IMG/VR virus record: IMGVR_UViG_3300035502_001146 | Reading direction: 5' to 3' (one strand) | Source: an uncultured virus (IMG/VR IMGVR_UViG_3300035502_001146) | Taxonomy: Duplodnaviria; Heunggongvirae; Uroviricota; Caudoviricetes | Length of the DNA: 64,000 nt | Shown here: piece by piece, positions 1 to 64,000 of the stretch | How positions within the stretch are numbered: the stretch's first letter is position 1 | How the letters are laid out: each line of letters starts with the position of its first letter | Made by a program: the position numbers and the translations under genes | The notes under the pieces: generated by a model | The model's database searches: none | Seen by the model: only the letters and a program-made list of their open reading frames with translations | Told to the model about the DNA's origin: nothing

Positions 1-162
1 GAGGATATATTGATAATCCAAATTAGGAAGATTATAAGCCCACTCAAATTCAGTCCAAAGCTGACGTGGTGGAGAATTATAAAGTTTTAAATGGTAGATA
101 TCCGACCATTCGGCAGGAGTACGTTTGGATAAATCTATATTAATATCTTCAAATTCAGCCAT
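1..162 (-). CDS. Partial hypothetical protein (runs off the window start)
   Basis: ATG at 162, 6 nt after the trpF stop, with AAAGGA RBS; frame MAEFEDINIDLSKRTPAEW... is open to position 1. Confidence 0.6.
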   Translation of the reverse strand, partial: MAEFEDINIDLSKRTPAEWSDIYHLKLYNSPPRQLWTEFEWAYNLPNLDYQYIL

Positions 163-168
163 TTATTA

Positions 169-786
169 TCAGTCCTTTCTTATTGTTTGTATTAATTCTT
201 TTATTTTATTATAACTTTTAAAACCGTTTTCCTCAACTGATGAGCTTAAATCAATCACTTGTGGATGTACGGTTTTGTATGCTTTTATTATATTTTCACT
301 ATTTATACCGCCTGCAAGTACTGTGTTGTGCTTTTTTGCAAAGGCGGTTGCAATCTCCCAGTTGAAGGTCTTGCCCGTGCCGCCACGCTCTTTGGCGTTG
401 TAGGCATCAAGCACAAAGGCTGTTGCATTTGTGTATTTCGCTGCTTTTGCAAGGCTGTCACCGTCTTTAACGGCTATTGCTTTCCAAACCGTTTGACGTA
501 TTTTTCCACAATCCTCATTTGTTTCGTCGGAGTGCAACTGGCAGATATCAAGCCCGACTTCATCGGCTATGTGCCGTATATCCTCTATACTTTGGTCGGC
601 AAACACACCAACAGTTTTAATATCGGGACGGAGACGTTTTTTTATTGCTTTTGCCGTTTGTATGTCAATCTGTCTTTTACTCTTTGCAAACACAAAGCCG
701 ACATATTTTATCTCCTCAAACTCGTTTACATACTCTGCATCCTCGGTTCGTCTAAGTCCGCAAATCTTGATTTTTATATTATTCAT
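169..786 (-). CDS. trpF: Phosphoribosylanthranilate isomerase
   Basis: Motifs KIKICGL, GFVF-SKRQI, VGVF, QLH, GGTGKTFNW, LAGGI, IDLSSSVE. Confidence 0.95.
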   Translation of the reverse strand: MNNIKIKICGLRRTEDAEYVNEFEEIKYVGFVFAKSKRQIDIQTAKAIKKRLRPDIKTVGVFADQSIEDIRHIADEVGLDICQLHSDETNEDCGKIRQTVWKAIAVKDGDSLAKAAKYTNATAFVLDAYNAKERGGTGKTFNWEIATAFAKKHNTVLAGGINSENIIKAYKTVHPQVIDLSSSVEENGFKSYNKIKELIQTIRKD

Positions 787-875
787 AAAAAATTACCAAA
801 TTCTTTTATCTTATAAGTTTTTTTGCAATACAGCTAATGTTTGATTGGCATTCTCACCACAAAAATTTATTTATT

Positions 876-1228
876 GTTTTAACACACACATATATAAGTT
901 ACAACCAAAAAACGGTGGTAACTATATGTCTCAAATTTCAATACATATATATGTATAAATTGCAACAGTGTTGATGTATTACTTTGTGATGTTACTTTTG
1001 AATCTCAATACATATATGTGTATAAGTTGCAACAAAGAAGAAAACGATATAAAAGATATAAAGCAAATCTCAATACATATATGTGTATAAGTTGCAACGT
1101 CAAGAAGCCGATTGTGTTGTGTACTGTTGTAATCTCAATACATATATGTGTATAAGTTGCAACACATATTTTGACCCTAAAGTTGTAGCCGACAGAATCT
1201 CAATACATATATGTGTATAAGTTGCAAC
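876..1228 (-). CRISPR. CRISPR array 1; 33-nt repeat GTTGCAACTTATACACATATATGTATTGAGATT (minus strand), 5 spacers
   Basis: Identical repeats at 1001-1033, 1066-1098, 1131-1163 and 1196-1228; variant at 934-966; degenerate copy at ~876-905; spacers of 32, 32, 32, 34 and 28 nt; degeneracy increases away from the leader. Confidence 0.95.
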
Positions 1229-1420
1229 AACAAAATTGCACAAAAAATATTCAATTTTTTAACTATTATTTATTTGTGTTAAATAGATGATATATAAACA
1301 ACAAATTACAAAAGTTATTTATTATTAAACGAATATTAACTCTTGTACAATTTTATAGGTGCGAACCCCAATTTCAAACGCTTAAAATCAGCATTAGATT
1401 TTAAGGATTCGCACTTATAT
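1229..1420 (-). promoter_or_regulatory. CRISPR leader 1 with GTGCGAA...TTCGCAC inverted repeat (type I-C-like)
   Basis: GTGCGAA at 1359-1365 and TTCGCAC at 1408-1414; homologous to 3984-4170. Confidence 0.7.
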
Positions 1421-1424
1421 TTTT

Positions 1425-1626
1425 TAATCACAACATTACTATATATATGCCTTGTTTGTACACAAAATTCTTCTCAGCTTACTAATTATAAACACAATGT
1501 TATAAAAGCAAGACAGCACTAAAACTTTTTCCAAACAAGCTTCATTACCAAGGACAGTAATCTATCCATTAACGGTAATATTTAAAGAAGGAGTTGAGAT
1601 TCTCCTACTGTTCTTTTTCAAGAACA
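1425..1626 (-). ncRNA. Putative tracrRNA 1 (~200 nt)
   Basis: Own TTGACA-17-TATAAT promoter; loop AATCTCAA (1594-1601) complementary to the repeat 3' end TTGAGATT; imperfect anti-repeat at 1427-1450; stems covary with copy 2. Confidence 0.8.
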
Positions 1627-1631
1627 AATAT

Positions 1632-1660
1632 ATTATACCATACTTTTTAAACTTTGTCAA
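1632..1660 (-). promoter_or_regulatory. Sigma70/SigA promoter of tracrRNA 1
   Basis: TTGACA at 1655-1660, 17-bp spacer, TGnTATAAT with -10 at 1632-1637. Confidence 0.85.
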
Positions 1661-1671
1661 TAGTTTTTAAA

Positions 1672-3348
1672 TTATAATTCTGAAAAATCTTTTAACCCTA
1701 AACTTGATACCTTATGAGTAGAATTATCATTTTTAAGCTCTCTGATTACTTCATCGTGCATTTTATCGAAATTAGCAAAACCGTCAATACATTCCTGCCT
1801 ATTAAAAGTTTCCAAATCAGGATTGATGTGACTAATACAATAAGCTGCATATAAGTCACGTTGATACTTTTTACCATCAATAGTTTTAAACCTTTTGCTT
1901 AAGGGCATTTTAACGTAAGTATTATCTACGTGGTTATATTGACTTGCTTTAGCTTTTTTAGTGTTTATTTTAATAAGTTCTTTATTGAAATAACCAAGTT
2001 TCCTATTTAAGATATCCAATGCCTTTGAAGGAGCTTTATTAGCCAAAGACTTACCAAATCTCTTTTTACGGTTAAACTTACCCTTAGAATTTTTAGTAGT
2101 CTTTTTAGCCTTTTTCTGTAATGCTTTGAAATCCATATCTTCTACATAAAACTCATCGCCCATTCCAATAATTTCATTAGCAAGTGTTTCGTGTGAAAGT
2201 GTTCTTAAATCGGCTTGCTTTCTGAAAAGCTCTTTTCTTTCAGCTGCTAATTTTTTATAGTTGTTTGATTGTTTCCACTTACGTTTTTCTCCTTCTTTTA
2301 GTGTAACAAGAGTTCCATCTTCATTAAAGTTATCAGGGTTAGTAGCTCTTCTACTTCTATCCATTTTTCTATTAATTATTCTGAGCTGATTTTGAATATC
2401 TTGTGCTCCTTTTGCAAGCTCTTCCAATTTTAATTCTCTATCACTAGATACTGCAATAGTTTGAGTACCAATATCAATACCAACCTTACCGTTGCCCATA
2501 AGGCGATTATAATTAGTAGGTGGAATACCATTCAATGTTGCCTGTACAAAAAATCTATCTTTCTTTTTTATACTCTTGCGAACAATTCTACACCTAATTA
2601 TTTTGTTATTGTTTAAAGCTTCTATAATGTAGTTATTATTTTTAGGGAGCTTAATAGGATAATCTTTTTTCATATAGGTTACGCAATTCTTTTCAAGGTC
2701 TAACTTAACAGCTTGATTTTTAGAACTGCCATTTATAGAATCAACAGTATTATAACGCTTGAAATGGAATCTTTTGCCATTGCCCCATAAGTTTTTATCG
2801 TAAGCTCTCCAAATATCGTCTCTAATACTTTCAGCTGTTTTAGAATGTATATTAAAATGAGAATATACTTTTTGAACATCTTTGTCAAAATCATATTTTG
2901 AAATTCTATATTCTTTTAACAATTCATTTTTTATATTATTAAACTCAGGTTTAATCAATTTAAATTCATCATTTAATTTCTTTTTTTCTGCTGCAAGTAT
3001 TTTTGTCTGAACTGCAATATCTTTCTTCTTATTATTTAAATCAATAATTTCTTCGTTAGACAAATTATTATTTTTTAAAAGTTCATTTATCTCAGCTATC
3101 TCATTATTCAACTCATTTATTTGATTTTTATAATCATTAATAGGCTTCCAATACTTTTCAGTAGTTTTTTCTATATACTTATACTTCTTAGTCTTTTGCA
3201 TTTCTTTATATCTTTTTAATGTTATACTAAGAACCGTATTATATACCTTTCTACAATCTTCCAATTTCTTATTTAAGAAATCAATTTGGAATTTTTCAAG
3301 GTTCAAAGGTATTTGTACTACAAAGCATTTCTTTTCTGATTTAGCCAT
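1672..3348 (-). CDS. tnpB: CRISPR-associated TnpB/Cas12f-like RNA-guided RuvC nuclease, 558 aa
   Basis: RuvC-I GIDIG, RuvC-II YVEDMDF, RuvC-III QRDLYAA; bridge-helix segment RKMDRSRRATNP; N-terminal coiled-coil insertion; own promoter at 3394-3422. Confidence 0.9.
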   Translation of the reverse strand: MAKSEKKCFVVQIPLNLEKFQIDFLNKKLEDCRKVYNTVLSITLKRYKEMQKTKKYKYIEKTTEKYWKPINDYKNQINELNNEIAEINELLKNNNLSNEEIIDLNNKKKDIAVQTKILAAEKKKLNDEFKLIKPEFNNIKNELLKEYRISKYDFDKDVQKVYSHFNIHSKTAESIRDDIWRAYDKNLWGNGKRFHFKRYNTVDSINGSSKNQAVKLDLEKNCVTYMKKDYPIKLPKNNNYIIEALNNNKIIRCRIVRKSIKKKDRFFVQATLNGIPPTNYNRLMGNGKVGIDIGTQTIAVSSDRELKLEELAKGAQDIQNQLRIINRKMDRSRRATNPDNFNEDGTLVTLKEGEKRKWKQSNNYKKLAAERKELFRKQADLRTLSHETLANEIIGMGDEFYVEDMDFKALQKKAKKTTKNSKGKFNRKKRFGKSLANKAPSKALDILNRKLGYFNKELIKINTKKAKASQYNHVDNTYVKMPLSKRFKTIDGKKYQRDLYAAYCISHINPDLETFNRQECIDGFANFDKMHDEVIRELKNDNSTHKVSSLGLKDFSEL

Positions 3349-3537
3349 TTTTATTTCCTCCTTTTAATATTTTAGTATTTTGTCTATGCTTGTATTATAT
3401 CACAAATTCTATTATTTGTCAAGTATTTTTTAACAATAAAAAAGAACTTAGTGGTAAAACTAAGCTCTTTTTGAATTGTAATTTATTTGCAAGGAGGATT
3501 ATTACAAAATGGCAAAATGTATAATCAATTAAATAAA

Positions 3538-3756
3538 TTACAATGTATTTATGAAATCTTTAATTGTTTTTAAGTCATCAGGATTATGAGTAACAACCTC
3601 TACTGGTAAAGAAAAGTCCAAAGAGAAAAGACCCATAATAGACTTACCGTCTACTATATATCTATCGGATTTTACTTCAACATCACCGTTGCATTTATTA
3701 GTTGTATTTACAAAATCCTTAACTGTTTGAATATTATTAAAAGTTATTGTCATCAT
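3538..3756 (-). CDS. HPr-like protein (Ser46 motif retained, no His15 motif)
   Basis: VDGKSIMGLFSL motif; 72 aa. Confidence 0.8.
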   Translation of the reverse strand: MMTITFNNIQTVKDFVNTTNKCNGDVEVKSDRYIVDGKSIMGLFSLDFSLPVEVVTHNPDDLKTIKDFINTL

Positions 3757-3879
3757 TTTCTACCTCCCTTTTTATTTTTATATATTATATATATAAATAA
3801 AAACAAAAGTTAAACAAAATAATAAAAATTTTATTTTAATTTTATCAAATCAACATATGCAACTTACAATGATAATTCA

Positions 3880-3983
3880 ATTACAATACATATACATATA
3901 CATATATAAATTGCAACGTGAATGATTATGAGGAAAATAATAACAGCACATATTCCAATACATATACATATATAAATTGCAAC
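3880..3983 (-). CRISPR. CRISPR mini-array 2; repeat GTTGCAATTTATATATGTATATGTATTGGAAT, 1 spacer
   Basis: Repeat at 3952-3983; degenerate repeat with a 6-nt duplication at 3880-3917; spacer 3918-3951; flank homologous to the array 1 leader. Confidence 0.8.
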
Positions 3984-4172
3984 TGCAACATTGCACAAGA
4001 ATATTCAATTTTTGAAATTTATTTTAATCACAACAAATAAATGATATGTAAATAACTTTCCTATAAAAGCTATTTGTAATCAAAAAATATCACCTTTTGT
4101 GCAAAATTGCAGGTGCGAATCTAATTTTAAAATATATAAGAACAATATTCTTTTTTTAAGATTCGCACTTGC
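3984..4172 (-). promoter_or_regulatory. CRISPR leader 2
   Basis: GTGCGAATCT at 4113-4122 and AGATTCGCAC at 4159-4168; homologous to leader 1. Confidence 0.7.
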
Positions 4173-4177
4173 ATTTT

Positions 4178-4380
4178 TAATTGCAATTTTATTATATATG
4201 CCTTGTTTGTACGCAAAGTCCTTCTCAGTTTACTAATTATAAACATAATGTTATAAAAAACAAATAGTACTAAGACTTTTTCCAAAACAAGCTTTATTGT
4301 CAAAGAAAGCAATCTTTCCATTAACGACAATATTTAAGGGAGGAGTTGAAATTCCCCTACCGTTCTCTCTTTCAAGAACA
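4178..4380 (-). ncRNA. Putative tracrRNA 2
   Basis: Diverged copy of 1425-1626; promoter at 4386-4414; loop AATTTCAA at 4346-4353; anti-repeat at 4180-4201. Confidence 0.8.
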
Positions 4381-4429
4381 GTTATATTATATCACACTTT
4401 CAATCTTTTGTCAATAGTTTTTAAAAAAA

Positions 4430-4840
4430 TTATTGAGCATATTTATAAATAAAATTATCTTCTGTTTCTGTAAAGTTTCTACTTAACTTATTATTATGCT
4501 TAACAATTTTTATTTCATCATAATTAAAAAACCAATCTGTAGAATAAACGCTATTTTTATCATCATTTTTAAGCAACCTAATTCTTAACTTATCTTTCTT
4601 AACCGCAGGGCAAATAAATATACCAAATTTTTTAATATTAGGTATATAAACAATATCTCCTGATTTAATTCTTTTCTTATATCCACTCCACCATTCTAAA
4701 TTAATATTTTTATCTGTTACTAAACCATTTATTATCTCTGATAAAGATGTATTAGATGCGTTTTCTTTCTCTACATAATTGTTCATTAAATAATTTTTAA
4801 ATTCATTTGTAATACTTTCAACTTCATTAATACTAAGCAT
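4430..4840 (-). CDS. Hypothetical protein
   Basis: 136-aa ORF with AGGAG RBS. Confidence 0.7.
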   Translation of the reverse strand: MLSINEVESITNEFKNYLMNNYVEKENASNTSLSEIINGLVTDKNINLEWWSGYKKRIKSGDIVYIPNIKKFGIFICPAVKKDKLRIRLLKNDDKNSVYSTDWFFNYDEIKIVKHNNKLSRNFTETEDNFIYKYAQ

Positions 4841-4913
4841 AAATAAATATCTCCTTTTAAAATGTTTAATAAGATATTTATATTATATGCTTATTTTTCT
4901 TTATTTATACAAC

Positions 4914-5648
4914 TTATTGAAAATAATCACCTTGGGCAAATACTTTATAATTACTTATTATATCTTGCTCTACTCTATTCTTTATATAAAAGCCTTTTAT
5001 TTCAAAAGGTCGTTTGCAATTCTTAGGAATAGTAATAGTTGTATCACTAATAGCAATAGCTTCACCATCTTCATCATAAAAAACAACCCTTATACAAACA
5101 GACTGCTCTTTATTTTTATTGTTACTTATTTTACCTGTAACTATAGGAGCTTTATTTCTATATTTTAAATCAGTATTACTTACTTCAAATTCATTTACTT
5201 GCTGCGTAGCTGCAACAATATTAACATGAGGAACTAATATCAAACTTTCATTATTTAATGCATCTTCTGTTAATTTTAAATTTCCTATATCATTATAGAA
5301 GTAACCTTTTTCATTTGGTCGTATTACAGATGGACAAGAAGTAATAATACCACTTGTTTGAAAATACTCTCCATTATTATTTTTTAAATCAAATGTACAA
5401 TCTTTTAGATATATATTATTATTTCCTGTGTTAGTAATTTCAACTATACCATAATATTCCTTGTTATCTAATTCTACATAATCAAGCCTTGTATTTGTAA
5501 TTGAATAACTTATTTCATCAGTAACACTAATATCCGTATCTTCAATTACAACTTCATTATTACTTTCAGTTTTATTACAACTTATCAATAAAGAATAAAT
5601 GATGATAATAAGGAAAATGATTTTAATATATAAGAATTTATTTTTCAT
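4914..5648 (-). CDS. Putative lipoprotein with two Ig-like domains; paralog of 6461-7423
   Basis: Hydrophobic N-terminus ending LISC; EYYGIVEITNTG...YLKDCTFDL shared with the paralog. Confidence 0.7.
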   Translation of the reverse strand: MKNKFLYIKIIFLIIIIYSLLISCNKTESNNEVVIEDTDISVTDEISYSITNTRLDYVELDNKEYYGIVEITNTGNNNIYLKDCTFDLKNNNGEYFQTSGIITSCPSVIRPNEKGYFYNDIGNLKLTEDALNNESLILVPHVNIVAATQQVNEFEVSNTDLKYRNKAPIVTGKISNNKNKEQSVCIRVVFYDEDGEAIAISDTTITIPKNCKRPFEIKGFYIKNRVEQDIISNYKVFAQGDYFQ

Positions 5649-6000
5649 TCACTATCAGCTCCCTACTTATTTTATATTAAAAATATTATTAAAAAAAACA
5701 AAAAACGAGAAGTTTATATATCTCCTCGTTTCTTGCTTCCTTATTAAGGGGTACATGAAAAAATTTTATTGCGAAGATTATTATATATCAATTATCTAAA
5801 TTTGTCAAGAACTTTTTTGTACAAAAAAAGAGTGCCAACGAACAGCACTCTTTTTCCTTGTAACCACTTTATTTTATTAAGGAGGACCCCAACTATGAAA
5901 CAAAATTGGAGCAACAAAACACAATCACAACACTAAAACTTAGTGTCACTTAGTAAATATTATTTATAATTGTTTTTATATTAGGTAAATTAAAAAATTT

Positions 6001-6405
6001 TTAAATAAGAAAAATATTTTTAAATACCACGAAATAATTCTTAATAAGAAAATTTAGAGTAAGTATTATTAAGAATATATATAGATATTTGTTAGTAATA
6101 CTAAAAACCTTGATTTTATTAAAGAAAATAGCAATAGTATTTTTAATCATAAAGATACTTCCTAATAATATTGTATAGATTACAATAGGGTTATAATAAA
6201 TACTCTTTAACAGCTCTCCTTGAAACAATAATATAGTAGCTCTTGTACCACCGCATAAAGGACAATATATATTAAAGTTTGTTTTCAAGAAACAGTTTGT
6301 TTCTATGATGAAATACTTAGATAAAATAAAATAAATAATTATTATTACAATTGAAAATATTCCTAAGTAATAAAGCAATTTATCTTCTATGTTAAATTTC
6401 TTCAT
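6001..6405 (-). CDS. DUF2752-like membrane protein
   Basis: C...CPLCGGTRA motif, YNP, three hydrophobic segments. Confidence 0.75.
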   Translation of the reverse strand: MKKFNIEDKLLYYLGIFSIVIIIIYFILSKYFIIETNCFLKTNFNIYCPLCGGTRATILLFQGELLKSIYYNPIVIYTILLGSIFMIKNTIAIFFNKIKVFSITNKYLYIFLIILTLNFLIKNYFVVFKNIFLI

Positions 6406-6460
6406 ATATATTCTCCTTTCTAAAAAAGAGAGGGAGAATTATATCTCCCTCTTATATGTG

Positions 6461-7423
6461 TTACCACTGATAATAACTTACCTGTGCGATAGTTTTATAA
6501 TCTCCAACAGTATTTGCAGTTACATTATCATTCATAAACATACCCGAATTTTCAAAACTCTTTTTGCCATTAGCAGGGATGTCGTAAACATTTGTTCCTG
6601 TTATTGCCAACACCTCACCATTTTTATCATAAAAAATTGTTTGTACATAACAATTTTGTTCTTCGTTCGTAGTATTTATAATTCTACCTGTGATAACAGG
6701 ATAATTGCTATCATACTTTAATTCAGTATCGCTTACTTCCAAATCGGTTGCTTCACCTGTTGCTTCTACGACAGTAACTTGTGGTACTAAATTTATACCA
6801 TTGCTAACAGATACACCATCATCAAGAGTAGTAGAACCTATATTGTTGTAGAAATAACCTTTTTCACCAGGCTTAATTACATCAGGAACTGAACTAATAA
6901 AGTCCTCTGTCTGCAAAAGATGACCTGTATTATCTTCCAAATCAAATGTACAATCTTTAAGGTAAAGATTTGTACTACCTGTATTTGTTATTTCAACAAT
7001 GCCATAATATTCTGTTTTACCAATTGAATTAGTGTAATATTCAAACTTAGTATTACTAATTTCATAATTGGTTTCTCCTGTTGAAACATCAGTAGAACTT
7101 TTATCTTCTAAACTATCTGAGCTACTTGCAGGAGTACTTGTACCTGTTGTAGTAGAAGTATCACTTTTACTACTCATAATAGTTATTCCACCGCCACAGC
7201 AACACAAAAGGAAAATAACACCAACGATAATAGCAATTATTAGTACTGTTGGATTCTTATTCTTAGCTCCACATATTGGACAACTCTTTGCTGTCTTTGC
7301 CATTGGACTACCACAAGTAGGGCATTTTTTCATACCATTGGGTATCATATTATTTACGCCATTATTCATACCATTGTTTGTATTATTCATACCGTTATTT
7401 ACATTATTCATATTATCATTCAT
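6461..7423 (-). CDS. Zinc-ribbon membrane-anchored protein with Ig-like ectodomains
   Basis: CPTCG...CPICG, transmembrane helix, Ser/Thr linker. Confidence 0.75.
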   Translation of the reverse strand: MNDNMNNVNNGMNNTNNGMNNGVNNMIPNGMKKCPTCGSPMAKTAKSCPICGAKNKNPTVLIIAIIVGVIFLLCCCGGGITIMSSKSDTSTTTGTSTPASSSDSLEDKSSTDVSTGETNYEISNTKFEYYTNSIGKTEYYGIVEITNTGSTNLYLKDCTFDLEDNTGHLLQTEDFISSVPDVIKPGEKGYFYNNIGSTTLDDGVSVSNGINLVPQVTVVEATGEATDLEVSDTELKYDSNYPVITGRIINTTNEEQNCYVQTIFYDKNGEVLAITGTNVYDIPANGKKSFENSGMFMNDNVTANTVGDYKTIAQVSYYQW

Positions 7424-7625
7424 AAAAAGTCCTCCTTTAGTTTTTTAGTATTAATGTTTTTTAGAATTGATAAATTAGATTTCCTTTATTTACTTTTATT
7501 AACCTCCTTATATTTATTTGAAAATCATTTTTAATGTACTTATATAATACCACACTTTTTATTCTTTGTCAAGTATTTTAAATAAAAAAGGTGACTAAAA
7601 AATAGTCACCTTTTTTGTATAAGTA

Positions 7626-9818
7626 TTACAATAAATCTCCAACAAATTCATCAATATCATAAGGAGTAATAACTTTAATTAAAGGTTGATTGTTTTCTTC
7701 CCTCTTTTTGTTAAGCTCCGTAATATCTATTTGTTTGTTAGTAAAAATAACATCAGCGTTAGAAATATCATCAGTTTCAATTCCTCTTGCCTGAATATTA
7801 TATTTAACTAAATCATACATACTCATTCTGTTAGTATGGATAAAGTTATATAAAATAACCTGCAATGAATTTAAATGAGTTTCTACCATCTGAGTTTTTG
7901 GTGTAGCCTTTTGTTTCATATCACAATGAGCAATAGGGGCATCTACATAGATAATTTCCTTAGTTTCAATATCCATAATAAATGGTACTATATTCATTTC
8001 GTTGGTCGTTATAGCCATTTTATTAAAGACATTCTTAGGATTTATCTTACCTGTAAGTTCATTGGTATATCCAAATGTACAATTTAATTGACTAAATGGT
8101 ATTTTTGAAAACACATAAATCTGAGGAACAATATATTTAACATTATGTTTCCTAAGAGTTTCTACATATATGTCAATAAATTCAGCTGCACCCTCACCAT
8201 CGAAATCTCCACCGTCAGTAATATCTCCTGAATGTTTCATTCCCTCACATTTTAAATGAGTAAAATCAACATAATCTACACAAGTTAAATTTTCAGTAAA
8301 CAAACCACAAGATAAGTCTACATCAATTCTTGTACCATCTTCTGTATTAGTCCAATGGATAAAAGCTCTTAATTTATCGTAATCAAAACTTTCCCTACTG
8401 CCTCTTGTAATAATTCTACTTGTAGAATTACTTGTTCTTAAAGTATTGGGAATTGCAAAGTTTTTAAATTCATCAGATAAATAAACGTAGCCCATATAAT
8501 CTTTTTCCATATAAAGATTTACAAGAGCATTATTGCTTACCTGAACGATATAATCAATAAATTTACTCTTTAAATCATTACAAGTATTTAAGACTGCATA
8601 GGATTTACTTGAATTAGCTTTTACATTAAATACTCTTAATTCTTCTTTATTATAATTCTTAAAGAATGTAATAATAGAAATAAGAACAGGAGAGCTTAAC
8701 TTACTAACAATATTTTTATAAACATTCATAATATAATGAAGGTCTTTTTCTGTAAGGTCAGGCTTATTGATAAACTCATTTAATCTTCTTGCAAATTCTC
8801 CTGGTCTTGTTTTAAGTAAATCAACAGCAGGAATAATTTGATTATTCTTAATAAGATTATCAACCTTACCCATAAATGTATCAATATGCTCGCCATTTCT
8901 AAGCATAGAAATAGCTTTAAGGGCATAATCATACTGTTTAAAAGTACCTACATTTAATTTATAAGCTGCGGTTATCCAAAGGTTTTTCTTCTTATACATA
9001 TCTTCATAAGCATTGCTATTATTCTTAACAACAGTATTTAATAAAGATACGATAAATTTCTTTTCTCTATTTTTAAGGTTCTTAAAACGACACTGAGTAA
9101 CTAAAGAAATATCACCGTCAGATAACCCAACAATAAGTCTTAATACATCAGTCGTATTATTAAACCACTTAGTAGTATATAAAGATAAATCGTTTTGCAT
9201 AAGAAGCTTAGTAACAGCAATAAGATTTTCTTTAAAAGGAATTTCCTTAATAGAAAGAATAATATTACTATTAACAGAAACGGAGTTCTTTATATCTTCT
9301 AAGTCTTTATTAGATAAAGAAGTTTTAGAGCTAAGAAGATTTTTGATGATTTTTGCATAATCATCAGAAGTAGCCTTTTCTAATTTAATTAACTCTACAT
9401 TATCTTCTGATTCAATATCAGTTGATATATCATTCAATGTAGAATAATTAACATCAGCCCCCTTTAAAGATTTAAGAATATCATAAACTTCCATAAGAGT
9501 GTCTCTAATATGGTCTAATTTATAAAAAGTTAAATCATCAAAAGAAGAACCCAATGTATAACCTAATCTTTTGAAATATTCATTACAATCATTAATAACA
9601 TCTTTTTTACCAAGATAGTCAGGTACAAAAGCAATGTAAAAATCTTCAAGACTATTAAATTTTTCGTGATTGAGGTCTTTCAACTTACTATCTTCATTTA
9701 AGAAGTCAAGCAAATCTTCTTTATTTTTTGCTGCAACAAATGAATCATAAGCAAATTCTTTTTCAGTAACAATAAAAGAATTTTTTCTACGTAACAAAAC
9801 TTCATTCATTATATTCAT
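7626..9818 (-). CDS. Large helical protein with a C-terminal TerD-like domain
   Basis: RPGEFARRL, W...IDVDLS, HSGDIT...AAEFIDI motifs; start placed at ATG 9818 after GGAAGG. Confidence 0.7.
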   Translation of the reverse strand: MNIMNEVLLRRKNSFIVTEKEFAYDSFVAAKNKEDLLDFLNEDSKLKDLNHEKFNSLEDFYIAFVPDYLGKKDVINDCNEYFKRLGYTLGSSFDDLTFYKLDHIRDTLMEVYDILKSLKGADVNYSTLNDISTDIESEDNVELIKLEKATSDDYAKIIKNLLSSKTSLSNKDLEDIKNSVSVNSNIILSIKEIPFKENLIAVTKLLMQNDLSLYTTKWFNNTTDVLRLIVGLSDGDISLVTQCRFKNLKNREKKFIVSLLNTVVKNNSNAYEDMYKKKNLWITAAYKLNVGTFKQYDYALKAISMLRNGEHIDTFMGKVDNLIKNNQIIPAVDLLKTRPGEFARRLNEFINKPDLTEKDLHYIMNVYKNIVSKLSSPVLISIITFFKNYNKEELRVFNVKANSSKSYAVLNTCNDLKSKFIDYIVQVSNNALVNLYMEKDYMGYVYLSDEFKNFAIPNTLRTSNSTSRIITRGSRESFDYDKLRAFIHWTNTEDGTRIDVDLSCGLFTENLTCVDYVDFTHLKCEGMKHSGDITDGGDFDGEGAAEFIDIYVETLRKHNVKYIVPQIYVFSKIPFSQLNCTFGYTNELTGKINPKNVFNKMAITTNEMNIVPFIMDIETKEIIYVDAPIAHCDMKQKATPKTQMVETHLNSLQVILYNFIHTNRMSMYDLVKYNIQARGIETDDISNADVIFTNKQIDITELNKKREENNQPLIKVITPYDIDEFVGDLL

Positions 9819-9919
9819 AGTTACCTTCCACCTTTCTCTTTCATAAAAATCTCTTTTAATTTCTCTCTTAAAAACATTGTAATTATTATACCACATTTTT
9901 TATTATTTGTCAATAGTTT

Positions 9920-10405
9920 TTATAACCAATCAAAAAGATTTTTATAACTGTCCTTTATATATTGTTCCATCATTGTATTTATTTCATCATTTAACTCATT
10001 ATATAATTTTTCATCTTCAAAAGCAAATCCATAATAATTACAAGTAGTAAATTTTTTTAATTTACGAATAATATATTTAACCGTATCGATAGAAAAGTAT
10101 TCTAACAATCTATAAGTATTAACGGTTTCAGTTGATTTATATTTCATAATACGAATGTTTACTTCTGAAGGGCTATTAGTTGCTTCGTAAAATAAAATTA
10201 AGTCGTTCATTTTAAGTAAAAACTTTATATCATCAGGAATTTTTTTATCTATATATTCACAAACCATATTCCAATCCCAAGTATGAGCATTAAAAGCTTT
10301 ATTCTTTAATGTAAATCCCTGAATAATAGGAATAGTACACAATCCTTTTAATTTCTCTGTATATTCAGAATCATAATTATATGTAAAACAAGGTATTTGA
10401 AACAT
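9920..10405 (-). CDS. Hypothetical protein, related to 24753-25232 and 25213-25701
   Basis: Shared C-x-IPI...F-x-L and DIKFLLK-type motifs. Confidence 0.65.
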   Translation of the reverse strand: MFQIPCFTYNYDSEYTEKLKGLCTIPIIQGFTLKNKAFNAHTWDWNMVCEYIDKKIPDDIKFLLKMNDLILFYEATNSPSEVNIRIMKYKSTETVNTYRLLEYFSIDTVKYIIRKLKKFTTCNYYGFAFEDEKLYNELNDEINTMMEQYIKDSYKNLFDWL

Positions 10406-10434
10406 TGAATAATCAACTCCTACTCTCTTTAATT

Positions 10435-10788
10435 TTATTCTAATAATTTATGTGCCAATCTACAACCGCAGGTTGTACAATAAAAATCTACATTTTTATC
10501 TAAATCAGGAATAGTAGATAAGATTTCTATATTCTTTTTCATATCATAAATAATATTACGAATTTCTTCTTCAAAATCATCAAGCCCACCCTGAATAGAA
10601 TCTTTTAATGTTTTATCAGCATAATAAACATAAAATTCAGTATCTTTTATAAATATTTCACATTCAAAGCCTAAATTTCCATCGTAATCTGATTCGATAA
10701 TTATATTGTTGTATTCACAACGGAAATTATTTCTTTTTTTTAATTGATTAACTAATTTTATAGGTTTTCCAAAAAAAGTAAAATTCAT
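10435..10788 (-). CDS. Hypothetical protein with C-terminal CxxC
   Basis: ORF with GGAGG RBS. Confidence 0.6.
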   Translation of the reverse strand: MNFTFFGKPIKLVNQLKKRNNFRCEYNNIIIESDYDGNLGFECEIFIKDTEFYVYYADKTLKDSIQGGLDDFEEEIRNIIYDMKKNIEILSTIPDLDKNVDFYCTTCGCRLAHKLLE

Positions 10789-10840
10789 ATTTATAACCTC
10801 CTATGTAATTATTATATCATATTTTTTATTATTTGTCAAT

Positions 10841-11330
10841 AAAAAAGGACGAGAAAAAATCTCGCCCAATATATAAAGTAAAAGATGTCAACTAAATAAA
10901 AAACATTAGTAAGCAATTTAGTTAAATTGGAGTTGAAATATATTTACTGTAATAGAAGTAAACTAAATTATATCTAATGTTCAGAGTTTTTATATATTCA
11001 TTTTAACGATTAAAGCAATTAAGTTTTATATAGCATTTTATATATCCTAAATTAAATTAGAAGTAAATTGTTTTATATTTAAAAAGAATATATTTGATTA
11101 TAATACAGAAATAATAATCATTAGTTTTAATAAAATCATCATTAACTTACTATAACCATAAAATAGAAGTAAAAACTAATATATTTATTTCATATAAGGA
11201 AAATTAAGAATTAAGACAATTAATATTATTTGATATACCTATACATATTAAATAATATGTACGGTATATAGGTTTTAGAATTTTTGTTCTTTTTTAGAAG
11301 TAAATTATCTTATATTTAATTTTCACTGTA
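10841..11330 (-). ncRNA. Transcript containing four tandem structured RNA units (stem, internal loop, 9-bp stem, UACUUCUA)
   Basis: Promoter at ~11336-11364, terminator at ~10841-10867; units at 11199-11324, 11108-11191, ~10992-11093 and 10902-10981. Confidence 0.7.
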
Positions 11331-11481
11331 AAAATATTATATCACAAATATTTTATAATGTCAAGACATAAATTTAAAAACAAACATATTTTCTATTTTT
11401 TATAGACCTCAATTTTTTATTTATATAATAACAAGCGAAATATTTTTTGCTTTAATACATTAAGACATTCGAGGTGTGTAT

Positions 11482-12882
11482 ATGAATAAAAAATATTATG
11501 TATTAGATACAAACATCTTATTAGATGACCCACAAAGTATTTATAAATTTGAAGATAATATAGTTATACTTACAGAAGCTGTTATTGAAGAAATTGATAA
11601 TTTTAAAAAGGGTAAAAAAGATATCAATAATAACGCAAGAGCTGTAAGTAGAGAAATAAATAAATTAAGAGAAAAAGGTAAGTTAGAAGATACTACTTTA
11701 ATTGATGGTATTCGTATAAATGAAATTGATGATTCTTATGGTATATTAAAGATTGAGAATAATCATTACAATATGACTTTACCTGAGAGTTGGGAAAAAT
11801 CTAAGAGCGATAATAGAATTATTCAGGTTGCTAAATTCTTTAAAGAGTCAGGCGAAAATGTAATAATTATAAGTAAAGATATAAATGTAAAAATCAAAGC
11901 TGACATAATGGGGATTACAGCAGAAGATTATGAAAATACACAGGTTGATAATGAATATAAAGGCAGAGCTGAAATCTATATATCTGAGAATTATATAAAT
12001 CAAGCTCTTAGTAATGGTAATAAAATTAAAATTGATGAAATAGATAATATATATAATGAATTGGGTGAATTAAGTAATAGAGAATTTTATCCTAATGAAT
12101 ATTTACTTATACATAAAATAGAAGATAGTAATTCTACCTTAATGGGAATAATAACAAAAGATTGTAAAGAAATAGAATTTATATTAAATGAATATCATCC
12201 TTATGGTATAACAGGTAAGAATATAGGTCAGAAATTTGCTATTGATGCAATGATGAGAAGTGCAGAAGATATACCATTGGTTATACTTCAAGGTGGTAGC
12301 GGTACAGGTAAAGACTTTATTACTTTAGCTTGTGGATTAGAACAAACCTTTAATGGATATGCTGATTATAGAAGAATTTTAATAACAAGAGAAGTAGAGA
12401 GCTTGGGTAAAGATATAGGTTATTTACCTGGTACAGAAGAAGAAAAGATAAATCCATTTTTAAGAGGCTTTATGGATAACTTAGAAGCTTTAGTGGATAG
12501 TAATGAAAAAGAAAGATATAAGAATGAGAAAGAATTAAAAGGTAAGGTACAATACTTATTTGACCAGAATATAATTACAGCAGAAGCTATTGCTTATATG
12601 AGAGGTAGAAGTATTAATAAACAGTTTATTATTATTGATGAAGCTCAGAACTGTACTGTAAGTCAAATGAAAGGTATTTTAACAAGAATTGGTATTGATA
12701 CTAAGATAATTATATTAGGAGATATAAACCAAATAGATAATATATATCTTGACGAAAAGAACAATGGGTTAAGTTGGGCAAGTGAATTAATGAAGGATAG
12801 TCCTTTAGCTTGTCAGATTACATTGAAAGACGGTGAAAGTGTTAGAAGTGATTTGGTAAAAGATATATTAAATAGACTTTAA
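11482..12882 (+). CDS. phoH: PIN-PhoH fusion protein (PhoH2/YlaK type)
   Basis: PIN motif YVLDTNILL; Walker A GGSGTGK; GYLPG, YMRGRS, IIDEAQN, GDINQID. Confidence 0.92.
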   Translation: MNKKYYVLDTNILLDDPQSIYKFEDNIVILTEAVIEEIDNFKKGKKDINNNARAVSREINKLREKGKLEDTTLIDGIRINEIDDSYGILKIENNHYNMTLPESWEKSKSDNRIIQVAKFFKESGENVIIISKDINVKIKADIMGITAEDYENTQVDNEYKGRAEIYISENYINQALSNGNKIKIDEIDNIYNELGELSNREFYPNEYLLIHKIEDSNSTLMGIITKDCKEIEFILNEYHPYGITGKNIGQKFAIDAMMRSAEDIPLVILQGGSGTGKDFITLACGLEQTFNGYADYRRILITREVESLGKDIGYLPGTEEEKINPFLRGFMDNLEALVDSNEKERYKNEKELKGKVQYLFDQNIITAEAIAYMRGRSINKQFIIIDEAQNCTVSQMKGILTRIGIDTKIIILGDINQIDNIYLDEKNNGLSWASELMKDSPLACQITLKDGESVRSDLVKDILNRL

Positions 12883-13744
12883 TAAATAAATTTTTATAAA
12901 TAGAAAAGGACTACTTAATTGTAGTCCTTTTTCTTCCCATTTTTACAAAAGAGGTGGAAAGTTTTATTGCAAAAAATGTCTATGTTCTTATTATACCACA
13001 TTTTTTTATATTGTCAAGTACTTTTTTAAAATTTCTTTAGCAAAAAAATAGGTAATTATTTAAAATTACCTATCTCTTTGTATTGCATTTAGTCGTATGA
13101 AAATCAAACAGATTATGAAGCTTTTTTTAAAGCTAATTATATAATAACATATATTTTTATAATTGTCAATACTTTCCAAAATAATTTTTAATAAAAAATA
13201 GATGATTATATAAATAACCACCTACTTTTTTCTCTGTCTTGACTTTTTTTAATGAACAATTTTACCGTTAGGAGTTTTATCCATACACATATAGTAACAT
13301 ATAATATTATAAAAGTCAAGTACTATAATAATTTTTTTCAAAAAATAGAATTATCTATTATATTCGGTATGGCAATATCTATTTTTACTGTGCAAGACTT
13401 TTTTGCCATAGTAAAGTCTTTCCTTTCATATAATAGATTTTTATAATTTGGTTTGTTAAGGGGCAGTTCTTTGTGAGCTGCCTTTTTATTATGCAAAAAT
13501 AAATTATATAGAATTAAACAATTTATTAGAAATATAAATCATTACAAAAGAAAAAGACGTACCCACCCGAATGGTACGTCTTCCTCTTGATATACTAAAA
13601 TATTTACACAAGGAATAACTTTTTAAGAATCCCTTGCAAACTTAATTACAAGGGATTGATGATATTTTTTTATTTATCTTTTATACTACGAAATAATATT
13701 ATGCTTGAATGAATAAGTATTTTTTTAATTATCCATCTTCTATT

Positions 13745-14605
13745 ATCTTTTCTTTCAAAAGAAATATTGCACACCACTTGGAATAATGGCACGGTTTCAC
13801 CTTGTCTTTAGAAGAATTAATTCTAAAAAAGATTTAGGCTTCATTACTCATAATTGTAATCGCTTATTTCTGAACCGTTAGCATATATATAGAAAAATCT
13901 TTATAGGAGAAAGCTACAATATAAAAACAAATCTATACACATACACCCTATATACATAGGTTATATTAGGAATATTTTGGGTAAACAATGTTTGTTTTTC
14001 ATAGTACATTCAGATACCCTTTGTTGAAAAATATCAAAAACCAAAGGGTGATACCAACTTCCAATCCAAGAGGGAAGTCTTAACCTGTAACGATTTATAA
14101 AATACGTTAGGTCGTTTCTTAGAAAGTCTTTAAAAGATTTTTTTAGAAACAGTTTAACTTTTACTCTTATCTCCCGTTACTAAAGATAAGAAAATAAATC
14201 CGAAGGTCAACAATGATTTGATTCATTATTAGTTATCAGAATTATTATTAGATATTTCACATAAGGTCGTTAGTCTTATGCAGTTCTCAAAGAATAATTT
14301 CTTATTCTCACGAACTTCTTAATTTTAATAAATACAATTAAATTACCCTAATGGGGTATACCCTTAAAGGGTAGTTTTTCGGGAGTTGCGGAAGTTTCCC
14401 ATTTTGAAAAACTAATTATATTATTTATATATTAAGTTTCACTTTTGCATAGCACTTGCTATACAGAGAATTTAATTATCCTCTAAGTGTCCCATTGCAA
14501 TTATATGTAATTTTCATTACAAACGATACTTGGTTATCGTATCTTTTACCCCCTTACACAATGGGAAAGATAGTTATTTAAAACTATCTTCACTGTCCGT
14601 AGACA
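13745..14605 (-). ncRNA. Candidate large ornate ncRNA (GOLLD/ROOL-like class)
   Basis: ORF-free, with more than 15 hairpins; cUACGg and GAAA tetraloops on the minus strand; downstream of tRNA-Leu; terminator at ~13553-13585. Confidence 0.6.
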
Positions 14606-14751
14606 ATATTATAGTTTATGATTATTTGCTATTAACCAACCAATGTATTAGATAGATTTATTACAAATAATATTAAAAAAGTATATGTAATAGAAATAAT
14701 GCTTATCCAAAAACAAATAAAAACTATATATACTTTTTTATAAACTATAAA

Positions 14752-14833
14752 TGCGGATAACGGGAGTCGAACCCGTATGCTCACTGAGCCAGGCATTTTA
14801 AGTGCCTTATGTATACCATTCCATCACATCCGC
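14752..14833 (-). tRNA. tRNA-Leu(TAA)
   Basis: Cloverleaf, anticodon arm AGGCA-CTTAAAA-TGCCT, long variable arm, GGTTCGA; no encoded CCA. Confidence 0.93.
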
Positions 14834-16299
14834 TTATTCCCTTTATAATTATAAAAACATTCAAGGAACTTTTTTGACTAACAAAATTATATGTTTGCGT
14901 AAACAAAAAACTTATAACTACATTATGAAAGGAGGTCAATCATTCCACTATTATGAAAACTAAATTCACATATTAGTAATTCCTCAAATGTTTTATAATT
15001 ATTCAGGATTGATATTTGCAAATAGCCAAAATAAATTAAATATTGAAAGGAGGCTAGTCACTATGACTAATCCAAATAAAAAACTATTTTTAACACAAAT
15101 ATCAATTTTCAATGTACATAAGATAAATAAGAAATCTTATTCATCATTGTTAAGGCGTTTAATCACCTTACATATTGTATTATATAACAAAACTTTTATT
15201 TTGTCAAGTACTTTTTTAAAAATTTTTTAAAAATATTTTTTTATTTTTTAAAACCCTATAATTGCTTATATTTAAAAAGGCTTTTTAAAAAAATTTTTAT
15301 TTCCAAAAAAATATTTATTCAAACATTTATATCCCTTTTTATTTGTCTATATAAATTCTTTTCTATATGAAAACAATTAGAACTTCATATATAGAAAAAC
15401 TTATATGCACTTTACAAGTTGTTTCTATATCTACTCAAAAAAATAAATTTCCTTTAATAAGTAAATATATGATTCTTTACTATATTAAAGAAAATTTATA
15501 TTTAAGTATATTGAATATATAATAGAAGGTTCTTTATAAAAGGTTTTTAAGAGTGAATTTTTTTAATTGTTCCTCTATTGGAGAAATTCATTTACTTTAT
15601 ATTAAGTAAGATTAGAAAATTCTTCTTAATTTTCTTGACCGATTTAGATTTCAGTCAAAAAACAATTTCAAAAAATTTCAAAAAAAGTTTGATAATTAAA
15701 AATGTTCGATAATCAAATAGTTTGATTTTTCAAACCATTTCTGCATTATCACATTTTTTCTATAAGGCGTATAGCTTTTTCTTATCATATATGATTTTGA
15801 TTATAGATTTTATAACTTTAATGTTATATATCTATTTTTCTCTTCCTTTTTGCCTTACAGATACGATTATATCACGACTACCCATAAAAGTCAATAGATT
15901 TGTGCAAAATAAATAGATTTCGGTGTTTTTTACAAACTTTTAAGCCAAATAATGTACAATTTGCACAATATTAAAAATCGCTTATTAAACCATTTGTTAA
16001 GCTCATTTTTACCTAATTTATAATACATACACTATGGAATATTGAAAATAATTAAAAATTTAATATAATAGTTTTTTCTTATATATGTTATAATCAACCA
16101 TAATATTGGTAATTATTGGTAACTAATACCAAATTATTTCAATTGTTAAAAACTTGTACAATATTGTTAAATTTTTAACAATTTAGCTCACCTGTTTTTA
16201 TTAAATGGTTTAATAAGAAACGCCCTATTTTAGGGCGTTTTTGTAAAAAAATAAGACCGTTATATTTCAAACGGTCTTTGTAATTTTCCTCAGAACCCT

Positions 16300-16746
16300 T
16301 TATTTCTCAGGGTTTTGAACCTCCAACTCTTGACTTGTTACCTTTTCATATAAAGCAACAGAAGCAGGCTTAGTTTTTCTTTTTCTTTTTGGTTTTTCTT
16401 TACTTACTTTTAATTTTTCTAATAATTCATCAATTTCTTCTTCTTGTTTTTTTTCATCAATTATTTCTTTTTCTTCTTCATTTTCCACAGGAGATTCTGA
16501 ATCTGATTTAATCATACCTTTAATTGCCTTATCTATCAATGGTTTTTCAAAAATAATGAAATAAAGCACCAGTAGATTGACGAATGGTATTAATGCAATG
16601 AATAAATTCAGTAAAGTATACGCTGCATAACAAGCAGTTGAAACAGATTTGTTTTCTTTCTCAAGTTCCTGTATAAAATAACTCTTTCTTTTTTCTAAGT
16701 ATGCAAATATTAAAAGTACTATTATGTAAAAATATAAATTTCTCAT
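16300..16746 (-). CDS. Hypothetical membrane protein
   Basis: Two hydrophobic segments and a charged tail. Confidence 0.6.
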   Translation of the reverse strand: MRNLYFYIIVLLIFAYLEKRKSYFIQELEKENKSVSTACYAAYTLLNLFIALIPFVNLLVLYFIIFEKPLIDKAIKGMIKSDSESPVENEEEKEIIDEKKQEEEIDELLEKLKVSKEKPKRKRKTKPASVALYEKVTSQELEVQNPEK

Positions 16747-17300
16747 TTCTTTTCCTCTACTTTCTTTATAAGGTCATCTATTGATATGGGTCTGTATTCG
16801 TTATTCATTATTCCTACATTAATCATTTTACACGGAATATCTTTTTCCTTTAAATATTCTTTAAAGTACTGTATGTATTCGTCTTCAATAGAATTATGTA
16901 CGTGACCATAGCACATAATACCATTACTATGTTGGTGATTATAAAACAACATAGGATAATGAGATAAAACGAAAAGTTTATGGTTATATTTAAATTCGTG
17001 ATAATCCTTTATATCAATAAAACATTCCTTAAAGATATCTTTTTTATAATATTCATTGTCGTGATTTCCTTTTATTAATATTTTATTTCCTTTAAGCTGC
17101 TGTATGTTATTAACAATATCTTCTATATTAACGTGAAAAGAAATATCGCCTAATATATAAACCGTATCATTATTACTGACTGTTTTGTTCCAATTATTGA
17201 TTATAAAGTTATCCATCTCCTCAGTAGTTTCAAACGGACGTTTATCAAAGTTTATAACATTCTTATGCCCGAAATGTAAATCGCTTGTAAAATAAATCAT
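16743..17300 (-). CDS. Calcineurin-like metallophosphoesterase
   Basis: SDLHFGH, LGD, GNHD, SHYP and GHVH motifs. Confidence 0.9.
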   Translation of the reverse strand: MIYFTSDLHFGHKNVINFDKRPFETTEEMDNFIINNWNKTVSNNDTVYILGDISFHVNIEDIVNNIQQLKGNKILIKGNHDNEYYKKDIFKECFIDIKDYHEFKYNHKLFVLSHYPMLFYNHQHSNGIMCYGHVHNSIEDEYIQYFKEYLKEKDIPCKMINVGIMNNEYRPISIDDLIKKVEEKK

Positions 17301-17342
17301 AGTTACTTTCCTTTCTTTTTTAATATAAATATTTTTTAAATA

Positions 17343-17882
17343 TTAAAATACGACAGGAGTAACATAAAAGTTAAATTTATGGTCTGTTGCTTCGCATAAT
17401 TCCTTAATGAACTTTAATGCTTGATGTTTTCTTTTAAAGTAGAAATTCTTTTCATGGATACTATAATCTTCTCCAAGAACAAGATTTCTTCTTATATCTT
17501 TTTCCATCTGCCTGATTTCAGCAATGGTTAATTTCTTATCAAAACACAGCTCATCCAATGTTATATAATCTCTATTGAAAACCAAATAATTATTACCACG
17601 ATTACCAAGTACGTTCATACTTAAATTACCTGCGATAATATGATGTAACCATTTTTTCTTCAATACACCAAAAGCTTTTTGATTTTTAATAGAATAGGAA
17701 TTGAATGTTATTAAATCATCATATTTATCTAACAAAGAAGTTAAGTGCTTCTGTAATAATAAATTATATAGATAATCATAAGCATACCAATCCCAATTAA
17801 ACGATGGATAAAACATAAATTTATCTTTGTATTCTTCTCTATATGGAGAAGAATCATATCCAACGACTTTATAGACAGTCAT
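17343..17882 (-). CDS. Hypothetical protein (tandem paralog family A, divergent)
   Basis: ORF with RBS; weak similarity to 17986-21340. Confidence 0.65.
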   Translation of the reverse strand: MTVYKVVGYDSSPYREEYKDKFMFYPSFNWDWYAYDYLYNLLLQKHLTSLLDKYDDLITFNSYSIKNQKAFGVLKKKWLHHIIAGNLSMNVLGNRGNNYLVFNRDYITLDELCFDKKLTIAEIRQMEKDIRRNLVLGEDYSIHEKNFYFKRKHQALKFIKELCEATDHKFNFYVTPVVF

Positions 17883-17985
17883 TTCTAAACCTCCTTTCTA
17901 AACCCTCAGGATTGATTTTAAGAGGGTTTTAATATTTGATTGTGTATTTATTCATTGTTTATTTAAAAACCTCTTATATGACGTT

Positions 17986-18492
17986 TTAATCTCTTATACA
18001 GGTTATAAGCACGGTTGAAATATCATAGGTGGTTTCTAAGTAATCAGAAAATTCTTTTGCTGCTGATTTAGTAGTAAATGCTATAGATTCATCATCAATT
18101 ATATAGTCTTTATTTTCTTTAAAGTTTTTAATGATGATATTTTCTATATATTTACATTCTTTCATATCGAATTTCTTGTGTAAGTAGGAATAAAATAAAT
18201 CTCTACCCTTATTGAATAACAATCTATTTGTTTGGGTTTTCTCTATTTTCATTTTCTTATTTTGTAAGATTAAATGAAACACCCCTGCGGTTAGAGATTT
18301 AATTATTTCATCATTATATATTACAAATCTTTTGAATTTGTAACATTTAAATTTACTTATAATTTCATTAGCGGTATCAAAGGAACAATTTGTTTGTTTC
18401 ATTAGGTGTTTAGCATTAAATCCTTGATTTGGACTTGTTATTATATTACCATTCCAACTGTGAGGACATACAATATAAATATATTTAGCCAT
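17986..18492 (-). CDS. Hypothetical protein (family A)
   Basis: FHL...LLFN...EC.YI motif. Confidence 0.7.
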   Translation of the reverse strand: MAKYIYIVCPHSWNGNIITSPNQGFNAKHLMKQTNCSFDTANEIISKFKCYKFKRFVIYNDEIIKSLTAGVFHLILQNKKMKIEKTQTNRLLFNKGRDLFYSYLHKKFDMKECKYIENIIIKNFKENKDYIIDDESIAFTTKSAAKEFSDYLETTYDISTVLITCIRD

Positions 18493-18496
18493 AGAA

Positions 18497-19006
18497 TTAT
18501 ACCTCCTGAACCATTACAATAAATTCACCATACGCCTGATATATTGTTCTTATATAATTAATAAATTCTTGTGCTGCTTGTTCTTCTTGAAAATAAAAAG
18601 CAAAATCTATTATTTCATAATCAATATCTTCTTTATATTTAGAAAAAACATTATCAACCATATCAAATTCTTCTTTGGTTAAAATATTGTTTACAAAACA
18701 ATAATTAGGTGGTAATCCATTATATCTTAACTTATCGCTTTCAACAGGAGTGTTGATTTCTATCCCATTTATTACTAAATGAAATAGCTCTTTATTTAAA
18801 TCATCAATAATTTTATTATTGAGTATTTTATAGTCTTTAATAATTAAAGAATCATAAAGGGCTAATTTATGTAAAAACATAAGTAAATAAATAGGATAAT
18901 AAGAAATTTTGTAATTAGGTAAATATTTTACCAAGCTACTAAAACAACTTATTCTACTGCAATATTTATTGTCTAATCTTTTTTCATACAAATAGTAATA
19001 TTTCAT
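18497..19006 (-). CDS. Hypothetical protein (family A)
   Basis: LFHLVINGI motif. Confidence 0.7.
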   Translation of the reverse strand: MKYYYLYEKRLDNKYCSRISCFSSLVKYLPNYKISYYPIYLLMFLHKLALYDSLIIKDYKILNNKIIDDLNKELFHLVINGIEINTPVESDKLRYNGLPPNYCFVNNILTKEEFDMVDNVFSKYKEDIDYEIIDFAFYFQEEQAAQEFINYIRTIYQAYGEFIVMVQEV

Positions 19007-19023
19007 ATTATTCCTTCCTGTAT

Positions 19024-19560
19024 TTAAAATCTAACCTTTTTTGGTCTTTCTTCAAGCAAATAAGTATAATTAATATTATCTATAAAGCTAATAGCAAATT
19101 CATAATTCTTACTTTTAACCACATTATCCAAGTAATTCATTATATCAAAGCTATTCTGTTTACCTTTAAAGAAAACTTCTTTATCGCAACAAATTACATT
19201 TTTATTTGCCAATATATATTTACTTAAATTATTACATTCTCTAAGAGAAAAATCTTTTGCTAAATAAAAATAAGCCAATGATTCCTGTCCATCAAATAAT
19301 AAATGATTATCTTCATCTATAGTTATATTTAGATTTATTCCCTGTAATGTTAAATGAAATGTATGGGCTTTTAAATCTTCCAATACTTCCTCTTTATTAT
19401 CTACAACTTTAAATCTATTAAACATTATATTCCTATTGCTTAATATTTTGGTTGTGTCATCTTCATTAGTAAGACTACAAATATCATTATATGTAACAGT
19501 ACTATATTCCCATCTATAATTTATGTTTTTTATTTTTTGAATTGAATATAGCTTTATCAC
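19024..19560 (-). CDS. Hypothetical protein (family A)
   Basis: FNRF...FHLTLQGI...LLF...SLA.FYL...ECN motif. Confidence 0.75.
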   Translation of the reverse strand: MIKLYSIQKIKNINYRWEYSTVTYNDICSLTNEDDTTKILSNRNIMFNRFKVVDNKEEVLEDLKAHTFHLTLQGINLNITIDEDNHLLFDGQESLAYFYLAKDFSLRECNNLSKYILANKNVICCDKEVFFKGKQNSFDIMNYLDNVVKSKNYEFAISFIDNINYTYLLEERPKKVRF

Positions 19561-19583
19561 TTTTTAAATCCCCTTTCTATAAT

Positions 19584-20129
19584 TTATCCTACTTGTTCTT
19601 TGTATGCCCCTTTTTCATCATAATAATTATATTGTTCTCCATCTACAACTACTGCAAATGTTGTATTGGTGAATATTCCATCATTAATAAATGAGGTTAA
19701 TATTTTAGCGGTAATATAATTTTTAAAGAAAAGTTCAGCATCATAAACAAATATATCTTCATTTAATTCTTTTTCAATATACTTAGTTATATGGTTGCAT
19801 TCTCTAAGATTTAAAGTTTTGTTTATATAAATACCTGCCAATGTATTACTACCATTAAATAATAAATGATTATTTTCATCAATAGTTATTTTTATATCTA
19901 TTCCACGTAATAAAAAATGTAAAGTACGGGCTTTTAGTTTGTCAAGAACTTCTTTTTGATTTTTAATCACCATATATCTATTAAATAACATAGTTTTATT
20001 CCAATCAACAAGAGATTCAAATTTTTTCTCTCCTAATATATTACTGCATTTATTGAAAGTAAGTATTTTAAGTTTATATTCTACTTTAACCCAAGTTGAT
20101 TGGTGTATTGTGTATAAATATTTATTCAT
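19584..20129 (-). CDS. Hypothetical protein (family A)
   Basis: Same motif as its neighbours. Confidence 0.75.
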   Translation of the reverse strand: MNKYLYTIHQSTWVKVEYKLKILTFNKCSNILGEKKFESLVDWNKTMLFNRYMVIKNQKEVLDKLKARTLHFLLRGIDIKITIDENNHLLFNGSNTLAGIYINKTLNLRECNHITKYIEKELNEDIFVYDAELFFKNYITAKILTSFINDGIFTNTTFAVVVDGEQYNYYDEKGAYKEQVG

Positions 20130-20146
20130 AGTTTTACTCCTTTATA

Positions 20147-20737
20147 TTAATCATGTATATCTTTTGTTTTTCTAAATTCACTAAATCCTGTTATTATATA
20201 ATCATAATCCATACTTCCTATACTCATAATTGATTCTCTATCAATATTACATATTGAAGCTATATTGTTAGTTATACAAATTATATCCTTTGGTTTTCTA
20301 AAGAAGAACTCTTTATCATAACATATAATATCGTCCTCTTTATCAAGTGTCTTTGATATATATTTGCATTGATTAAAACTTAATCTACCATTTAAGTATA
20401 ACTTAGCTAATGAATGGTCGTCATTAAACAATAAATTATCATTTTCATCAATACTCATTTTTATATCTACATCTTGCAACTTTAAATAAAAGCTTACAGA
20501 ATTAAGAGATTTAACGACTTCTTCTTTATTATCTACTACCTTATATTTGTTAAAGAATATCACCTTAGGTTTATAATTATTTATTACATTAAGAATATCT
20601 TCGTGGTTGTTTAATTTTTTTATATCATTATAAGTAAGTATTTTTCCATTGTATCTATAACCCCATTTATCTTTTGGTATATCATCTATTTTTTTCATAC
20701 TTGCAATTGTATATAGATTTTTATAATTAAACTTCAT
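20147..20737 (-). CDS. Hypothetical protein (family A)
   Basis: Same motif as its neighbours. Confidence 0.75.
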   Translation of the reverse strand: MKFNYKNLYTIASMKKIDDIPKDKWGYRYNGKILTYNDIKKLNNHEDILNVINNYKPKVIFFNKYKVVDNKEEVVKSLNSVSFYLKLQDVDIKMSIDENDNLLFNDDHSLAKLYLNGRLSFNQCKYISKTLDKEDDIICYDKEFFFRKPKDIICITNNIASICNIDRESIMSIGSMDYDYIITGFSEFRKTKDIHD

Positions 20738-20749
20738 ATTTTCCTCTCC

Positions 20750-21340
20750 TTATATGTAACTATATCCTGCGAAATTACCATTCATTATTTCTAAGTAAAT
20801 TTCTCTATTTATATCCTTAACAAATAAGTTTTTACTATAGACATCATTAAGAATTGACTTTACCAAATCATAAGCATCTGTTCTTTTATTAAAGAATATT
20901 TCTTTATCAGAACAAACTATATTATCTTTTAATTCTTTTTCAATATAATTGGTTATGTAATTGCATTGTTTAAGAGTTAATTCATTATTCAGGTAAAAAT
21001 AAGCTAATGAATATTTATTACCAAACATTAAATTATTAGTATTATCAATACTTACACTTAGATTTATTCCCTGCAATTTAAAACAAAAGACGTGACTATT
21101 TAATTTATCTATTGCTTCTTTCTTATTAAGAAGCTCTTTTTGATTATGTATTACATTATATCTATTAAAACACACAGTCTTTATGTTTAATAATTTATCA
21201 TTGATTTTAGCTTCATTCGAAATATTACATAGTCTATTATATGTTAATTCATTTGCTTTCCAAGTTAATTTTAATTCTTCAAAAGCAGTACCATTAGCTA
21301 AATAAAATTCGGCTAATGTAAATAAATTTTTAGTAGCCAT
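20750..21340 (-). CDS. Hypothetical protein (family A)
   Basis: Same motif; promoter upstream. Confidence 0.75.
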   Translation of the reverse strand: MATKNLFTLAEFYLANGTAFEELKLTWKANELTYNRLCNISNEAKINDKLLNIKTVCFNRYNVIHNQKELLNKKEAIDKLNSHVFCFKLQGINLSVSIDNTNNLMFGNKYSLAYFYLNNELTLKQCNYITNYIEKELKDNIVCSDKEIFFNKRTDAYDLVKSILNDVYSKNLFVKDINREIYLEIMNGNFAGYSYI

Positions 21341-21428
21341 TTTTAATTTTCTCCTTTTGCTTTAATTTACATTTATTATACCACAATATTTATTATTTGT
21401 CAAATAAAAAATAGGTGAAATTATTCAC

Positions 21429-21989
21429 CTATAAAGTAATGATTTGTTTATTAGTAGTATCTATCCCCATACAATTAACGTGTATATTGTTATTTATCTT
21501 ATTATTAAATAATTCAATTTTTAAGAACTTTTCTACTTCTGACTTAGCTCTTAATATTTCTTCTTTATCATCAAAGTAAAAACAATTAGAAAAAAGTTCT
21601 TTCTTAATAAACGGTAAATTACATATATCTCTATTTACTTTAATTAAGAAATCTATATCATCAAATAAAAAGAATGGAGTTCTAAATTCAAAACCATCTT
21701 TCCAAAAAGTAACAGTACTAAATTGTTCTATTACTTTTATCTCTACATTTTCAATGGCTAATATTAATCCTACATCACATATTTTCTTTCTGTTAAGAAA
21801 AGATATATCCATTCCCTTATAGTTTTTCTTGACAAAATAATCAGGATAATCATCAGTATGTTCAACCCAATAATCATATAAATAAAAATTGTTATATTTA
21901 AATAAGATATTATTTACTTTTTTCCTACACTCATAAATTTCTTCGTGAGTTAAATGAGAAATATTTATATGTAATTTATATAAAACCAT
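21429..21989 (-). CDS. Hypothetical protein
   Basis: ORF with AGGAGG RBS. Confidence 0.65.
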   Translation of the reverse strand: MVLYKLHINISHLTHEEIYECRKKVNNILFKYNNFYLYDYWVEHTDDYPDYFVKKNYKGMDISFLNRKKICDVGLILAIENVEIKVIEQFSTVTFWKDGFEFRTPFFLFDDIDFLIKVNRDICNLPFIKKELFSNCFYFDDKEEILRAKSEVEKFLKIELFNNKINNNIHVNCMGIDTTNKQIITL

Positions 21990-22001
21990 TATTATTCCTC
22001 C

Positions 22002-22496
22002 TTAGTAATTAAAAAAAGTAAAGTCCGTTTTTTCTCTTACAGTATAATTATTAGGTATATCTAATTCAGAAACATCTTTTTCAGTATAGAAACATAAGAA
22101 CTTACTTGTTATCTGAATATCTACTTTTTTTAAATCTTCATCATTTATTATTCTTTTCTGTATATCATTAGAAAATTCTTCGTAAAACTTTAAATAATCC
22201 ATATTTTCTTCTACTAACCAAATAGGAATATCGTAATACTTATCAAATCTTAAATCAAGAACATAAGTTTCTCCATTATCTATTACATTATTAAGAATAA
22301 AACTTGTTTTAGTTCCCTGTATATCAAAAACAAAAGAAGAGCTACATTCTTTTATAATATTATTTAATCTTTCAGCTGTTGATAACCAACTTCGAGAAGC
22401 ATTGGCAGTTACTCTAAGAGTAGTTATTTTTTTTGCATCTTTAATATCGAATCCAACAACTCTTGCTATATGGCTTTCAAATAATTCAAAAAACAT
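22002..22496 (-). CDS. Hypothetical protein
   Basis: ORF with RBS. Confidence 0.65.
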   Translation of the reverse strand: MFFELFESHIARVVGFDIKDAKKITTLRVTANASRSWLSTAERLNNIIKECSSSFVFDIQGTKTSFILNNVIDNGETYVLDLRFDKYYDIPIWLVEENMDYLKFYEEFSNDIQKRIINDEDLKKVDIQITSKFLCFYTEKDVSELDIPNNYTVREKTDFTFFNY

Positions 22497-22511
22497 ATAA
22501 TCATTCTCCTC

Positions 22512-22922
22512 TCAAATGTATTTATACTTTTCTTTTAAAAGTTTCTTTATAATTCTATTTATAAAAGATTGAATATTCTCATTATCTATTTTTTCTCCAT
22601 AGAAACAATTTATAATCATTTCTCCTATAATATATTTATATTTTTCTTTTTCTAAGGATATAATCATTTTTAATTCATCAGGATATTCTCTATATTGTAT
22701 GAAATCTAAAAGATTAAAAATATATCCTATAATAACTGTTTTATTATATAATTCATTATTAAACATTACATCAAGGACATCATTATGGTAAAATTTATTA
22801 CCCTCTTGAAAAAACTTATTAGAAGAGTTCTTTATTCTTAATTCATCTTCCAATTGGTCTATTAAACATTCTTTTAATACTTCAAAAAATAAGTCTTTTT
22901 CAAAATTAAGTTTATTATCCAT
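22512..22922 (-). CDS. Hypothetical protein, paralog of 22932-23348
   Basis: Shared FF.EGN...N.ELYNK...GY.FN...KYI. Confidence 0.7.
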   Translation of the reverse strand: MDNKLNFEKDLFFEVLKECLIDQLEDELRIKNSSNKFFQEGNKFYHNDVLDVMFNNELYNKTVIIGYIFNLLDFIQYREYPDELKMIISLEKEKYKYIIGEMIINCFYGEKIDNENIQSFINRIIKKLLKEKYKYI

Positions 22923-22931
22923 AATTTCCCC

Positions 22932-23348
22932 TTAAATATATTTTAATTCTTCATTGAAAAAATTTTGTATTATTTCCTCTATGAAAAGATTTATATTTTC
23001 ATCTTCATCTTTAATATTATCGTAGAAATAATCAATGATTTTTATACCAATAGTAATATAATATTCGTCTTGCAATCTTACAAGTAACTTTAATACATCA
23101 GGAAAATTTTTGCGTTCAATAATTTTCAAGATATTAAAAGCGTAACCTGTCAAAATAATTTTATTATACAATTCTTTATTATCTTTTACTTCTTCTATAG
23201 GATAATTATAATAATTATTACCTTCACTAAAAAACTCAATATCAGGATATTTTAAAGGGTCATTGAACATATCTAATTCTTTAACTACCTGACTTTTTAT
23301 AAAGTCTTTAGCTATCCTATAAAAAGTATTTTGTTCTAATACAAACAT
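22932..23348 (-). CDS. Hypothetical protein, paralog of 22512-22922
   Basis: Shared motif with 22512-22922. Confidence 0.7.
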   Translation of the reverse strand: MFVLEQNTFYRIAKDFIKSQVVKELDMFNDPLKYPDIEFFSEGNNYYNYPIEEVKDNKELYNKIILTGYAFNILKIIERKNFPDVLKLLVRLQDEYYITIGIKIIDYFYDNIKDEDENINLFIEEIIQNFFNEELKYI

Positions 23349-23350
23349 AA

Positions 23351-23761
23351 TTAATCACCCGATTCTTGTAAAAGTTTTAAATCTTCATCATTAAGCTCTT
23401 GCATACATTTATCAGCTATATTTTTATTTAAAAAACATAAGCTCTGATTAAATATTCTTTTTACGCAACGAGCTTTATAAAGTTCTGTTATAATATAATT
23501 TACTTCTTCTACTGTTAGTATTTCATTTATTATCAAATAATAAAAGTTAGACATACCGCCAATAAAGAGTACATCATTATAAATATATTTATTTATCCCT
23601 TTAAGGTCTAAGAAGAATGTAACTTCCTTACTTAATTTTTTCTTCTTTATTTCAAAGCAGCAAGTTTTAATTATATTATATTTCCTTATATATTTGTTTT
23701 TTACTTCATTCCAATATAAACATCTTCCTTTATTTTTAGAATAAATCCTATATACTGTCAT
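23351..23761 (-). CDS. Hypothetical protein (family A-like)
   Basis: FFLDLKGI...ILTVEE motif. Confidence 0.65.
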   Translation of the reverse strand: MTVYRIYSKNKGRCLYWNEVKNKYIRKYNIIKTCCFEIKKKKLSKEVTFFLDLKGINKYIYNDVLFIGGMSNFYYLIINEILTVEEVNYIITELYKARCVKRIFNQSLCFLNKNIADKCMQELNDEDLKLLQESGD

Positions 23762-23831
23762 TGTTTTCTCCTTGTGTAATAAAAGGGTAGTAACTTGACT
23801 ACCCTTTTTTTAAATATTATTTTTGTATATA

Positions 23832-24686
23832 TTACTTATTTTCAGGTTCACCTACAAAATACTTACAGTGTACAGCAGAGAAATCAATATGAGGGTATTT
23901 AATACTTAAAGCGTGAGCAATCTTTTCAGAGCTTATATTAGTGCCTTGATATCTACATACATCTTTCTTCATACAATTTCTACACTCAGTACTTATTTCT
24001 TCTTTTACAGTAGATACATCTTCAGAAGTATTAATAGGAGATACATCACTAAAAGAAGTAATGTTATTAGTAGGTATATTTGAATATGTATTATTAGCAA
24101 AGTTATTATTGGCAAAGTTGTTATTAGGAATATTGTTAGGAATATTGTTAGCAAGACTATTAATAACACTATCTATACCATTAACATTTTTCTTTTCAGG
24201 AGTTTTAATGTTCTTCTTACTATTTTCATTCTCAACAGCCTTATCAAGTATATCTGCGATATCTTTAAGAGGATTCTTAACTTCTTCTGTTTTCTTTTCA
24301 CTCATAGCCTTTTCCATTTCCTTTCTTTCCAAATTTTTCTTTATATTATTAAGATTAGTTTCAAATGCCTTAATAAGTTCATCATAAACTTGATTATATG
24401 GCAATTTAAGTATATCTTCTTTCATATTATTAATTTCCTGAATAGGATTATTCTTATTTGGTTTTTCAATAGGTTCGTTATTAGTACCCTCTTTTGGATA
24501 TTCTTTGACAATAGAAGATAATGGTTTAAATCTCTTACAGAATCTTCCCTCATTGCAACCTGAATTATAATATTCCTGACATAAGGTACAAATTTTATCA
24601 TCTTTAGAAGAACCGTTACCTTGTGGAAAACGATAACCGCTCTCTAATAATTCTTTTATAAATGCTGATACATCCTTACTGTTCAT
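23832..24686 (-). CDS. Hypothetical protein with Cys clusters at both ends and an Asn-rich linker
   Basis: CTLC...C...C and CRNC...C...C motifs. Confidence 0.7.
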   Translation of the reverse strand: MNSKDVSAFIKELLESGYRFPQGNGSSKDDKICTLCQEYYNSGCNEGRFCKRFKPLSSIVKEYPKEGTNNEPIEKPNKNNPIQEINNMKEDILKLPYNQVYDELIKAFETNLNNIKKNLERKEMEKAMSEKKTEEVKNPLKDIADILDKAVENENSKKNIKTPEKKNVNGIDSVINSLANNIPNNIPNNNFANNNFANNTYSNIPTNNITSFSDVSPINTSEDVSTVKEEISTECRNCMKKDVCRYQGTNISSEKIAHALSIKYPHIDFSAVHCKYFVGEPENK

Positions 24687-24752
24687 ATGTAATCTCCCTT
24701 CAAATGATTATAATTTATTATACCACATTTTTTATTTTTTGTCAAGTATTTT

Positions 24753-25232
24753 TTAATCGTCAAAATCTGTATTATATGTATATTTAGCTTCTATGATTTT
24801 TAACATATCTTCATATAAAGATTTTTCTTCATAATAAAAACCTGTATAGTAACAATCACATACATCTTGTAAAATAACCATTATTTTCTTAACTATATCA
24901 ACAGGAAATAGATTTAATAAATCATCAGTATTCAAAAAGTAACCTGAATTATCTACAACATATACTCTACCTGCCATTACTTCCAATGATATACCGTTTA
25001 ATTTAAAAAGCATTTGTAATTCCACAGGAAAACAATCTGTTATTGCTTCTGCAATTTCGCTATAATTAGTCATAGTATTAAGAATGGCATTATAATTTTT
25101 ACAATATATAGAATGTACGGATGTTTTTGTCTTTAAATAAAAAGCACTTACTATTGGTATTGAGCAAGTATTTTTAAGTATATCTACCAAATCTAAATTA
25201 TAATGATAATCTTCACCTGATATTAGGTACAT
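24753..25232 (-). CDS. Hypothetical protein
   Basis: Paralog of 9920-10405. Confidence 0.65.
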   Translation of the reverse strand: MYLISGEDYHYNLDLVDILKNTCSIPIVSAFYLKTKTSVHSIYCKNYNAILNTMTNYSEIAEAITDCFPVELQMLFKLNGISLEVMAGRVYVVDNSGYFLNTDDLLNLFPVDIVKKIMVILQDVCDCYYTGFYYEEKSLYEDMLKIIEAKYTYNTDFDD

Positions 25233-25701
25233 TAAAATTATTTCCTCTCTTTCTGTATATATTACATATTAACTCAGGAGTTAATTTTTTCTTTACTATA
25301 TCTGCTTTTTCTTTATTTAAAAATAAATATTTATGAGTAATAGGGTTTGCTATTTTTTCTAATGATGAATAAATACTATTTAATATATCAAAAGAAAAAT
25401 AACTATTTATTTCTTCAAAGTCTTTCTTAAAATCATAAATTTTTGAATCTTTTCTTAACTGTATAGAAAAGCCCCATAATATTAAACTTACTCCTTGTAC
25501 TTTAAGGAAAAATTTAATATCATCTGATAAAGAATCCATAAGCATATTATCCAATTCCTTTGAACTTAAATTTTGATGTTCAAATTTAGAAAGATAGAAT
25601 GAAACTATTTTACAGTCACAAGCATTATTTATATAATTAAATTTTTCTTTTTGCTTTTTTGTTGGATTAGGATTATATACTTCCATCTCATAATAGTCCA
25701 A
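25213..25701 (-). CDS. Hypothetical protein
   Basis: TTG start after GGAGG; paralog of 9920-10405. Confidence 0.65.
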   Translation of the reverse strand: MDYYEMEVYNPNPTKKQKEKFNYINNACDCKIVSFYLSKFEHQNLSSKELDNMLMDSLSDDIKFFLKVQGVSLILWGFSIQLRKDSKIYDFKKDFEEINSYFSFDILNSIYSSLEKIANPITHKYLFLNKEKADIVKKKLTPELICNIYRKRGNNFNVPNIR

Positions 25702-25811
25702 AATTATTACCTCCCTCTTTAGTTATTTTATATGTATTATTATACCATATATTCTATTGTTTGTCAATATTTTATAATAAAAAAGAGAGGTAATTTATAC
25801 CTCTCTTTAAA

Positions 25812-26372
25812 TTATTGAGTATTCTTTTTTCTTCTTTCATTCTTAAAACAATACTTTTCATAAAAATCATGCATATTACGTTTTAACCAAGTATGCGTAG
25901 CTGATGGAGATAGATAGAATAATTTAGCTAATTCATTTCCCCACCCTTTTTTAGAGAAATCTATATTACAATTTTCTACTATTTCTTTTCTTTCATCAAT
26001 AATAGCCTGCTGATTATAACAATGATTTTCAAAGAACTCAGGCATATATTTTTTTACATAATTAAAAGTATTACCTTGATTAACACCAAAGAGGTGGCTT
26101 AATTCCTTACTCCAACCTGGTTTAGAAAAGTCTATATTACAATTCTCCACTATTGACTTTCTTATTTCAAGCATATCATCCACTTTATAAGCATTTTTAT
26201 ATTCATTAGGCATATTTCTTTCTACCCAGTGGTAAGCTGCTGTATAAGATATATTTAATATATCTGCTACTTTATAACACCATCCCTTTTGAGCGAAATC
26301 TATATCATTATTAATAATTAACTGTTTTCTATCTGCTGTATCTGTTATGTCTATTGTCTTTGTCATATACAA
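25812..26372 (-). CDS. Repeat protein, 3 copies of the IDFSKxGW HTH-like repeat
   Basis: Repeats visible in the translation; own promoter and terminator. Confidence 0.8.
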   Translation of the reverse strand: MYMTKTIDITDTADRKQLIINNDIDFAQKGWCYKVADILNISYTAAYHWVERNMPNEYKNAYKVDDMLEIRKSIVENCNIDFSKPGWSKELSHLFGVNQGNTFNYVKKYMPEFFENHCYNQQAIIDERKEIVENCNIDFSKKGWGNELAKLFYLSPSATHTWLKRNMHDFYEKYCFKNERRKKNTQ

Positions 26373-26692
26373 AAACTCCTTTCCTTAAAAAATATTTTCC
26401 TCTCATTTATGTCTTTATTATAACACACTTATTATTCTTTGTCAAGACTTTTTTATAATTTTTAGATTATAGGTTTTATTTCTTACTAAACATTATGTTA
26501 TATATTGAAAAAATTATACATAGAAAATTTAATTTTTTTAAAGACTTTTAATAATTAAATTATTTATTAGAGAAAAATAAAAATATAGTATGGTAAGAAA
26601 TTCATCAAGAAATAATTCCTTAAGAAAAACTTAACCATACTATATTTAGAAAAATTATTAAAAAGATTATATAAATCTATAAGGAGCTATAA

Positions 26693-28549
26693 TTAATCTT
26701 CACTCTTAACTTTATTCTTCTTACAGTTCTTTTCATAGAAACTGCTCATATTATTCTTAACCCATATATAAGCTGATATAGGTTCTATATTGAATATTCT
26801 ACCAAGTTCAGTTGACCAACCTCTCTTAGAGAAATCAACAGTACCATTATTGATAATTTTAATCATTTGGTTCATTCTATCTGATGAAATTTTCTTTACT
26901 GATTTATTAAGAGCGTTATTAGAATCTTCATCTAAATAACAAATCTTGAATAAATTAGGAGCTTTATATTTTACAAAATCAAAAGCTCTATCAGGAGAGT
27001 TATTTAATTCTATAGATAATCTTATGCACCAATCCTTTTTAGTGAAATCAATACCAAGACTATTTAAGAATATCTCGGTAGCATTTTTCTTAACTTCAAT
27101 ATTTTCATTATTAGAAATATTATTAGAATTGTTTGCAGGATTATTTTTAGAATTATTCACAGGAGTGTTCACTACTTCTGTTTTATCATCAATATTATTA
27201 ACCGTATTTGATTTTTCATTATTAGGAATTTCCTTATTGGAAACCTCTTTATTAGAAGCTTCATTATTATCGATAAGAGAATCTTTAAAAGCAACAATAG
27301 ATTTATTATTTAAATCAAACATATGATTTTTAATCCACTGCTTTGCATTTTTTTCTTTAATACCAATAAGATTAACTAAATCTTTTTCCCAACCGAATTT
27401 ATTTAAATCAATATCACTTTCATTAACTATTCTTATATAATCAGCAATAGTAGCTGATTGATTGTCGTGATAACAATTTTCAAAAAATTCAGGCATATAA
27501 TTAGCTACGAAACTAAATGTTGCTTTAGGAGTAGAATTAATTTCTTTAGCCAATTCTATATACCAATTTCTTTTACTAAAGTCTATATTGGAATTTTTAA
27601 TATTATTAATCTTATCCACGGTACTCTGTGAAATAGGCTTTGCAAAAGTTCCCATTAAGTCAAGTAAATTACTTTCCATCCATATCTTAGTACTTTCAGG
27701 TGAAATACCAAAGAGCTTAGATAATTCAACACACCAAGTATTCTTAGAGAAATCAATATTACTTTCATTAATAATCTTTAATCTTGCTGCCTTTAATTCT
27801 TTATATCTATCTGCTACTTCCACTTCCTTATTTATTTCAACGTCTTTACTGTTTTCATACGCCTTAGTATAAAATTCAGGAACATTTGTTTTTATCCAAG
27901 AGAACAAGTCTTTTGATGGAACATTTATCTTTTCAATGAGTTTGATTCTCCAACCCTTCTGCTGTAAGAAATCATTAGGTAGATTTTTAATTATTTCAAT
28001 TCTTTGCTCATCAGTAATATTCTCATCAAAATTCTTATAGTTTATACTAACAGGGTCTTTAGATTTTCTTCTATAATATACTCTTTTTTCTTTAGGCTTC
28101 TTTACGACAACCTTTTCCTTTTTAATGCGAGGATAAGAATTTTCATAAAGTTCAGGCATATTAGTTTTAATCCAAAGAAGTACAGCTGCTGGTGTAATAT
28201 TTAACTTTTGTGCAAGTTCTGAACACCAACCTCTTTCTTCAAAGTTTATACCACTATTTAATATAGTATGTTTTCTGTATTCATTCTTTACTTTCTGAAT
28301 GGGAACATTCTTTTTATTATTTATAGTAGTATTATCTTCTGTTACTGTTTCTGAATTATCCATTAGCTTACTACAAGCCTTATTGTAGAACTCAGGAGTA
28401 TATTGCATAATAAATCTTGGTAATATATTTGGTGATATACACAACATTTTACTAAGTTTATCAAACCAATCTTCCTGATTAATGAAATCATCATTTAGAG
28501 AATTGACAATTTTTATCTTACGTTTAGTCTCACTATCGAGATTCTTCAT
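26693..28549 (-). CDS. Repeat protein, ~8 copies of the IDFSKxGW repeat
   Basis: Repeats visible in the translation. Confidence 0.85.
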   Translation of the reverse strand: MKNLDSETKRKIKIVNSLNDDFINQEDWFDKLSKMLCISPNILPRFIMQYTPEFYNKACSKLMDNSETVTEDNTTINNKKNVPIQKVKNEYRKHTILNSGINFEERGWCSELAQKLNITPAAVLLWIKTNMPELYENSYPRIKKEKVVVKKPKEKRVYYRRKSKDPVSINYKNFDENITDEQRIEIIKNLPNDFLQQKGWRIKLIEKINVPSKDLFSWIKTNVPEFYTKAYENSKDVEINKEVEVADRYKELKAARLKIINESNIDFSKNTWCVELSKLFGISPESTKIWMESNLLDLMGTFAKPISQSTVDKINNIKNSNIDFSKRNWYIELAKEINSTPKATFSFVANYMPEFFENCYHDNQSATIADYIRIVNESDIDLNKFGWEKDLVNLIGIKEKNAKQWIKNHMFDLNNKSIVAFKDSLIDNNEASNKEVSNKEIPNNEKSNTVNNIDDKTEVVNTPVNNSKNNPANNSNNISNNENIEVKKNATEIFLNSLGIDFTKKDWCIRLSIELNNSPDRAFDFVKYKAPNLFKICYLDEDSNNALNKSVKKISSDRMNQMIKIINNGTVDFSKRGWSTELGRIFNIEPISAYIWVKNNMSSFYEKNCKKNKVKSED

Positions 28550-28769
28550 TTATTTTCCCCCTTACTATACTTTTAACTTTTCTTTACAAACAAATTTCCA
28601 CTTCTGATTTACTACTATTATAGCATACTTTTTATTGTTTGTCAATACTTTTTTAAACAAAAAAAGAGAGGTAATATCTACCTCTCTTGTATAATTTTAT
28701 TGATTTTTTATCAAACACGTTATTGATATTTTTTAAATAATGATTTTTTATAGAGTTGCTTGTAAAAAA

Positions 28770-29567
28770 CTATTTGTAGCAATGTGTTTCATAAAACTCA
28801 GGTTTATTATCTCTTACCCAAGCTTTAGCTTCGTTTGCTGTACAACTAATTTTTTCACTAAGTTCTTTACAGAAATTATAATGCCAATTTTTTTGATGAA
28901 AATCAGTTATAGATTCTGCAAATATTTGATTAAAAATATCCTCTGATACTTCTTTAGAAGTGGATTTTTTTAATCTTTTATTTCTTGTATCTACCTGTTC
29001 TTCTTCTCCAAAGAACCAAGGCATATACTGTTGAACGAATACATAAACTTGTTCTTCGTTCATATTAACAGCTTCCGCTGCTTTAAACTTCCAATCGTCA
29101 TCAGCATAACCAGTTACTTCAAGTATTTTAGAAATAATCGTTGCTCTTTCTTCATTAGTATATGTACTTCTAATTGTGTTACTATTGGTATTGCTATTTA
29201 TTGCTAATTGTGTTACATTGTTTGTTGCTTTATTTGTTGCTACTTTCTTTGTTACATTTTTAGCTTTAGTATTACTAATAGTCTTACTAACAACCTTTGG
29301 TATTGCTTTGTTTGTTTCTTGATTTTGTTGATTATGTTGCTTAATTGTAGTTGTTGCTTGTAAAACATCTTCTTCGTATTTATAACAGTGTTCAAAAATG
29401 AGTGGGTAATTCCTTTTAACATATTTATATGCTATTCTTTGTGATGTACCATATAACTTAGCTAATTCAATATCCCAACCTTCTTTTTTTAAATTTAAGC
29501 CATTTTCAATGGCTTCATTTGTTATAATAAGTCTCTTACTTCTAAGTTGTCTTGGTGAAAGCGACAT
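28770..29567 (-). CDS. Repeat protein, ~3 divergent repeats
   Basis: GW.IELAK and W.R.NKPEFYE..C motifs. Confidence 0.75.
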   Translation of the reverse strand: MSLSPRQLRSKRLIITNEAIENGLNLKKEGWDIELAKLYGTSQRIAYKYVKRNYPLIFEHCYKYEEDVLQATTTIKQHNQQNQETNKAIPKVVSKTISNTKAKNVTKKVATNKATNNVTQLAINSNTNSNTIRSTYTNEERATIISKILEVTGYADDDWKFKAAEAVNMNEEQVYVFVQQYMPWFFGEEEQVDTRNKRLKKSTSKEVSEDIFNQIFAESITDFHQKNWHYNFCKELSEKISCTANEAKAWVRDNKPEFYETHCYK

Positions 29568-29837
29568 TTGCGTTCTTTTAACCTCCTTTATAAATGTGTA
29601 GTATGCTTAGAAAAAAACACTATTTTATACTAATTCTGTATAAACCGTTTTTGTTCTTAAGTATAACATAATTATATAACACTTTCCATTATTTGTCAAG
29701 GTGATTTGTAAATAATTTCTAATAAAAAAAAGAGGGTAGGTTTAATTCTATCCTCTTTTTATATAACTATAATTTACCTATTATGGTAAAAATTACTATT
29801 ATTAAAAAACATTAATTATTAACTTTTTTGTTGTTAA

Positions 29838-32162
29838 TCACACAGACTTCTTATAATTAGTGCCCTTACGACATTTAGATTCATAGAAGTCAGGCATATT
29901 ACTTCTCAACCAAGCAGAAGCACTAATAGGAGATAAATTTAAAAGTTTGCCTAAATGAATACTCCAACCATAATCACCGAAATTAATATCACAGGTTCTT
30001 ATAAGCTCTTTTCTTTTATTGGTAATTTCATTGGAAGACCTCTGCTTAAAACAGTTTTCTTCATAAAAATCAGGCATATTTTCTTTAACCCATATAAGAG
30101 CTGCTGATGCAGAAATATTTAAAATTTTACCTAATTCAGTTCCCCAACCTTTCTTAGAATAATCTATATTAGCATTTAGAATTATTTCTTTTCTTTTTTC
30201 AACAGGAGATAAAGTTACTTCTTGTGCGTTATATACATCTTCTAAAGTAGATTGAACAACACCGTCATCATTATTCTTCTGCCCAAGCTTCCAACAGTTG
30301 TTTTTAAAGAAATCAGGTAAATTTCTTTTTACCCAATTATAAGCAGTCGTTGGATTATTTAGATTGAATAATTTAGCCAAGTCGTTACTCCAACCCTTTT
30401 TAGAGAAATCTATATTGGACTTTTCAATAATCTTTTTTCTTTTATTAAGAAGTCTTTTATTTTTATTTGGATATTGATAATTATAAATGTTACAATATTC
30501 ATTATAAAACTTAGGCATATTATTAGCTAACCAATTTGTTACTGCTGCTGGATTAGAATCCATAAGCTCTGCTAATTTAAACTTCCAACCATACTTAGAA
30601 AAGTCTATATCACAATTCATAATAATATTTCTTCTTTTTTCAAATTCAGACTTATTACGATTAGTAAAAGGCTGTTCGTTGAAAGTGATAATAGCATTTC
30701 TATTTCTTTCCTGTATAACTTCATTTATCTTCTTTGATTTTTTAGAAGAGTTATTAGAAATATTTTCATCATGAATACTATTATTAGAAATATTATTAGA
30801 AATACTGTTAGAATTTTCATCATTAGGAATACCAAGTGAATCCGTATCTTCTATAATAGAACTTTCATTGTAAGTAGGAGTTTCATATATAGTATCTTTA
30901 TACATATTTGAATCTTTATACGTACTACTTACTAACACCCTGTCATTTACGTTATATTGTTCTACAACAGGCTTTTTGTCATAGAAGTATTCAACATTAT
31001 AAAAGAATGGTAATTTGGTTCTAATGAACTCTCTTGCGTTTTCTACGGTAGTGTTTAAAATATATGCTGTTTGTTTATCCCATCCATAATCATAAAAATT
31101 AATTTTAGCTTCAAAAAGAATTTGAACATAATTATGAACAGTTATCATACCATTATTACCAAGTTTAGGGTCAAAATAACATTTCTTATAAAAATCAGGC
31201 ATATAATCTCTTACGAAATAGAATGTGTTTTTAGGAATATCATTAATAAGCCTTGATAATTCAATATGCCAATTTCTTTTAGTAATATCTACATTACTTT
31301 TTAGAATTAAATCAATTTTTCTATTAGCAATAGTATGTTCATTAAAGCAATTATTGTAATAGAACTCAGGCATATTTTCCTTTACCCATTTTCTTGTATC
31401 TTCAGGTGACATATTTAACGATTCAAACAATTCATATTCCCAATGCTCTTTAGAATAATCTATATCAGAATATCTAACAATTTCCTCTTTTGTAGGAGGT
31501 TTCTTAGAAACAAAAGCTCTTGAATAGAAGTTTGGTATATTCTTTTTCAACCAATCATTTATTTCTGATAAAGGGATTTGAATTATTTCACCAACAATAT
31601 TATTAGCATTTTTATTTTTAGCAAAATCATCACTAAGATTATTTACAATACATTTCCTTGCTTCATTGATGTTTTTTTCATTACCCTCTGCAAAGATAGT
31701 TTCATAACCAAAAAACTCAGGCATATTCTTTTTCATCCAAAAACAAGAATCAGCTTGTGTTTTTATTTCTCTATCCATATTAGAAATAATATCAAAAACT
31801 TTCTTATTCCAATCTTTATTAAAGAAAGAAATATGCTTGTCATAAATAGCACTTCTTATTTCTGATATTTCTCTACTTTCATTATAACAACATTCCTTAT
31901 AAAAATCAGGCATATTATTTTTTACCCAAGTATAAGTAGCAGTAGGATTAGTAAAACCTGTTTTAGTATTTATAAATATCTGAGTAAGTTGTTTTTCCCA
32001 ACCTGCTTTAGAGAAGTCTATTTTACTATTTAATACAATTTTAAAAATTCCACCCTGCCCAATATACTTTTTATAATACTTAGACAAATCTGTTGTTGCT
32101 ATATTATCTTTTTTATTATACGTCAAGTATATTCCCCCTTCCGACATATAGCTTATTATCAC
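29838..32162 (-). CDS. Repeat protein, ~10 copies of the IDFSKxGW repeat (start uncertain)
   Basis: Repeats visible in the translation. Confidence 0.85.
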   Translation of the reverse strand: MIISYMSEGGIYLTYNKKDNIATTDLSKYYKKYIGQGGIFKIVLNSKIDFSKAGWEKQLTQIFINTKTGFTNPTATYTWVKNNMPDFYKECCYNESREISEIRSAIYDKHISFFNKDWNKKVFDIISNMDREIKTQADSCFWMKKNMPEFFGYETIFAEGNEKNINEARKCIVNNLSDDFAKNKNANNIVGEIIQIPLSEINDWLKKNIPNFYSRAFVSKKPPTKEEIVRYSDIDYSKEHWEYELFESLNMSPEDTRKWVKENMPEFYYNNCFNEHTIANRKIDLILKSNVDITKRNWHIELSRLINDIPKNTFYFVRDYMPDFYKKCYFDPKLGNNGMITVHNYVQILFEAKINFYDYGWDKQTAYILNTTVENAREFIRTKLPFFYNVEYFYDKKPVVEQYNVNDRVLVSSTYKDSNMYKDTIYETPTYNESSIIEDTDSLGIPNDENSNSISNNISNNSIHDENISNNSSKKSKKINEVIQERNRNAIITFNEQPFTNRNKSEFEKRRNIIMNCDIDFSKYGWKFKLAELMDSNPAAVTNWLANNMPKFYNEYCNIYNYQYPNKNKRLLNKRKKIIEKSNIDFSKKGWSNDLAKLFNLNNPTTAYNWVKRNLPDFFKNNCWKLGQKNNDDGVVQSTLEDVYNAQEVTLSPVEKRKEIILNANIDYSKKGWGTELGKILNISASAALIWVKENMPDFYEENCFKQRSSNEITNKRKELIRTCDINFGDYGWSIHLGKLLNLSPISASAWLRSNMPDFYESKCRKGTNYKKSV

Positions 32163-32304
32163 AATTACATTTTTACATTGTCTATATTATACTACAATAT
32201 TTATTTTTTGTCAATAGGTAAATTGATGAAATTGATGAAAAAATAAAAAAAGAGGATAAAAAATCCTCTTTTTAAATAAAAAATTATATTTATTAGTATT
32301 TAAT

Positions 32305-33375
32305 TTAATCTTCTTTAGAATAATCAACTACTAAATCTTCTTGAATCCATTCTATGTAGATGGAAAGGTATTCATCAATAAATTTTTCTTTTTTAAGTCT
32401 TTCTTTTATACTTGTATCTTTTTTATCGTCAGTAAATTCATTTATGATATTTTTATTTTTTGTTGAGTAACAATATTTTTTTACAAAATTAGGAAAATTG
32501 TTTTTTACAACATTATAGCAATTATTATATGCAGGAATGCCAAATATAGTTGTAAGTTTACGACTCCAACCTCTTTTTGAAAAATCAATACCGCATACAC
32601 ATAATAAATCAACAACACTTTTTGTAACTCCATCTGTTAAATCTAACATTTCTAAATCTCCACATTCATAGATATGTTCAGTATTTAATTCTATAAGAGC
32701 TATTTTTTCTTTTAAATTTGTTTCTTCTTCTTTTTTCTTACGACAATATTTTTCAGGAAAATAAGTAGTAATATAATTCCAAATATTAGTTGGGGATAAA
32801 TCAATGTTTAATTTATCTTTTATTTCTTTTTTTAATTTATTCTCCCAACCGCCAAGAGAGTAATCAATGTTGGAATTTTTAATAACATTACATATCATTT
32901 TTGTTTTGGAATTTTGTTTTTTATTCTTAAAGTTTTTTATTTTTCTTTTTTTAATTACTTCTTCATTTGATTTGTTGTTTCCTAAATTATTATTTTCCAC
33001 CTTTTCATTAAAAGAAGTTTCATCAATTTTTATTTCTTTTTCAGTTACATTAGTTATCTCTTTTAATATTGAACGATAATAAGTAAAATCTTTATTACAA
33101 AAATCTTCAACAAAAGTAGACATTTTAACATTCATAAAATTAAAAATTTCTTCTTCATTAAAAGGTTTTAAAGTAAACGGATTGATTATTTCTCTTTCGT
33201 ATAATAAATTTGTTAAATTTGACAACCAAAAATCTTTTGTTATATCAATGCTCTTTAATCTAATTAATTGAACAATTCTGCTTTCAAAACTTTTTTCATT
33301 ATTATATTTATTAAATAACTCTATCAACTTCTCATCTTTAAAAAGTTCTTTTAGTTGATTGGTTTCTATAGACAT
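32305..33375 (-). CDS. Repeat protein, ~3 repeats
   Basis: IDYSLGGW and IDFSKRGW; start placed at ATG after AAGGAGG. Confidence 0.8.
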   Translation of the reverse strand: MSIETNQLKELFKDEKLIELFNKYNNEKSFESRIVQLIRLKSIDITKDFWLSNLTNLLYEREIINPFTLKPFNEEEIFNFMNVKMSTFVEDFCNKDFTYYRSILKEITNVTEKEIKIDETSFNEKVENNNLGNNKSNEEVIKKRKIKNFKNKKQNSKTKMICNVIKNSNIDYSLGGWENKLKKEIKDKLNIDLSPTNIWNYITTYFPEKYCRKKKEEETNLKEKIALIELNTEHIYECGDLEMLDLTDGVTKSVVDLLCVCGIDFSKRGWSRKLTTIFGIPAYNNCYNVVKNNFPNFVKKYCYSTKNKNIINEFTDDKKDTSIKERLKKEKFIDEYLSIYIEWIQEDLVVDYSKED

Positions 33376-33851
33376 TTTTCTAATCCTCCTTTGTTTTTGT
33401 TTAATTATACTATATTTTTTATTATTTGTCAATAGTTTAATAAAAATATCTATTTCTTATGAGTATTTCTTTACAAAGAAAAAAGAGTAGATGAAACATC
33501 TACTCTTTCCTCAAACAACACACACTTTTTAAAGAGGTTTTATTATGAAATAGTCAATAGACTATCAAAACTGGCTTAATCATTTTTAAGGAATATGTAA
33601 GAGAGTTATTGTATGTGCACCACTTGTTAAGAAACTCTCTTACATATATACCTTTCTGCCTATCAAGCAAGAAAGAACAAAAAAATGAAAGAAAATAAGA
33701 CTATGAAAACTTTACAGTCAACTTTTCCGTTCCTTGACTGTAAATAAATTATATCACACTTTTTGATGTTTGTCAAGTACTTTTTTAAAATTTTTCAAAA
33801 ATATTTTTATTTAATGTTTTTCTTTAATAACTTTTACTTAATATCTTTTAC

Positions 33852-35516
33852 TTAATATTTTCTAAATGTTGAGTAACATTCAGGCATATATTCTTTAATA
33901 AAGCTTCTCGCTTCGTTTTCCGAAACATTAAACAATTTTGCAACTTTTGTAACCCAAGGCTTTGTAAAATTTATACCTGATTCTTTAATAACCTTAATTC
34001 TTCTTGGAACTTCATAACTTTTATTTTGTGGAAGTATATCCTTAAAACAACTATTATAATAGAAATCAGGCATAGCAACTCTTACCCAATTGCTAACACT
34101 GTTTTGTGAAAGATTAAGCAATAATGCGATTTTTTTAGTCCAACCTTTTTTATTAAAATCTATCTTAGAATTTAATATAAGATTTTTTCTTTGTTCTGCT
34201 TTTGCTGATAAAGGTTTAACTTCTATTGATGTAGTTTTTTCAACAATAGGTTCTTCTACCACTTCATCAAAATCAAAACTCTTTCTAAGAACATTATCAA
34301 CAAATTTTTGTGCTTGCTCTATAGAACAATTAAAAGCCTGTGATAATTTTTCTTCAACATTATTATCTTTTACAAAATCAACACCTGTATTAATAGCCAT
34401 AACGACATAATTGGGAACTGTTAAAACACCATCTTCACCATACTTCTCATTTGAATAACACTTATTAAACAAATCTTGCATATTATCTTTAACAAAATGA
34501 TATGCTTCTGATGGTGAGTTATCCATTATTCTTGATACTTCAATAAACCAATTTCTTTTACTAAAATCAATTTTTGAATTTAATATCTTATCTTTAAGCC
34601 TTTCAAGAATAAGTTCTTCATCATAACAGTTCTCGTAATAGTAGTCGTGCATATTATCTTTCATATATTGTTTTGCTTGTTCAGGAGTAAAATTACCAAT
34701 AATTCTTGACAAATCTATTTCCCAACCTGACTTAGAAAAATCAACACCTGAATCAAGAATAATTTCTTCAATAGAAAGTTCTTTGGGTTCATCTTCTTCT
34801 TCAAAAGTATCATTAAGAATATCATTTTCTTTTTGAACTTCCTCTGTAATATTTTCATCAGTTATTTTTTCTATTGATGAAATATTTAAAGTCTTTGCCA
34901 TTTTGAGCTGACTAAGAAAAGCTCTTGAATAAAAGTCTTTAATATTTTCTCTAAGCCAATCGCCAACATATTCAACGGGATAATCTATAATTTTACTAAT
35001 ACAATATTCAATACTTTCTTTCTTAACATTTTTAGTAAAATCATCACTAAGGTTTTCTACAAATATAACTCTTGCATCATTAATATCTTCTTCTGTAATA
35101 TACTCTGTATGTAATCCAAAAAACTCAGGCATATTTTCAGCAATATATAAACAAGCAGATATTTCGTCTGTTATATCTTCGTTCATCGCATTTAATATAG
35201 AAAAGATTTGTTTGTTCCAATTCTTATTATTAAGTGGATTGATTTCTGACTCCTTAATGATGTTTTTTATTTCATCAATTCTGCTTGATTCATTATAACA
35301 ACATTCTTTATAAAACTCAGGCATTTTTGTTGTTATATAATTATGTATTTGGTCTAACTTCTCAAAATTAGGAAGAACCTTTTTTAATAATTTTTCTTCC
35401 CAACCTGCATAATTATAATTAACATTTGCGTTTAAAATTTTCATTACTGTTGTAGATATTTTCCCATCTGTATTATACAGTTTGATATATCTATCTTTTT
35501 GTGCTTTTGATAGCAT
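33852..35516 (-). CDS. Repeat protein, ~8 repeats; closest to 29838-32162
   Basis: Shared MP.FYKECCYNES and NLSDDF segments. Confidence 0.85.
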   Translation of the reverse strand: MLSKAQKDRYIKLYNTDGKISTTVMKILNANVNYNYAGWEEKLLKKVLPNFEKLDQIHNYITTKMPEFYKECCYNESSRIDEIKNIIKESEINPLNNKNWNKQIFSILNAMNEDITDEISACLYIAENMPEFFGLHTEYITEEDINDARVIFVENLSDDFTKNVKKESIEYCISKIIDYPVEYVGDWLRENIKDFYSRAFLSQLKMAKTLNISSIEKITDENITEEVQKENDILNDTFEEEDEPKELSIEEIILDSGVDFSKSGWEIDLSRIIGNFTPEQAKQYMKDNMHDYYYENCYDEELILERLKDKILNSKIDFSKRNWFIEVSRIMDNSPSEAYHFVKDNMQDLFNKCYSNEKYGEDGVLTVPNYVVMAINTGVDFVKDNNVEEKLSQAFNCSIEQAQKFVDNVLRKSFDFDEVVEEPIVEKTTSIEVKPLSAKAEQRKNLILNSKIDFNKKGWTKKIALLLNLSQNSVSNWVRVAMPDFYYNSCFKDILPQNKSYEVPRRIKVIKESGINFTKPWVTKVAKLFNVSENEARSFIKEYMPECYSTFRKY

Positions 35517-35622
35517 ATAAATTCCTCCTTTATAATTTTTATTATAATTGAATTATATCACAAATTTTAAGACTTGTCAACAATAATTTAAAAAGAAAAA
35601 TTAGAAATATTTTTTATATACG

Positions 35623-35765
35623 AAAAAAGAGAGCTAACGCAAAAAGCTCTCTTTCTTCAATCAATAACCTTAAAAAATTTATAAACGAGGAGGAATTTGC
35701 TTCTCAATGTGGAATAATAGAAACAAATTCTCTTATGGTTAAGACCTGTATCTCTCAACCACAAA
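35623..35765 (-). ncRNA. Candidate small RNA antisense to 5' UTR/RBS motifs of plus-strand genes
   Basis: Promoter at 35769-35797, terminator at 35623-35654, no ORF. Confidence 0.5.
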
Positions 35766-35956
35766 CTTATTATAGCATACTAAGTGTTATTTGTCAAGTA
35801 TTATTTTTAATTTTTTTAAAAAATTATAATTCTTTTTAATAAATGTTTTTTTAACAAAGTTTTTTAATAATAGCGTTTTTATAAATAAAAAAGAGCTTAT
35901 TAAATTAAGCTCTTTTAGTAGAGGAATGTAAACTTTTGAAATGTAGATTACAAAAA

Positions 35957-36028
35957 CGGAGCTACCCAGAATCGAACTGGGGCTTTCAGAATCAAAATCT
36001 GATGTACTGACCGTTATACTATAGCTCA
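35957..36028 (-). tRNA. tRNA-Gln(TTG)
   Basis: Anticodon arm TCAGA-TTTTGAT-TCTGA; T-loop GTTCGATTC; 1:72 mismatch; no CCA. Confidence 0.9.
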
Positions 36029-36239
36029 TCATTGTTAAAAAGAATTTAGAAACTTTTAGAAAGTACAACGCTTCCTTACTTTATTTATATCATAAAGCAG
36101 TTTTATGTGTTTCTTATATATTATATAAGTTTTTATTCTTTCTATTAAGCTCATCTCTTTTAAATTTGCAAAATATTTTCTATATAAAATATTATTTATA
36201 TAATCTTTCATTATTATTCACTTCCTCTTTATTGTAAAA

Positions 36240-36312
36240 TGAGAATGATGAGGCTCGAACTCACGACCCTTTGATTAAAAGTCAAATGCTCTTCCTACTG
36301 AGCTACATTCTC
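36240..36312 (-). tRNA. tRNA-Lys(TTT)
   Basis: TAGCTCAGT D-arm; anticodon arm TTTGA-CTTTTAA-TCAAA; GTTCGA. Confidence 0.93.
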
Positions 36313-37267
36313 TTGTTGTATATAATCAATTTTCAATGTGCAGCCATAAGACAATAAAATATATAAGTGTATTTTGGCTTTATTATATGCTTTTTTTATT
36401 TTTATTTAGTGTGTTTTTTAGTTCACTGTCAAACAACCACACATCAAAAACTAATAACTAATTAAGTATTTGTTTTTATTTAAAATATGTTAAAAATATA
36501 CCACTACCCTTATAGGGTATAAACACTACTACCCTGTGAGGGTACAAATAGCATTTTTTCTTTTAGGTTTTGATTTATATTTCAGAACAAACACTTCTTA
36601 TCTATTACAAATCATTCATAGTGTAAGTTTATTATGCAAAGAAGAAACTTTTTATTTTGGAGTTTGAATATGCTCTTTTAAATAAATAGTTATGAAAATA
36701 AATAATTCTTTTCAACAAAAAGTATTTGTTCTTAATCTATAAACCGTATATTATAGAAACAAAGAAAATCGAATATCAACTATTCAATTTATAAACTTAT
36801 GATAACACAAGAATTAGTATTTGTCAAGAACTTTTTTAAAAATATTAAAAAAGATTTTAGAAAAAATATTTAAAGAAACAATTATTAAAAAATAATTATT
36901 GATGAATAAAAATAAAGTCGAGATTTTCTCAACCCCGACTTCATTAAAAATATTATAATAATAAACTCTAAAAAAGAAATAAACCGAGTGCCAAGCAATC
37001 TTTAACAAACTCTCCACTTTTCTATAATTTACAAAATAATATTTTTAATGGATAGGATTTTTATAGTTTTCTTTTTGATTATTTTTTTCTTTAACTATAT
37101 CCACTAAGTTTCTATATCTTTCTTTTATATTTTTTATTTATGCTATTTTTTAAAATATAATAGAAGAAAAAATTTAACGGTTTAAAGAAAACTATTTTCC
37201 TTTATATATTAAAAATATTTATTTTTGTTAATTGATGAATAATTAAAAAATGATTAGAAATATGTAA

Positions 37268-37765
37268 TTAACTATTCATCATTTTATTATAGATAGAGTT
37301 GATATTATTTTCAACTGTTTTAGCCCATCCATAACTGGTACAATACTTAGCACCAATTTTAGGTAAAGTATACAATCCTTTATCAAAATAATTTCTTCTG
37401 ATATTAGAGCCAAATGCTTTAACGCTTTCACCTGTGTTAGCATAATAAGCGTAACCATGACCATCAGTTGTACCAAAACAATTATTTCTTGACCTACCAA
37501 CACCTGCATTACCAAATCCTGTTTCTGCCTGTGCTACTGCCAATATAAAGAACGCATTTACTTCATACTCTTTCTCAGTATCTAATATGACCTGTTCATA
37601 TCCTGATAATCTTGTACCTGCTGTTATTTTTTGAATATCTTCAATAGTAGCATTTGAATAACTATTAATACCTCTTGTTAATGGTAATTCTCTTGCTTGT
37701 ACATTGATTATCAACGACAGACACATTATAACACTTACTGCAACTTTTGTAAATAAATTTTTCAT
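37268..37765 (-). CDS. Secreted glucosaminidase-domain (GH73-like) peptidoglycan hydrolase
   Basis: Signal peptide; AVAQAETGFG...NNCFG...KYC motifs. Confidence 0.8.
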   Translation of the reverse strand: MKNLFTKVAVSVIMCLSLIINVQARELPLTRGINSYSNATIEDIQKITAGTRLSGYEQVILDTEKEYEVNAFFILAVAQAETGFGNAGVGRSRNNCFGTTDGHGYAYYANTGESVKAFGSNIRRNYFDKGLYTLPKIGAKYCTSYGWAKTVENNINSIYNKMMNS

Positions 37766-39134
37766 AACGAAACCTCCATATTATATCACTTATGTTGTAT
37801 TTAACATTTTACGATAATAGTAATATGACTAAAGGGATAAAAGTTATATCAAATGATATAAAAATTACCATAGCTCAAAAGCAATAAAAGTTATAGCCAA
37901 AAGGGTATCATAGGAAAAACACATACCTATTATAGTTATAGGTCTGGTCCTATACCCTATTGCTCAATCGTTATAATGTTCATAACAAATATGTTATATC
38001 ATAACGGGTAAACTATACCTTATATAGTCATATTATGGAGTTTGTTAAAAAATTCTCAATCTATTTCTTGTTGTGCTATTGTTAAAAGTGCTGAAAGCCT
38101 TTTATTTAAAGGTACTTCAAGCCTTTTTCTTTTTCAACAACTATATTATAGCACATAACCGACTAAGTTACAATAGATTTTGAAATCGCAACAAAATCGT
38201 AACAACTTGAAACATTTCCGTAACAAGTTATACATATTAAATAAAGATAAATTTATTTAATATTACTTTTTATACAAAATTGCTATTTGAGGCTTTAATA
38301 AGAACCTATTTTGTAATATTGCACAAAAAGTATAGGCAGTTTTTGACACTTCAATACCACCCATAGAATATTATAATAAAAATAATATAGATTTTTAAAT
38401 ATCGATAAATAAAAACAATAATATATTTTTCTTATAATGTTTATAGTTTTAATAGTCAAACAATAAATATGGAAAAAATTGGTAATGATAAAAAATCTTA
38501 TACTATGAAATAACGATACATTATATACTTTTCAATATATGTGGTTTATAAGCGTGTAAATAGGCTTATTTGAGGACTTTACACTTCGGTAACATAAATA
38601 CATAAAACAAGCATTACAACGGCTTAAAACGGCAAATAAACGGCTTATAATATGGATTACAGATAAATAAATTTTATTGTATATTGTTTGTTTTCTATAT
38701 TATACGGAAGCTAAACAATGTTTGTTAAAAAAATATTCAATATTGTTAAATTTTTAACAATCTTTATATGGTTCAATGCTTATTAAATGATTTAATAAGT
38801 GTTTTTTAAATTAAAATAATATAAAAACATAATAAATAAAGGTATTACAAGACTTTTTTATTTTTCCATTCATTGTTAAAAAAATAACCAATATTGTTAA
38901 ATTTTTAACAATCCAGATACCCTTTCTTATTAAATGATTTATTAAGGTAGTACAGGGTTCGCCGCAGGCGGTATAACAAAAAAGTTATAATGATTATAAA
39001 TATTAAGTATTTAAAAAACTATTGACTTTTTTAACTCAATATGCTATACTATATTTACATTAAGGGTAACGCAAAACACACTTTAATGTAAATAACCTTT
39101 AGAAAATTTATCTATATGAGAGGAGTCTTTAATT

Positions 39135-39635
39135 ATGAGAAAAAACGCTATTGAAAAAAGAATACTTATAGGAAAAGTTGACGGCTATAAGATAGGAAGA
39201 AAAAACTGCCCCGTTTATGTAACATTAGATTTGAGCGAATGCGAAAAGGGTTTAGTGTTTACAGCTTGCGTTGATGTATATAACCATATTAAAAGTGATA
39301 CACTTATAGGTGGACAGGCTTTTGAAACGGTTATTGACTTGTATAAGAATTTAAAGTATAACCCATTGTTTATGGAAATCGTTGACTTGTGGAGAAAATA
39401 TCACTTAAACGATATGCACCCTGGAACAGTTGAACAGGAACAGGCAATTCAAGAAGGTATTGACAATAATTTGTTTTTGCGTAACGATTATGTGACTAAA
39501 GTAGCATACCTTCAATCTATAGACCTTTATGAGGTTGAATATGAGGGAAAGCCTTACAAGTATGGTTCAGCGTGGTTATTTAGGGAAATACCAACGGAAG
39601 ATATAAATAGAATAAAAAAGATAATGGGAATTTAA
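39135..39635 (+). CDS. Hypothetical protein, paralog of 46356-46832
   Basis: LW..Y..ND...GT.EQE.AI...YKYG motif. Confidence 0.75.
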   Translation: MRKNAIEKRILIGKVDGYKIGRKNCPVYVTLDLSECEKGLVFTACVDVYNHIKSDTLIGGQAFETVIDLYKNLKYNPLFMEIVDLWRKYHLNDMHPGTVEQEQAIQEGIDNNLFLRNDYVTKVAYLQSIDLYEVEYEGKPYKYGSAWLFREIPTEDINRIKKIMGI

Positions 39636-40042
39636 GTATAAATTGCAAGGGTATAAAAATACCCTTGCTTTTTTTTGCAGCATACTTATTAAATGATTTA
39701 TTAAGATATCAACATTGTTAAATTTTTAACAAAATCTATTTACCCTCTGCGGAACAGTACCATTATTATTTTTCTTTATATATTTTTTTCTGTATATAAT
39801 AGTAAATATTTTTCGATATAAAAATTTCCTTCTATATAATTAAGAAAAACAATATTAGAAAAATATGCAGCTCATCGCAGCTGTATAACATAAACATTAT
39901 AATGATTATAAATATTAAGTATTTAAAAAACTATTGACATTTAACAGAATTTGTAGTATACTATAATCACATTAAGGGTAACGCAAATAACAAAACCTTA
40001 ATGAATAACCTATATTTTTTATTTATGAGAGGAGTCTTAATT

Positions 40043-41188
40043 ATGAAAAAAATGACTATTACAGCAAAAGAAATGAAGAGCGTTATCGAAAAGGTGGCAA
40101 CGGCTATTGATAAAAAATCAGCATATATACCTTTTTTATACATAAACTTTATAAGTGATGCAGACGGAGTAAAAGTTATCGCTGGACATAGCGAACAGGC
40201 ACTTGAAATCACTCTTAATGAGTGTACGGGCGATATTGACAGTTTTGCTATTGACTTTTCAGATATTAAAGCAATAACAAAATTGAGCGGTACGCTGACT
40301 TTAAGCTATGATAGTGAAAAGAGTGTTTTAAATGTTACTTGTGGCAAAAAGTCTTTAAGCCTTAAAGGCTATGAAGTAACAGACTTTAACCACTTGAATA
40401 ACGATAGCGAAAAAGATATGTTTACAGCTAACACAAATTGGTTTATTGATACACTTAATAACCTTGTGATGTTTACATCACCCGAAAAAGCAAGACCTTC
40501 ATTGCAATGTGTAAACTTTAATAGTGCAGAAAAGCAAGTTGAAGCTTGTGACGGCTTTAGGGCGGTAACAAGAAAAATGAATATCATTGATATTAAGAAT
40601 ACTGACAGCGTACTTATTCCACAGATTGCAGTGCATATTCTTAAAAAGGCTATTGGAAAAAATACAGATAATACTATTACAGTGATACAAGGCAATAAGA
40701 GTGTTATTGTAAAAGGTGTTGACTTTAAGTATACAGTTCAAAAAGTCAATGGTAATTTTCTTAATATCAATGCACTTTTCGCTAACAGGACTGCAGAAAA
40801 TAGTGCTATGATAGATAAAAAGGACTTTATAAGCGTTTTGAAGTATGCAAATGACATTGCAGATACTGAAAAGCATAGACTTGTTATTCACGCTAACAAC
40901 AACACATTGTACTCATTTATCACAACGGGTAAAATTGAGAGTATGGATGAAATAACCGCAACAAATGTAAATATCAATAACAATTTGTACATCGGCTATA
41001 ATGCAAGATATTTGCTTGAAATATTCTCAATTCTTGATGTTGATGCAGTTGAGTACAATCCAACGGGCGATAAATCAATCACATTTTTTAGCGGTAATGA
41101 GTATAATGCTTTGGTACTTCCAGTATTGTTACAAGGTTCTTATAACTGTGAGAGTAGTGACTTAAAGGCTTTTAAAAGCAAGTTTTAA
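40043..41188 (+). CDS. dnaN: DNA polymerase III beta sliding clamp homolog
   Basis: RPSLQCV, ACDGFR, IGYNARYLLE and terminal LVLPV motifs; ~380 aa; start after GAGGAG. Confidence 0.8.
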   Translation: MKKMTITAKEMKSVIEKVATAIDKKSAYIPFLYINFISDADGVKVIAGHSEQALEITLNECTGDIDSFAIDFSDIKAITKLSGTLTLSYDSEKSVLNVTCGKKSLSLKGYEVTDFNHLNNDSEKDMFTANTNWFIDTLNNLVMFTSPEKARPSLQCVNFNSAEKQVEACDGFRAVTRKMNIIDIKNTDSVLIPQIAVHILKKAIGKNTDNTITVIQGNKSVIVKGVDFKYTVQKVNGNFLNINALFANRTAENSAMIDKKDFISVLKYANDIADTEKHRLVIHANNNTLYSFITTGKIESMDEITATNVNINNNLYIGYNARYLLEIFSILDVDAVEYNPTGDKSITFFSGNEYNALVLPVLLQGSYNCESSDLKAFKSKF

Positions 41189-41741
41189 TAATACAGTGGG
41201 TAGTTGAAAAATACTACCCACTCTTTTTATTGTATATTATTTTGAATATTATTTTGCAATTGTTTGTGCAGCCTTGCAGCGTATTTACAATGTATTTACG
41301 GCTTATTTACAGCGTGGTTTATATTTAAGTAGTGAATTATACAGCGGTTAAATAAAAACCCTATACAAGGCAATATGAACGATTTTAAGGGCATATTATA
41401 AGTATGCAATACAGCTTAAATGTTGCCGAATAGATATTTTACAATATTAAAAAGCGTTTTATAATATAGGTTATATTCTATATTCTTGTATGCAGATGAG
41501 TTACTCAATAAATATAAAAGTTATATCTAATTTTTTAAATGCTTAATAAATCATTTAATAAGAGTTTTTTGCATAACGGCTGTATAGTATAAAAGTTATA
41601 ATAAATATAGGTTATAAGTATTACAAAACCTATTGACTTTTTTTGAAAAAGTGGTATAATAGTATATGTAATCAAGTGATTACAAAATAAACCTTAAAAA
41701 ATTTTGAACATAGCCTATGAAAAGGCAAGGAGGAAAAAATT

Positions 41742-42029
41742 ATGGATAATAAATATGAAGCTTGTATGGTAGTAGTTTGCGATAATATTGATTTTGATAA
41801 ATTCTTTAACCTTGTACAGCCTTGTAAGGCTGGAGATGTTGAGGATTTTGGTAGTGTGCTTGTGTATGATAACGATGCACTTGCAGAATACCTTGATGCT
41901 TTGGTATCACTCTTTAATAAGTGTGAGGGCGGTTATAAGGCTTATGTGGTGGATAATGATGGTAATATGTATACTCATTGTAATGAAGTGGGTACTGAAT
42001 TATTCGCTGATTATAACTTTAGCTTGTAA
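41742..42029 (+). CDS. Hypothetical acidic protein
   Basis: Own promoter, RBS and terminator. Confidence 0.7.
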   Translation: MDNKYEACMVVVCDNIDFDKFFNLVQPCKAGDVEDFGSVLVYDNDALAEYLDALVSLFNKCEGGYKAYVVDNDGNMYTHCNEVGTELFADYNFSL

Positions 42030-42275
42030 TCAATACATAAGGGTGGATTTTTTCCACCTTTATTTTTTTAAATACTTATTAAATGATTTATTAAGATATT
42101 TTAAAAAACCGCCTGTATAATATAAAAGTTATAATGATTATAAATATTAAGTATTTAAAAAACTATTGACAATTTTTAAAAAGTATGATATACTATTATT
42201 ACAGTAAAGGAAACGCAAAAATGACTTTACTGAATAACCTTTAGGAATTTTATATATTATAAGGAGGATAACACT

Positions 42276-42869
42276 ATGGGATGGACTTCAACACACGCAA
42301 CAAATTATAAAAACGGGAAGGTCGACAAAAAGGCTGAATGCGATAAATTATTTACGCAAAGTGAGCATTATTGGAATGATGGTGATTATTCACCAAAGTT
42401 TACAGTGTTGAAATCAGCCGTTGTAGGTAGTACCTATTACGCCGCTGTTGAGCGTGTAAACAATAAAGAAAACACAAGGATTGTATATGGTGTGGTTTGT
42501 TTAACATCTGTTGACAATAAGGATTATTTCAATTTTTCTTATAAGGAATTAGATGAAACGGAAGGACCATATGAGTATGATTGCCCAAAGAGTATACTTA
42601 AACTGTTATCTCCAACAGATAGTGAATACGCTTTAAATTGGAGAAAACAATGTATTGAAAAGGCTAATAGCAAGACAACAAAATCAAGTGCATTGAAAAA
42701 GATTGATTTTGGAGCTAAAGTCAAGGTTAAAACTAAAAACGGAAATGAGTATACTGTTATTAAGATGAAGCCTAACCATCAGTTTAAGCAATATTGGTGG
42801 ATGGTTGAAGGTAGTACATCTTATTTACCAAAGTCATATATCGACAGTTATGAATTGATAGCCGAATAA
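42276..42869 (+). CDS. DUF6927-like protein
   Basis: MGW, YYAAVE, YKELDETEGP...DCP..IL..LSPT...A..WR motifs. Confidence 0.65.
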   Translation: MGWTSTHATNYKNGKVDKKAECDKLFTQSEHYWNDGDYSPKFTVLKSAVVGSTYYAAVERVNNKENTRIVYGVVCLTSVDNKDYFNFSYKELDETEGPYEYDCPKSILKLLSPTDSEYALNWRKQCIEKANSKTTKSSALKKIDFGAKVKVKTKNGNEYTVIKMKPNHQFKQYWWMVEGSTSYLPKSYIDSYELIAE

Positions 42870-43357
42870 AAATAAAGGTGGGAGAAATCCCACCTATTTT
42901 TATATTTAAAAAGTTTGTTAAAAAGTCACACAATATTGTTAAATTTTTAACAATCCAGTTCCCCCGTTGTTTTATTAAATAATTTAATAAGATATTTATT
43001 CGGTTTGGTTTTTCTGAATATATAAATATTTAAAATACAAAAACTTAACTTATAAACATCTAATTTATAATTACTTAAATATTCCCTTGTATATTGCTTG
43101 TATTCGGCTGTATTTGAGTATATATTTAATTTACCATAAAACACTACTATAAATAATTAAGATTCAATATATAAGCGTATAACAGGCTTTACAGCCGTTT
43201 TTTATTTTAAATATAATTTATATTCCCGTATAGAATTTTTTTATTAGAAATTAAAAAATAATGCTTGACAATAAATAAAAAATGTGATATTATAGTATTG
43301 TCAAAGGGAACAGACAACAAACACAATACACTATTTACTATTAAGGAGGAAAACAAT

Positions 43358-43675
43358 ATGGAAAAGGATAATAAACAATATATAAGTATTGAATGCGGAG
43401 ATACCGCAAAGGAAATTTTTGTAAAGGAATTAAAAGACCTTATTACTGAAAATACTCATTTAGTCGGCGGTGTTGAGTGTAATCTTTTATTACTCAATGA
43501 AATTAGCGTTGCTGATTGTGATAGAGTATTAGCTGCGTTAGATAAGGTTGACGATGAGGATAAAAAACACGATTGGGAATATGCTTATTATGTAATCCGT
43601 TTTGACGATAATACAAAGTTAGAATATGAATTATATAATAAACAAGGTAAATGTATAAAATATAATCACTGTTAA
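43358..43675 (+). CDS. Hypothetical protein
   Basis: Promoter, AAGGAGG RBS, terminator. Confidence 0.7.
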   Translation: MEKDNKQYISIECGDTAKEIFVKELKDLITENTHLVGGVECNLLLLNEISVADCDRVLAALDKVDDEDKKHDWEYAYYVIRFDDNTKLEYELYNKQGKCIKYNHC

Positions 43676-44166
43676 AAAACAAAAGGGATAACCTATAAAA
43701 GGGTTATCCTTTTTTTAAGCTTTTCAATCAATACTTATTAAATGATTTATTAAACACTTAAATAAAAAATTCTATGATTATTTTTTAATTATCCTATAGA
43801 TGCGGAAATTTCTTTATATGCTCAACTTGTTTTTATTTATTTTCTCTAATTATCTTTTTTAATTATTCTTTTTACCCACATATAACCGCCGTAACAGGCT
43901 GTATAAGACTATATAATCAATTCAATAAAGAAATATACTATAAAATTAAATACCGCCTTAAAACTTAAAATAAATGCTTATAACAGGGATTGTAATATTT
44001 TCTATTATAAGAATTTTTATAGGGATTTTTTTAATAAAAATATTTAAAAAATTTAAAATTGGGTATTGACAAATAACAGAATATGTGGTATTATAATATT
44101 AGTTCAAGGGAACACCCAAAGAACACAACACACGATATAACTATTATCTTTAAGGAGGATAACATT

Positions 44167-44376
44167 ATGGATAACACTATGGAGAAATTTGTAAACTTTA
44201 TGGATAGGCTTGAAAAGTTGTACGATAAAGGGTTGTGCTGTGACTATGAAATATTGCAAATCAAAATAAGAGAAATTGAAAAGTTAAAGGCTGAATATAC
44301 GGCTCAACTTGAATATATCCTTTTAAGAAATAGAATAAACTTAGAAGTTGAAAATATGGTACAAAATATTAAGTGA
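44167..44376 (+). CDS. Hypothetical protein
   Basis: Promoter, AAGGAGG RBS, terminator. Confidence 0.65.
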   Translation: MDNTMEKFVNFMDRLEKLYDKGLCCDYEILQIKIREIEKLKAEYTAQLEYILLRNRINLEVENMVQNIK

Positions 44377-44753
44377 TTAGGATAATACAACGGATAGGTG
44401 AAAAAAGCCTATCCGTTATATTTTAAATAAATGTTTAATAAATCATTTAATAAGATATTTATAAAATATTTAATAGAATATCTTTTCATTATTCAAAATA
44501 TAATTTAAAACATAATATTTTTAAATAATAAATTATTTAATAAACCCTTCGCAGCTCAATCCTGTATAGGTTTTCTATTATAATAATTTAACAATTCATA
44601 AAAACAAACAATAGACTTTTCAAAAAAAAGTTTTAAAAAACTATTGACAATAAACAGAATTTATGTTATAATATATTCACAAGGTTGAGAGAGGGAACAC
44701 CAAACAAGACCTTAGAACCTTAAAAAAATTTACTATTCAAGGAGGACACAAAT

Positions 44754-45809
44754 ATGTCAAAATCTATTACTTCTATTATGAACGAACTTGCTAACAATAA
44801 TGCAAAGGTTATTTACGCAAAGGATTACAAGCGTATCACCGCAAAGGTGAATGACAACTTTGATATGTTTAAGGCTGATGAGGAAACGATTATTACACCA
44901 CTTGCTAACAATCTTGTTACCAATGGTATGGAATTGAATTTCTCAATCAGAAATAAAATCAATGGAGTGGTTCAGCTGAACCCAAAGACAGCAAAGGCAG
45001 TCGGTTTGGATAAGACCATCAGATGTCACATTTACAGAAATCAGTCATATGTTATGAATGGTTCTGTAAACATTCCAACTATGAGCGTTATCGTTCCTAA
45101 AAAGTTTGTTGAAAATATGGACTTTTTGGAAAATGTAAAGGAATATTCAGAAAATGAGGTTAAAGCAAATGTTAGCTTGCTGAATAGACCTATTACAGAC
45201 GATACGGCGGTTGACAACAAGAAGTTGTTTGGTATGATTGAGGTACTCAATAATGCAAGTATCAAGAATAAAGTTGCAAAGCACTTGAATAAAGAGAATT
45301 TCCCTAATCAGTATTCAAGTATGTACACTGCAGAACAGATTGAAATTCTCAAACAATATGGTATCACATCAGACAATGTGTATGAGGGTATCGACAACGA
45401 AAAAGAAGTCAGCGGTGCAAGACAGACAAGAGAAATTGAGGTTTATATTAAAGGTCTTAAAACAGTACCTTCAATCAATGCAACACTTAAAAAGATTGAG
45501 GGTGGCAAGAAGTTGAATGCTTTTGATACAGCTATCAAGAATGAACTTGATAAGCAGAATAATATCCTTGCAAATATGGATATGGACGAAAAGAGAGAAT
45601 ATCTCAAAGACCTTGTAAAGAGAACAGGTGTAAAGGTAGCCAATGCAAGAGTAACACTCAACACAAGCAAGGCGATGGCAATTCTTAACAATACATTGTT
45701 TAACAATGCGGTTGAAAAGAAGTCAAAGGATAATACAACAACTTATGAGGTTGATTGTGACGGAAATACACTTGTAATCAACGATAAGTTTGCTGATGTG
45801 GCAATTTAA
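44754..45809 (+). CDS. Hypothetical protein, paralog of 57872-58948
   Basis: Full-length similarity (AKVIYAK, AKAVGLDKTI.C, DVAI). Confidence 0.8.
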   Translation: MSKSITSIMNELANNNAKVIYAKDYKRITAKVNDNFDMFKADEETIITPLANNLVTNGMELNFSIRNKINGVVQLNPKTAKAVGLDKTIRCHIYRNQSYVMNGSVNIPTMSVIVPKKFVENMDFLENVKEYSENEVKANVSLLNRPITDDTAVDNKKLFGMIEVLNNASIKNKVAKHLNKENFPNQYSSMYTAEQIEILKQYGITSDNVYEGIDNEKEVSGARQTREIEVYIKGLKTVPSINATLKKIEGGKKLNAFDTAIKNELDKQNNILANMDMDEKREYLKDLVKRTGVKVANARVTLNTSKAMAILNNTLFNNAVEKKSKDNTTTYEVDCDGNTLVINDKFADVAI

Positions 45810-46355
45810 TAAATAAAAGGGAACGGCTGAAATAGCCGTTCTTTTTTGGGCAAAAAGTTTGTTAAATATTTTTACAATATTGTTAAATTTTTAACAATTT
45901 AGTTCCCATATTTTTATTAAATTATTTAATAAGCATTTTTACTTTTCACTATTAAATAATTTATTAAGCAAATGATTTTTTAAAAAATATAAACACCCTT
46001 TAAAATCTCTTATACGGCTTATATACAGCCGTTTATTTTTATATTAAGAATTACATATATAATAATTAAACTCTTATTATACAGCCGAATACAGCATTAC
46101 AGCAGTGTTTATACACGCAGCTCACGCAGCAGCGATTATATATTTTTTCCATCTATTTTTTTATATACGCTTTTCTAAGTATAATTTTCTAAGTATAATT
46201 TTCTAATCATAAATTTTCCTAATCATAAACTTAAATAATTTAAAAAGTATTTATTTTTTTAAAAAGTACTTGACAATAAACAAAAAAAGTAGTATAATGA
46301 TAACAATCAACAAACTTTAATAACCTATAAAAAATAAATAAGGAGTGAATTAAAA

Positions 46356-46832
46356 ATGATTAAAACATTTGTTTTTGATAAAATTGATGGGTATAAATGT
46401 GGCTTGAAAAATTGCATACCTACTGTAACAATAGAATGTGAGGAGTCAGCAGACGGATTGGTTTTTTCTGCAAGCTGTAAATTATACAATCATACCCAAA
46501 CACAGGTAATAGAAAATAATTTTGATTATCTGTATAACAATTTTAAAGATTTACAGGCTAATGAATTATTTTCTGAATTATATATGCTTTGGAAAAATTA
46601 TAATAATAATGATTGCCGTGTGGGTACAATAGAACAGGAAAAAGCAATAAACTATGCTATAGATAATGGTTATACTACTCCATGGGATATTTTATCTAAT
46701 ATTAATTATTTAAAATCAATCAATCTTTTTGAGGTTAAATATAATGGTGGTGTGTATAAGTATGGAACAGGTTTTATATATAATCCTATACCGACAGCAG
46801 ATACTAATTTAATAAAAAGCCTTTTTGATTAA
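46356..46832 (+). CDS. Hypothetical protein, paralog of 39135-39635
   Basis: Shared motif with 39135-39635. Confidence 0.75.
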   Translation: MIKTFVFDKIDGYKCGLKNCIPTVTIECEESADGLVFSASCKLYNHTQTQVIENNFDYLYNNFKDLQANELFSELYMLWKNYNNNDCRVGTIEQEKAINYAIDNGYTTPWDILSNINYLKSINLFEVKYNGGVYKYGTGFIYNPIPTADTNLIKSLFD

Positions 46833-46951
46833 AAAGTACTTGACAATAAACAGAATTTATGCTATAATATATTTATCAAGTTAAGAACGCAAATATAAAA
46901 ATTAGCTTGAAAAAAATCAATAATTTTTAATTATTTAAGGAGGATTTATTT

Positions 46952-47908
46952 ATGAACATTAAATTATTTGAAAAGTTTGCACAGGGTGTAAAGGAAAATA
47001 AAAGTCAGTTTATATTTGAGATTCAAGAAAAAGGATATACAGAACCTCAAATATATTCAGTAGTAGTAGATGACATTTTTGGAGCTAAGTATGTCTATTA
47101 TGAATACTCATACGATAGAGAAGAATTAATCGAACATTTGATAAACGGGGAACACAAGAGAATGACTTTTGCAATGTTAGTAAAGGATAATAAATATCTT
47201 GTTGACGAATGGGTTTTTGCAAGCAGAGATGAAACGGCATTTCCCAACAATGTAAAAACTTTTACAGAGGTTTCAGATGAATATAAAGCTATTTATGAAA
47301 CAGAAATAAAGAAGTTTTACAATGATATTAAAGTCAATACCGATTTTTCAGAAGAAAAAATTTCAACTATGAGAAATGATGCAAGGCGTTATCAACTGAA
47401 AAATTTGAATGTATTCGATGAGCAAAGAGAGTATATAACAGAAAAGAAGTTATCACATACAGATATATTAAAGGCTGAAATCGGTTATGCTCCAAAAGAA
47501 GAAATCATTGAAAAGGTTGTAAAATCAAACGAAAAAGATTTTGTATGGTTGAAATCAAGAGTTCAATATATTGAAAATTTGATTGCTAACAATGATACAG
47601 TTGAACAGTGGGAAATTGATATTACAAAGCCTTTAAATGCAATCAAAGATGTAGCAAAGACAGTAAATGTTACATTTGAATTGAACGGAATAACAGGTTC
47701 AGAAAAAGTTGAAATTAAGAAAGTTATTGACTATGTTATTGATAGAAATACATTTAGTCATTACAGTTTTGCTAATGGTGCAAAAGGAAAAGAGTTACTG
47801 AAAAAGTTAAATGCTAAAGACATTTCGTTGAATGGAACACCTTTAACAACTGAAAGCATTGTAAAGATTACTTATGGTAAAAATGTATTATTCGAAAGAC
47901 AATTTTGA
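46952..47908 (+). CDS. Hypothetical protein (family B)
   Basis: Similar to 48146 and 49305 (AKYVY, ARRYQL, KIT...VLFE). Confidence 0.8.
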   Translation: MNIKLFEKFAQGVKENKSQFIFEIQEKGYTEPQIYSVVVDDIFGAKYVYYEYSYDREELIEHLINGEHKRMTFAMLVKDNKYLVDEWVFASRDETAFPNNVKTFTEVSDEYKAIYETEIKKFYNDIKVNTDFSEEKISTMRNDARRYQLKNLNVFDEQREYITEKKLSHTDILKAEIGYAPKEEIIEKVVKSNEKDFVWLKSRVQYIENLIANNDTVEQWEIDITKPLNAIKDVAKTVNVTFELNGITGSEKVEIKKVIDYVIDRNTFSHYSFANGAKGKELLKKLNAKDISLNGTPLTTESIVKITYGKNVLFERQF

Positions 47909-48145
47909 AAAGACGATTTTGAAAAATAAGGTGGTGATTATTTAAGGGTGAAACTATTCACCCTTTTTATTTGCTGAATATTTAAAGTTTAGTAGCGTAA
48001 ACATATAATTATAAACTTATAACAAATATAAATATTTAGTATTTGAAATTTATTACTTTATTTGTTATAATATACTTAGTGATTAAATAATAAATATTTG
48101 ATTTTCTAAGCGTAAACAAAAATATTTTATAAGGAGGATTTATTT

Positions 48146-49105
48146 ATGGACAATATGATAAGATACGGTTGGAGTGCTGAATTGTTTGAAAAATTTGCAC
48201 AAGGAATAAAGGAAAACAAAAATCACTTTATGTTTGAAATTCAAATAGAAAAAGAAAATAACCCACGAATATATTCTGTAATAGTGGATAATGTTTTAGG
48301 TGCTAAATATGTTTATTCTGAATATGAATATGACAAAGAATATTTAACTGAAAAATTAGTAAAAGGAAATCTTAGTAATAGAGATTTTTCAATGTTAGTA
48401 AAAGATGATAACTATATTATCGATGAACATATTTTTAAGGTTACAGATAGAACAGCATTACCCGATAACATAAAAACATTTATAAGTATTAGACAGGAAT
48501 ATGATGCACTTTATGAAACGGAAATGAAAAAGTTTTATAATGATATTGTTGAGGTTGATACTAATTTTTCAGAAGAGAATATTTCAGATATGAAATACGA
48601 TGCAAGGTATTTTCAATTTTATAACCTAAATGTATTCGATACTTTGAAATGCAATACAACAAAAAAGAAATTATCATATTCAGATATATTAAAAGCTGAA
48701 ATCGGTTATACACAAAAAGAAGAAGTAATTAAAAATATTGTAAAATCAAATGAAAAAGAACTTATATGGTTAAAATCAAAGGCAATATATATTGAAAACT
48801 TAATTGCCAATAACGAAGTTGTTGAGCAATGGGAATTAGATATTGTAAGACCTTTAATTGCAATTAAAGATATTGCAAAAACAGCAAATGTTACATTTGA
48901 ATTAAATGGGATAACAGGTACAGAAAAAATAAATATTAATAATCTTATTGATTGTATTTTTGATAAAAAGCAAATTTCTTGTTATGAATTTAGTAACTTC
49001 TCAAAAGGGAGAGAATTGCTGAATAAATTAAATGCAAGCTATAGATTGGCAGCTGAAAGCATTGTAAAAATTACTTATAATAAAAATGTATTATTCGAAA
49101 AGTAA
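48146..49105 (+). CDS. Hypothetical protein (family B)
   Basis: Paralog of 46952-47908. Confidence 0.8.
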   Translation: MDNMIRYGWSAELFEKFAQGIKENKNHFMFEIQIEKENNPRIYSVIVDNVLGAKYVYSEYEYDKEYLTEKLVKGNLSNRDFSMLVKDDNYIIDEHIFKVTDRTALPDNIKTFISIRQEYDALYETEMKKFYNDIVEVDTNFSEENISDMKYDARYFQFYNLNVFDTLKCNTTKKKLSYSDILKAEIGYTQKEEVIKNIVKSNEKELIWLKSKAIYIENLIANNEVVEQWELDIVRPLIAIKDIAKTANVTFELNGITGTEKININNLIDCIFDKKQISCYEFSNFSKGRELLNKLNASYRLAAESIVKITYNKNVLFEK

Positions 49106-49304
49106 TATAAATATTTTGTAAAGGGTGGATTTTTCCACCCTCTTTTATTTTTTATAAGTAAATAATAAATCATTTAATAACTGCACAGGGATATAATTAT
49201 AAAACTATAATAAATATAGATTTATAGTATTTGCAATTTATACAGTAATATGCTATAATATACTTGTAAACAAAAAACGAACTATCGAAGGAGGAATTTT
49301 TGAT

Positions 49305-50393
49305 ATGAAATCTTATGAATGTATAAAAAATTGGGGATGGAATACCGAACTATTCAACAGCATTAAAAAAGGTCTTAGTGAAAATGACGGCGATTTTATA
49401 ATCACATTGAATGAAAAAAATCATTACGCTGTTATCGTTAGAAAAGTATTTGATGCAAAGTATGTATATGCTGAAAAGTATTGTTCAAGAGAAAAAGCAT
49501 TTGAAAAACTTATTCTCAATGATATAATAACAAGACCTATTATGATTGAAAAAGACAATGTTTATTATATCAAAAATGCGTTTGATTTTGCTCCATCTGA
49601 AAAGAACAGTGAATTTCCAGACGATAATGTAAAATTTTTATCCGATATTTCAGAGGAATATTCAGAACGCTATGAGCGTGAAACTGAAAATCTTTACAAC
49701 GATATAGAGGTTGATTATCCCGAAGATGGGTACACAGAATTTTATATTACAGAATTAGAAAAAATCTATGATAAGATTGGAAGGGAGTTTGATATAGAAA
49801 AGATTGAAAAAGGAATTTTCAATCTTAAAGCAACAGCAAGAAGATATCAATTGTTTGGTACAGATGTTTCAAAAGTAGCACAGCAAGCAATAAAAGAAAT
49901 AATAAATAGTAATACTCATATAATTACTCAATTTGATGTTTTAAACGATATTCTTGGTTATACTTCTATTGAAGATACAATCAATAATACAGTATCTTTA
50001 GTTAAAGAAAAAATCAAAGAGGTAAAGTTGCGTGAAGGTTATATTGAAATGTTAATCAATAATAACTTAACAACAGAACAGTATGAAAGAGATATTACAA
50101 AATCTTTAAATGCTGTTTCCGATAAGGTGAAAACAGTATATGTTACATTTACATTATCTGAAACACCTAACACAAAGATTGAGGAATACAAGAGAAAAGA
50201 TATAACCGAAAAAATCAATGTTTATACTTTGATTAAACATATCGAAGAAAAGTTAGACTTTAAGGCTTCTGAATTTATAAAAAAAGAGTGGTTAGGTTGG
50301 AACTCAATTTTTACAGAATTAAATAAAATTGATTTACCTATTGAAAACATTTCAAAAATCACTCACAGAAAAACAGTTATGTTTGAAAGATAG
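49305..50393 (+). CDS. Hypothetical protein (family B)
   Basis: Paralog of 46952-47908. Confidence 0.8.
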   Translation: MKSYECIKNWGWNTELFNSIKKGLSENDGDFIITLNEKNHYAVIVRKVFDAKYVYAEKYCSREKAFEKLILNDIITRPIMIEKDNVYYIKNAFDFAPSEKNSEFPDDNVKFLSDISEEYSERYERETENLYNDIEVDYPEDGYTEFYITELEKIYDKIGREFDIEKIEKGIFNLKATARRYQLFGTDVSKVAQQAIKEIINSNTHIITQFDVLNDILGYTSIEDTINNTVSLVKEKIKEVKLREGYIEMLINNNLTTEQYERDITKSLNAVSDKVKTVYVTFTLSETPNTKIEEYKRKDITEKINVYTLIKHIEEKLDFKASEFIKKEWLGWNSIFTELNKIDLPIENISKITHRKTVMFER

Positions 50394-50668
50394 TTTTTGA
50401 AAGATAAATATTTAAAAAATTAAAGGGTGAATAATTTCACCCTTTTTTATTTACAAAAAAGTTTATATTTTTAAATATTTAATAAATGATTTAATAATAT
50501 TTAAAACAACAATTATCCTTATATAACTATAGACATATAATAAATATAGGTTTATAGTATTTGATTTTTTCAGAATAGTATGTTATAATATATTTAGAAG
50601 TTAAGAATAAGACTTAACCTTCTAATCGTAAACAAAATAAACTTTAGACTTTGAAAGGAGCATTTTTT

Positions 50669-50959
50669 ATGAAAACAATTTATCTTATGACAGTCATTCA
50701 CAGTTTTGATGCAGATAAACTTACAAAGGCATTTTTAACGGAGGAAGAAGCTATTAAAGCAATGAATAAATGGATTGAAGATGCTGTTAAGCAAGAAGAA
50801 GAAATCGGAAACTATACACCACAAATTGTGGAAGTTGACGAAAACGAAAAGACAATACACTATAATAATGCAAATGAAGATTATTATGAAGATTATTCAA
50901 CAGTTTATATTACAAGTGCTGAACTTGATGCTGAAATACTTTATAAATTATGTCGTTGA
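50669..50959 (+). CDS. Hypothetical acidic protein, paralog of 62893-63189
   Basis: YLMTV.H..D.D...KAF.TE.EAI.AMN.W motif. Confidence 0.75.
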   Translation: MKTIYLMTVIHSFDADKLTKAFLTEEEAIKAMNKWIEDAVKQEEEIGNYTPQIVEVDENEKTIHYNNANEDYYEDYSTVYITSAELDAEILYKLCR

Positions 50960-51403
50960 AAAAAATGAGAGTGGATTTTTTCCACTCTTTTTTATTTGAT
51001 GAATTTTTAGTGTGGTACAATTATCCCACAATTATACCACAGATATTTAGCAAATACCACGCAGCATACAATGCGTTTATATGGCTTATATACAAGGGTT
51101 AATTATTTAGCGGAGAATTTATTTAAGTATTTATTTAACCGCCTTATATGGCTAATTTAAGCTGTTTTAAATGTATATTTATATGATTTATTTTAAATAA
51201 TATTTTTTTTAAATAATGAACTTTATTTAATTAGCTCATATATATAAAAACATTCTTTTTTAAAAAATTTTTTCTAAATATTCTCTTATAAACAAATATT
51301 TTAAAAAATAAAATTAGGTATTGACAAATAACAGAATGTATGCTATAATAATACTTGTAAATAGGAAATACAAAAACTAATATGAAAGGGTAAAGGTGAT
51401 TAT

Positions 51404-51595
51404 ATGTCATTCGAATTTGAAAACAAAGAGGTAGTTAAGTATCACGCAGCACACGATATCAACGGCAACAAAATTGCAAAACTGTTTTACGCTGATGGTA
51501 CAACTGAAATTGTGAGAGGTAGCAGAAGTTGCACATTGCCTATTATTTCAGACAAGTTTTACAAGTCATTATCAGGCTTATATAGAAGTAAGTGA
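51404..51595 (+). CDS. Small hypothetical protein
   Basis: Own promoter and terminator. Confidence 0.65.
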   Translation: MSFEFENKEVVKYHAAHDINGNKIAKLFYADGTTEIVRGSRSCTLPIISDKFYKSLSGLYRSK

Positions 51596-51826
51596 TTTAT
51601 AGAAGGTGGAGTTTTCTCCACCTTTTTTTATTTTTCTAACCCTTCTTAATAAATGGTTTAATAACACGCAGCGTAAATAATTAACAATTAAAAAAATAAG
51701 AAAAAACATTTTAATAAATAATTTAAAATATTTTTAAAAAAGTACTTGACAATAAATAGAATGTATGCTATAATAATACTTGTAAACAACAAAACACAGT
51801 TTTTAAGATTGAGAGGAGAATGCACA

Positions 51827-52612
51827 ATGGCAAACACAGGAACTAAGGCAACAAAAAAAATCAAACTTTATGATGTAAAGAAAATAAAATATAAGGATAC
51901 TGAATTTGTTGGTATGCTCATCGAACAGGAATATGAAGGTTATGGAGAAATGAAATTTCTACAGTTAGACAGTAGTATAAGACATTTGTGGTTTAAAAGT
52001 GCAAATGATTACACTGTAACGGCTGTTAGACTTGCTCCAAAGGTTAGAGAACAGTTTGATAAAACAAAGGCTGAATATCAAAACTATGACAAATTGATAA
52101 AGGAAATAAAAGCGTTAAGACTTAAAATTTCAGCAGCTGAAACAAAAGTTAATAAGGCTAAAGAAAATCTTGCAAATGCAAGTGGTTTGATTAGCAGAGA
52201 AAACTTTGACAAAAAGGTTGAGGAAATCTTTAAGAATAGCAGAGATAACATCGACAGGAAATCTGATTATTGCTATGTTACAAGTAGTAGCGATGATACA
52301 ATTAGCGTTGGTTTTGAAACAATAATTGAAAAGTATGCTGATGCTGACAGTTATAGTTTTATTGATAGAGAGTATGACGGAACTCTTTGGATAAACGATA
52401 GTGATAAAAATGCAAAAGCAACAGTAAAGAAGTTTATGGCTAACAGGCTGAACCTCAAAAAGAAGTTAAAAGATATTGAGTTCTCAACAGACGGATATCT
52501 TGATATTGGGGATAAAAACACTTTAATGTATACACATCAGATAACGATTAAGTTTACAGAGAGAAATGCAAAGGTACTCAAAAAAATCGAAAAGGTAATC
52601 AGTGAATTATAA
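51827..52612 (+). CDS. Hypothetical protein; C-terminus paralogous to 62198-62641
   Basis: YSFID...DG...IEK.ISEL motif. Confidence 0.75.
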   Translation: MANTGTKATKKIKLYDVKKIKYKDTEFVGMLIEQEYEGYGEMKFLQLDSSIRHLWFKSANDYTVTAVRLAPKVREQFDKTKAEYQNYDKLIKEIKALRLKISAAETKVNKAKENLANASGLISRENFDKKVEEIFKNSRDNIDRKSDYCYVTSSSDDTISVGFETIIEKYADADSYSFIDREYDGTLWINDSDKNAKATVKKFMANRLNLKKKLKDIEFSTDGYLDIGDKNTLMYTHQITIKFTERNAKVLKKIEKVISEL

Positions 52613-52752
52613 TAAATAAGGTGGGAGAAATCCCACCTATTTTTATGTTTAAAAAGTTTGTTAAATACTTGCACAATATTGTTAAATTTTTAACAATCTC
52701 CGCCCCTTGGCTTATTAAATGGTTTAATAAGGTGAGCAGATACTGTTTTTAG

Positions 52753-53010
52753 TTATCAACATATTTATCAACATTGTATGTTAATAAGTGTTGATAACTC
52801 TATTTTTATCAACATACAATTTTGTTTTATTTTTCAAACTATGTTAATTAATGTTGATAGATGTGGATAACTTTTGACTTATTAACATCTTATCAACATA
52901 CATATTCAACGATATAGTAGGTATTTGAGGCACTTATCAACATTTTTGACTATCCCCTACTACTACTATATATATTAATATTAATAATCATGTATATATG
53001 TATATATTAA
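52753..53010. other. oriC-like replication origin (DnaA boxes, DnaA-trios, AT-rich DUE)
   Basis: About 11 TTATCAACA/TTATCCACA-type boxes at 52753-52942; CTACTACTACTA at 52957-52968; AT-rich tract follows. Confidence 0.7.
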
Positions 53011-54166
53011 TTTAGTTATACTTTAGATATTAGTATATACTTTATCCTTAGATATAAAATAATTAATATATATCCATGCATGATTATTCTTTTTATATTA
53101 TATAAATTAATACTTAGGGTAGATGTTATATTAAGATATTAATTATATATAGTCTACTGTTAATCTTAGTATATAATTTATTTCTTAGTATGGAGGTTAG
53201 CCTAAGTAATAAATAATAGGGTATTATTAAAGTATTAGATATCCTAAGTATAAATTCATAGCCAAAATTGAGTTATACCCTCAAAAGGTATGGTGTGTAA
53301 TTACTAAGGTTATCCGTAGCAGCGATAGTATAGACTATGGATATAGTACCACAAACTATGGATAATGGCAACACCCAATTTATTAAATCATTTATTTACA
53401 GACAGGGTTGTAAGTGGAAATCTCATATACAACAGAGGTATTGATTTATATATAGCTGAATATGAGCCGTAAATGCCCTTATTTTTGATTTTAAGCAAAT
53501 TTAGGATAAGTTATACAGGCAGTTTATTAAATACGCTAAAAACAGCATTTAAACGCAAAATAAAGCATAGTGTATTTTTTGCTCTTCGGTTATGAATATC
53601 GCATATAATATTCAGCGTTACAATTTTTCTATATGGTTTGATTTTTTAAACTATCCTTTGTCTTAAATATTTATCGAAAAAACATTTACTGAAAAAATAT
53701 TTATCTGAAAAAAATTCATCAAATAACTTTTTTAAATATTTAACCCGTTAAATAAATTTCAATTAAATAAATAATTTATAAAGCAGTTTTATCTTTACAC
53801 AATATTTCCACATAACAAAATATAGTCTTATATTCTCTTATTTTGCCTTTTAAAGCGGTTGTTTTGATTTTATGTATAATTCACCTATTAAATATTTAAT
53901 GCAGCTTAGAGAGTGAATATAAAGCAAATAAACTATAATAAATATTTAAAGCTGAAAAGTAGTAAATATTTAAAATCAGCTCAACAATTTTTTTCTATGA
54001 GTAAATAAATAATAAATCATTTAATAATGCAACAATAATACAGCGGTATAATTATAATCCTATAATCAATATAAGTATTTAGTATTTGAAATTCATTAAA
54101 GAGTATGTTATAATATACTTGTAAACGAAAATATTACTTGTAACTTTTTGAAAGGGGTTATGGAAA

Positions 54167-54724
54167 ATGAGAAATTTTGAAAACATCAGCTTAGAGGAAA
54201 TTTTAGCTAAGAAAAATAATATTGAGATAACAATTTCAGAAGAAAAAGCAAAGGTTGTTGCGATTGAAAGTGAAAAAGATAAAATATATGAGCTTATGAT
54301 TGAAAAGTTCAAAAAAGACTTAACTGAAATCAACAATGTATGGAAAGAATTAAAAATTCGGAAGTTTATGTTTAATACAGAAGTAAAATTCCTTTACAAA
54401 TTAAATAATGAGGTTGTAAAGCAATCATTTGTTGGTTTTTATTTTAGAGAAGATAAAAAGACGGCACTTATAGATACTTTGGTTTGTAACAACGGAAAGA
54501 ATTTAAGAATATCTGCTTATGATAAATTGGAAATCAGCGGTTGGGAATTTAAAGAAAATATTGCAAAAATCTATGCGGTATGGAATGATGCAATAAAGGT
54601 AATTAAACAACAACTTGCGGATGAATATATAAATATGAAAAATAAAGAAGTTGACGATATTATAAATAAATATAATACTGAAAAACTTGCTTTAGCTGAA
54701 CTTAAACAATTATTTGTAGGATAA
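54167..54724 (+). CDS. Hypothetical protein, paralog of 54959-55525
   Basis: FENI...EEKAKVV...QQLADEYI motif. Confidence 0.75.
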   Translation: MRNFENISLEEILAKKNNIEITISEEKAKVVAIESEKDKIYELMIEKFKKDLTEINNVWKELKIRKFMFNTEVKFLYKLNNEVVKQSFVGFYFREDKKTALIDTLVCNNGKNLRISAYDKLEISGWEFKENIAKIYAVWNDAIKVIKQQLADEYINMKNKEVDDIINKYNTEKLALAELKQLFVG

Positions 54725-54958
54725 ATATAGGAAAAATATAAAAAAGGCGGTGATGTAATAAGGGGTGAGCGAATTCACCCTTTTTCTATGTGAAAAATTC
54801 TTGATATGAAATATTTTAATAAATTATTTAATAAGCGACACAGTGAGTGTATAATATAAAACTTATAATAAATATAGGTTTATAGTATTTGCAATTTCTT
54901 AAACAGTATGTTATAATATATTTGTAAACAAAAACGAATACTTAAACGAAAGGAAGTT

Positions 54959-55525
54959 TTGACTATGAGAAAATTCGAAAATATAACAGTTGATGAGGTT
55001 ATCGCAAGAAGGGATAAAATAGAAATTGCGGTTGCTGAAGAAAAAGCGAAAGTTGTTGGTCTGAAGAATGAAAAGACTAAATTGTATGAATTGATGTTTG
55101 ATAAACTTGTAAAAGGATTACAGCTTGTAAACGATACTTATAAGGAATTGAAAATTGAAAAAGAAGATTTTAACACAGGTTTTTCAGTTCCTTATACTCC
55201 TTATCATAATGGTTCACCTTACGATGCAAAAGTATGTATTACATTCAAGCAAGACCAAAAAAATCCGATTGTATATGTAACATATAAAAATGATTATCAT
55301 ACAAAAAATGATGTCATTTGGGATGGTACAAACTTTGAAAATTGGTACAAAAGAGAAATGATAGTAACTCTTTATTCTATATTGAATGATTTTATCCCAA
55401 CAGTTAGGCAACAGTTAGCAGATGAATATATAAGAGTAAAGAATGAGCAGCTTGAAAAGATACAGCGTAAGTATGAAAAGGAAATGAACGATATAGAAGA
55501 AATGAAAAGAATGCTTGTTGGTTAA
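54959..55525 (+). CDS. Hypothetical protein
   Basis: Paralog of 54167-54724. Confidence 0.75.
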   Translation: MTMRKFENITVDEVIARRDKIEIAVAEEKAKVVGLKNEKTKLYELMFDKLVKGLQLVNDTYKELKIEKEDFNTGFSVPYTPYHNGSPYDAKVCITFKQDQKNPIVYVTYKNDYHTKNDVIWDGTNFENWYKREMIVTLYSILNDFIPTVRQQLADEYIRVKNEQLEKIQRKYEKEMNDIEEMKRMLVG

Positions 55526-55959
55526 AAAAATGAGGGTGGAAAAATTCCACCCTTTTTTATTTAATTGAGGTTATTAAATGATTTATTATTTATTTATAAT
55601 TTTAAATATTCAATAAAATATTCCGCAGCTGAATGCTTAAAGTAATAAATGATTTTATATGTGGTAATAAAGCCATATAATGCGTTTTACCTCTGATTAT
55701 GATTTATTATGTATAAATGTTTAATTAAATATAAACACCCTCTTAAAATGCAAATATGAGCTATTTATAAATACTTTAAAATGTAAATAACTTAAATATT
55801 TAACCCAATGTTTTAAATTAAAATATATAATATAAAACCTATAATAAATATAGGATTAAAGTATTTGCAATTTATGACTTTATCTGTTATAATATACTTG
55901 TAAACAAAAACAAGTGACTACCAAAAAGGTAGGGTAAAGAATGAAAGGGGCAAAAAATT

Positions 55960-56190
55960 ATGACATTGATAATTAGAGATTGTGTAGAACGCAACTATAT
56001 TTACGGAATTTTGAAAGTAAATTCTGAAAAGGTTACAAGAGAAGAAGTAATTGAAAAGATTGAAGAAATCAAATACGGCTTTGATGAAGTTGGATTTGAT
56101 TGGGGCGATGAAGATATAATCAATGAATTGCCTAAAGAATGGAAGTGTGAATACACAACGGCAAGTGACTTCTATAATGTGGCTATTTAA
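55960..56190 (+). CDS. Small acidic hypothetical protein
   Basis: Promoter and RBS. Confidence 0.65.
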   Translation: MTLIIRDCVERNYIYGILKVNSEKVTREEVIEKIEEIKYGFDEVGFDWGDEDIINELPKEWKCEYTTASDFYNVAI

Positions 56191-56207
56191 GGAAAGGAGA
56201 ATGAAAA

Positions 56208-56525
56208 ATGAAGTGTTATGAATTGGTAAAAGATATCGTTGAAAATCATAAGTATGATATGGAAAAGGACGATATCAAGAAGATTATTGCAATCGCTTAC
56301 TATTATGGTAGGGAACAGGCTGTTAGGGAATTTTCCGAAGAAGTCAATAAGGTACTGAAAGACCAACAAGAAAGAGTGCAGCAATGTAGATATAAAAATA
56401 TGGCTATGAAAATTCAAGGCAATATATCCAATATTTACAGTGCAGACCACAGCGGAGAAATGACAAATATATTCGGTGCAGATAAAACAAATATAACATT
56501 GGATAAATTGGAAAATATAATATAA
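56208..56525 (+). CDS. Hypothetical protein
   Basis: AAGGAG RBS. Confidence 0.65.
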   Translation: MKCYELVKDIVENHKYDMEKDDIKKIIAIAYYYGREQAVREFSEEVNKVLKDQQERVQQCRYKNMAMKIQGNISNIYSADHSGEMTNIFGADKTNITLDKLENII

Positions 56526-56785
56526 AAAGTAGGTGAATAAATAAATTATAAAGGGTAGATTTTTCTACCCTTTTATTTTTGCAAGCCTTCTAAATAAATT
56601 CTTTAATAAAAAATTCCTTAATAAATTGTTTAATAACACATAAGTATAAACCTATAATCAATATAAATATTAAGTATTTGAAATTTTCTAAATAGTATGG
56701 TATAATATATTTAGAAGTTAAGAGTAAGGACTTAACCTTTAGCGTAAACAATGTTTTGTAGAATTATCGAAAGGGGATTTTAAAT

Positions 56786-57508
56786 ATGGCAGTAGTACAG
56801 ACAGTAGAAATCGTAATTGAAAAAAGAGGATATACAGAACTTAACGAAGTATTAAGAAAGAATTGTCTTTATCCCTCAACCATAAGAAAGGTAAACGATA
56901 TTTATATAGTAAAGTTTGATGCAATTCAGTGGTTTAGCGGTGATAGAGAATACAAGGCGGTAGAAACAATATTGAAGGTCTTTGACGAATACGATGACCG
57001 CTACATTAAGGGTTATGGATATAAACTCCTTTGCATTGATAAGGAAGAAATTGGAGAAGATAACAGCTATACAGAAAGCAATAACAGGGGAGATAAGGTG
57101 TTCGCTGATTATATCATTGACTATGGTATGATTATTGAGCCAACACTTGAAAATGTTGAATATATCGACTTTAAGCCTTTAAATATGTATAATGATATCC
57201 CTTATGCAGCAAAAAGCACAGTTTATAACTATATGAGAAATTTAAACACAAAGTTGTTTAAATTAGATAATTATTGTGTGCGTGACGAAAGGGAAGAACT
57301 TTTGAATATTGATATAGCATATACAATCATTCCGAGTGAAGAATATGTAAATGCGTTGGGTGAAGTCGTGAATTTAACAAGTGATTTTATTTACGAGTTA
57401 CAGGAAGAATTGCAGTTGTGTGTTGAAATACTTTTCTATGATAAAATCAAAGATATTGCAGTAACACAGATGAATAATATGTTATGGATAACTGTATCAA
57501 TGAAATAA
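56786..57508 (+). CDS. Hypothetical protein
   Basis: Promoter, RBS, terminator; N-terminus similar to the ORF at 63685. Confidence 0.75.
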   Translation: MAVVQTVEIVIEKRGYTELNEVLRKNCLYPSTIRKVNDIYIVKFDAIQWFSGDREYKAVETILKVFDEYDDRYIKGYGYKLLCIDKEEIGEDNSYTESNNRGDKVFADYIIDYGMIIEPTLENVEYIDFKPLNMYNDIPYAAKSTVYNYMRNLNTKLFKLDNYCVRDEREELLNIDIAYTIIPSEEYVNALGEVVNLTSDFIYELQEELQLCVEILFYDKIKDIAVTQMNNMLWITVSMK

Positions 57509-57871
57509 AATATAAAGGTGGGAGAAATCTCACCTTTTTTATTATTAGAAAAATATATAATGAAAAAATATATTATGATTGTTAAATTTTTAACAAAGTA
57601 TGTCCCCAATGCTTATTAAATCATTTATTAAAGTAACCTTATAAAAAATCCTATAAATATTTTAGGTTATGCAAAATCTAAAATATATTTACATAATCAA
57701 GTTTAATTCTAAAGTAATTTAAGTAATTTTTTTATAATTTTCTTATAAAATTTTAGAGAATAGTGTTGACAAACAATAAAAAAGTGGTAGAATATTGTTA
57801 GTTTAAAAAAGTTCTTAATTATTTGATTGAGAATAATACTCTAAGTTTTAATTATTTAAGGAGGAATTTCT

Positions 57872-58948
57872 ATGGCAACAAAATCAGTGTTAGAGATTTT
57901 CAACACGCTCATTGAAAATGATGCAAAAGTTATCTATGCGAAAAACTACAACAGAATAACAACAAAAGTAGTAGATAAGTTCAATCGTTTTATAAAAAAC
58001 GAAAAACCAAGTGTTACATCTATTACAACTAAAACCTTTGAAATTAACGAAGAAAAAATTAATTTTGTTTTAAACAATAAGGTTGATGGTGTTGTAGAAC
58101 TCAATCCGAGGGAAGCAAAAGCTGTTGGTTTGGATAAAACAATTCCTTGCAATATTTGGAGAAAACAAGCTTATGTGTATAATGGTAAGGTTAATATCCC
58201 TGTTATGAATGTTGTTGTTCCTAAAAAGTTTATTGAAAATATGGATTTTTTGGAAGATATAAAAAAATATTCTGAAAACGAAGTTACGGCAAGCATTAAT
58301 CTGATGGGTAGACCTATTGTAAATGATATTGCAATCGTTAATAACAAAAAGCTGTTTGATATGGTTGAAAAAGTTAATGTAGCGAAAATAAAATATGCAG
58401 TTGCAGAATATCTTTACAAAGATAAAATTCATATTCAGTATAATAAAAAGTATACTGACGAACAAATCAAACTTCTTAATTTTTATGCTATCAATCCAAA
58501 AGGTGAATACACAGGTATTGAGAATGTAAAAGAAAAAGATGAAGTTAATGGAGCTAAAAAGGAAAGAATTACAAAGGTTTATATTAAAGATTTACAAAAA
58601 ATACCTTCTGTAAATCAAGTGCTTAAAGATATTGCGGCGAATAAAAACCTTAATGCTCATAGTCGTGCAATAAAAGAAGAATATGAAAAACAAAATAAAA
58701 TTCTTGATATTATGGAAGCGGAAGAAAAAGAATGGTATATTAAGAATTTGAAGAAAAGAAATTACACAAACCTTACAAATGCAAAAATGATGCTTATTGC
58801 AAGTAAAAACAAAGCATTATTAAATAATGTTTTGTTTAATAACCCAACAGAGGTTAAATCAAAAAGTAATGGCTCAACAGATTATATGTTTGACTTTGAT
58901 AAAGGTAGATTAGTTATAAATGATATGATTAAAGATGTAGCAATCTAA
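57872..58948 (+). CDS. Hypothetical protein, paralog of 44754-45809
   Basis: Full-length similarity. Confidence 0.8.
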   Translation: MATKSVLEIFNTLIENDAKVIYAKNYNRITTKVVDKFNRFIKNEKPSVTSITTKTFEINEEKINFVLNNKVDGVVELNPREAKAVGLDKTIPCNIWRKQAYVYNGKVNIPVMNVVVPKKFIENMDFLEDIKKYSENEVTASINLMGRPIVNDIAIVNNKKLFDMVEKVNVAKIKYAVAEYLYKDKIHIQYNKKYTDEQIKLLNFYAINPKGEYTGIENVKEKDEVNGAKKERITKVYIKDLQKIPSVNQVLKDIAANKNLNAHSRAIKEEYEKQNKILDIMEAEEKEWYIKNLKKRNYTNLTNAKMMLIASKNKALLNNVLFNNPTEVKSKSNGSTDYMFDFDKGRLVINDMIKDVAI

Positions 58949-59154
58949 TGTAAAGGGTGATTAAATCACCCTTTTTTATTTTGTTAAAATTCTTTTATAA
59001 ATAAATTATTTAATAATTCACACCATAACTATATAACAAAAATATTATAATGATTATAAATATTAAGTATTTGCAATTTATAACTTTATCTGCTATAATA
59101 TACTTGTAAACAAAAATAAATACTTGATTGAAGTTTTTAAAGGAGGACTTGATT

Positions 59155-59373
59155 ATGATTAAGGAAGTAGTAAAGGTTTATATTGATGAGCTTAACGAAA
59201 ATCATTTAGGTGATTTTGTAAGGTGTAATGATTGTGGTTGTCTTATGCTTATGCAGTTGGGTGGGACAACTTGCGGAGATTGCGAAAGTGAGAATCTCGA
59301 ATGGGCAGACGAAAGACAAGAGGTAACTCTTGAAGAGCTTGAAGTCGAGGGTTATATAATTGAAATTCAATAA
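59155..59373 (+). CDS. Small zinc-ribbon protein
   Basis: CNDC...CGDC. Confidence 0.7.
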   Translation: MIKEVVKVYIDELNENHLGDFVRCNDCGCLMLMQLGGTTCGDCESENLEWADERQEVTLEELEVEGYIIEIQ

Positions 59374-59453
59374 GTAAACATTGTAGGGATTGTTGATATT
59401 GTAAAAATTATTAGCAATCCCGTAACTTAAAAATTTGAAAGGTGGAATAAATT

Positions 59454-60002
59454 ATGATTATGAAAGAAGTAGCAACAAAACTTGTAAATATATGTGCATA
59501 TAATGCTGACAACTATAATACAGAGGGTGCATTTTGCAAATGTAATAAATGCGGTAGTTTGATGTTGTTTATTGATATTGATTATAATAACGATAATGAA
59601 ATTGCTGTATGTGTAAACTGTAAGAGCGATGATATTACAAATGTAGATGATAGAGATACAGTATCTATTGAAGAACTTAAAGACGAAGGATATAAGCTCA
59701 AAAGCCGTATGGTTTTGGAAGATTGTGATATATACTTTGCTCCAAGAAAAACAATAGTAAGTCCATTATTTGCATTTGAAGAAATCTTATGGAGAATATT
59801 TGACTATGAAGATATTGTAATGGAAGAAAAAAACAGCGAAGTTAATTTTTACAATGCAGACGATGACGAAATGTCTTATAGAGATGTTCTTGAAAAAATA
59901 GGAGAATTTCTCGGAGAAGATGTTATTGATTTACATATCAAACACGAAACCGATAGCACAGGTTTTGATTTTGAAACTGTATGGATTGAAGTAAGAGGAT
60001 AA
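59454..60002 (+). CDS. Zinc-ribbon protein; N-terminus like 59155, C-terminus like 60195
   Basis: CNKC...CVNC; C-terminal H...VW motif. Confidence 0.7.
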   Translation: MIMKEVATKLVNICAYNADNYNTEGAFCKCNKCGSLMLFIDIDYNNDNEIAVCVNCKSDDITNVDDRDTVSIEELKDEGYKLKSRMVLEDCDIYFAPRKTIVSPLFAFEEILWRIFDYEDIVMEEKNSEVNFYNADDDEMSYRDVLEKIGEFLGEDVIDLHIKHETDSTGFDFETVWIEVRG

Positions 60003-60194
60003 TTACTAAAAATGAAAGGTGAGAAACTATCTCACCTTTTTGTTAATATGTTATTATTAAATAATTTATTAAATCGTAGTTATATAATTATAAGGTTATA
60101 ATAAATATAAAATTAAAGTATTTGAAGTTTTTGACTTTATCTGTTATAATATACTTAGAAAGTAAATAATAAATATTTCAAGGAGGTTTTTAAA

Positions 60195-60461
60195 ATGAAA
60201 AATGTAAAGGAAACTATGTTGAAGAAATGTATTACTATTGATTTTGATACTTTTAAAAATATTATAGAAGAAATCTATGAGAATGAAAAAATCGAAATGA
60301 GTATTGAAGAAGATGGATTATATGCTTATTACGAAAATGGCGAAGCTATATTAGGTTTTGAATTGTCAAGAGCTTTATCCGAATATTTTGATATCAATGT
60401 AGAAAGTTTTCATACAGATAGAGATTATGATTATCCATCTGTATGGGTAGTATATCATTAA
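60195..60461 (+). CDS. Small acidic hypothetical protein
   Basis: Promoter and AGGAGG RBS. Confidence 0.7.
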   Translation: MKNVKETMLKKCITIDFDTFKNIIEEIYENEKIEMSIEEDGLYAYYENGEAILGFELSRALSEYFDINVESFHTDRDYDYPSVWVVYH

Positions 60462-60641
60462 AAGAGATATTATTAATAATATAGTAATTTATAACAGGGA
60501 TTTTTTAACATCCCTGTTTTTTATAATATTTTTATTGACAAAACATAAAAAATGTGGTATTGTTTATTTATAGAAATATTTCATAAACATACCAAAATAA
60601 AATTTAATTATAGTAAAAAATATCAAAAGGGCGGTGAATAT

Positions 60642-60878
60642 ATGATTATTGAAAAAAAGGTAATGAAGTTTATTCCCTCACATTGCCAACACAGAATAAA
60701 AACAATATTTGTTTTGGAGAATGGGGAATATAGTCAAGAATTAAGAAAATATAGAAATGTTTATATTGCAAAGTTAAATGATAATTATACCACAGCCGAT
60801 GGTGATACGGAAGTTAAAAGTACAAGTATAGGCAGATTGGTTTATTTATTAAGTAATGAAGTAATATATAATAATTAA
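60642..60878 (+). CDS. Hypothetical protein
   Basis: Promoter from 60535; RBS. Confidence 0.55.
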   Translation: MIIEKKVMKFIPSHCQHRIKTIFVLENGEYSQELRKYRNVYIAKLNDNYTTADGDTEVKSTSIGRLVYLLSNEVIYNN

Positions 60879-61137
60879 AAGACTTATACTTTAAAATTTT
60901 TATATTCACAAAGACTTTTCTTATAAATCAAAACTTCTTTTTATAATTAAATATTTTTAAATAATATATACGGGTGTTTTAATTATAAACACCCTTTATT
61001 TTAATTTATTTTGCCGTTTTAAGACTATGTTTAATATTCCTTTATAATTTATCCATATAATTATTTACGCAGCGTACAAGGCAAAATAAACAATAATACA
61101 ACAGGAATGTTTTTGTATATAAATTGAGGTGATAGAA

Positions 61138-61359
61138 ATGTATATATACAAAGTAAATTTAATTGAGCGGAAAACAAATAATATAAGTAAAACAATTTAC
61201 AGTACAGATGATTATGATATAGCAATCGGGTTAGTAAATGAATGGAACAGAAAAAATATAAATGATTATGACTTTAGTAAGATAAATGATTATATTGATT
61301 ATACATCAGAAGGCTATATAATGAATGTAGAAATCGAAGAAAAACCGAATAATACTTAA
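61138..61359 (+). CDS. Hypothetical protein
   Basis: GAGGTG RBS. Confidence 0.55.
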   Translation: MYIYKVNLIERKTNNISKTIYSTDDYDIAIGLVNEWNRKNINDYDFSKINDYIDYTSEGYIMNVEIEEKPNNT

Positions 61360-61731
61360 TAAATTATTTAATAAATATTTTTATTTAAGAGTTTTTTTCA
61401 TCAAATAACTTCTTAAATATTTAAAACTAATAAATCATTTATTAAATAAAAACTTACAGCAACATTAGAAATAATTTATTAAAGAAATGTTTGTTAAATA
61501 TATTTATACTTTATTATTTAATATAAAGCCGTTATTAGCTCATTTAATTATAAATGAATAAAAATATGCAGCAAATGTAAATACCCTCTTAAAACGCAAA
61601 TATAAGCGGAATAAGATTTACTTTTTAATATATCAATATAAACTATTCGATATTAAATTAAAATATTTACTTTATTCTCACAAAAATATAAGTAAACAAT
61701 CAATAAAGAATGTTTATATTATATATTAAAT

Positions 61732-61852
61732 TTGGTGAGTGGTGGATTGCTACATCAATTCGGTGCAACCTTAAAACTCTACAGCAGTGTTGAACTGTAT
61801 GTGATATGAGCTACCCTCACCCTACGGATGGCAAATCACCCGAAGTCACCAT
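61732..61852 (-). ncRNA. Candidate GC-rich structured small RNA
   Basis: Closing stem TGGTGA/TCACCA; minus-strand promoter at ~61899-61930. Confidence 0.45.
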
Positions 61853-62197
61853 AACATACTTTTTTTACAAAAATATGGGTGCTTATTATTTTCACAATAT
61901 TATAATAACATATCATAAATTGGTTGTCAAGTAAAAATATTATGAATAAAAAGTATTAAAGCGTTATAGATAAAAGTAATATAAATATCTAAAAATTATT
62001 TAAGAGGGTTTTTACCCTCTTTTTTATTTAAAAAACTTTTCTTAATAAATCATTTATTAGCGGTTCATATATTTTTTATTCACAAATTATTCATAATTAA
62101 TTTTAAAAATTAGTTAAAAACACTTGACAAACAACAGAATGTGTGATATTATAATATATATAAACAACATAACTTAAATCTGAAAGGTGGTTTTATA

Positions 62198-62641
62198 ATG
62201 AAAGAAATGAATATATCTATAAGCGAAGAAATGTTCAGAGAGAAGATAGAAGATATTTTCTATAAGTATCAAGAAAAGATTGATAAGAATTGTAATTGTG
62301 TAAATCCTTTGGATTACGGCAAGGAAAAATCAATCAGTATGGCTTTTATGACTTTTATTGATAGAGATATTATTACAGATAATTACAGCTTTATTGATAA
62401 GAAGTTTGACGGCAGCATCTATATAAACACCAAAGATAAAACTTATAAAGCAATGCTGAAAGAGCTAAAAGGCGAAAGAATAAATATAAGTAAGAGATTG
62501 AAGAACTTTAAAATAAAGACTAATGGTGAAATCAATCTGACTTATAAAGATTTATCATATAGTCACATTATAACGATTGATTATAAGGAATGTGACACAA
62601 GAACAGTTAAACAGATTGAAAAGATAATAAGTGAGCTGTAA
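62198..62641 (+). CDS. Hypothetical protein
   Basis: Paralog of the 51827 C-terminus. Confidence 0.7.
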   Translation: MKEMNISISEEMFREKIEDIFYKYQEKIDKNCNCVNPLDYGKEKSISMAFMTFIDRDIITDNYSFIDKKFDGSIYINTKDKTYKAMLKELKGERINISKRLKNFKIKTNGEINLTYKDLSYSHIITIDYKECDTRTVKQIEKIISEL

Positions 62642-62892
62642 GGGTGGAGCAATCCACCTTTTTATGTAAAGATTTTTTCTATAAAGACTTCTTTTGCAAT
62701 CTTTATTAAATCATTTATTAAGCATTGTTTTATTAAATAATATTTTTCAATCATTCATAATTTCTTAATAATTAAATTTTAAAAAACTCTTGACAATTAA
62801 CAGCAAAAGTGATATAATGTATTTAACAGTTAAGGAAATTTAATTGTTAAACGTAAACAAAATATATATTTAAAACTGAAAGGGGTTTTATT

Positions 62893-63189
62893 ATGAGAAG
62901 ATTATATCTTATGACTGTCACACACACTTATGATAGTGACTATACAGCAAAAGCTTTTGCTACCGAAAAAGAAGCTATTACAGCTATGAATGAATGGCTT
63001 GATGCAGCTGTAAAGCAACAGGAAGAAATGAGTGGCTATACACCTTATGTATTCGAAATAGAAGATACTTGCAAAAAGATGTTTTACAATGAGGAAGAAG
63101 ATGTACAGTCTACAGATGATTATACCGAAGTCAAAGTTATGACAATTCCGATTGACTTAGATATTATCAGCGGACTATTGACAGATTAA
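62893..63189 (+). CDS. Hypothetical acidic protein
   Basis: Paralog of 50669-50959. Confidence 0.75.
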   Translation: MRRLYLMTVTHTYDSDYTAKAFATEKEAITAMNEWLDAAVKQQEEMSGYTPYVFEIEDTCKKMFYNEEEDVQSTDDYTEVKVMTIPIDLDIISGLLTD

Positions 63190-63211
63190 CAATGAAAGGT
63201 GTGAAGTATAA

Positions 63212-63391
63212 ATGTACGATAGAGCTATAACAGATTTAGTAATAATTACTGTATATCCTTATGAAGGTGAAAGTTATACAGTAACAGTACCTATCGAACA
63301 CTCACTGACAATAGAGCTTGAAGAAGCTGTTGAAAATTGGGTAGATGATAATTTGAATAATGTATCAAATTGGGATTATCAATTTGCATAA
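63212..63391 (+). CDS. Small acidic protein (59 aa, absent from the ORF track)
   Basis: GAAAGGTG RBS; open frame MYDRAITDLVIITVYPYEGE... Confidence 0.6.
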   Translation: MYDRAITDLVIITVYPYEGESYTVTVPIEHSLTIELEEAVENWVDDNLNNVSNWDYQFA

Positions 63392-63684
63392 ATATAAGAA
63401 ATAATTATAAGAGGGGTGATTGTAAGAAATGTAATTATAAGAAATATGACCATATAAGAGGTGGAGTAAAATCCACCTTTTTTGTTATAAGTTCTCTTAA
63501 TAAATCATTTAATAAACAGCGACAGGGTATGGCAAACTTATAACATAAATCCTATAATCAATATAAATATTAAGTATTTGAAATTTTCCAAATAGTATGG
63601 TATAATATATTTAGAGTTAAGAGAGAGGTCTTAACTACTAACCGTAAACATTATAACAGCTAATTTTGAAAGGGGTTATGAATT

Positions 63685-64000
63685 ATGTCACTTATACAGA
63701 ATATTACAATCGTTATGCAGAACAATGCGTTTGAGGAAATTAACAATGTTTTACAGAAATACTGTTTAATACCATCAAATATTGAAAAGGTAGAAAACAG
63801 CTACTATGTAGCAAGGTTTAATGAATATGAATGGTGTGAAGAAGCAACAGATGAGATTATTGATACTATAAATGCTTTTAAATGCTATGGGTTCGGCTTT
63901 GGTTTTAAATTTCTTTATGCTGATGCTGAAGAAGATATTCAGTTTATTGAAACTAACACATACGGCAACAGGTTATTTAAAGAATATACCATTGAAGATG
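63685..64000 (+). CDS. Partial hypothetical protein, paralog of 56786-57508
   Basis: MSLIQNITIV...VLQKYCLIPS resembles MAVVQTVEIV...VLRKNCLYPS; open to the window end. Confidence 0.7.
   Translation, partial: MSLIQNITIVMQNNAFEEINNVLQKYCLIPSNIEKVENSYYVARFNEYEWCEEATDEIIDTINAFKCYGFGFGFKFLYADAEEDIQFIETNTYGNRLFKEYTIED

Follow-up and report, generated by a model that had tools for sequence, protein, structure and literature searches.

Organization of the locus

The sequence analysed here (the window) comprises the opening 64 kb of a linear gut phage contig of 118,565 nt (118.6 kb; G000), which has a G+C content of 26% and is about 65% complete. Two CRISPR cassettes and a nuclease gene lie on its minus strand in the order promoter, RNA block, leader and array 2; promoter and 558-aa gene; promoter, RNA block, leader and array 1. 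Each unit begins with a perfect sigma-70 promoter (12/12, minus strand), at 1632..1660 with an extended -10 for cassette 1, at 3394..3422 for the nuclease gene and at 4386..4414 for cassette 2; these three are the only 12/12 matches among the 35 sites scored in 780-4500. The window also holds host-like genes for TrpF (PRAI; 169-786), an HPr-like protein (3538-3756), PhoH (11476-12882) and a sliding clamp (40001-41188), of which trpF sits just beyond array 1 and the HPr-like gene between the nuclease promoter and array 2. The phage host was sought through trpF, whose best match, at 47%, is uninformative.

The 558-aa protein (1672..3348, minus strand) is predicted to be a TnpB-derived RuvC nuclease and is likely the effector of both cassettes. 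It has a guided_TnpB match (E 8.8e-18) and 41-48% identity to IS200/IS605-type TnpBs, and the RuvC residues D292, E403 and D498 are invariant in 16 aligned relatives. The nearest relatives are 86% identical, on a 502-kb contig, and 74% identical, followed at about 42% by 486-aa TnpBs, some of which adjoin an IS200-type transposase. Searches of viral and metagenome contigs confirmed no DNA of these relatives and gave neither further arrays of the phage system nor a full genome; among solved structures nothing matched at E<=0.001, and none of the six chains at E<=10 bears the name TranC. The protein P0001 nearly matches the nuclease over the N-terminal half but has diverged over the RuvC half, and P0002 shows the reverse, a mosaicism pointing to recombination between nuclease alleles. 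Elsewhere on G000, translations reveal a 478-aa Cas12f/TnpB-like gene without an array (86435-87871), an IscB-like gene (98524-100014) and a 395-aa TnpB within a terminase-like region (116482-117669).

Candidate tracrRNAs

A structured RNA block, which we regard as a candidate tracrRNA, precedes each leader. Candidate 1 (1420..1626, minus strand) has an anti-repeat near 1427-1451 and a loop at 1594-1601 that is complementary to the 3' end of the repeat; in candidate 2 (4175..4380, minus strand) the anti-repeat lies near 4179-4202 and the loop at 4346-4353. Both fold better than shuffled sequences (z -2.2 and -2.8), and a comparison of these two copies only gives five compensated and no broken pairs out of 54; the tracr hairpin loop and the repeat 3' end are altered at the same pair between the cassettes. 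The anti-repeat duplex beats 200/200 shuffles for tracrRNA 2 with repeat 2, and only 153/200 for tracrRNA 1 with repeat 1. When the candidates were compared with transposon right-end RNA, 9 and 21 of 300 shuffles scored as high as the best of eight comparisons.

Contigs from four of the five listed gut RNA libraries cover 1135-1605, some of them identical to the window, though contigs do not prove transcription; some span the RNA block, the leader and repeat 1. The nuclease gene has no cover in four RNA-library contig sets, and such contigs cannot show absence, strand or level.

From its sequence, the locus would work like TranC, the intermediates between TnpB and Cas12, and we consider it TranC-like, a candidate member only. 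The likeness, as drawn from the available part of the TranC preprint, lies in a compact TnpB-like nuclease, a short array with 32-33-nt repeats, a separate tracrRNA, the lack of adaptation genes of its own and the existence of phage-borne members (bioRxiv 10.64898/2026.03.27.714800). Unlike TranC as described there, the phage locus has two cassettes and a full host-type leader between tracrRNA and array.

Repeats and spacers

Array 1 (874..1228, minus strand) consists of five 32-nt repeats (1197-1228, 1132-1163, 1067-1098, 1002-1033 and 935-966) and a degenerate sixth (874-905); four of the five are identical and the fifth ends ATTGAAAT. Array 2 (3886..3983, minus strand) has one intact repeat (3952-3983), which ends ATTGGAAT, one spacer and one degenerate repeat. 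Read with 32-nt repeats, the spacers measure 33, 33, 33, 35 and 29 nt in array 1 and 34 nt in array 2. The base that follows the 32-mer is T in all five array 1 units (1196, 1131, 1066, 1001 and 934) and A in array 2, and the T would mean that the repeat is 33 nt long or that the first base of the spacer is biased. A 33-nt repeat with spacers of 32-34 nt is an equally valid reading; under it the lengths given in the preliminary description (repeats of 32-33 nt, spacers mostly of 32-34 nt) hold, and the 32-nt reading gives spacers mostly of 33-35 nt. With the T included, the repeat and the tracr loop can pair over 8 bp.

These arrays have the repeat length (32-33 nt), GT start and spacer length (33-35 nt) of type I-C, whose host spacers measure 33-35 nt in 612 of 721 cases, and the ATTGAAAY end of type I-C is present with one substitution, and exactly in repeat 5. 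The phage repeat differs by only one transversion from phage-borne I-C-type repeats (L187, L242, L237 and L257). Its predicted hairpin, at -3.1 and -4.9 kcal/mol, compares with -9.1 to -17.0 kcal/mol in 26 host I-C repeats; the phage repeat has thus nearly lost the strong I-C hairpin, which is the substrate of Cas5d.

The loss of the hairpin bears on the proposal that the arrays are mini-arrays serving a host I-C Cascade, with tnpB an unrelated neighbour. Phage mini-arrays with host-like repeats are common, according to the accessible part of the published accounts, and the contig has other TnpB and IscB genes. Besides the hairpin, both leaders follow a conserved RNA block that covaries and contains an anti-repeat, and neither a transposase gene beside the nuclease nor an IS-type right end after it was found; we consider this proposal scarcely credible.

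Inverted repeat of the leaders

Leader 1 (1229..1414) and leader 2 (3984..4168), both on the minus strand and 70% identical overall, carry exact GTGCGAA and TTCGCAC arms. In leader 1 the near arm (1359..1365) is 130 nt from repeat 1 and the far arm (1408..1414) 42 nt from the near arm; the arms of leader 2 (4113-4119 and 4162-4168) are also 42 nt apart and stand 129 nt from the repeat. The pair is therefore where the preliminary description had placed it, about 130 nt from the first repeat in both leaders; the spacing of 42 nt was absent from that account. These two inverted pairs comprise all four occurrences of GTGCGAA in the window, and no further pair, even with one mismatch per arm, exists elsewhere in the contig. 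When the final 200 nt of leader 1 were shuffled 20,000 times by mononucleotide, an exact pair arose 0 times and a one-mismatch pair 6 times.

The cassettes represent a duplication in which both arms have remained identical, though the gap between them is 57% and the repeat-near part of the leader 69% identical; the RNA blocks share 81%. Across 1259-1435, a variant cassette from the RNA libraries differs by 22 substitutions, all of them outside the arms, and has no indel between the arms; another variant has a different spacer adjoining repeat 1. It is very unlikely that the leader is a relic of capture attached to arrays that no longer grow: the short arrays, the off-norm spacing and the single other spacer seen next to repeat 1 would agree with a relic, but three versions of the cassette preserve the arms and their spacing amid divergence of the bases around them, the two cassettes differ in their spacers and the repeats match their own tracr loop.

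For comparison with host leaders, we took the DNA surrounding 32 matches to cas8c in 251 Clostridia genomes; 28 regions contain an array and four do not, and one I-C array from a cas1 locus brings the I-C leaders to 29, although the sequence taken for the leader of L169 may lie within its array. The inverted pair is found with at most one mismatch per arm in 16 of the 29 (9 exact), always with a gap of 28-29 nt, and five more leaders have its core at a gap of 29 with two mismatches. Its near arm lies 104-137 nt from the repeat, and 125-129 nt in 9/15, which the 130 and 129 nt of the phage leaders fit. Another 79 regions, almost all taken at other cas1 matches, served as the control and yielded 69 arrays tested on both flanks, three rows having been dropped (one I-C, one not CRISPR and one duplicate); judged by their repeat sequences, we take these arrays to be of subtypes I-B, I-E, II and III. 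Only one of the 69 has the pair, in a loose form and on the trailer side. The GTGCGAA/TTCGCAC pair, defined as a leader feature in this analysis from the same I-C loci, marks Clostridia type I-C leaders and not those of other subtypes, and the leader inverted repeat that the preliminary description had ascribed to type I-C is real.

The leader 3' ends score 8.1 (leader 1) and 8.6 (leader 2) on an I-C matrix, in the mid-range of leave-one-out I-C scores; 2/70 and 1/70 control flanks, respectively, reach these values. Both leaders also have the T-rich 3' end finishing GCT/GCA that is an I-C-type feature. An ACAT-A/T-tract motif in the inner gap, which was defined after looking, is present in 11/13 canonical and 15/18 tandem-arm I-C leaders (26/31), and, with the same qualification, in 0/2 phage leaders and 0/3 leaders of the type III-linked arrays described below. 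The repeat-near half of the phage leader aligns to canonical I-C leaders with a mean z of 1.5 and a maximum of 5.2 (n=13), and to type III-linked leaders with 0.25 (n=3).

The alignment with Clostridia I-C leaders, which had been put forward as a check, is therefore borne out for the arms, the arm-to-repeat distance and the leader 3' end, and the phage arrays share with type I-C the repeat length, GT start, ATTGAAAY-like end and spacer length as well. It breaks down at the spacing, with arms 42 and not 28-29 nt apart, and at the missing inner gap motif, and unlike type I-C the phage has lost the hairpin and has no I-C cas genes. The shift of +13 nt does not correspond to complete turns of the helix, which argues against the I-C reading.

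Arm spacing in other arrays

A metagenome scan for exact arms at gaps of 33-50 nt with 32-nt repeats yielded 24 loci, 23 of them with a gap of 41-42 nt. Eighteen of the 24 (within L262-L285) are I-C-repeat leaders with two tandem far arms 13 nt apart, which give gaps of 29-30 and 41-42 nt; seven of these adjoin the cas1 of an I-C operon, and all 18 may be one lineage. Since these leaders have a second far arm at 41-42 nt, 42 nt is a register used by I-C leaders. The remaining loci comprise one with arms at 29 and 39, one without an array and four (three distinct) with a gap of 41-42 nt only. The repeats of these last arrays (L269/L273, L276 and L281) start GTTGCAACT, the GTTGCAAC type, as do those of the phage, with the first 9 repeat bases identical. 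Two of the three distinct arrays adjoin type III genes: L276 (197-8909) is a type III-D operon with Cas10, Csx10-type and Cas7 RAMPs, Csx19 and Csx1, beside an array with an I-C-family leader, a gap of 41 nt and a 32-nt repeat, and L269 adjoins Csx20. Named relatives of the L276 Cas10 are from Ruminococcus/Oscillospiraceae. Neither cas1 nor cas2 was found beside the L276 array in its 8 kb, nor cas1 in the available flanking DNA of the sole-41-42 arrays, and an I-C operon with a sole 41-42-nt gap was not among the 24 loci, which represent exact arms and 32-nt repeats only.

Viral contigs scanned at gaps of 24-48 nt gave 26 matches, in which all 17 CRISPR-type leaders have a gap of 28-29 nt; at gaps of 41-42 nt, 29 of 30 loci are chance matches and one, L316, is real. 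This is a viral two-repeat array (L316:3977-4175, minus strand) flanked by a tRNA gene region and by an IS605-type tnpB; its repeats are of the GTTGCAAC type, and its arm pair, with a 42-nt gap, stands just 47 nt away from the first repeat. In genomes, a motif scan of all at gaps of 36-48 nt gave chance hits, with 0/121 near an array among the matches listed, and 301 Clostridia genomes at gaps of 38-46 nt gave six matches, none with the leader pattern, against nine in a reversed control. The GTTGCAAC-type repeat itself occurs as two single matches without an array in 351 genomes of the phylum and 56 of the family, and not at all in the viral contigs; as no genome array with this repeat was found, neither was the cas1 that serves the GTTGCAAC/42 arrays.

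The type III-D-linked GTTGCAAC arrays (L276, L269/L273 and L281) resemble those of the phage in their exact arms, sole spacing of 41-42 nt, arm-to-repeat offset of 115-127 nt, 32-nt repeat with the GTTGCAACT start and spacers of 33-37 nt; they differ from them as host arrays beside Cas10 or Csx20, in a GC-rich repeat middle and in having no further leader likeness. The phage spacers could thus be inserted by a separate host module dedicated to the GTTGCAAC/42-nt arrays that adjoin III-D operons in Ruminococcus-like bacteria. Such a module need not include Cas4, in which case the prediction of a TTC motif would be void and only some spacers would suit the nuclease. Its appeal lies in the co-occurrence of the sole 41-42-nt spacing with the GTTGCAAC start in L269/L273, L276, L281 and the viral L316, in the III-D genes and Csx20 beside two of these arrays and in the inner I-C gap motif being missing there as in the phage. 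But the 8 kb of L276 hold no cas1 or cas2, and these arrays may themselves use I-C in trans, which would turn this alternative into the reading that we favour; the gap and near leader show no likeness beyond the arms (z about 0; n=3); and the 3' half of the phage repeat differs by 3-5 transversions from the GTTGCAAC/42 family, against one from I-C-type phage repeats. We regard a separate module as unlikely. To judge from the sequence, the phage leader is a mosaic: it agrees with the type III-linked arrays in geometry, in the repeat start and in missing the inner motif, and its repeat-near half and the repeat 3' half are nearer to I-C. Both host classes share the arm family, and an integrase of I-C descent would therefore be their common denominator.

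Adaptation genes, protospacers and PAM

No cas1, cas2 or cas4 was detected at E<=1 on the contig, and cas3, cas5, cas8c and cas7 are likewise missing beside the arrays. An element-encoded cas1 of another subtype, which the preliminary description had named as evidence against its proposal, is thus absent from the part of the genome at hand. A Cas1-Cas2 of the phage's own, matched to the shifted leader geometry, could lie in the missing part of the genome: the record is linear and incomplete, no capsid or tail gene was identified in it, and the leader geometry departs from the host norm. Nothing cas1-like lies beside the locus, however, TranC loci have no associated accessory genes in the available text of their description (bioRxiv 10.64898/2026.03.27.714800), and phages that combine a TnpB with an I-C-type mini-array, two complete and four partial, are without cas1; we find a phage-encoded integrase quite unlikely.

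In several large gut phages (L187:4418-6100, L242, L257, L240 and L256), a different TnpB of 439-468 aa lies directly upstream of an I-C-type two-repeat array; BLAST of these TnpBs against the window nuclease gave no match. In L242, L257, L240 and L256 a leader pair with a 28-29-nt gap begins 32-49 nt past the stop codon; L187 has a 95% identical TnpB protein, but its leader differs and its repeat is of the GTTGCAAC type. In L187 and L242, which are complete, and in L240 and L257, which are partial, no cas1 was found. The combination of an unrelated TnpB, an I-C leader and a two-repeat array thus exists in other gut phages too, and the theme recurs.

Nothing credible emerged as a protospacer from a blastn comparison of array 1 with phages and plasmids, from exact scans of viral contigs for two of the six spacers, from 399 Clostridia genomes, where promoter matches dominate and only two candidates were scored per genome, or from 2.6 Mb of fetched loci and five phage records. 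The best matches, to the low-complexity spacer 3, have 6-14 mismatches, and shuffles reach 7. In the opposite direction, 2,514 host spacers gave no match over 23 nt to the contig.

The available parts of several published studies bear on how such arrays could acquire spacers. Most small type V subtypes are described as lacking other cas genes (PMC10691335). The Bacillus halodurans I-C Cas4-Cas1-Cas2 complex trims at GAA, which is TTC on the other strand (PMC6519985). Most I-C leaders have several subtype-specific motifs 100-200 bp upstream, the spacing of which shapes the DNA, and in a type I-F structure Cas2 binds two leader inverted repeats on a bent leader (bioRxiv 10.1101/2023.05.26.542337). 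For plasmid type IV-A3 systems, use of a host I-E module in trans, with a matching PAM, has been shown (bioRxiv 10.1101/2023.06.23.546257), and the same arrangement has been proposed for Cas12r of Thermus Lalka phages (bioRxiv 10.64898/2026.04.20.719267).

Discussion

The leaders bear the I-C signature and the contig has no spacer-inserting genes; it is therefore likely that a host enzyme adds the spacers. On the sequence evidence, we consider it probable that the phage spacers are inserted in trans by a host Cas1-Cas2 descended from type I-C. The preliminary description had assigned this role to a host I-C Cas1-Cas2-Cas4, a proposal that agrees with the arms, their offset, the leader 3' end, the repeat and spacer lengths and the lack of cas1, cas2 and cas4, and that sits less well with the spacing of 42 nt, the missing inner motif, the GTTGCAAC repeats of the sole-42 arrays, two of which adjoin type III genes, and the incompleteness of the contig.

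Our analysis suggests a model in which 1229-1414, the leader of a phage array with a promoter-driven structured RNA block on one side and the first repeat on the other, would allow a host Cas1-Cas2 of I-C descent to add spacers for the predicted TnpB-derived nuclease. The phage may have captured leader and repeat from the host lineage; the repeat would have kept I-C-like ends as its middle drifted towards A/T and came to pair with the tracrRNA. By analogy with type I-F, the integrase may bind the two arms on a bent leader. Processing of a single tracr-leader-array transcript could then supply the nuclease with guides, and the nuclease would cleave the DNA of rival mobile elements; if the host module includes Cas4, the spacers are predicted to carry a 5' TTC motif. 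We further entertain, as possible but doubtful, a wider scheme in which one I-C-derived host integrase, marked by the 42-nt/GTTGCAAC leader class, would feed its own type I arrays, III-D arrays of Ruminococcus-like gut bacteria and a newly arisen phage type V system, the last having become adaptive simply through a captured leader set between the split halves of its guide RNA.

The likeness to Cas12r and IV-A3, as set out in the available portions of those preprints, is that of a CRISPR system on a mobile element that is without cas1 and uses a host type I module in trans; here, unlike there, the donor would be of the I-C family and the evidence is a leader motif. Adaptation in trans by a host module is already in print, which limits the surprise, and the I-C leader motif itself has probably been published as well; the 42-nt leader class is the new element. 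A literature search, which covered subscription papers thinly, found no phage TnpB-type system with an I-C leader and no 42-nt class.

The leader described here would name the family of the donor integrase, which bears on how TnpB-derived type V systems without cas1 obtain their spacers. It leads to two testable predictions, namely which Cas1-Cas2 integrates and whether the PAM of the nuclease matches. The spacings of 29 and 42 nt provide a natural pair for asking whether leader geometry sets the choice of integrase in Firmicutes. The locus also suggests a route from transposon to immunity, in which leader and repeat were captured together and the middle of the repeat would then have been free to co-adapt to the tracrRNA.

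Follow-up and report, generated by a model that had tools for sequence, protein, structure and literature searches.

A putative minimal dual-RNA type V CRISPR system of TnpB origin on a phage-like element

The locus described here is probably a minimal dual-RNA type V CRISPR system that arose recently from TnpB, resembling TranC and carried on a phage-like element. It occupies the minus strand of the window, the 64-kb stretch of DNA that was analysed. Reading along that strand, the RNA2 promoter (4386..4414; TTGACA-17-TATAAT with an extended -10) precedes RNA2, an omega-derived tracr-like RNA (4180..4379; pseudoknot loop 4346-4353, anti-repeat 4180-4201) whose ends are placed from the promoter and the anti-repeat. 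Leader 2 (3984..4179) follows, with a type I-C-like inverted repeat (4113-4168) that ends 129 nt before the repeat, and then array 2 (3880..3983), which has a single good repeat (3951-3983), one 33-nt spacer and one degenerate repeat (3880-3917). A 72-aa HPr-like ORF (3538..3756; PF00381, E 2.5e-4, below the cut-off) is probably a passenger and is followed by a hairpin resembling a terminator (3439-3472). The next promoter (3394..3422) belongs to the gene of a 558-aa TnpB-family RuvC nuclease (1672..3348). Directly after its stop codon lie the RNA1 promoter (1632..1660) and RNA1 (1427..1625), likewise omega-derived and tracr-like, made up of an extra 5' hairpin (1610-1625), P1 (1589-1606) with the pseudoknot loop (1594-1601), P2 (1544-1579), P3 (1451-1539) and an anti-repeat (1427-1450). 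Leader 1 (1229..1426), whose I-C-like inverted repeat (1359-1414) stops 130 nt short of the repeat, runs into array 1 (870..1228), with four 33-nt repeats of identical sequence, a trailer repeat of older type (934-966), a degenerate end repeat and unique spacers of 32, 32, 32, 34 and about 28 nt.

Both copies of the tracr-like gene (each ~200 nt) lie upstream of a whole leader under their own promoter, and the RNA1, RNA2 and nuclease promoters all match the sigma-70 consensus at 12/12 positions. No terminator-like site was found between RNA1 and leader 1 or array 1. The array adjoins the effector; no cas family was detected among the window ORFs scanned (8 + 37 by Pfam, 43 by PHROGs), and an adaptation module is absent from this set.

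A preliminary description of this DNA had proposed tracr-like RNAs that join a short pseudoknot duplex to a longer repeat:anti-repeat duplex, covary with their own repeats and belong in the frame of Cas12f and Cas12k. The sequences that it quoted all occur on the minus strand where it placed them. All eight nucleotides of the RNA1 loop form Watson-Crick pairs with the 3'-terminal 8 nt of repeat 1 (8/8). The expectation for this 8-mer is 0.009 per 200 nt, and of its two occurrences in the window outside the array only the RNA1 copy lies within a 5-bp stem. The RNA2 loop makes the seven pairs (one G:U) claimed for it with repeat 2, a better eight (one G:U) with repeat 1, and the full 8/8 with array 1's older trailer repeat. 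Taken by itself, the long duplex lies within background (-16.1 versus -11.9 +/- 3.6 kcal/mol, 638 windows), and the long anti-repeat of RNA1 prefers repeat 2 (-17.3 kcal/mol) to repeat 1 (-14.5 kcal/mol) and, where the repeat changed at position 16, did not change with it. Compensatory tracr:repeat pairs number only two, at repeat positions 8 (C:G versus U:A) and 30 (G:C versus A:U). The covariation of each RNA with its own repeat is borne out at these two pairs, but, given the cross-pairing of loops and anti-repeats, a strict one-RNA-per-array rule is not supported. The two kinds of duplex stand as predicted pairing, while their placement with Cas12f and Cas12k does not.

RNA1 and RNA2 share 166/198 positions; among 38 stem pairs, 30 are the same, 4 differ on one side, 4 on both sides and 0 are broken, and all three compensatory changes quoted for the internal stems hold. 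Folding z-scores of the two cores are -3.1 and -2.0. Covariation within the clade was judged on these two copies and on variants in RNA-library contigs; a search of viral and metagenome collections for the DNA of the two closest homologs (P0001 and P0002) found none. RNA1 is present on contigs of 4/4 RNA libraries compared (5 runs listed), which cover parts of 1135-1605, some without a difference, with DNA not excluded and strand and ends not given. Contigs that stop at 1574-1605 may do so at graph branch points rather than at RNA ends. The nuclease ORF has nearly no contig cover, which is not used as evidence because contigs cannot rank genes. Natural variants, read by hand from the contigs, mostly keep the stems: the commonest retains the pair in 5/6 substitutions at paired sites, including a two-sided change of G-C to A-U, the exceptions being one substitution that breaks a pair and one deletion that removes a pair. 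These observations support RNA1 and RNA2 as structured, promoter-driven, tracr-like RNAs whose function we infer from sequence. An sgRNA design can be derived from them and the repeats, as had been anticipated.

Homology indicates that both RNAs descend from the omega-RNA of the nuclease's own TnpB family. RNA1 nt 45-99 match the DNA that directly follows tnpB on its 3' side in standalone relatives (74.5%, E 0.001). A model of 50 omega-RNAs from standalone TnpB relatives, none from the window, ranks RNA1 first (27.2 bits; 1423-1605, E 1.5e-4) and RNA2 second (23.7 bits; 4270-4393, E 0.001) in the 64 kb, with the next match at 14.5. RNA1 and RNA2 keep the omega P1, P2 and P3, including the 12-nt P1 interior and its register, while the anti-repeat takes the place of the transposon right-end hairpin and the TCAG end is absent. 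The omega pseudoknot of standalone relatives is 97% paired, one pair having 24 two-sided changes. In the window RNAs the P1 loop is rewritten and pairs with the repeat 3' end in the ancestral pseudoknot register; the spacer would therefore begin at the former start of the omega guide. Given this descent from omega-RNA, an origin from Cas12f or Cas12k is not supported. No Rfam family reached the gathering score in window positions 1-12000.

The best reading of the repeat and leader is that they come from an array of type I-C, the strong hairpin of its repeat having since been lost, and of the system as a whole that it arose by grafting of the omega-RNA onto that pre-existing array. The repeats have the 32-33-nt length, GT start and ATTGAAA(T/C) end of type I-C, and their last 12 nt agree with 11 I-C repeats at 8.5-9.5/12 on average, versus 4.8-4.9/12 for 71 omega ends. 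The leader (~195 nt) bears an I-C-like inverted repeat, with the arms GTGCGAA..TTCGCAC, 129-130 nt from the repeat, the distance in I-C hosts being 104-137 nt. An improbable alternative keeps the same dual-RNA system and takes its repeat from splitting and duplication of the omega-RNA 3' end, the I-C likeness being convergence or chance. Splitting is the published proposal for Cas12f and TranC (PMC10097598, in the available part), and it is seen in the same TnpB family at two Ruminococcus loci (L011 and L014), whose repeats, 26 nt long, finish as omega right ends do (8.7/12, against 6.2/12 for I-C). The window repeat, in contrast, reaches only the low figure just given for omega ends, has the I-C length and GT start, and stands behind a leader in which an I-C-like inverted repeat is spaced from the repeat much as in hosts. 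The rewritten P1 interior also argues against splitting, with a mean forward identity to 60 omega interiors of 0.28/12.

The leader inverted repeat is complete in 7/11 I-C loci with arrays, and neither arm occurs at any of the 9 non-I-C cas1 loci whose upstream sequence was complete (0/9). One arm is also found upstream of the L011 and L014 arrays, which makes a lone arm weak evidence. The idea of a type I-B leader was rejected because I-B-like loci carry another inverted repeat. In the window the inverted repeat spans 54 nt versus 40-41 nt in I-C hosts, and because it is 13-14 nt wider, host adaptation may no longer work. The repeat hairpin is weak, at -2.5 to -5.6 kcal/mol versus -12.8 to -16.8 kcal/mol in the 11 I-C repeats, and the element repeat is AT-rich where host I-C repeats are GC-rich. 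The strong type I-C repeat hairpin is the substrate of Cas5d. Blind leader-motif scans were all uninformative: the motif was seen in 1/50 genomes in one scan and in 13/401 in another, below the reversed control, and 0/81 leader-motif loci (80 viral, 1 genome) had a nearby array. No host array with the element's repeat was present in 401 Clostridia genomes, where the repeat pattern gave isolated matches in 40/401.

The catalytic triad of the nuclease (D292, E403, D498) is invariant in 15 aligned relatives. The protein has a helical N-lobe insertion, is a mosaic of two allele types and lacks a C4 zinc-finger motif between RuvC-II and RuvC-III; a PDB sequence search returned nothing significant. 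It is 40-47% identical to IS200/IS605 TnpBs of a Clostridia family of about 486 aa and is nested among IS TnpBs, forming a separate, long-branched clade of three proteins. The same graft occurs in an Oscillospiraceae lineage (7/301 genomes), with the inverted repeat at 7/8 loci and the pseudoknot register at 8/8; the long duplex is best with its own repeat in only 2/8. Trees gave no support for monophyly of the window clade with the Oscillospiraceae group and did not reject it either (p-AU 0.074); the backbone that joins the two had no resolution.

A joint reading, which we consider rather unlikely as a whole, is that one TnpB family gave rise to CRISPR effectors on at least three independent occasions, by splitting in Ruminococcus and by an I-C graft both in the window element and in Oscillospiraceae. 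The window graft would have been a single micro-inversion of the pseudoknot hairpin, and host I-C Cas1-Cas2-Cas4 would still feed the array. The omega loop reads TTGAAA, like the end of an I-C repeat, and a flipped loop would therefore be an instant anti-repeat; read in reverse, the 12-nt interior has a mean identity of 4.9-5.3/12 to the 60 omega interiors. The micro-inversion is not general, since the Oscillospiraceae P1 interior has no clear inversion by inspection, and its signal may be only a product of selection for pairing.

Cas12f (V-F) proteins have a C-terminal zinc finger and Cas12k (V-K) combines an inactive RuvC with Tn7-like genes. The window protein, whose triad is intact, was rejected as Cas12k, and no Tn7-like family is found among the scanned ORFs. 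CnCas12f1 is its top Foldseek match (E 2e-10), but it lacks a zinc finger, is 10-15% identical to Cas12f structures and has IS TnpBs as nearest kin, with RNA homology to omega-RNA. The two-duplex logic is that of Cas12f, with an R:AR-1 pseudoknot and R:AR-2 in the available text of PMC10097598, the window pairing being predicted. The Cas12n (V-N) tracrRNA lies in the effector C-terminal tail, whereas RNA1 begins downstream of the stop codon, from a promoter of its own. With IS200/IS605 OMEGA-TnpB, of which the ISDra2 architecture is described in the same available text, the locus has the P1 pseudoknot, P2, P3 scaffold and register in common. It has neither the single omega-RNA, right-end hairpin and TCAG nor the guide in cis; its guide would come from the array in trans and its loop is rewritten.

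According to the accessible portions of two reports (PMC13639567; bioRxiv 10.64898/2026.03.27.714800), TranC systems combine a TnpB-like effector with a reRNA-derived tracrRNA and a short array, without cas1 or cas2, and TranC clade 3 (OsTranC3), assigned to Oscillospiraceae, has a bridge helix of enlarged size, repeats of 32/36 bp and a TTC/TTTN PAM. As so described, TranC resembles the window locus in an effector nested among IS TnpBs with intact RuvC, an omega-derived tracr-like RNA and an array without an adaptation module; clade 3 fits the Oscillospiraceae relatives, by description only. The window differs from those accounts in the extra helical insertion and in a tracr upstream of the whole leader, with its own promoter and in two copies. 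Identity with LaTranC was rejected (14% by structure; a 12-residue fingerprint is absent in 299 proteins). Cas12r of Thermus Lalka phages, in the part of its report that is available (bioRxiv 10.64898/2026.04.20.719267), is another TnpB-derived type V effector with a proposed host type I (I-E) adaptation module; it differs in needing no tracrRNA, in belonging to another TnpB branch and in its A-rich PAM.

In the proposed mechanism, RNA1, with RNA2 in trans, would pair with each repeat through an 8-bp pseudoknot and a long duplex that a host RNase or the nuclease itself would trim. The 558-aa RuvC protein would cut spacer-matching DNA beside a 5' T-rich, probably TTC-like, motif, the likely targets being competing mobile elements. 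RNA1 would have been partly adapted, through its two compensatory pairs, to the repeat that array 1 has now, and RNA2 would represent the older state, probably able to serve both arrays. Spacers would probably be supplied by host I-C Cas1-Cas2-Cas4 reading the leader. No target was found for spacer 1 or array 1 in GenBank phages, nor any in plasmids or in the window and the fetched loci, and IMG/VR had no match to exact 20-mers of spacers 1 and 2, the two spacers scanned there.

Such missing targets would also suit a decaying relic, in which an IS beside a captured I-C array once co-evolved with it, then lost acquisition and cutting and left the RNAs as orphan transcripts. The degenerate array 2, the widened leader inverted repeat and the mere three close proteins known point the same way, but we judge a relic to have only a small chance of being correct: the ORF and catalytic residues are intact, the promoters perfect, the four repeats identical with unique spacers, the stem pairs unbroken between the RNA copies and the variants structure-preserving. 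Least probable is that the RNAs act mainly on or against the host I-C system, as decoys, as regulators or by binding its repeats, the nuclease having a secondary role. Such action could rest on binding of the anti-repeat and loop to I-C-like repeat ends of the host; however, the central anti-repeat fits the AT-rich element repeat and not the GC-rich host repeats, and the omega scaffold and pseudoknot register are kept, serving TnpB binding by analogy with the available account in PMC10097598.

For the passage from a single guide RNA to a tracrRNA:crRNA pair, the available part of one report (PMC10691335) proposes two routes, duplication of an omega segment or insertion near a pre-existing array. 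The second appears legible base by base in the window element, and the duplication route is visible in a same-family TnpB relative. In practical terms, the locus offers a 558-aa nuclease that is so far uncharacterised; its scaffold is defined and occurs in natural variants, and two alleles have exchanged a domain in nature. From the I-C leader, both spacer source and PAM can be predicted in a testable way: feeding by host I-C, if true, would explain the TTC PAMs of TranC-type nucleases and predicts a TTC PAM in the window system. The locus thus looks like a snapshot of one way in which CRISPR systems newly arise.

The locus runs on the minus strand as a promoter, RNA2 (4180..4379), leader 2, a two-repeat array (array 2, 3880..3983), an HPr-like ORF, a promoter, the ORF of a 558-aa nuclease (1672-3348), a promoter, RNA1 (1427..1625), leader 1 and array 1 (870..1228). 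These three promoters are the only ones of 36 sites in 800-4600 to match the consensus at 12/12 positions. The RNA1 and RNA2 units are identical at 166/198 positions in their RNAs and at 138/195 in their leaders. The 72-aa HPr-like ORF (3538-3756), between array 2 and the nuclease, keeps its Ser motif; a TrpF-like (PRAI) gene (169-786), on a phage-like element, is immediately downstream of array 1.

Homology indicates that RNA1 and RNA2 are rewritten omega-RNAs, the guide RNAs of IS200/IS605 TnpB. Standalone relatives carry a ~170-nt element 3' of the stop codon that terminates in a right-end hairpin and TCAG. A regular expression identified such elements in 81/121 downstream segments, of which 71 are distinct, and 50 of these, mostly shorter ones, were aligned. 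The loop of their first hairpin (P1) pairs with the element end in 97% of cells, and one pair has 24 two-sided changes (n = 50; counts inflated by kinship); slid controls drop to ~40%. A covariance model of the 50 omega-RNAs ranks RNA1 and RNA2 as the top two candidates in the window, with rough E-values; the 12-nt P1 interior is the same, and P2 lines up, as does the base of P3. The omega pseudoknot register is kept in the window RNAs, so the spacer start would correspond to the omega guide start. This pairing scheme agrees with the described mapping of the omega pseudoknot and stem 4 to R:AR-1 and R:AR-2 of Cas12f (PMC10097598).

The preliminary description proposed that each RNA covaries with its own repeat. 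The RNA1 loop is indeed complementary to the repeat-1 end at 8/8 nucleotides (chance ~0.009 per 200 nt), with a mismatch in the centre against repeat 2, and the compensatory changes quoted for the internal stems hold: among 38 pairs compared between RNA1 and RNA2, 30 are the same, four differ on one side, four on both and none is broken. Covariation with the RNA's own array stands at two compensatory pairs (repeat positions 8 and 30); beyond that, the claim of array specificity has to be cut back. The RNA2 loop matches perfectly the older trailer repeat of array 1 (934-966) and pairs over 8 nt with repeat 1 too, and the long anti-repeat of RNA1, thought to track its own repeat, prefers repeat 2 over repeat 1. 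The trailer repeat has the RNA2-type state at both positions 8 and 30. We infer from these sequences that array 1 drifted and that RNA1 followed at two sites, not at position 16. The energy of the long repeat:anti-repeat duplex by itself is within background; its support is positional, the anti-repeat occupying in the alignment the former place of the omega right-end hairpin.

The leaders resemble those of type I-C CRISPR. Among 30 cas1 loci out of 91 Clostridia genomes, 15 are above the I-C cut-off and 11 of those have arrays. The full GCGAA..CGCAC inverted repeat is found in 7/11 of the latter, with a partial or variant form in the rest, and in 0/9 non-I-C cas1 loci with full upstream sequence. 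In leaders 1 and 2 it lies 129-130 nt from the repeat (104-137 in hosts) and is 13-14 nt wider than in I-C hosts. The window repeat end is far closer to I-C repeats than to omega ends; I-C repeats contain a hairpin, whereas the window repeat has lost it. Published work treats inverted repeats of I-C and I-F leaders as motifs for adaptation (bioRxiv 10.1101/2023.05.26.542337) and gives the type I-C PAM as TTC (PMC8406640); OsTranC3 and LaTranC have PAMs of TTC type. Because of this leader motif and these PAMs, a host I-C system is predicted as spacer source, together with a TTC-like PAM.

By sequence, relatives display both routes to arrays: the I-C-leader type (Oscillospiraceae) and right-end-derived repeats (Ruminococcus). 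Seven of 301 Oscillospiraceae genomes encode a relative of ~510 aa; after it come the I-C inverted repeat, an omega-derived RNA and repeats of 32-33 nt. With L074 counted in, 8/8 such loci preserve the pseudoknot register, and L350 shows a compensatory change. Only in 2/8 is the locus's own repeat the best partner for the long duplex, and the repeat ends are nearer to neither I-C nor omega. In the tnpB loci L071, L074 and L345-L350 (Oscillospiraceae/Clostridia lineage), the tracr-like RNA sits inside a type I-C leader just 3' of tnpB. Compared by description alone, the Oscillospiraceae lineage may be clade 3 of TranC, TnpB-like effectors with reRNA-derived tracrRNA. In Ruminococcus L011 (1354-1750) and L014 (2629-2970), a promoter, an omega-derived RNA with its loop unchanged and an array whose 26-nt repeats derive from the right end and whose spacers are ~35 nt long lie upstream of a tnpB without its own downstream omega-RNA. 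Both loci are placed elsewhere in the tree than the window and Oscillospiraceae-type systems; a single origin of the latter two clades is compatible with the tree test without being favoured by it (p-AU 0.074, 24/60 rows). In L081, an intact omega-bearing TnpB element (4348-4900) lies ~110 nt ahead of a CRISPR array that is unrelated and has repeats of ~37 nt, possibly a pre-recruitment state. Upstream of its tnpB, L018 has two extra full omega-RNA copies (455-623 and 1021-1189), which may form an omega array.

The 558-aa nuclease matches TnpB models weakly (NF040570, E 9e-18, below cut-off), lacks a zinc finger and has a ~60-aa helical insertion in its N-lobe. D292, E403 and D498 are invariant across 15 aligned sequences, and the predicted structure (pLDDT 82.5, pTM 0.48) resembles Cas12f, TnpB, Cas12p and LaTranC at 9-15% identity. 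Its relatives comprise two close proteins (86% and 74-77%) and, after a gap, thousands of ~486-aa proteins at 40-47%. Compared with its two closest homologues, residues 1-275 are identical to P0001 at 258/275 positions and residues 301-558 to P0002 at 255/258. The nuclease is a mosaic, a natural domain swap joining a P0001-type N-half to a P0002-type C-half, with the crossover near the RuvC-I motif.

Five animal-gut RNA runs have sequence words in common with the locus. Contigs of four runs cover portions of 1135-1605, some spanning RNA1, leader and first repeat, and exact-match records occur in RNA libraries X1, X3 and X4. The locus is present in RNA libraries; the contigs attest presence alone, being uninformative on strand, ends or DNA carry-over. 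The commonest variant has 11 substitutions, five at unpaired and six at paired sites of the homology-supported fold; the pair is kept in 5/6 of the latter and broken in 1/6. It also has a 1-nt deletion in distal P3. In a second variant, two anti-repeat pairs are improved.

The window (25.9% GC) is likely part of a large phage. It encodes three tRNAs, PhoH, a beta-clamp and an endolysin-like product, and otherwise has mostly ORFs without assignment. No virion genes were recognised in it, and no scanned ORF matched a cas family. The contig encoding the closest protein relative reaches up to 502 kb. The window also contains a paralogous pair of putative lipoprotein/membrane genes (4914-5648 and 6461-7423) with a 183-nt stretch in common (72% identical), and ~17 consecutive same-strand ORFs of 136-284 aa (16300-25700), nearly all without a Pfam or PHROG match among those scanned.

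About 50 TnpB-to-Cas12 recruitment events have been counted and both array origins already proposed (PMC10691335; PMC12669027), and reRNA-derived tracrRNAs are already known from TranC (PMC13639567; bioRxiv 10.1101/2025.09.28.678669). Titles, abstract openings and passages of the literature yielded no publication joining a TranC-type tracrRNA with an I-C leader; this link may be in print. The mechanism as a whole, which combines computed promoters, folds, omega homology, pairing register, I-C likeness and an intact active site with inferred steps, is fairly probable. The nuclease would form an RNP with the RNAs, which would be processed; it would use a TTC-like PAM, adaptation would be fed by the host I-C system, and the targets would be rival elements.

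Follow-up and report, generated by a model that had tools for sequence, protein, structure and literature searches.

Cassette 2, a promoter-tracrRNA-leader-array module in a large virus-like element of the gut, is real and structurally maintained, and with moderate confidence we read it as an additional guide unit of the young type V nuclease encoded next to it. The window, i.e. the whole 64-kb stretch of DNA that was analysed, has a nuclease gene flanked by two such modules, cassette 2 upstream and cassette 1 downstream on the minus strand. That one nuclease is served by two guide cassettes had been proposed in the first-pass annotation, and it is the best-supported reading of the locus, since both scaffolds descend from the RNA of the nuclease's own TnpB family, cassette 2 has kept its structure and the window holds a single nuclease; the loading of the enzyme by both cassettes is predicted.

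Organization of the locus and its carrier

On the minus strand the order is 136-aa ORF, cassette 2, HPr-like ORF, terminator-like hairpin, nuclease gene, cassette 1 and trpF. Cassette 2 (4414-3880) is a diverged copy of cassette 1, with 69-82% identity by part. The features are:

4386-4414, minus strand: cassette 2 promoter, sigma-70/sigma-A type, TTGACA-17-TATAAT, extended TG, 12/12 consensus
4180-4379, minus strand: tracrRNA 2 (ends inferred), IS200/IS605 omega-RNA-derived; 35.9 bits, rough E 1.4e-4 with the omega-RNA-only model
4346-4352, minus strand: 7-nt hairpin loop of tracrRNA 2, complementary to the repeat 3' end; putative pseudoknot-type short anti-repeat
4180-4201, minus strand: long anti-repeat 2, pairs with the 5' 24 nt of the repeat
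3984-4179, minus strand: leader 2, with inverted-repeat hairpin 4168-4159/4122-4113 and closing stem 4110-4097/3998-3985 abutting the first repeat
3952-3983, minus strand: repeat 2a, 32 nt
3918-3951, minus strand: single spacer of cassette 2, 34 nt
3880-3917, minus strand: trailing degenerate repeat 2, 38 nt; 6 nt of it are duplicated internally, and it has a mismatch with the tracrRNA loop
3538-3756, minus strand: ORF for an HPr-like protein of 72 aa, separating cassette 2 from the nuclease gene; matches below curated cut-offs
3472-3439, minus strand: terminator-like hairpin after the HPr-like ORF
3394-3422, minus strand: nuclease gene promoter, 12/12 consensus
1672-3348, minus strand: 558-aa TnpB-derived type V nuclease, RuvC-type D292, E403, D498 present
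1632-1660, minus strand: cassette 1 promoter, 12/12 consensus
1427-1625, minus strand: tracrRNA 1 (ends inferred); 51.0 bits, rough E 2.9e-7; exact pieces in RNA-library contigs
1229-1426, minus strand: leader 1, two stems as in leader 2
874-1228, minus strand: array 1; 32-nt repeats, four of them identical, plus a variant at 966-935 and a degenerate one at 905-874

The whole non-coding module had been described as duplicated and diverged about 2.75 kb away and with one spacer in the second copy, and both statements were borne out: all parts are present at an offset of 2754 nt, and cassette 2 has one 34-nt spacer (3951-3918). Identity between the copies is 38/47 in the promoter, 168/206 in the tracrRNA, 134/194 in the leader, 26/32 in the repeat and 11/34 in the spacer, with 24/55 in the sequence upstream of the cassettes; in blastn the two tracrRNAs match at E 4e-52 and the two leaders at 2.5e-16. 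The homology begins just past the upstream stop codon in both and stops at the first repeat. The cassette 2 repeat, earlier called different, is instead a variant (81% identical), and the trailing repeat equals repeat 2a in its first 26 nt and has the duplication in its 3' part. The earlier picture of a nuclease-less cassette next to an unrelated ORF stands as far as the 136-aa ORF is concerned, which has no Pfam, PHROG or NCBIfam match and Atlas matches all <0.9, but the nuclease start (3348) lies only 532 nt beyond the cassette 2 array. No third copy of the cassette was found by blastn in the 64-kb window. Spacers of array 1 are 33, 33, 33, 35 and 29 nt long. The cassette 2 promoter alone carries little weight, since perfect promoters are common in the element (26 in the 64-kb window, this one included). 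Each array is followed by one host-like metabolic gene, the HPr-like gene and trpF respectively, without a detected terminator; homologues of the HPr-like gene in host-family genomes have ~70% DNA identity.

The window is AT-rich (GC 20-36%) and dense in ORFs of unidentified function. PHROG matches include PhoH, phosphoesterase, sliding-clamp and endolysin-like proteins (E <1e-10 in 8 of the 25 proteins tested), Rfam matches are three tRNAs only, and none of the proteins scanned was recognised as a virion component. Window proteins are found on a 118,565-nt contig, i.e. one longer than the 64-kb window, and their close relatives on a 118,813-nt contig, while two protein clusters reach a 502,690-nt contig; the element is a putative 'jumbo phage'. 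DNA of its relatives was absent from the viral and metagenome contigs searched, and the only match to the tracrRNA motif (L001) was rejected as an unrelated terminase gene. The 91% DNA identity of trpF (173-788) to L004, a trp operon gene of a Lachnospiraceae-labelled genome, indicates a host group of Lachnospiraceae type. This host-derived gene is excised almost exactly at its ORF ends and stands directly after array 1; an RNA contig that differs from trpF at a single position in 88 nt runs into other sequence beyond 788, and trpF is absent from the cluster list of the 118,813-nt relative.

Several other features of the window deserve mention. At 25812-35516 there are large paralogous ORFs with a repeated domain carrying the 'DFSK.GW' motif, each behind its own perfect promoter and with weak PHROG matches only, for one of the three tested. 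Two paralogous predicted membrane-anchored proteins (4914-5648 and 6461-7423) are 72% identical over 183 nt, and the 756-aa product of 7626-9896 has relatives in the MXAN_6230/SCO0854 family and in phrog_33734. Similar intergenic inverted repeats at 45823-45900 and 52619-52699, with weak RNA-model matches, are probably a repeated regulatory element.

Descent of the nuclease and of its guide RNAs

Profile searches with the 558-aa nuclease gave weak matches, below cut-off, to Pfam OrfB_IS605 and NCBIfam guided_TnpB. Closest to it are P0001 (86%) and, as aligned, P0002 (77%), and the next nearest form a large family of ~486-aa proteins with 40-48% identity. For the IS200/IS605 TnpBs of this family identity over the C-terminal three quarters is 41-48%, and comparison with IS605 TnpBs as the transposon relatives gave 46-48%. 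D292, E403 and D498, which we take to be a RuvC-type catalytic motif, are invariant in 8/8 aligned proteins; relative to IS TnpBs the nuclease has an N-terminal helical insertion. Relatives occur in 6 of 399 scored genomes of a Clostridia sample, and a further TnpB search picked out one of 164 genomes, which was already known. The ~486-aa relatives, from this sample and five annotated records, are IS200/IS605 elements or their remnants: G212 has three near-identical 2,162-nt element copies at different sites, and an annotated IS200-type transposase precedes TnpB in 3 of the 5 annotated records. In a quick 56-protein tree (three phage-type nucleases, 7 of the 120 listed relatives, 40 of the first 42 further representatives and 6 of the 9 IS loci) the phage-type nucleases are nested among IS605 TnpBs on a long branch with support 100, and their sisters are three proteins of unidentified context.

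The predicted structure (pLDDT 76.7, pTM 0.43) matches Cas12m, TnpB, Cas12f, Cas12p and LaTranC about equally, with 9-16% identity, and phmmer found no solved relative, LaTranC included, so that by sequence similarity the nuclease does not belong to Cas12f, Cas12p, Cas12m or Cas12n. Nor does the locus look like an IS200/IS605 transposon with tnpA and/or ends and a single omega-RNA: no tnpA-like ORF lies next to the nuclease gene, the right-end hairpin is absent behind it, and the RNA is split.

A covariance model made from the omega-RNAs of nine IS200/IS605 loci, none of them from the window, places tracrRNA 1 (51.0 bits) and tracrRNA 2 (35.9) first and second of nine matches in the window, the next one reaching 19.6. 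An earlier four-sequence model had scored them at 23.8 and 16.4, below a background match of 25.7 bits; in the match of omega-RNA model R1 to tracrRNA 1 the right-end hairpin is missing. The non-coding RNA located behind IS tnpB genes aligns with the two tracrRNAs, one stem after another, as far as the IS right-end hairpin, which in the cassettes is replaced by the anti-repeat:repeat duplex. In IS omega-RNAs the 5' loop pairs with the 3' end, compensatory changes being present, and the homologous loop in the cassettes is paired to the 3'-terminal 7 nt of the repeat. The arrangement of tracrRNA and repeat is the omega-RNA splitting described for TranC (PMC13639567; bioRxiv 10.64898/2026.03.27.714800). 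Direct repeats within ~1.5 kb of IS TnpB genes were absent in all six loci tested. Since the omega-RNA model finds both tracrRNAs and the nuclease nests among IS605 TnpBs, the locus would be a young, TranC-like TnpB-to-CRISPR conversion.

It should be noted that the nuclease is a mosaic, with residues 1-282 94% like P0001 and 50% like P0002, and residues 283-558 99% like P0002 and 78% like P0001. This suggests that sister strains may swap the N-terminal half, which would read the target motif.

Another possibility, which we consider unlikely, is that the nuclease served by cassette 2 is a diverged paralog at another place in the genome, or that a nuclease gene once in front of the cassette was lost and left it an orphan. 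Both cassettes start directly after a stop codon, the outcome expected from duplication of a gene together with its cassette; at least three versions of the nuclease exist, and its halves form a mosaic of P0001- and P0002-like sequence; further tracrRNA and leader variants are present in RNA contigs; and the window is about half of the contig, most of the genome probably lying outside it. However, the search for a second effector and further cassettes suggested by the first-pass annotation, carried out over the 64-kb window, returned one nuclease gene and no third cassette, and neither a second nuclease gene nor a nuclease remnant was found elsewhere in the window. In addition, the longest contig is 118,813 nt both for P0002 and for the close relatives of the neighbouring proteins, and 3,222 nt both for a P0001-type protein and for an HPr-like one; such shared contig sizes, which are equal lengths and not a DNA match, suggest alleles at the same locus in sister strains.

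Maintenance of cassette 2

When the structure of tracrRNA 1 is scored on tracrRNA 2, the 27 substitutions break 3 of the 58 pairs, with 7.9 +/- 1.8 expected (P 0.006), and 6 double compensations are seen against 1.06 expected (0/20,000 permutations). The reverse test, with the structure of tracrRNA 2 scored on tracrRNA 1, gives 3 broken pairs versus 7.2 expected (P 0.016) and 5 double compensations versus 1.08 (P 0.001). The permutation tests say that both copies diverged under selection for structure, the covariation resting on two full copies in which kept pairs may predate a recent loss of function.

Pairing between anti-repeat 2 and repeat 2 is worth -15.7 kcal/mol, a value as low occurring in 1/2000 shuffles, and with repeat 1 it is weaker than with its own repeat (-9.3). 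Anti-repeat 1 is not discriminating: its pairing with repeat 2 (-16.9) is no weaker than that with its own repeat (-14.1), so the pairs of the two cassettes are not orthogonal. All 7 positions of loop 2 pair with the own repeat (6 Watson-Crick and one G-U). The old repeat at 966-935, identical to each modern repeat at 29/32 positions, pairs perfectly with loop 2 and with one mismatch with loop 1, from which it follows that tracrRNA 2 would carry the ancestral loop and that loop 1 and repeat 1 would have changed together. Folding models, which include neither pseudoknots nor protein nor processing, predict that the anti-repeat pairs with the first repeat (expected pairs 18.4 against 0.3 in one comparison and 10.8 against 3.1 in another); in the whole array 1 transcript the first repeat takes 7.0 expected pairs and the others <=0.8.

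Leaders are folded more stably than their shuffles (z -6.6 for leader 1 and -4.9 for leader 2). In each, an inverted-repeat hairpin is accompanied by a closing stem, whose end is one base short of the first repeat, and between the copies 12-13 of 63 pairs are broken versus ~19.6 expected (P 0.015 and 0.005). In a third leader variant, from RNA contigs, 4 of the 22 listed substitutions fall at paired positions against 10.8 expected (P 0.002), and 3 of these 4 keep the pair as read by hand. The stems show G-U/G-C and G-U/A-U exchanges, which argue for RNA-level selection on the leader as well. Leader inverted repeats are also described as DNA sites for integrases (bioRxiv 2023.05.26.542337), so the hairpin may persist as a DNA site. 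The leader inverted-repeat motif is not enriched in host-family genomes (3/71, with 7/71 for a control pattern), and the window repeat has no copy in these 71 genomes, only its two terminal motifs being common to the 33-nt repeats of the arrays in G017, a host-family genome. G017 carries five copies of the inverted-repeat motif, four of them directly upstream of arrays at 48 nt rather than ~130 nt, and cas1 was not found in this genome. The leader/array type may be 'type I-C-like'. At L132 (G017:C30), L129 and L135 several short leader-plus-array units stand in tandem, and their leader inverted repeat overlaps the promoter.

RNA data were contigs from four animal-gut metatranscriptome runs of four studies and give presence only; strand, ends and level are not readable from them and DNA carry-over is possible. 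Exact pieces of cassette 1 occur in all four runs, and cassette 2 is represented, among the matches listed, by one exact 151-nt piece (3945-4095) in one of the four (X1), which takes in 7 nt of spacer 2. A variant of cassette 1 is covered by a 380-nt contig from the tracrRNA through the leader and the first repeat. One leader variant has 12 of its 22 listed changes in common with cassette 2. Changes in tracrRNA variants fall at paired positions in 7/11 and 4/6 cases, i.e. without depletion, and by hand the pair is kept in 6/7 and 3/4 of them. The nuclease gene, the exact tracrRNA 2 and spacers 2-5 of array 1 have no contig cover among the matches listed, to which we give no weight. Contigs of X2 and X4 (window 1196-1247) have a related repeat with another spacer and another leader and, as far as presence goes, would be a further cassette in this or a sister element. 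Pieces at 3614-3663, 3987-4021 and 2875-2915 come from other sequences.

These data bear on the view that cassette 2 is a once-functional duplicate, now decaying or silent. It could account for the single spacer, the damaged trailing repeat, the lower omega-RNA score of tracrRNA 2 and the thin RNA-library support, but it fits poorly with the intact promoter, the few broken pairs and many compensations, the matched anti-repeat and repeat and the exact copy of 3945-4095 in an independent run. With so few broken pairs, six double compensations and pairing to its own repeat kept, cassette 2, to judge by its sequence, is not simply decayed, and we give present decay or silence a low probability.

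Spacers, mode of action and related systems

A target for spacer 2 (3918-3951), which the first-pass annotation had proposed to look for, did not emerge from viral, phage, plasmid and metagenome collections or from host-family and order genomes. Neither exact 24-mers in genome contigs nor the 3' 19-mer gave matches; two viral 18-mer matches were rejected at 13 mismatches over 34 nt, and so was the one metagenome 22-mer match (L162), with a mismatched seed in a sequence that is not phage-like. The best blast E values were 0.1 for phages and 0.9 for plasmids. Weak matches in 20/71 host-family genomes (best 25/34) are mostly to repeats or low complexity, and 2/401 order genomes match at 3 mismatches in 24 nt. 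For the array 1 spacers the searches likewise gave no target: spacers 1 and 2 have no viral 18-mer match, spacer 1 matches 0/301 genomes, and the 29/33 match of the low-complexity spacer 3 to a housekeeping-like host-family gene was judged chance. Self-targets in the window have 9-12 mismatches at best. The absence of targets is weak evidence, since the collections searched lack even relatives of this element.

The first-pass annotation also allowed for a regulatory cassette, whose spacer would bind a partly matching promoter (of the nuclease, host cas or other host genes) and repress it without cutting, in the manner of tracr-L or of regulatory mini-arrays. Cassette 2 lies immediately upstream of the nuclease gene, and its two repeats, the distal one degraded, have the shape of a regulatory mini-array (bioRxiv 2023.03.03.530964). 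However, the spacer is full-length, its seed (first 12 nt) matches at <=8/12 in four local promoter regions and never at >=11/12 in the window, two host-family cas loci have no 12-nt seed match, and the full leader is kept, which regulatory mini-arrays are suggested to lack (bioRxiv 2023.03.03.530964); a regulatory guide is therefore quite improbable. A role of tracrRNA 2 mainly in trans, as an extra scaffold for distal array 1 repeats or a nuclease-titrating decoy, can be given very little credence: loop 2 pairs with repeat 1 at 7/7 positions, and without mismatch with the old repeat, but the pairing of anti-repeat 2 with repeat 1 is weak (-9.3), and folding predicts capture of this anti-repeat in cis by repeat 2.

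If cassette 2 is a second guide unit for the adjacent nuclease, one promoter would give a tracrRNA-leader-repeat-spacer precursor in which the tracrRNA retains the omega-RNA scaffold. Anti-repeat and hairpin loop would pair with the first repeat, aided by the self-folding leader, and the leader would be trimmed off the precursor. The nuclease, expressed from its own promoter 0.5 kb downstream, would then bind the RNA and cut DNA matching the 34-nt spacer, most likely that of a rival mobile element. As each transcript carries one scaffold, duplication of the whole module would add a further guide that has a scaffold to itself. Among the window ORFs scanned, none was recognised as an adaptation gene, so a host integrase would insert the spacers. 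More tentatively, a host-type leader may have replaced the loop of the last omega-RNA hairpin and act as an RNA zipper; each transcript would then be one long natural single guide loading mainly the newest, leader-proximal spacer, the element would gain simultaneous guides by cassette duplication, and sister strains would swap the nuclease N-terminal half and keep the cassettes.

Among known systems the closest in kind are TranC, the TnpB-to-Cas12 intermediates (Jin et al. 2025 Cell) that include the phage-borne CauTranC9 (PMC13639567; bioRxiv 10.64898/2026.03.27.714800). Common to both are a TnpB-like nuclease beside a short array, an omega-RNA split into tracrRNA and crRNA, 32-nt repeats, the lack of own adaptation genes and, for some, a phage carrier. 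As in TranC, the effector of the window is close to TnpB with intact RuvC residues, the tracrRNA is omega-RNA-homologous with a 3' part from the repeat, and the adjacent array comes without transposase or transposon ends. In contrast, the second complete tracrRNA-leader-array cassette of the window has no counterpart in the portion of the TranC literature covered, and the solved LaTranC has no sequence match to the nuclease (11-12% identity in structural match). IS200/IS605 TnpBs of Clostridia and phages (phiCD211, Geobacillus virus E3) have the same catalytic residues and a homologous RNA scaffold, but are mobile, often with tnpA, and use a single omega-RNA ending at the right end; no nearby repeats were found at the six loci mentioned above.

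Multiplication of guides by duplicating the whole scaffold is described for omega-RNA arrays of sigma-associated inactive TnpB/dCas12f, which differ in the inactive nuclease, the fused tracrRNA and half repeat and the sigma factor partner (PMC10691335), whereas in the window the catalytic residues are present and each copy keeps its leader and true repeats. Phage-encoded Cas12p (500-700 aa) has a ~185-nt tracrRNA with a pseudoknot to the repeat 3' end (bioRxiv 2025.01.20.633832); it has 9-11% identity to the nuclease in structural alignment and an independent origin. Cas12r, also phage-encoded and 500-700 aa, has no tracrRNA and is proposed to rely on host adaptation (bioRxiv 10.64898/2026.04.20.719267). 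It is, like the window system, small and phage-borne, but of independent origin. The window system may work in the manner of a dual-RNA TranC system that depends on the host for adaptation, a dependence proposed for Cas12r.

Viral or regulatory mini-arrays likewise have one spacer, an intact first and a degraded second repeat and a viral carrier, but borrow a host effector through host-identical repeats (bioRxiv 2023.03.03.530964; PMC11656645), whereas cassette 2 has its own tracrRNA and leader and fits the neighbouring nuclease. No host CRISPR repeat equal to its repeat, as use of a host effector would imply, occurs in the 71 host-family genomes, and its spacer does not match a related virus, as in inter-virus mini-arrays, in viral, phage and metagenome sets that lack the element's relatives. 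A possible second tracrRNA has been noted in some Cas9 loci (bioRxiv 2020.09.02.279885), and a jumbo phage has been described with orphan arrays (PMC12607003). No account of a single type V nuclease with a duplicated tracrRNA-leader-array cassette on its two sides was found in the literature covered, most subscription journals lying outside it.

Should cassette 2 be merely decaying, the value of the locus is that of another small phage type V locus. Otherwise it would represent a very recent TnpB-to-CRISPR conversion in a virus-like element, traceable because nearly half of the residues are common to live transposons and the RNA homology is still detectable, and it would offer natural variation to work with, in the form of two scaffold variants and three nuclease alleles. 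It lets one test how a single omega-RNA becomes tracrRNA and crRNA, whether leaders serve as RNA chaperones for loading in cis, and why early systems may duplicate whole guide units rather than lengthen arrays. The nuclease itself is a candidate compact enzyme with ready-made guide variants. If the leader does work as a zipper, the locus would be a snapshot of CRISPR before the array was useful as an array.

What the first reader, a model, noticed from the sequence alone, without database searches (positions are those of the whole stretch)
13553..14750. About 0.9-kb ornate non-coding RNA, probably co-transcribed with tRNA-Leu
Seen: an ORF-free region with dense nested helices (e.g. TCCCATTG 14490-14497 with CAATGGGA 14559-14566; ACCCTTTG/CAAAGGGT; ACGGTT/AACCGT) and stable tetraloops that read correctly on the minus strand (GUC-UACG-GAC at 14595-14604; GAAA loops at 14507-14520 and 14292-14307). 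Promoter at 15179-15207, terminator at ~13553-13585. Known: GOLLD and ROOL are large structured RNAs often found near tRNAs in Firmicutes phages. I cannot assign the family by eye.
Basis: partly seen in the sequence, partly recalled or inferred. Interest (0 to 1): 0.7.

Follow-up and report, generated by a model that had tools for sequence, protein, structure and literature searches.

The report
Phage RNA built from intron parts
A jumbo gut phage appears to make a roughly 1,000-base folded RNA, right behind a tRNA gene, that contains pieces of self-splicing introns in back-to-front order but lacks their catalytic centre, so it may be a selfish intron turned into a new kind of non-coding RNA.

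Summary
Real, structured, most likely transcribed; not GOLLD or ROOL. The RNA spans about 14725 to 13682 (minus strand, 1.04 kb), 27 nt behind tRNA-Leu(UAA). Contigs from 4 of 4 gut metatranscriptomes cover it with no differences; neighbouring genes are uncovered (no DNA run laid). One homolog was found, behind the same tRNA in a syntenic 379-kb phage record: 71% identity over 735 nt, with compensated helices.

It is a mosaic of group I intron domains. A 3'-end P9.1-P9.2 module (14326-14256, E 5e-9) comes first, then a P3.1-P3.2-P4-P5-P6 module (about 13960-13769; profile hit 13887-13787, E 5e-18). The catalytic P7 helix and terminal G are missing in both copies, whereas 12 of 13 and 38 of 39 other carriers of these motifs have P7 strands. 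An 11-15 bp helix clamps the 3' end. No splice or circle junction was seen.

Best reading (0.5): a catalytically dead, domesticated intron-derived RNA acting as an abundant structural or decoy RNA. Rivals: neutral relic (0.22), domain-shuffled ribozyme or trans scaffold (0.15). Only two members are known. The scan's earlier notes held no look-alike.

The parts
15179..15207 (-). sigma-70/sigma-A-type promoter (TTGACA-17-TATAAT)
   Evidence: 12/12 match; same promoter at L005 7899-7870
14834..15172 (-). 5' leader of the inferred tRNA-plus-RNA transcript
   Evidence: inferred from the promoter; one 153-nt identical RNA contig at 15003-15155, depth 3.8, in 1 of 4 runs
14752..14833 (-). tRNA-Leu(UAA), no intron, no encoded CCA
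13682..14725 (-). the large RNA, about 1.04 kb; ends inferred
   Evidence: identical RNA contigs end at 14696/14725/14724/14724 and 13686/13701/13703/13693 in 4 runs; clamp helix ends at 13682
14440..14608 (-). 5' domain: helices H1 (UACG loop), H2, H3, H4 with an AAGU-loop hairpin; origin unclear, possibly a worn P7.1/P7.2
   Evidence: predicted in both homologs with compensatory changes; only a weak 8.6-bit, E 0.07 model hit in the homolog and 1.7 bits in the window
14318..14436 (-). long irregular helix H5 enclosing a multibranch loop, in the place of intron P9
   Evidence: folds in both homologs; G-C/A-U exchange
14256..14326 (-). group I intron P9.1-P9.2 module (3' end of a phage intron subclass); no terminal G follows at the usual distance
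   Evidence: nhmmer E 4.9e-9; covariance model 39.6 bits; matches EF1 phage intron end
14016..14246 (-). middle domain of conserved hairpins; 14034-14014 weakly resembles intron P9
   Evidence: 18/21 identity to P9 of an intact intron in the related phage, E 0.04
13997..14008 (-). 5' strand of clamp helix PX
   Evidence: 11 pairs at probability 0.75-0.91; 15 bp at 0.98 in the homolog, with 3 extra nt on both strands
13881..13960 (-). intron hairpins P3.1 and P3.2
   Evidence: same order and GGGTGT junction as intact introns; P3.2 13 bp, 5 one-sided compatible changes
13769..13878 (-). group I intron P4-P5-P6 domain with J6/7, ending exactly where P7 should begin
   Evidence: nhmmer E 5.3e-18; 80% identity to an intact intron of the related phage; GTGCA followed by no GAC(T/C)A
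13708..13766 (-). two 3' hairpins in place of the catalytic core
13682..13693 (-). 3' strand of clamp helix PX; G14007.U13683 wobble near its end
13628..13657 (-). conserved hairpin beyond the covered RNA (processing or termination signal)
   Evidence: -16.4 and -17.9 kcal/mol in window and homolog
13546..13588 (-). intrinsic terminator
   Evidence: hairpin plus U tract in window and, with a different stem sequence, in the homolog

Best explanation
A domesticated, catalytically dead RNA built from peripheral and scaffold domains of group I introns, made by a jumbo phage as a stable non-coding RNA. Steps: (1) a strong host-type promoter transcribes leader, tRNA-Leu and RNA as one unit to the terminator (promoter and terminator shown; co-transcription shown as a contig for the homolog only). 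(2) tRNA 3' processing, probably RNase Z since CCA is not encoded, frees the RNA; the ends are trimmed to about 14725 and to the PX clamp at about 13682 (inferred). (3) The RNA folds into many helices, keeping an intact P4-P6 and P9.1-P9.2 but no P7 guanosine site (homology shown; fold predicted and partly compensated). (4) It does not splice. It works by shape and abundance, as GOLLD and ROOL are thought to: self-assembling through its loops or soaking up host RNA-binding proteins or nucleases during infection (inferred, untested). Origin: a decayed run of tandem introns like those in the related phage, with core deletions, then fixed by new pairings such as PX (inferred).
For: RNA contigs identical to 13686-14725 at depth 9-83 in 4 of 4 runs laid; 9 of 19 listed runs hold 0.44-0.66 of the words. 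Homolog 71% identical over 735 nt in a phage whose matched genes are mostly 63-94% identical, with no match of 60 nt or more in 14339-16141. Of 147 gap-free predicted pairs in the alignable part, 114 still pair in the homolog against 68-78 of about 147 when slid. In 15 hand-registered helices, 97 pairs: 77 same, 10 one-sided, 10 two-sided changes (trimmed to what pairs in both). PX, which joins sequence outside the profile-matched intron pieces, gains 3 nt on both strands in the homolog. No P7: best strand-pair scores -3.8 and 3.5 against 32.6-43 for intact introns and 3.8 +/- 5 for shuffles. No splice joint of the window's RNA. The related phage holds 15 intron cores, 9 within 5 kb.
Against: Only two members, so covariation cannot be tested statistically; two-sided changes in the automatic mapping (9) do not exceed slid controls (7-16), and 33 of 147 pairs break. 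The P7 scorer also gave a divergent real intron only 5.2, so it misses odd cores. No DNA run was laid, and contigs show neither strand, ends nor level. No function, partner or oligomer is shown. Other spacers of this genome also fold better than shuffles.
Confidence: 0.5

Rival explanations
1. Neutral relic: a decaying run of group I introns behind a strongly transcribed tRNA; it accumulates only because intron domains resist nucleases and has no selected function.
For: Both recognisable pieces are intron parts cut off at the core. The lineage is intron-rich and the homolog's tRNA-Leu carries its own intron with an imperfect P7. Only two members in all scans.
Against: Conservation at the level of protein genes while the adjacent spacer is not alignable; compensated helices and a compensated indel in PX outside the matched intron pieces; both versions appear as deep contigs in one run.
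Confidence: 0.22
2. Domain-shuffled ribozyme or trans-acting scaffold: the RNA is a naturally permuted group I ribozyme (3' part, spacer, 5' part) with a non-standard core that cuts or circularises itself, or it lends its complete P4-P6 domain to introns elsewhere.
For: Order is that of permuted intron-exon constructs. P4-P6 is complete through J6/7. PX has P1-like geometry, with a G.U pair where contigs end. The homolog's middle domain holds CAACGACUG and UAGUCU, its best-scoring P7-like pair, and a P1-like U.G hairpin at 6466-6447.
Against: That P7-like pair scores 3.5, reached by 17 of 40 shuffles, and is not kept in the window. No terminal G after P9.2 in either copy. No joint or back-joint in 4 runs, though contigs drop rare forms. 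The 15 cores in the related phage have a P4-like motif upstream: 14 by pattern, the last by eye.
Confidence: 0.15
3. A very remote GOLLD, ROOL or other known large RNA that was hit by introns whose remains stayed in place.
For: Size and place behind a tRNA in a Firmicutes-type phage fit GOLLD and ROOL (PMC12990946, passages read).
Against: No match to any of 4227 Rfam families other than tRNA below E 0.07; none to GOLLD or ROOL in the homolog's record at E 10, with a working ROOL control.
Confidence: 0.08

Closest known systems
Phage group I introns (subclass with P3.1/P3.2 and subclass ending in P9.1/P9.2; e.g. L166, L001, Enterococcus phage EF1 intron L002)
   Same: P3.1-P3.2-P4-P5-P6 and P9.1-P9.2 are homologous in sequence and pairing.
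   Different: Pieces lie 3' module first; they come from two subclasses in the sets examined; no P7, P3 or terminal G; no host reading frame; the RNA is seen unspliced.
GOLLD (RF02032) and ROOL (RF03087) RNAs
   Same: Large, multi-helix, next to tRNA genes in phages (PMC12990946, passages); function by structure is the working analogy.
   Different: No covariance-model match; longer than the 550-833 nt examples listed there; contains intron domains.
Lariat-capping ribozyme GIR1 (PMC3679873, passages; PMC2219692, search listing)
   Same: A group I descendant that took a new role.
   Different: GIR1 is a 180-200-nt catalytic RNA of eukaryotic rDNA introns; this RNA is 1 kb, in a phage, and has lost the core.
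Back-spliced ND5-717 intron (PMC6545197, abstract) and circularly permuted group II RNAs (PMC8637638, passages)
   Same: Intron domains in permuted order on a natural transcript; CP group II RNAs average about 900 nt.
   Different: Both splice and give circles. Here no catalytic core or circle was found, and no group II family matched.

Membership tests
Group I intron | P4-P5-P6 domain | tested here: met
   nhmmer E 5e-18, 80% identity to an intact intron
Group I intron | P7 helix with the G-C guanosine site, flanked by J6/7 and J8/7 | tested here: not met
   scores at shuffle level in both copies; no profile or model hit. The scorer is weak on divergent cores (5.2 for the homolog's tRNA intron).
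Group I intron | P3 pseudoknot and P8 | tested here: inconclusive
   no complement found by eye at the P3 position in either copy; several hairpins could be worn P8; no formal test
Group I intron | terminal G at the 3' splice site after P9.2 | tested here: not met
   next G lies 17-19 nt after the GAA, against 10 nt or less in the 16 intact examples
Group I intron | domains in 5'-to-3' order inside a host gene, removed by splicing | tested here: not met
   P9 module precedes P4-P6; no frame over 31 codons; no joint in 4 runs
Group I intron | self-splicing activity | not testable with these tools
   needs in vitro assay
GOLLD | match to the conserved 3' domain model RF02032 | tested here: not met
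   no true positive control was run (5 of 14 control genomes rang below cut-off)
GOLLD | location beside tRNA genes in a phage | tested here: met
ROOL | match to RF03087 | tested here: not met
   positive control pMP118 scored 130 bits
GOLLD/ROOL | RNA-only oligomeric cage | not testable with these tools
   needs mass photometry or cryo-EM
Circularly permuted group II RNA | group II domain V/VI match | tested here: not met
   no group II family listed up to E 10; the ACGGUUC word is P4 of group I introns

The most novel reading that the evidence does not exclude
A natural domain-shuffled group I ribozyme: the RNA keeps a complete P4-P6 scaffold and a P1-like clamp with a G.U pair at its own 3' end, and uses a non-standard or borrowed core to cut its own 3' end, to circularise, or to assist other phage introns in trans.
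Probability: 0.15. Interest if true: 0.92.

Novelty: new variant of a known kind. Interest (0 to 1): 0.7.

Why it matters
Large ornate phage RNAs such as GOLLD and ROOL have no known origin or function. This RNA shows a traceable origin: parts of selfish group I introns, with an intact relative of the donor intron in the same phage lineage. If it is selected, it is a direct case of intron domestication into a non-catalytic bacterial-virus RNA, and the two natural versions give a ready comparison for folding, assembly and catalysis tests. If it still reacts, it would be a natural rearranged group I ribozyme in a phage, of interest for circular-RNA tools.

Tried and rejected
Homolog searches: blastn of phages gave 6 records and of plasmids 33, none covering 80%; the three followed to real intron-like matches were L001-L003, and L004 was an AT-rich chance hit. 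The permuted-order pattern gave 7 viral loci, 6 of them chance. The metagenome scan gave 1 and the genome scans 0 and 1, all chance coding DNA. The H4 pattern gave 3, two of them chance; the long-P9.1 pattern gave only the homolog. Protein-led search found the homolog with PhoH and nothing with the 756-aa neighbour. No own genome is held.

By-eye core assignments dropped: P3 between 13890 and 14505 (that strand belongs to P3.2); a pseudoknot from the H4 loop to the 3' end (PX pairs better); H4 or H2 as a flipped P7, and a middle-domain P7 (shuffle-level scores). PX as a trans guide: only 2 other perfect complements in the window and 1 in the related record, both unremarkable.

In one search the rows P3.1, P4 and T1 were mis-registered by one base and were left out of the count; M1 was dropped because its register is ambiguous; one search's counts are not used. 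Uncovered flanks prove nothing alone. A covariance model of the whole P3.1-type intron was not obtained, so that subclass's core was tested only with sequence profiles and the strand scorer.

Full report
SETTING. The window is 26% G+C. Of 14 proteins scanned, PHROGs matched PhoH, a phosphoesterase, a DNA polymerase processivity factor and a transposase among others. The best PhoH matches among cultured phages are Bacillus jumbo phages at 39-44% identity. PhoH led to one relative, L005, in a 379-kb viral record, G001, which is largely collinear with the window. A jumbo phage of a low-GC Firmicute in an animal gut is the likely source (inference).

OBSERVATION. Every motif quoted is in place. 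The region has no ATG frame over 31 codons and folds better on the minus strand (z -6.95 against -5.07). Promoter and terminator are real and kept in the homolog. The folding score is less special than it looks: five other ORF-poor stretches score -2.1 to -4.7, and the RNA's 3' half only -2.1.

EXPRESSION. Nineteen runs were listed; 9 gut metatranscriptomes hold 0.44-0.66 of the words (probably one campaign). In the 4 laid, contigs with no differing letter cover 13686-14696, 13701-14725, 13703-14724 (two pieces) and 13693-14724 (two pieces, 33-nt gap), at depths 8.5-83. Three of four stop at 14724-14725. PhoH, the tRNA and the genes at 16300-17300 have no matching contig. These are contigs found with this stretch, no DNA run was laid, and strand is not shown, so this is strong evidence of presence in RNA libraries and a weaker hint of ends and level. 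No joint within the window's own RNA was reported. The two joints listed belong to record 7 of run X3, a 1563-nt contig whose matched blocks fall exactly on L005 positions 7146, 6787 and 6372 if it starts at 7788. It begins 6 nt inside the homolog's tRNA, keeps that tRNA's intron unspliced and runs into the element, which fits co-transcription.

NOT A KNOWN FAMILY. Rfam gives only three tRNAs in the window at gathering score and, in 13000-15300, 18 matches up to E 10, of which only the tRNA is significant. GOLLD and ROOL models find nothing in G001 at E 10; the ROOL model finds the known copy on pMP118 at 130 bits.

INTRON PARTS. Weak BLAST hits pointed to introns: 14288-14256 matches the sequence behind an HNH gene annotated as a phage intron in Enterococcus phage EF1, and 13886-13789 matches the sequence between a helicase and a GIY-YIG gene on a Clostridium plasmid. 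Profiles built from 19, 25 and 23 intron segments then gave two hits in the window and no others in 64 kb: P9.1-P9.2 at 14326-14256 (E 5e-9) and P3.2-P6 at 13887-13787 (E 5e-18); the P7-P9 profile of the second subclass gave none. In the homolog the second hit reaches back through P3.1. The P4-P5 part is 79-80% identical to an intact intron at G001 123.8-124.1 kb. Segment names follow standard group I nomenclature (recalled) applied to these alignments.

THE CORE IS MISSING. Of 13 viral loci with this P4-P6 pattern, 12 continue into GAC(T/C)A; the exception is the homolog, and the window behaves like it. Of 39 loci with the P9.2 motif, 38 have the 3' P7 strand upstream; the exception is again the homolog. 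A covariance model of P7-P9.2 scores only the P9 end (39.6 and 41.8 bits); its next hits are 8.6 bits or less in the window and 9.4 or less in L005, including an 8.6-bit P7.1/P7.2-like hit at L005 6964-6890. A weight-matrix search for P7 strand pairs gives -3.8 and 3.5, against 32.6-43 for 31 intact introns; allowing any complementary P7 gives 6.2 and 1.7, reached by 12 and 38 of 40 shuffles. That scorer rated the homolog's divergent tRNA intron only 5.2, so an unusual core is not excluded. The terminal G after P9.2 is absent in both.

CONSERVED STRUCTURE. Both RNAs fold into the same series of helices. Clear exchanges include GUC-UACG-GAC against GAC-UACG-GUC, A-U to C-G in H4, and A-U to G-C in H5 and P9.1a. 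Fifteen hand-registered helices hold 97 pairs: 77 same, 10 one-sided and 10 two-sided changes; none is broken, by construction. The automatic mapping is less flattering: 114 of 147 pairs survive against 68-78 when slid, but two-sided changes (9) do not exceed the slid controls. The most telling helix is PX, 14008-13998 with 13682-13692. It closes the P4-P6 half, ends where contigs end, and is 15 bp in the homolog with three extra bases on each strand.

MECHANISM. Shown: sequence anatomy, intron homology, absence of a standard P7, presence in RNA libraries. Inferred: one transcript from the promoter, release by tRNA 3' processing, trimming to PX, and a non-catalytic role by shape and abundance (0.5). 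The likely source is a decayed run of tandem introns; G001 has 15 cores, 9 of them within 5 kb, and the homolog's tRNA-Leu itself carries an intron. Rivals: neutral relic (0.22), shuffled ribozyme or trans scaffold (0.15), remote GOLLD/ROOL (0.08). That isolated P4-P6 can complement a P3-P9 domain in trans, and that changes at the P7 G-C pair alter the nucleoside bound, are recalled from the Tetrahymena literature and come from no call.

LITERATURE. Ten searches listed no paper on a core-less, intron-derived phage RNA; the library lacks most subscription journals. Read: passages of PMC12990946, PMC8637638 and PMC3679873; the abstract of PMC6545197; only the listing of PMC2219692. No supplements were opened; tables of large surveys of candidate structured RNAs in phages could hold fragments of this RNA. 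The scan's own notes had no look-alike by sequence and, by words, only other kinds of RNA.

VERDICT. A real, previously unclassified 1-kb phage RNA made partly of group I intron domains in reversed order, without the catalytic helix. It works most plausibly like GOLLD or ROOL but is not a member, and it descends from group I introns but fails their defining tests. Two members only; interest 0.7.

Noticed in passing
L005 7794-7118 (minus): tRNA-Leu(UAA) with a 592-nt group I intron in the anticodon (CUU|AAAA; ARAGORN calls it Phe). Its P7 strands are imperfect and an RNA contig shows it unspliced. The window's tRNA has no intron.
   Followed up: partly
window 12900-13345 (minus): Three repeats about 150 nt apart, each a near-perfect promoter (13319, 13169, 13017) followed by about 90 nt without a reading frame and a hairpin, facing the end of PhoH. 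Looks like an array of small RNAs; no identical RNA contig in the 4 runs.
   Followed up: no
window 14916-15060: Two similar 27-nt stretches with GAAAGGAGG on plus (anti-Shine-Dalgarno-like on the tRNA leader), each ahead of a short plus-strand ATG frame; possible antisense or small-peptide unit.
   Followed up: no
G001 123800-129000 (L218): Nine group I intron cores within about 5 kb, separated by short exons; further clusters at 308.9-312 kb and 375-379 kb.
   Followed up: partly
window 14369-14416: In 2 of 4 runs contigs break here and the 5' third has lower depth (8.5-10) than the rest (29-69); may be an internal processing site or a library effect.
   Followed up: no
window 17343-21989 (minus): Run of similar-sized 165-196 aa reading frames in tandem, possibly a paralog array.
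   Followed up: no
L003 2700-3040: A compact group I intron-like sequence with full core lies in an unannotated stretch ahead of a transposase-like frame in Acetoanaerobium noterae, with a RAGATH-18 RNA at 4379-4440; resembles an IStron arrangement (label recalled).
   Followed up: no
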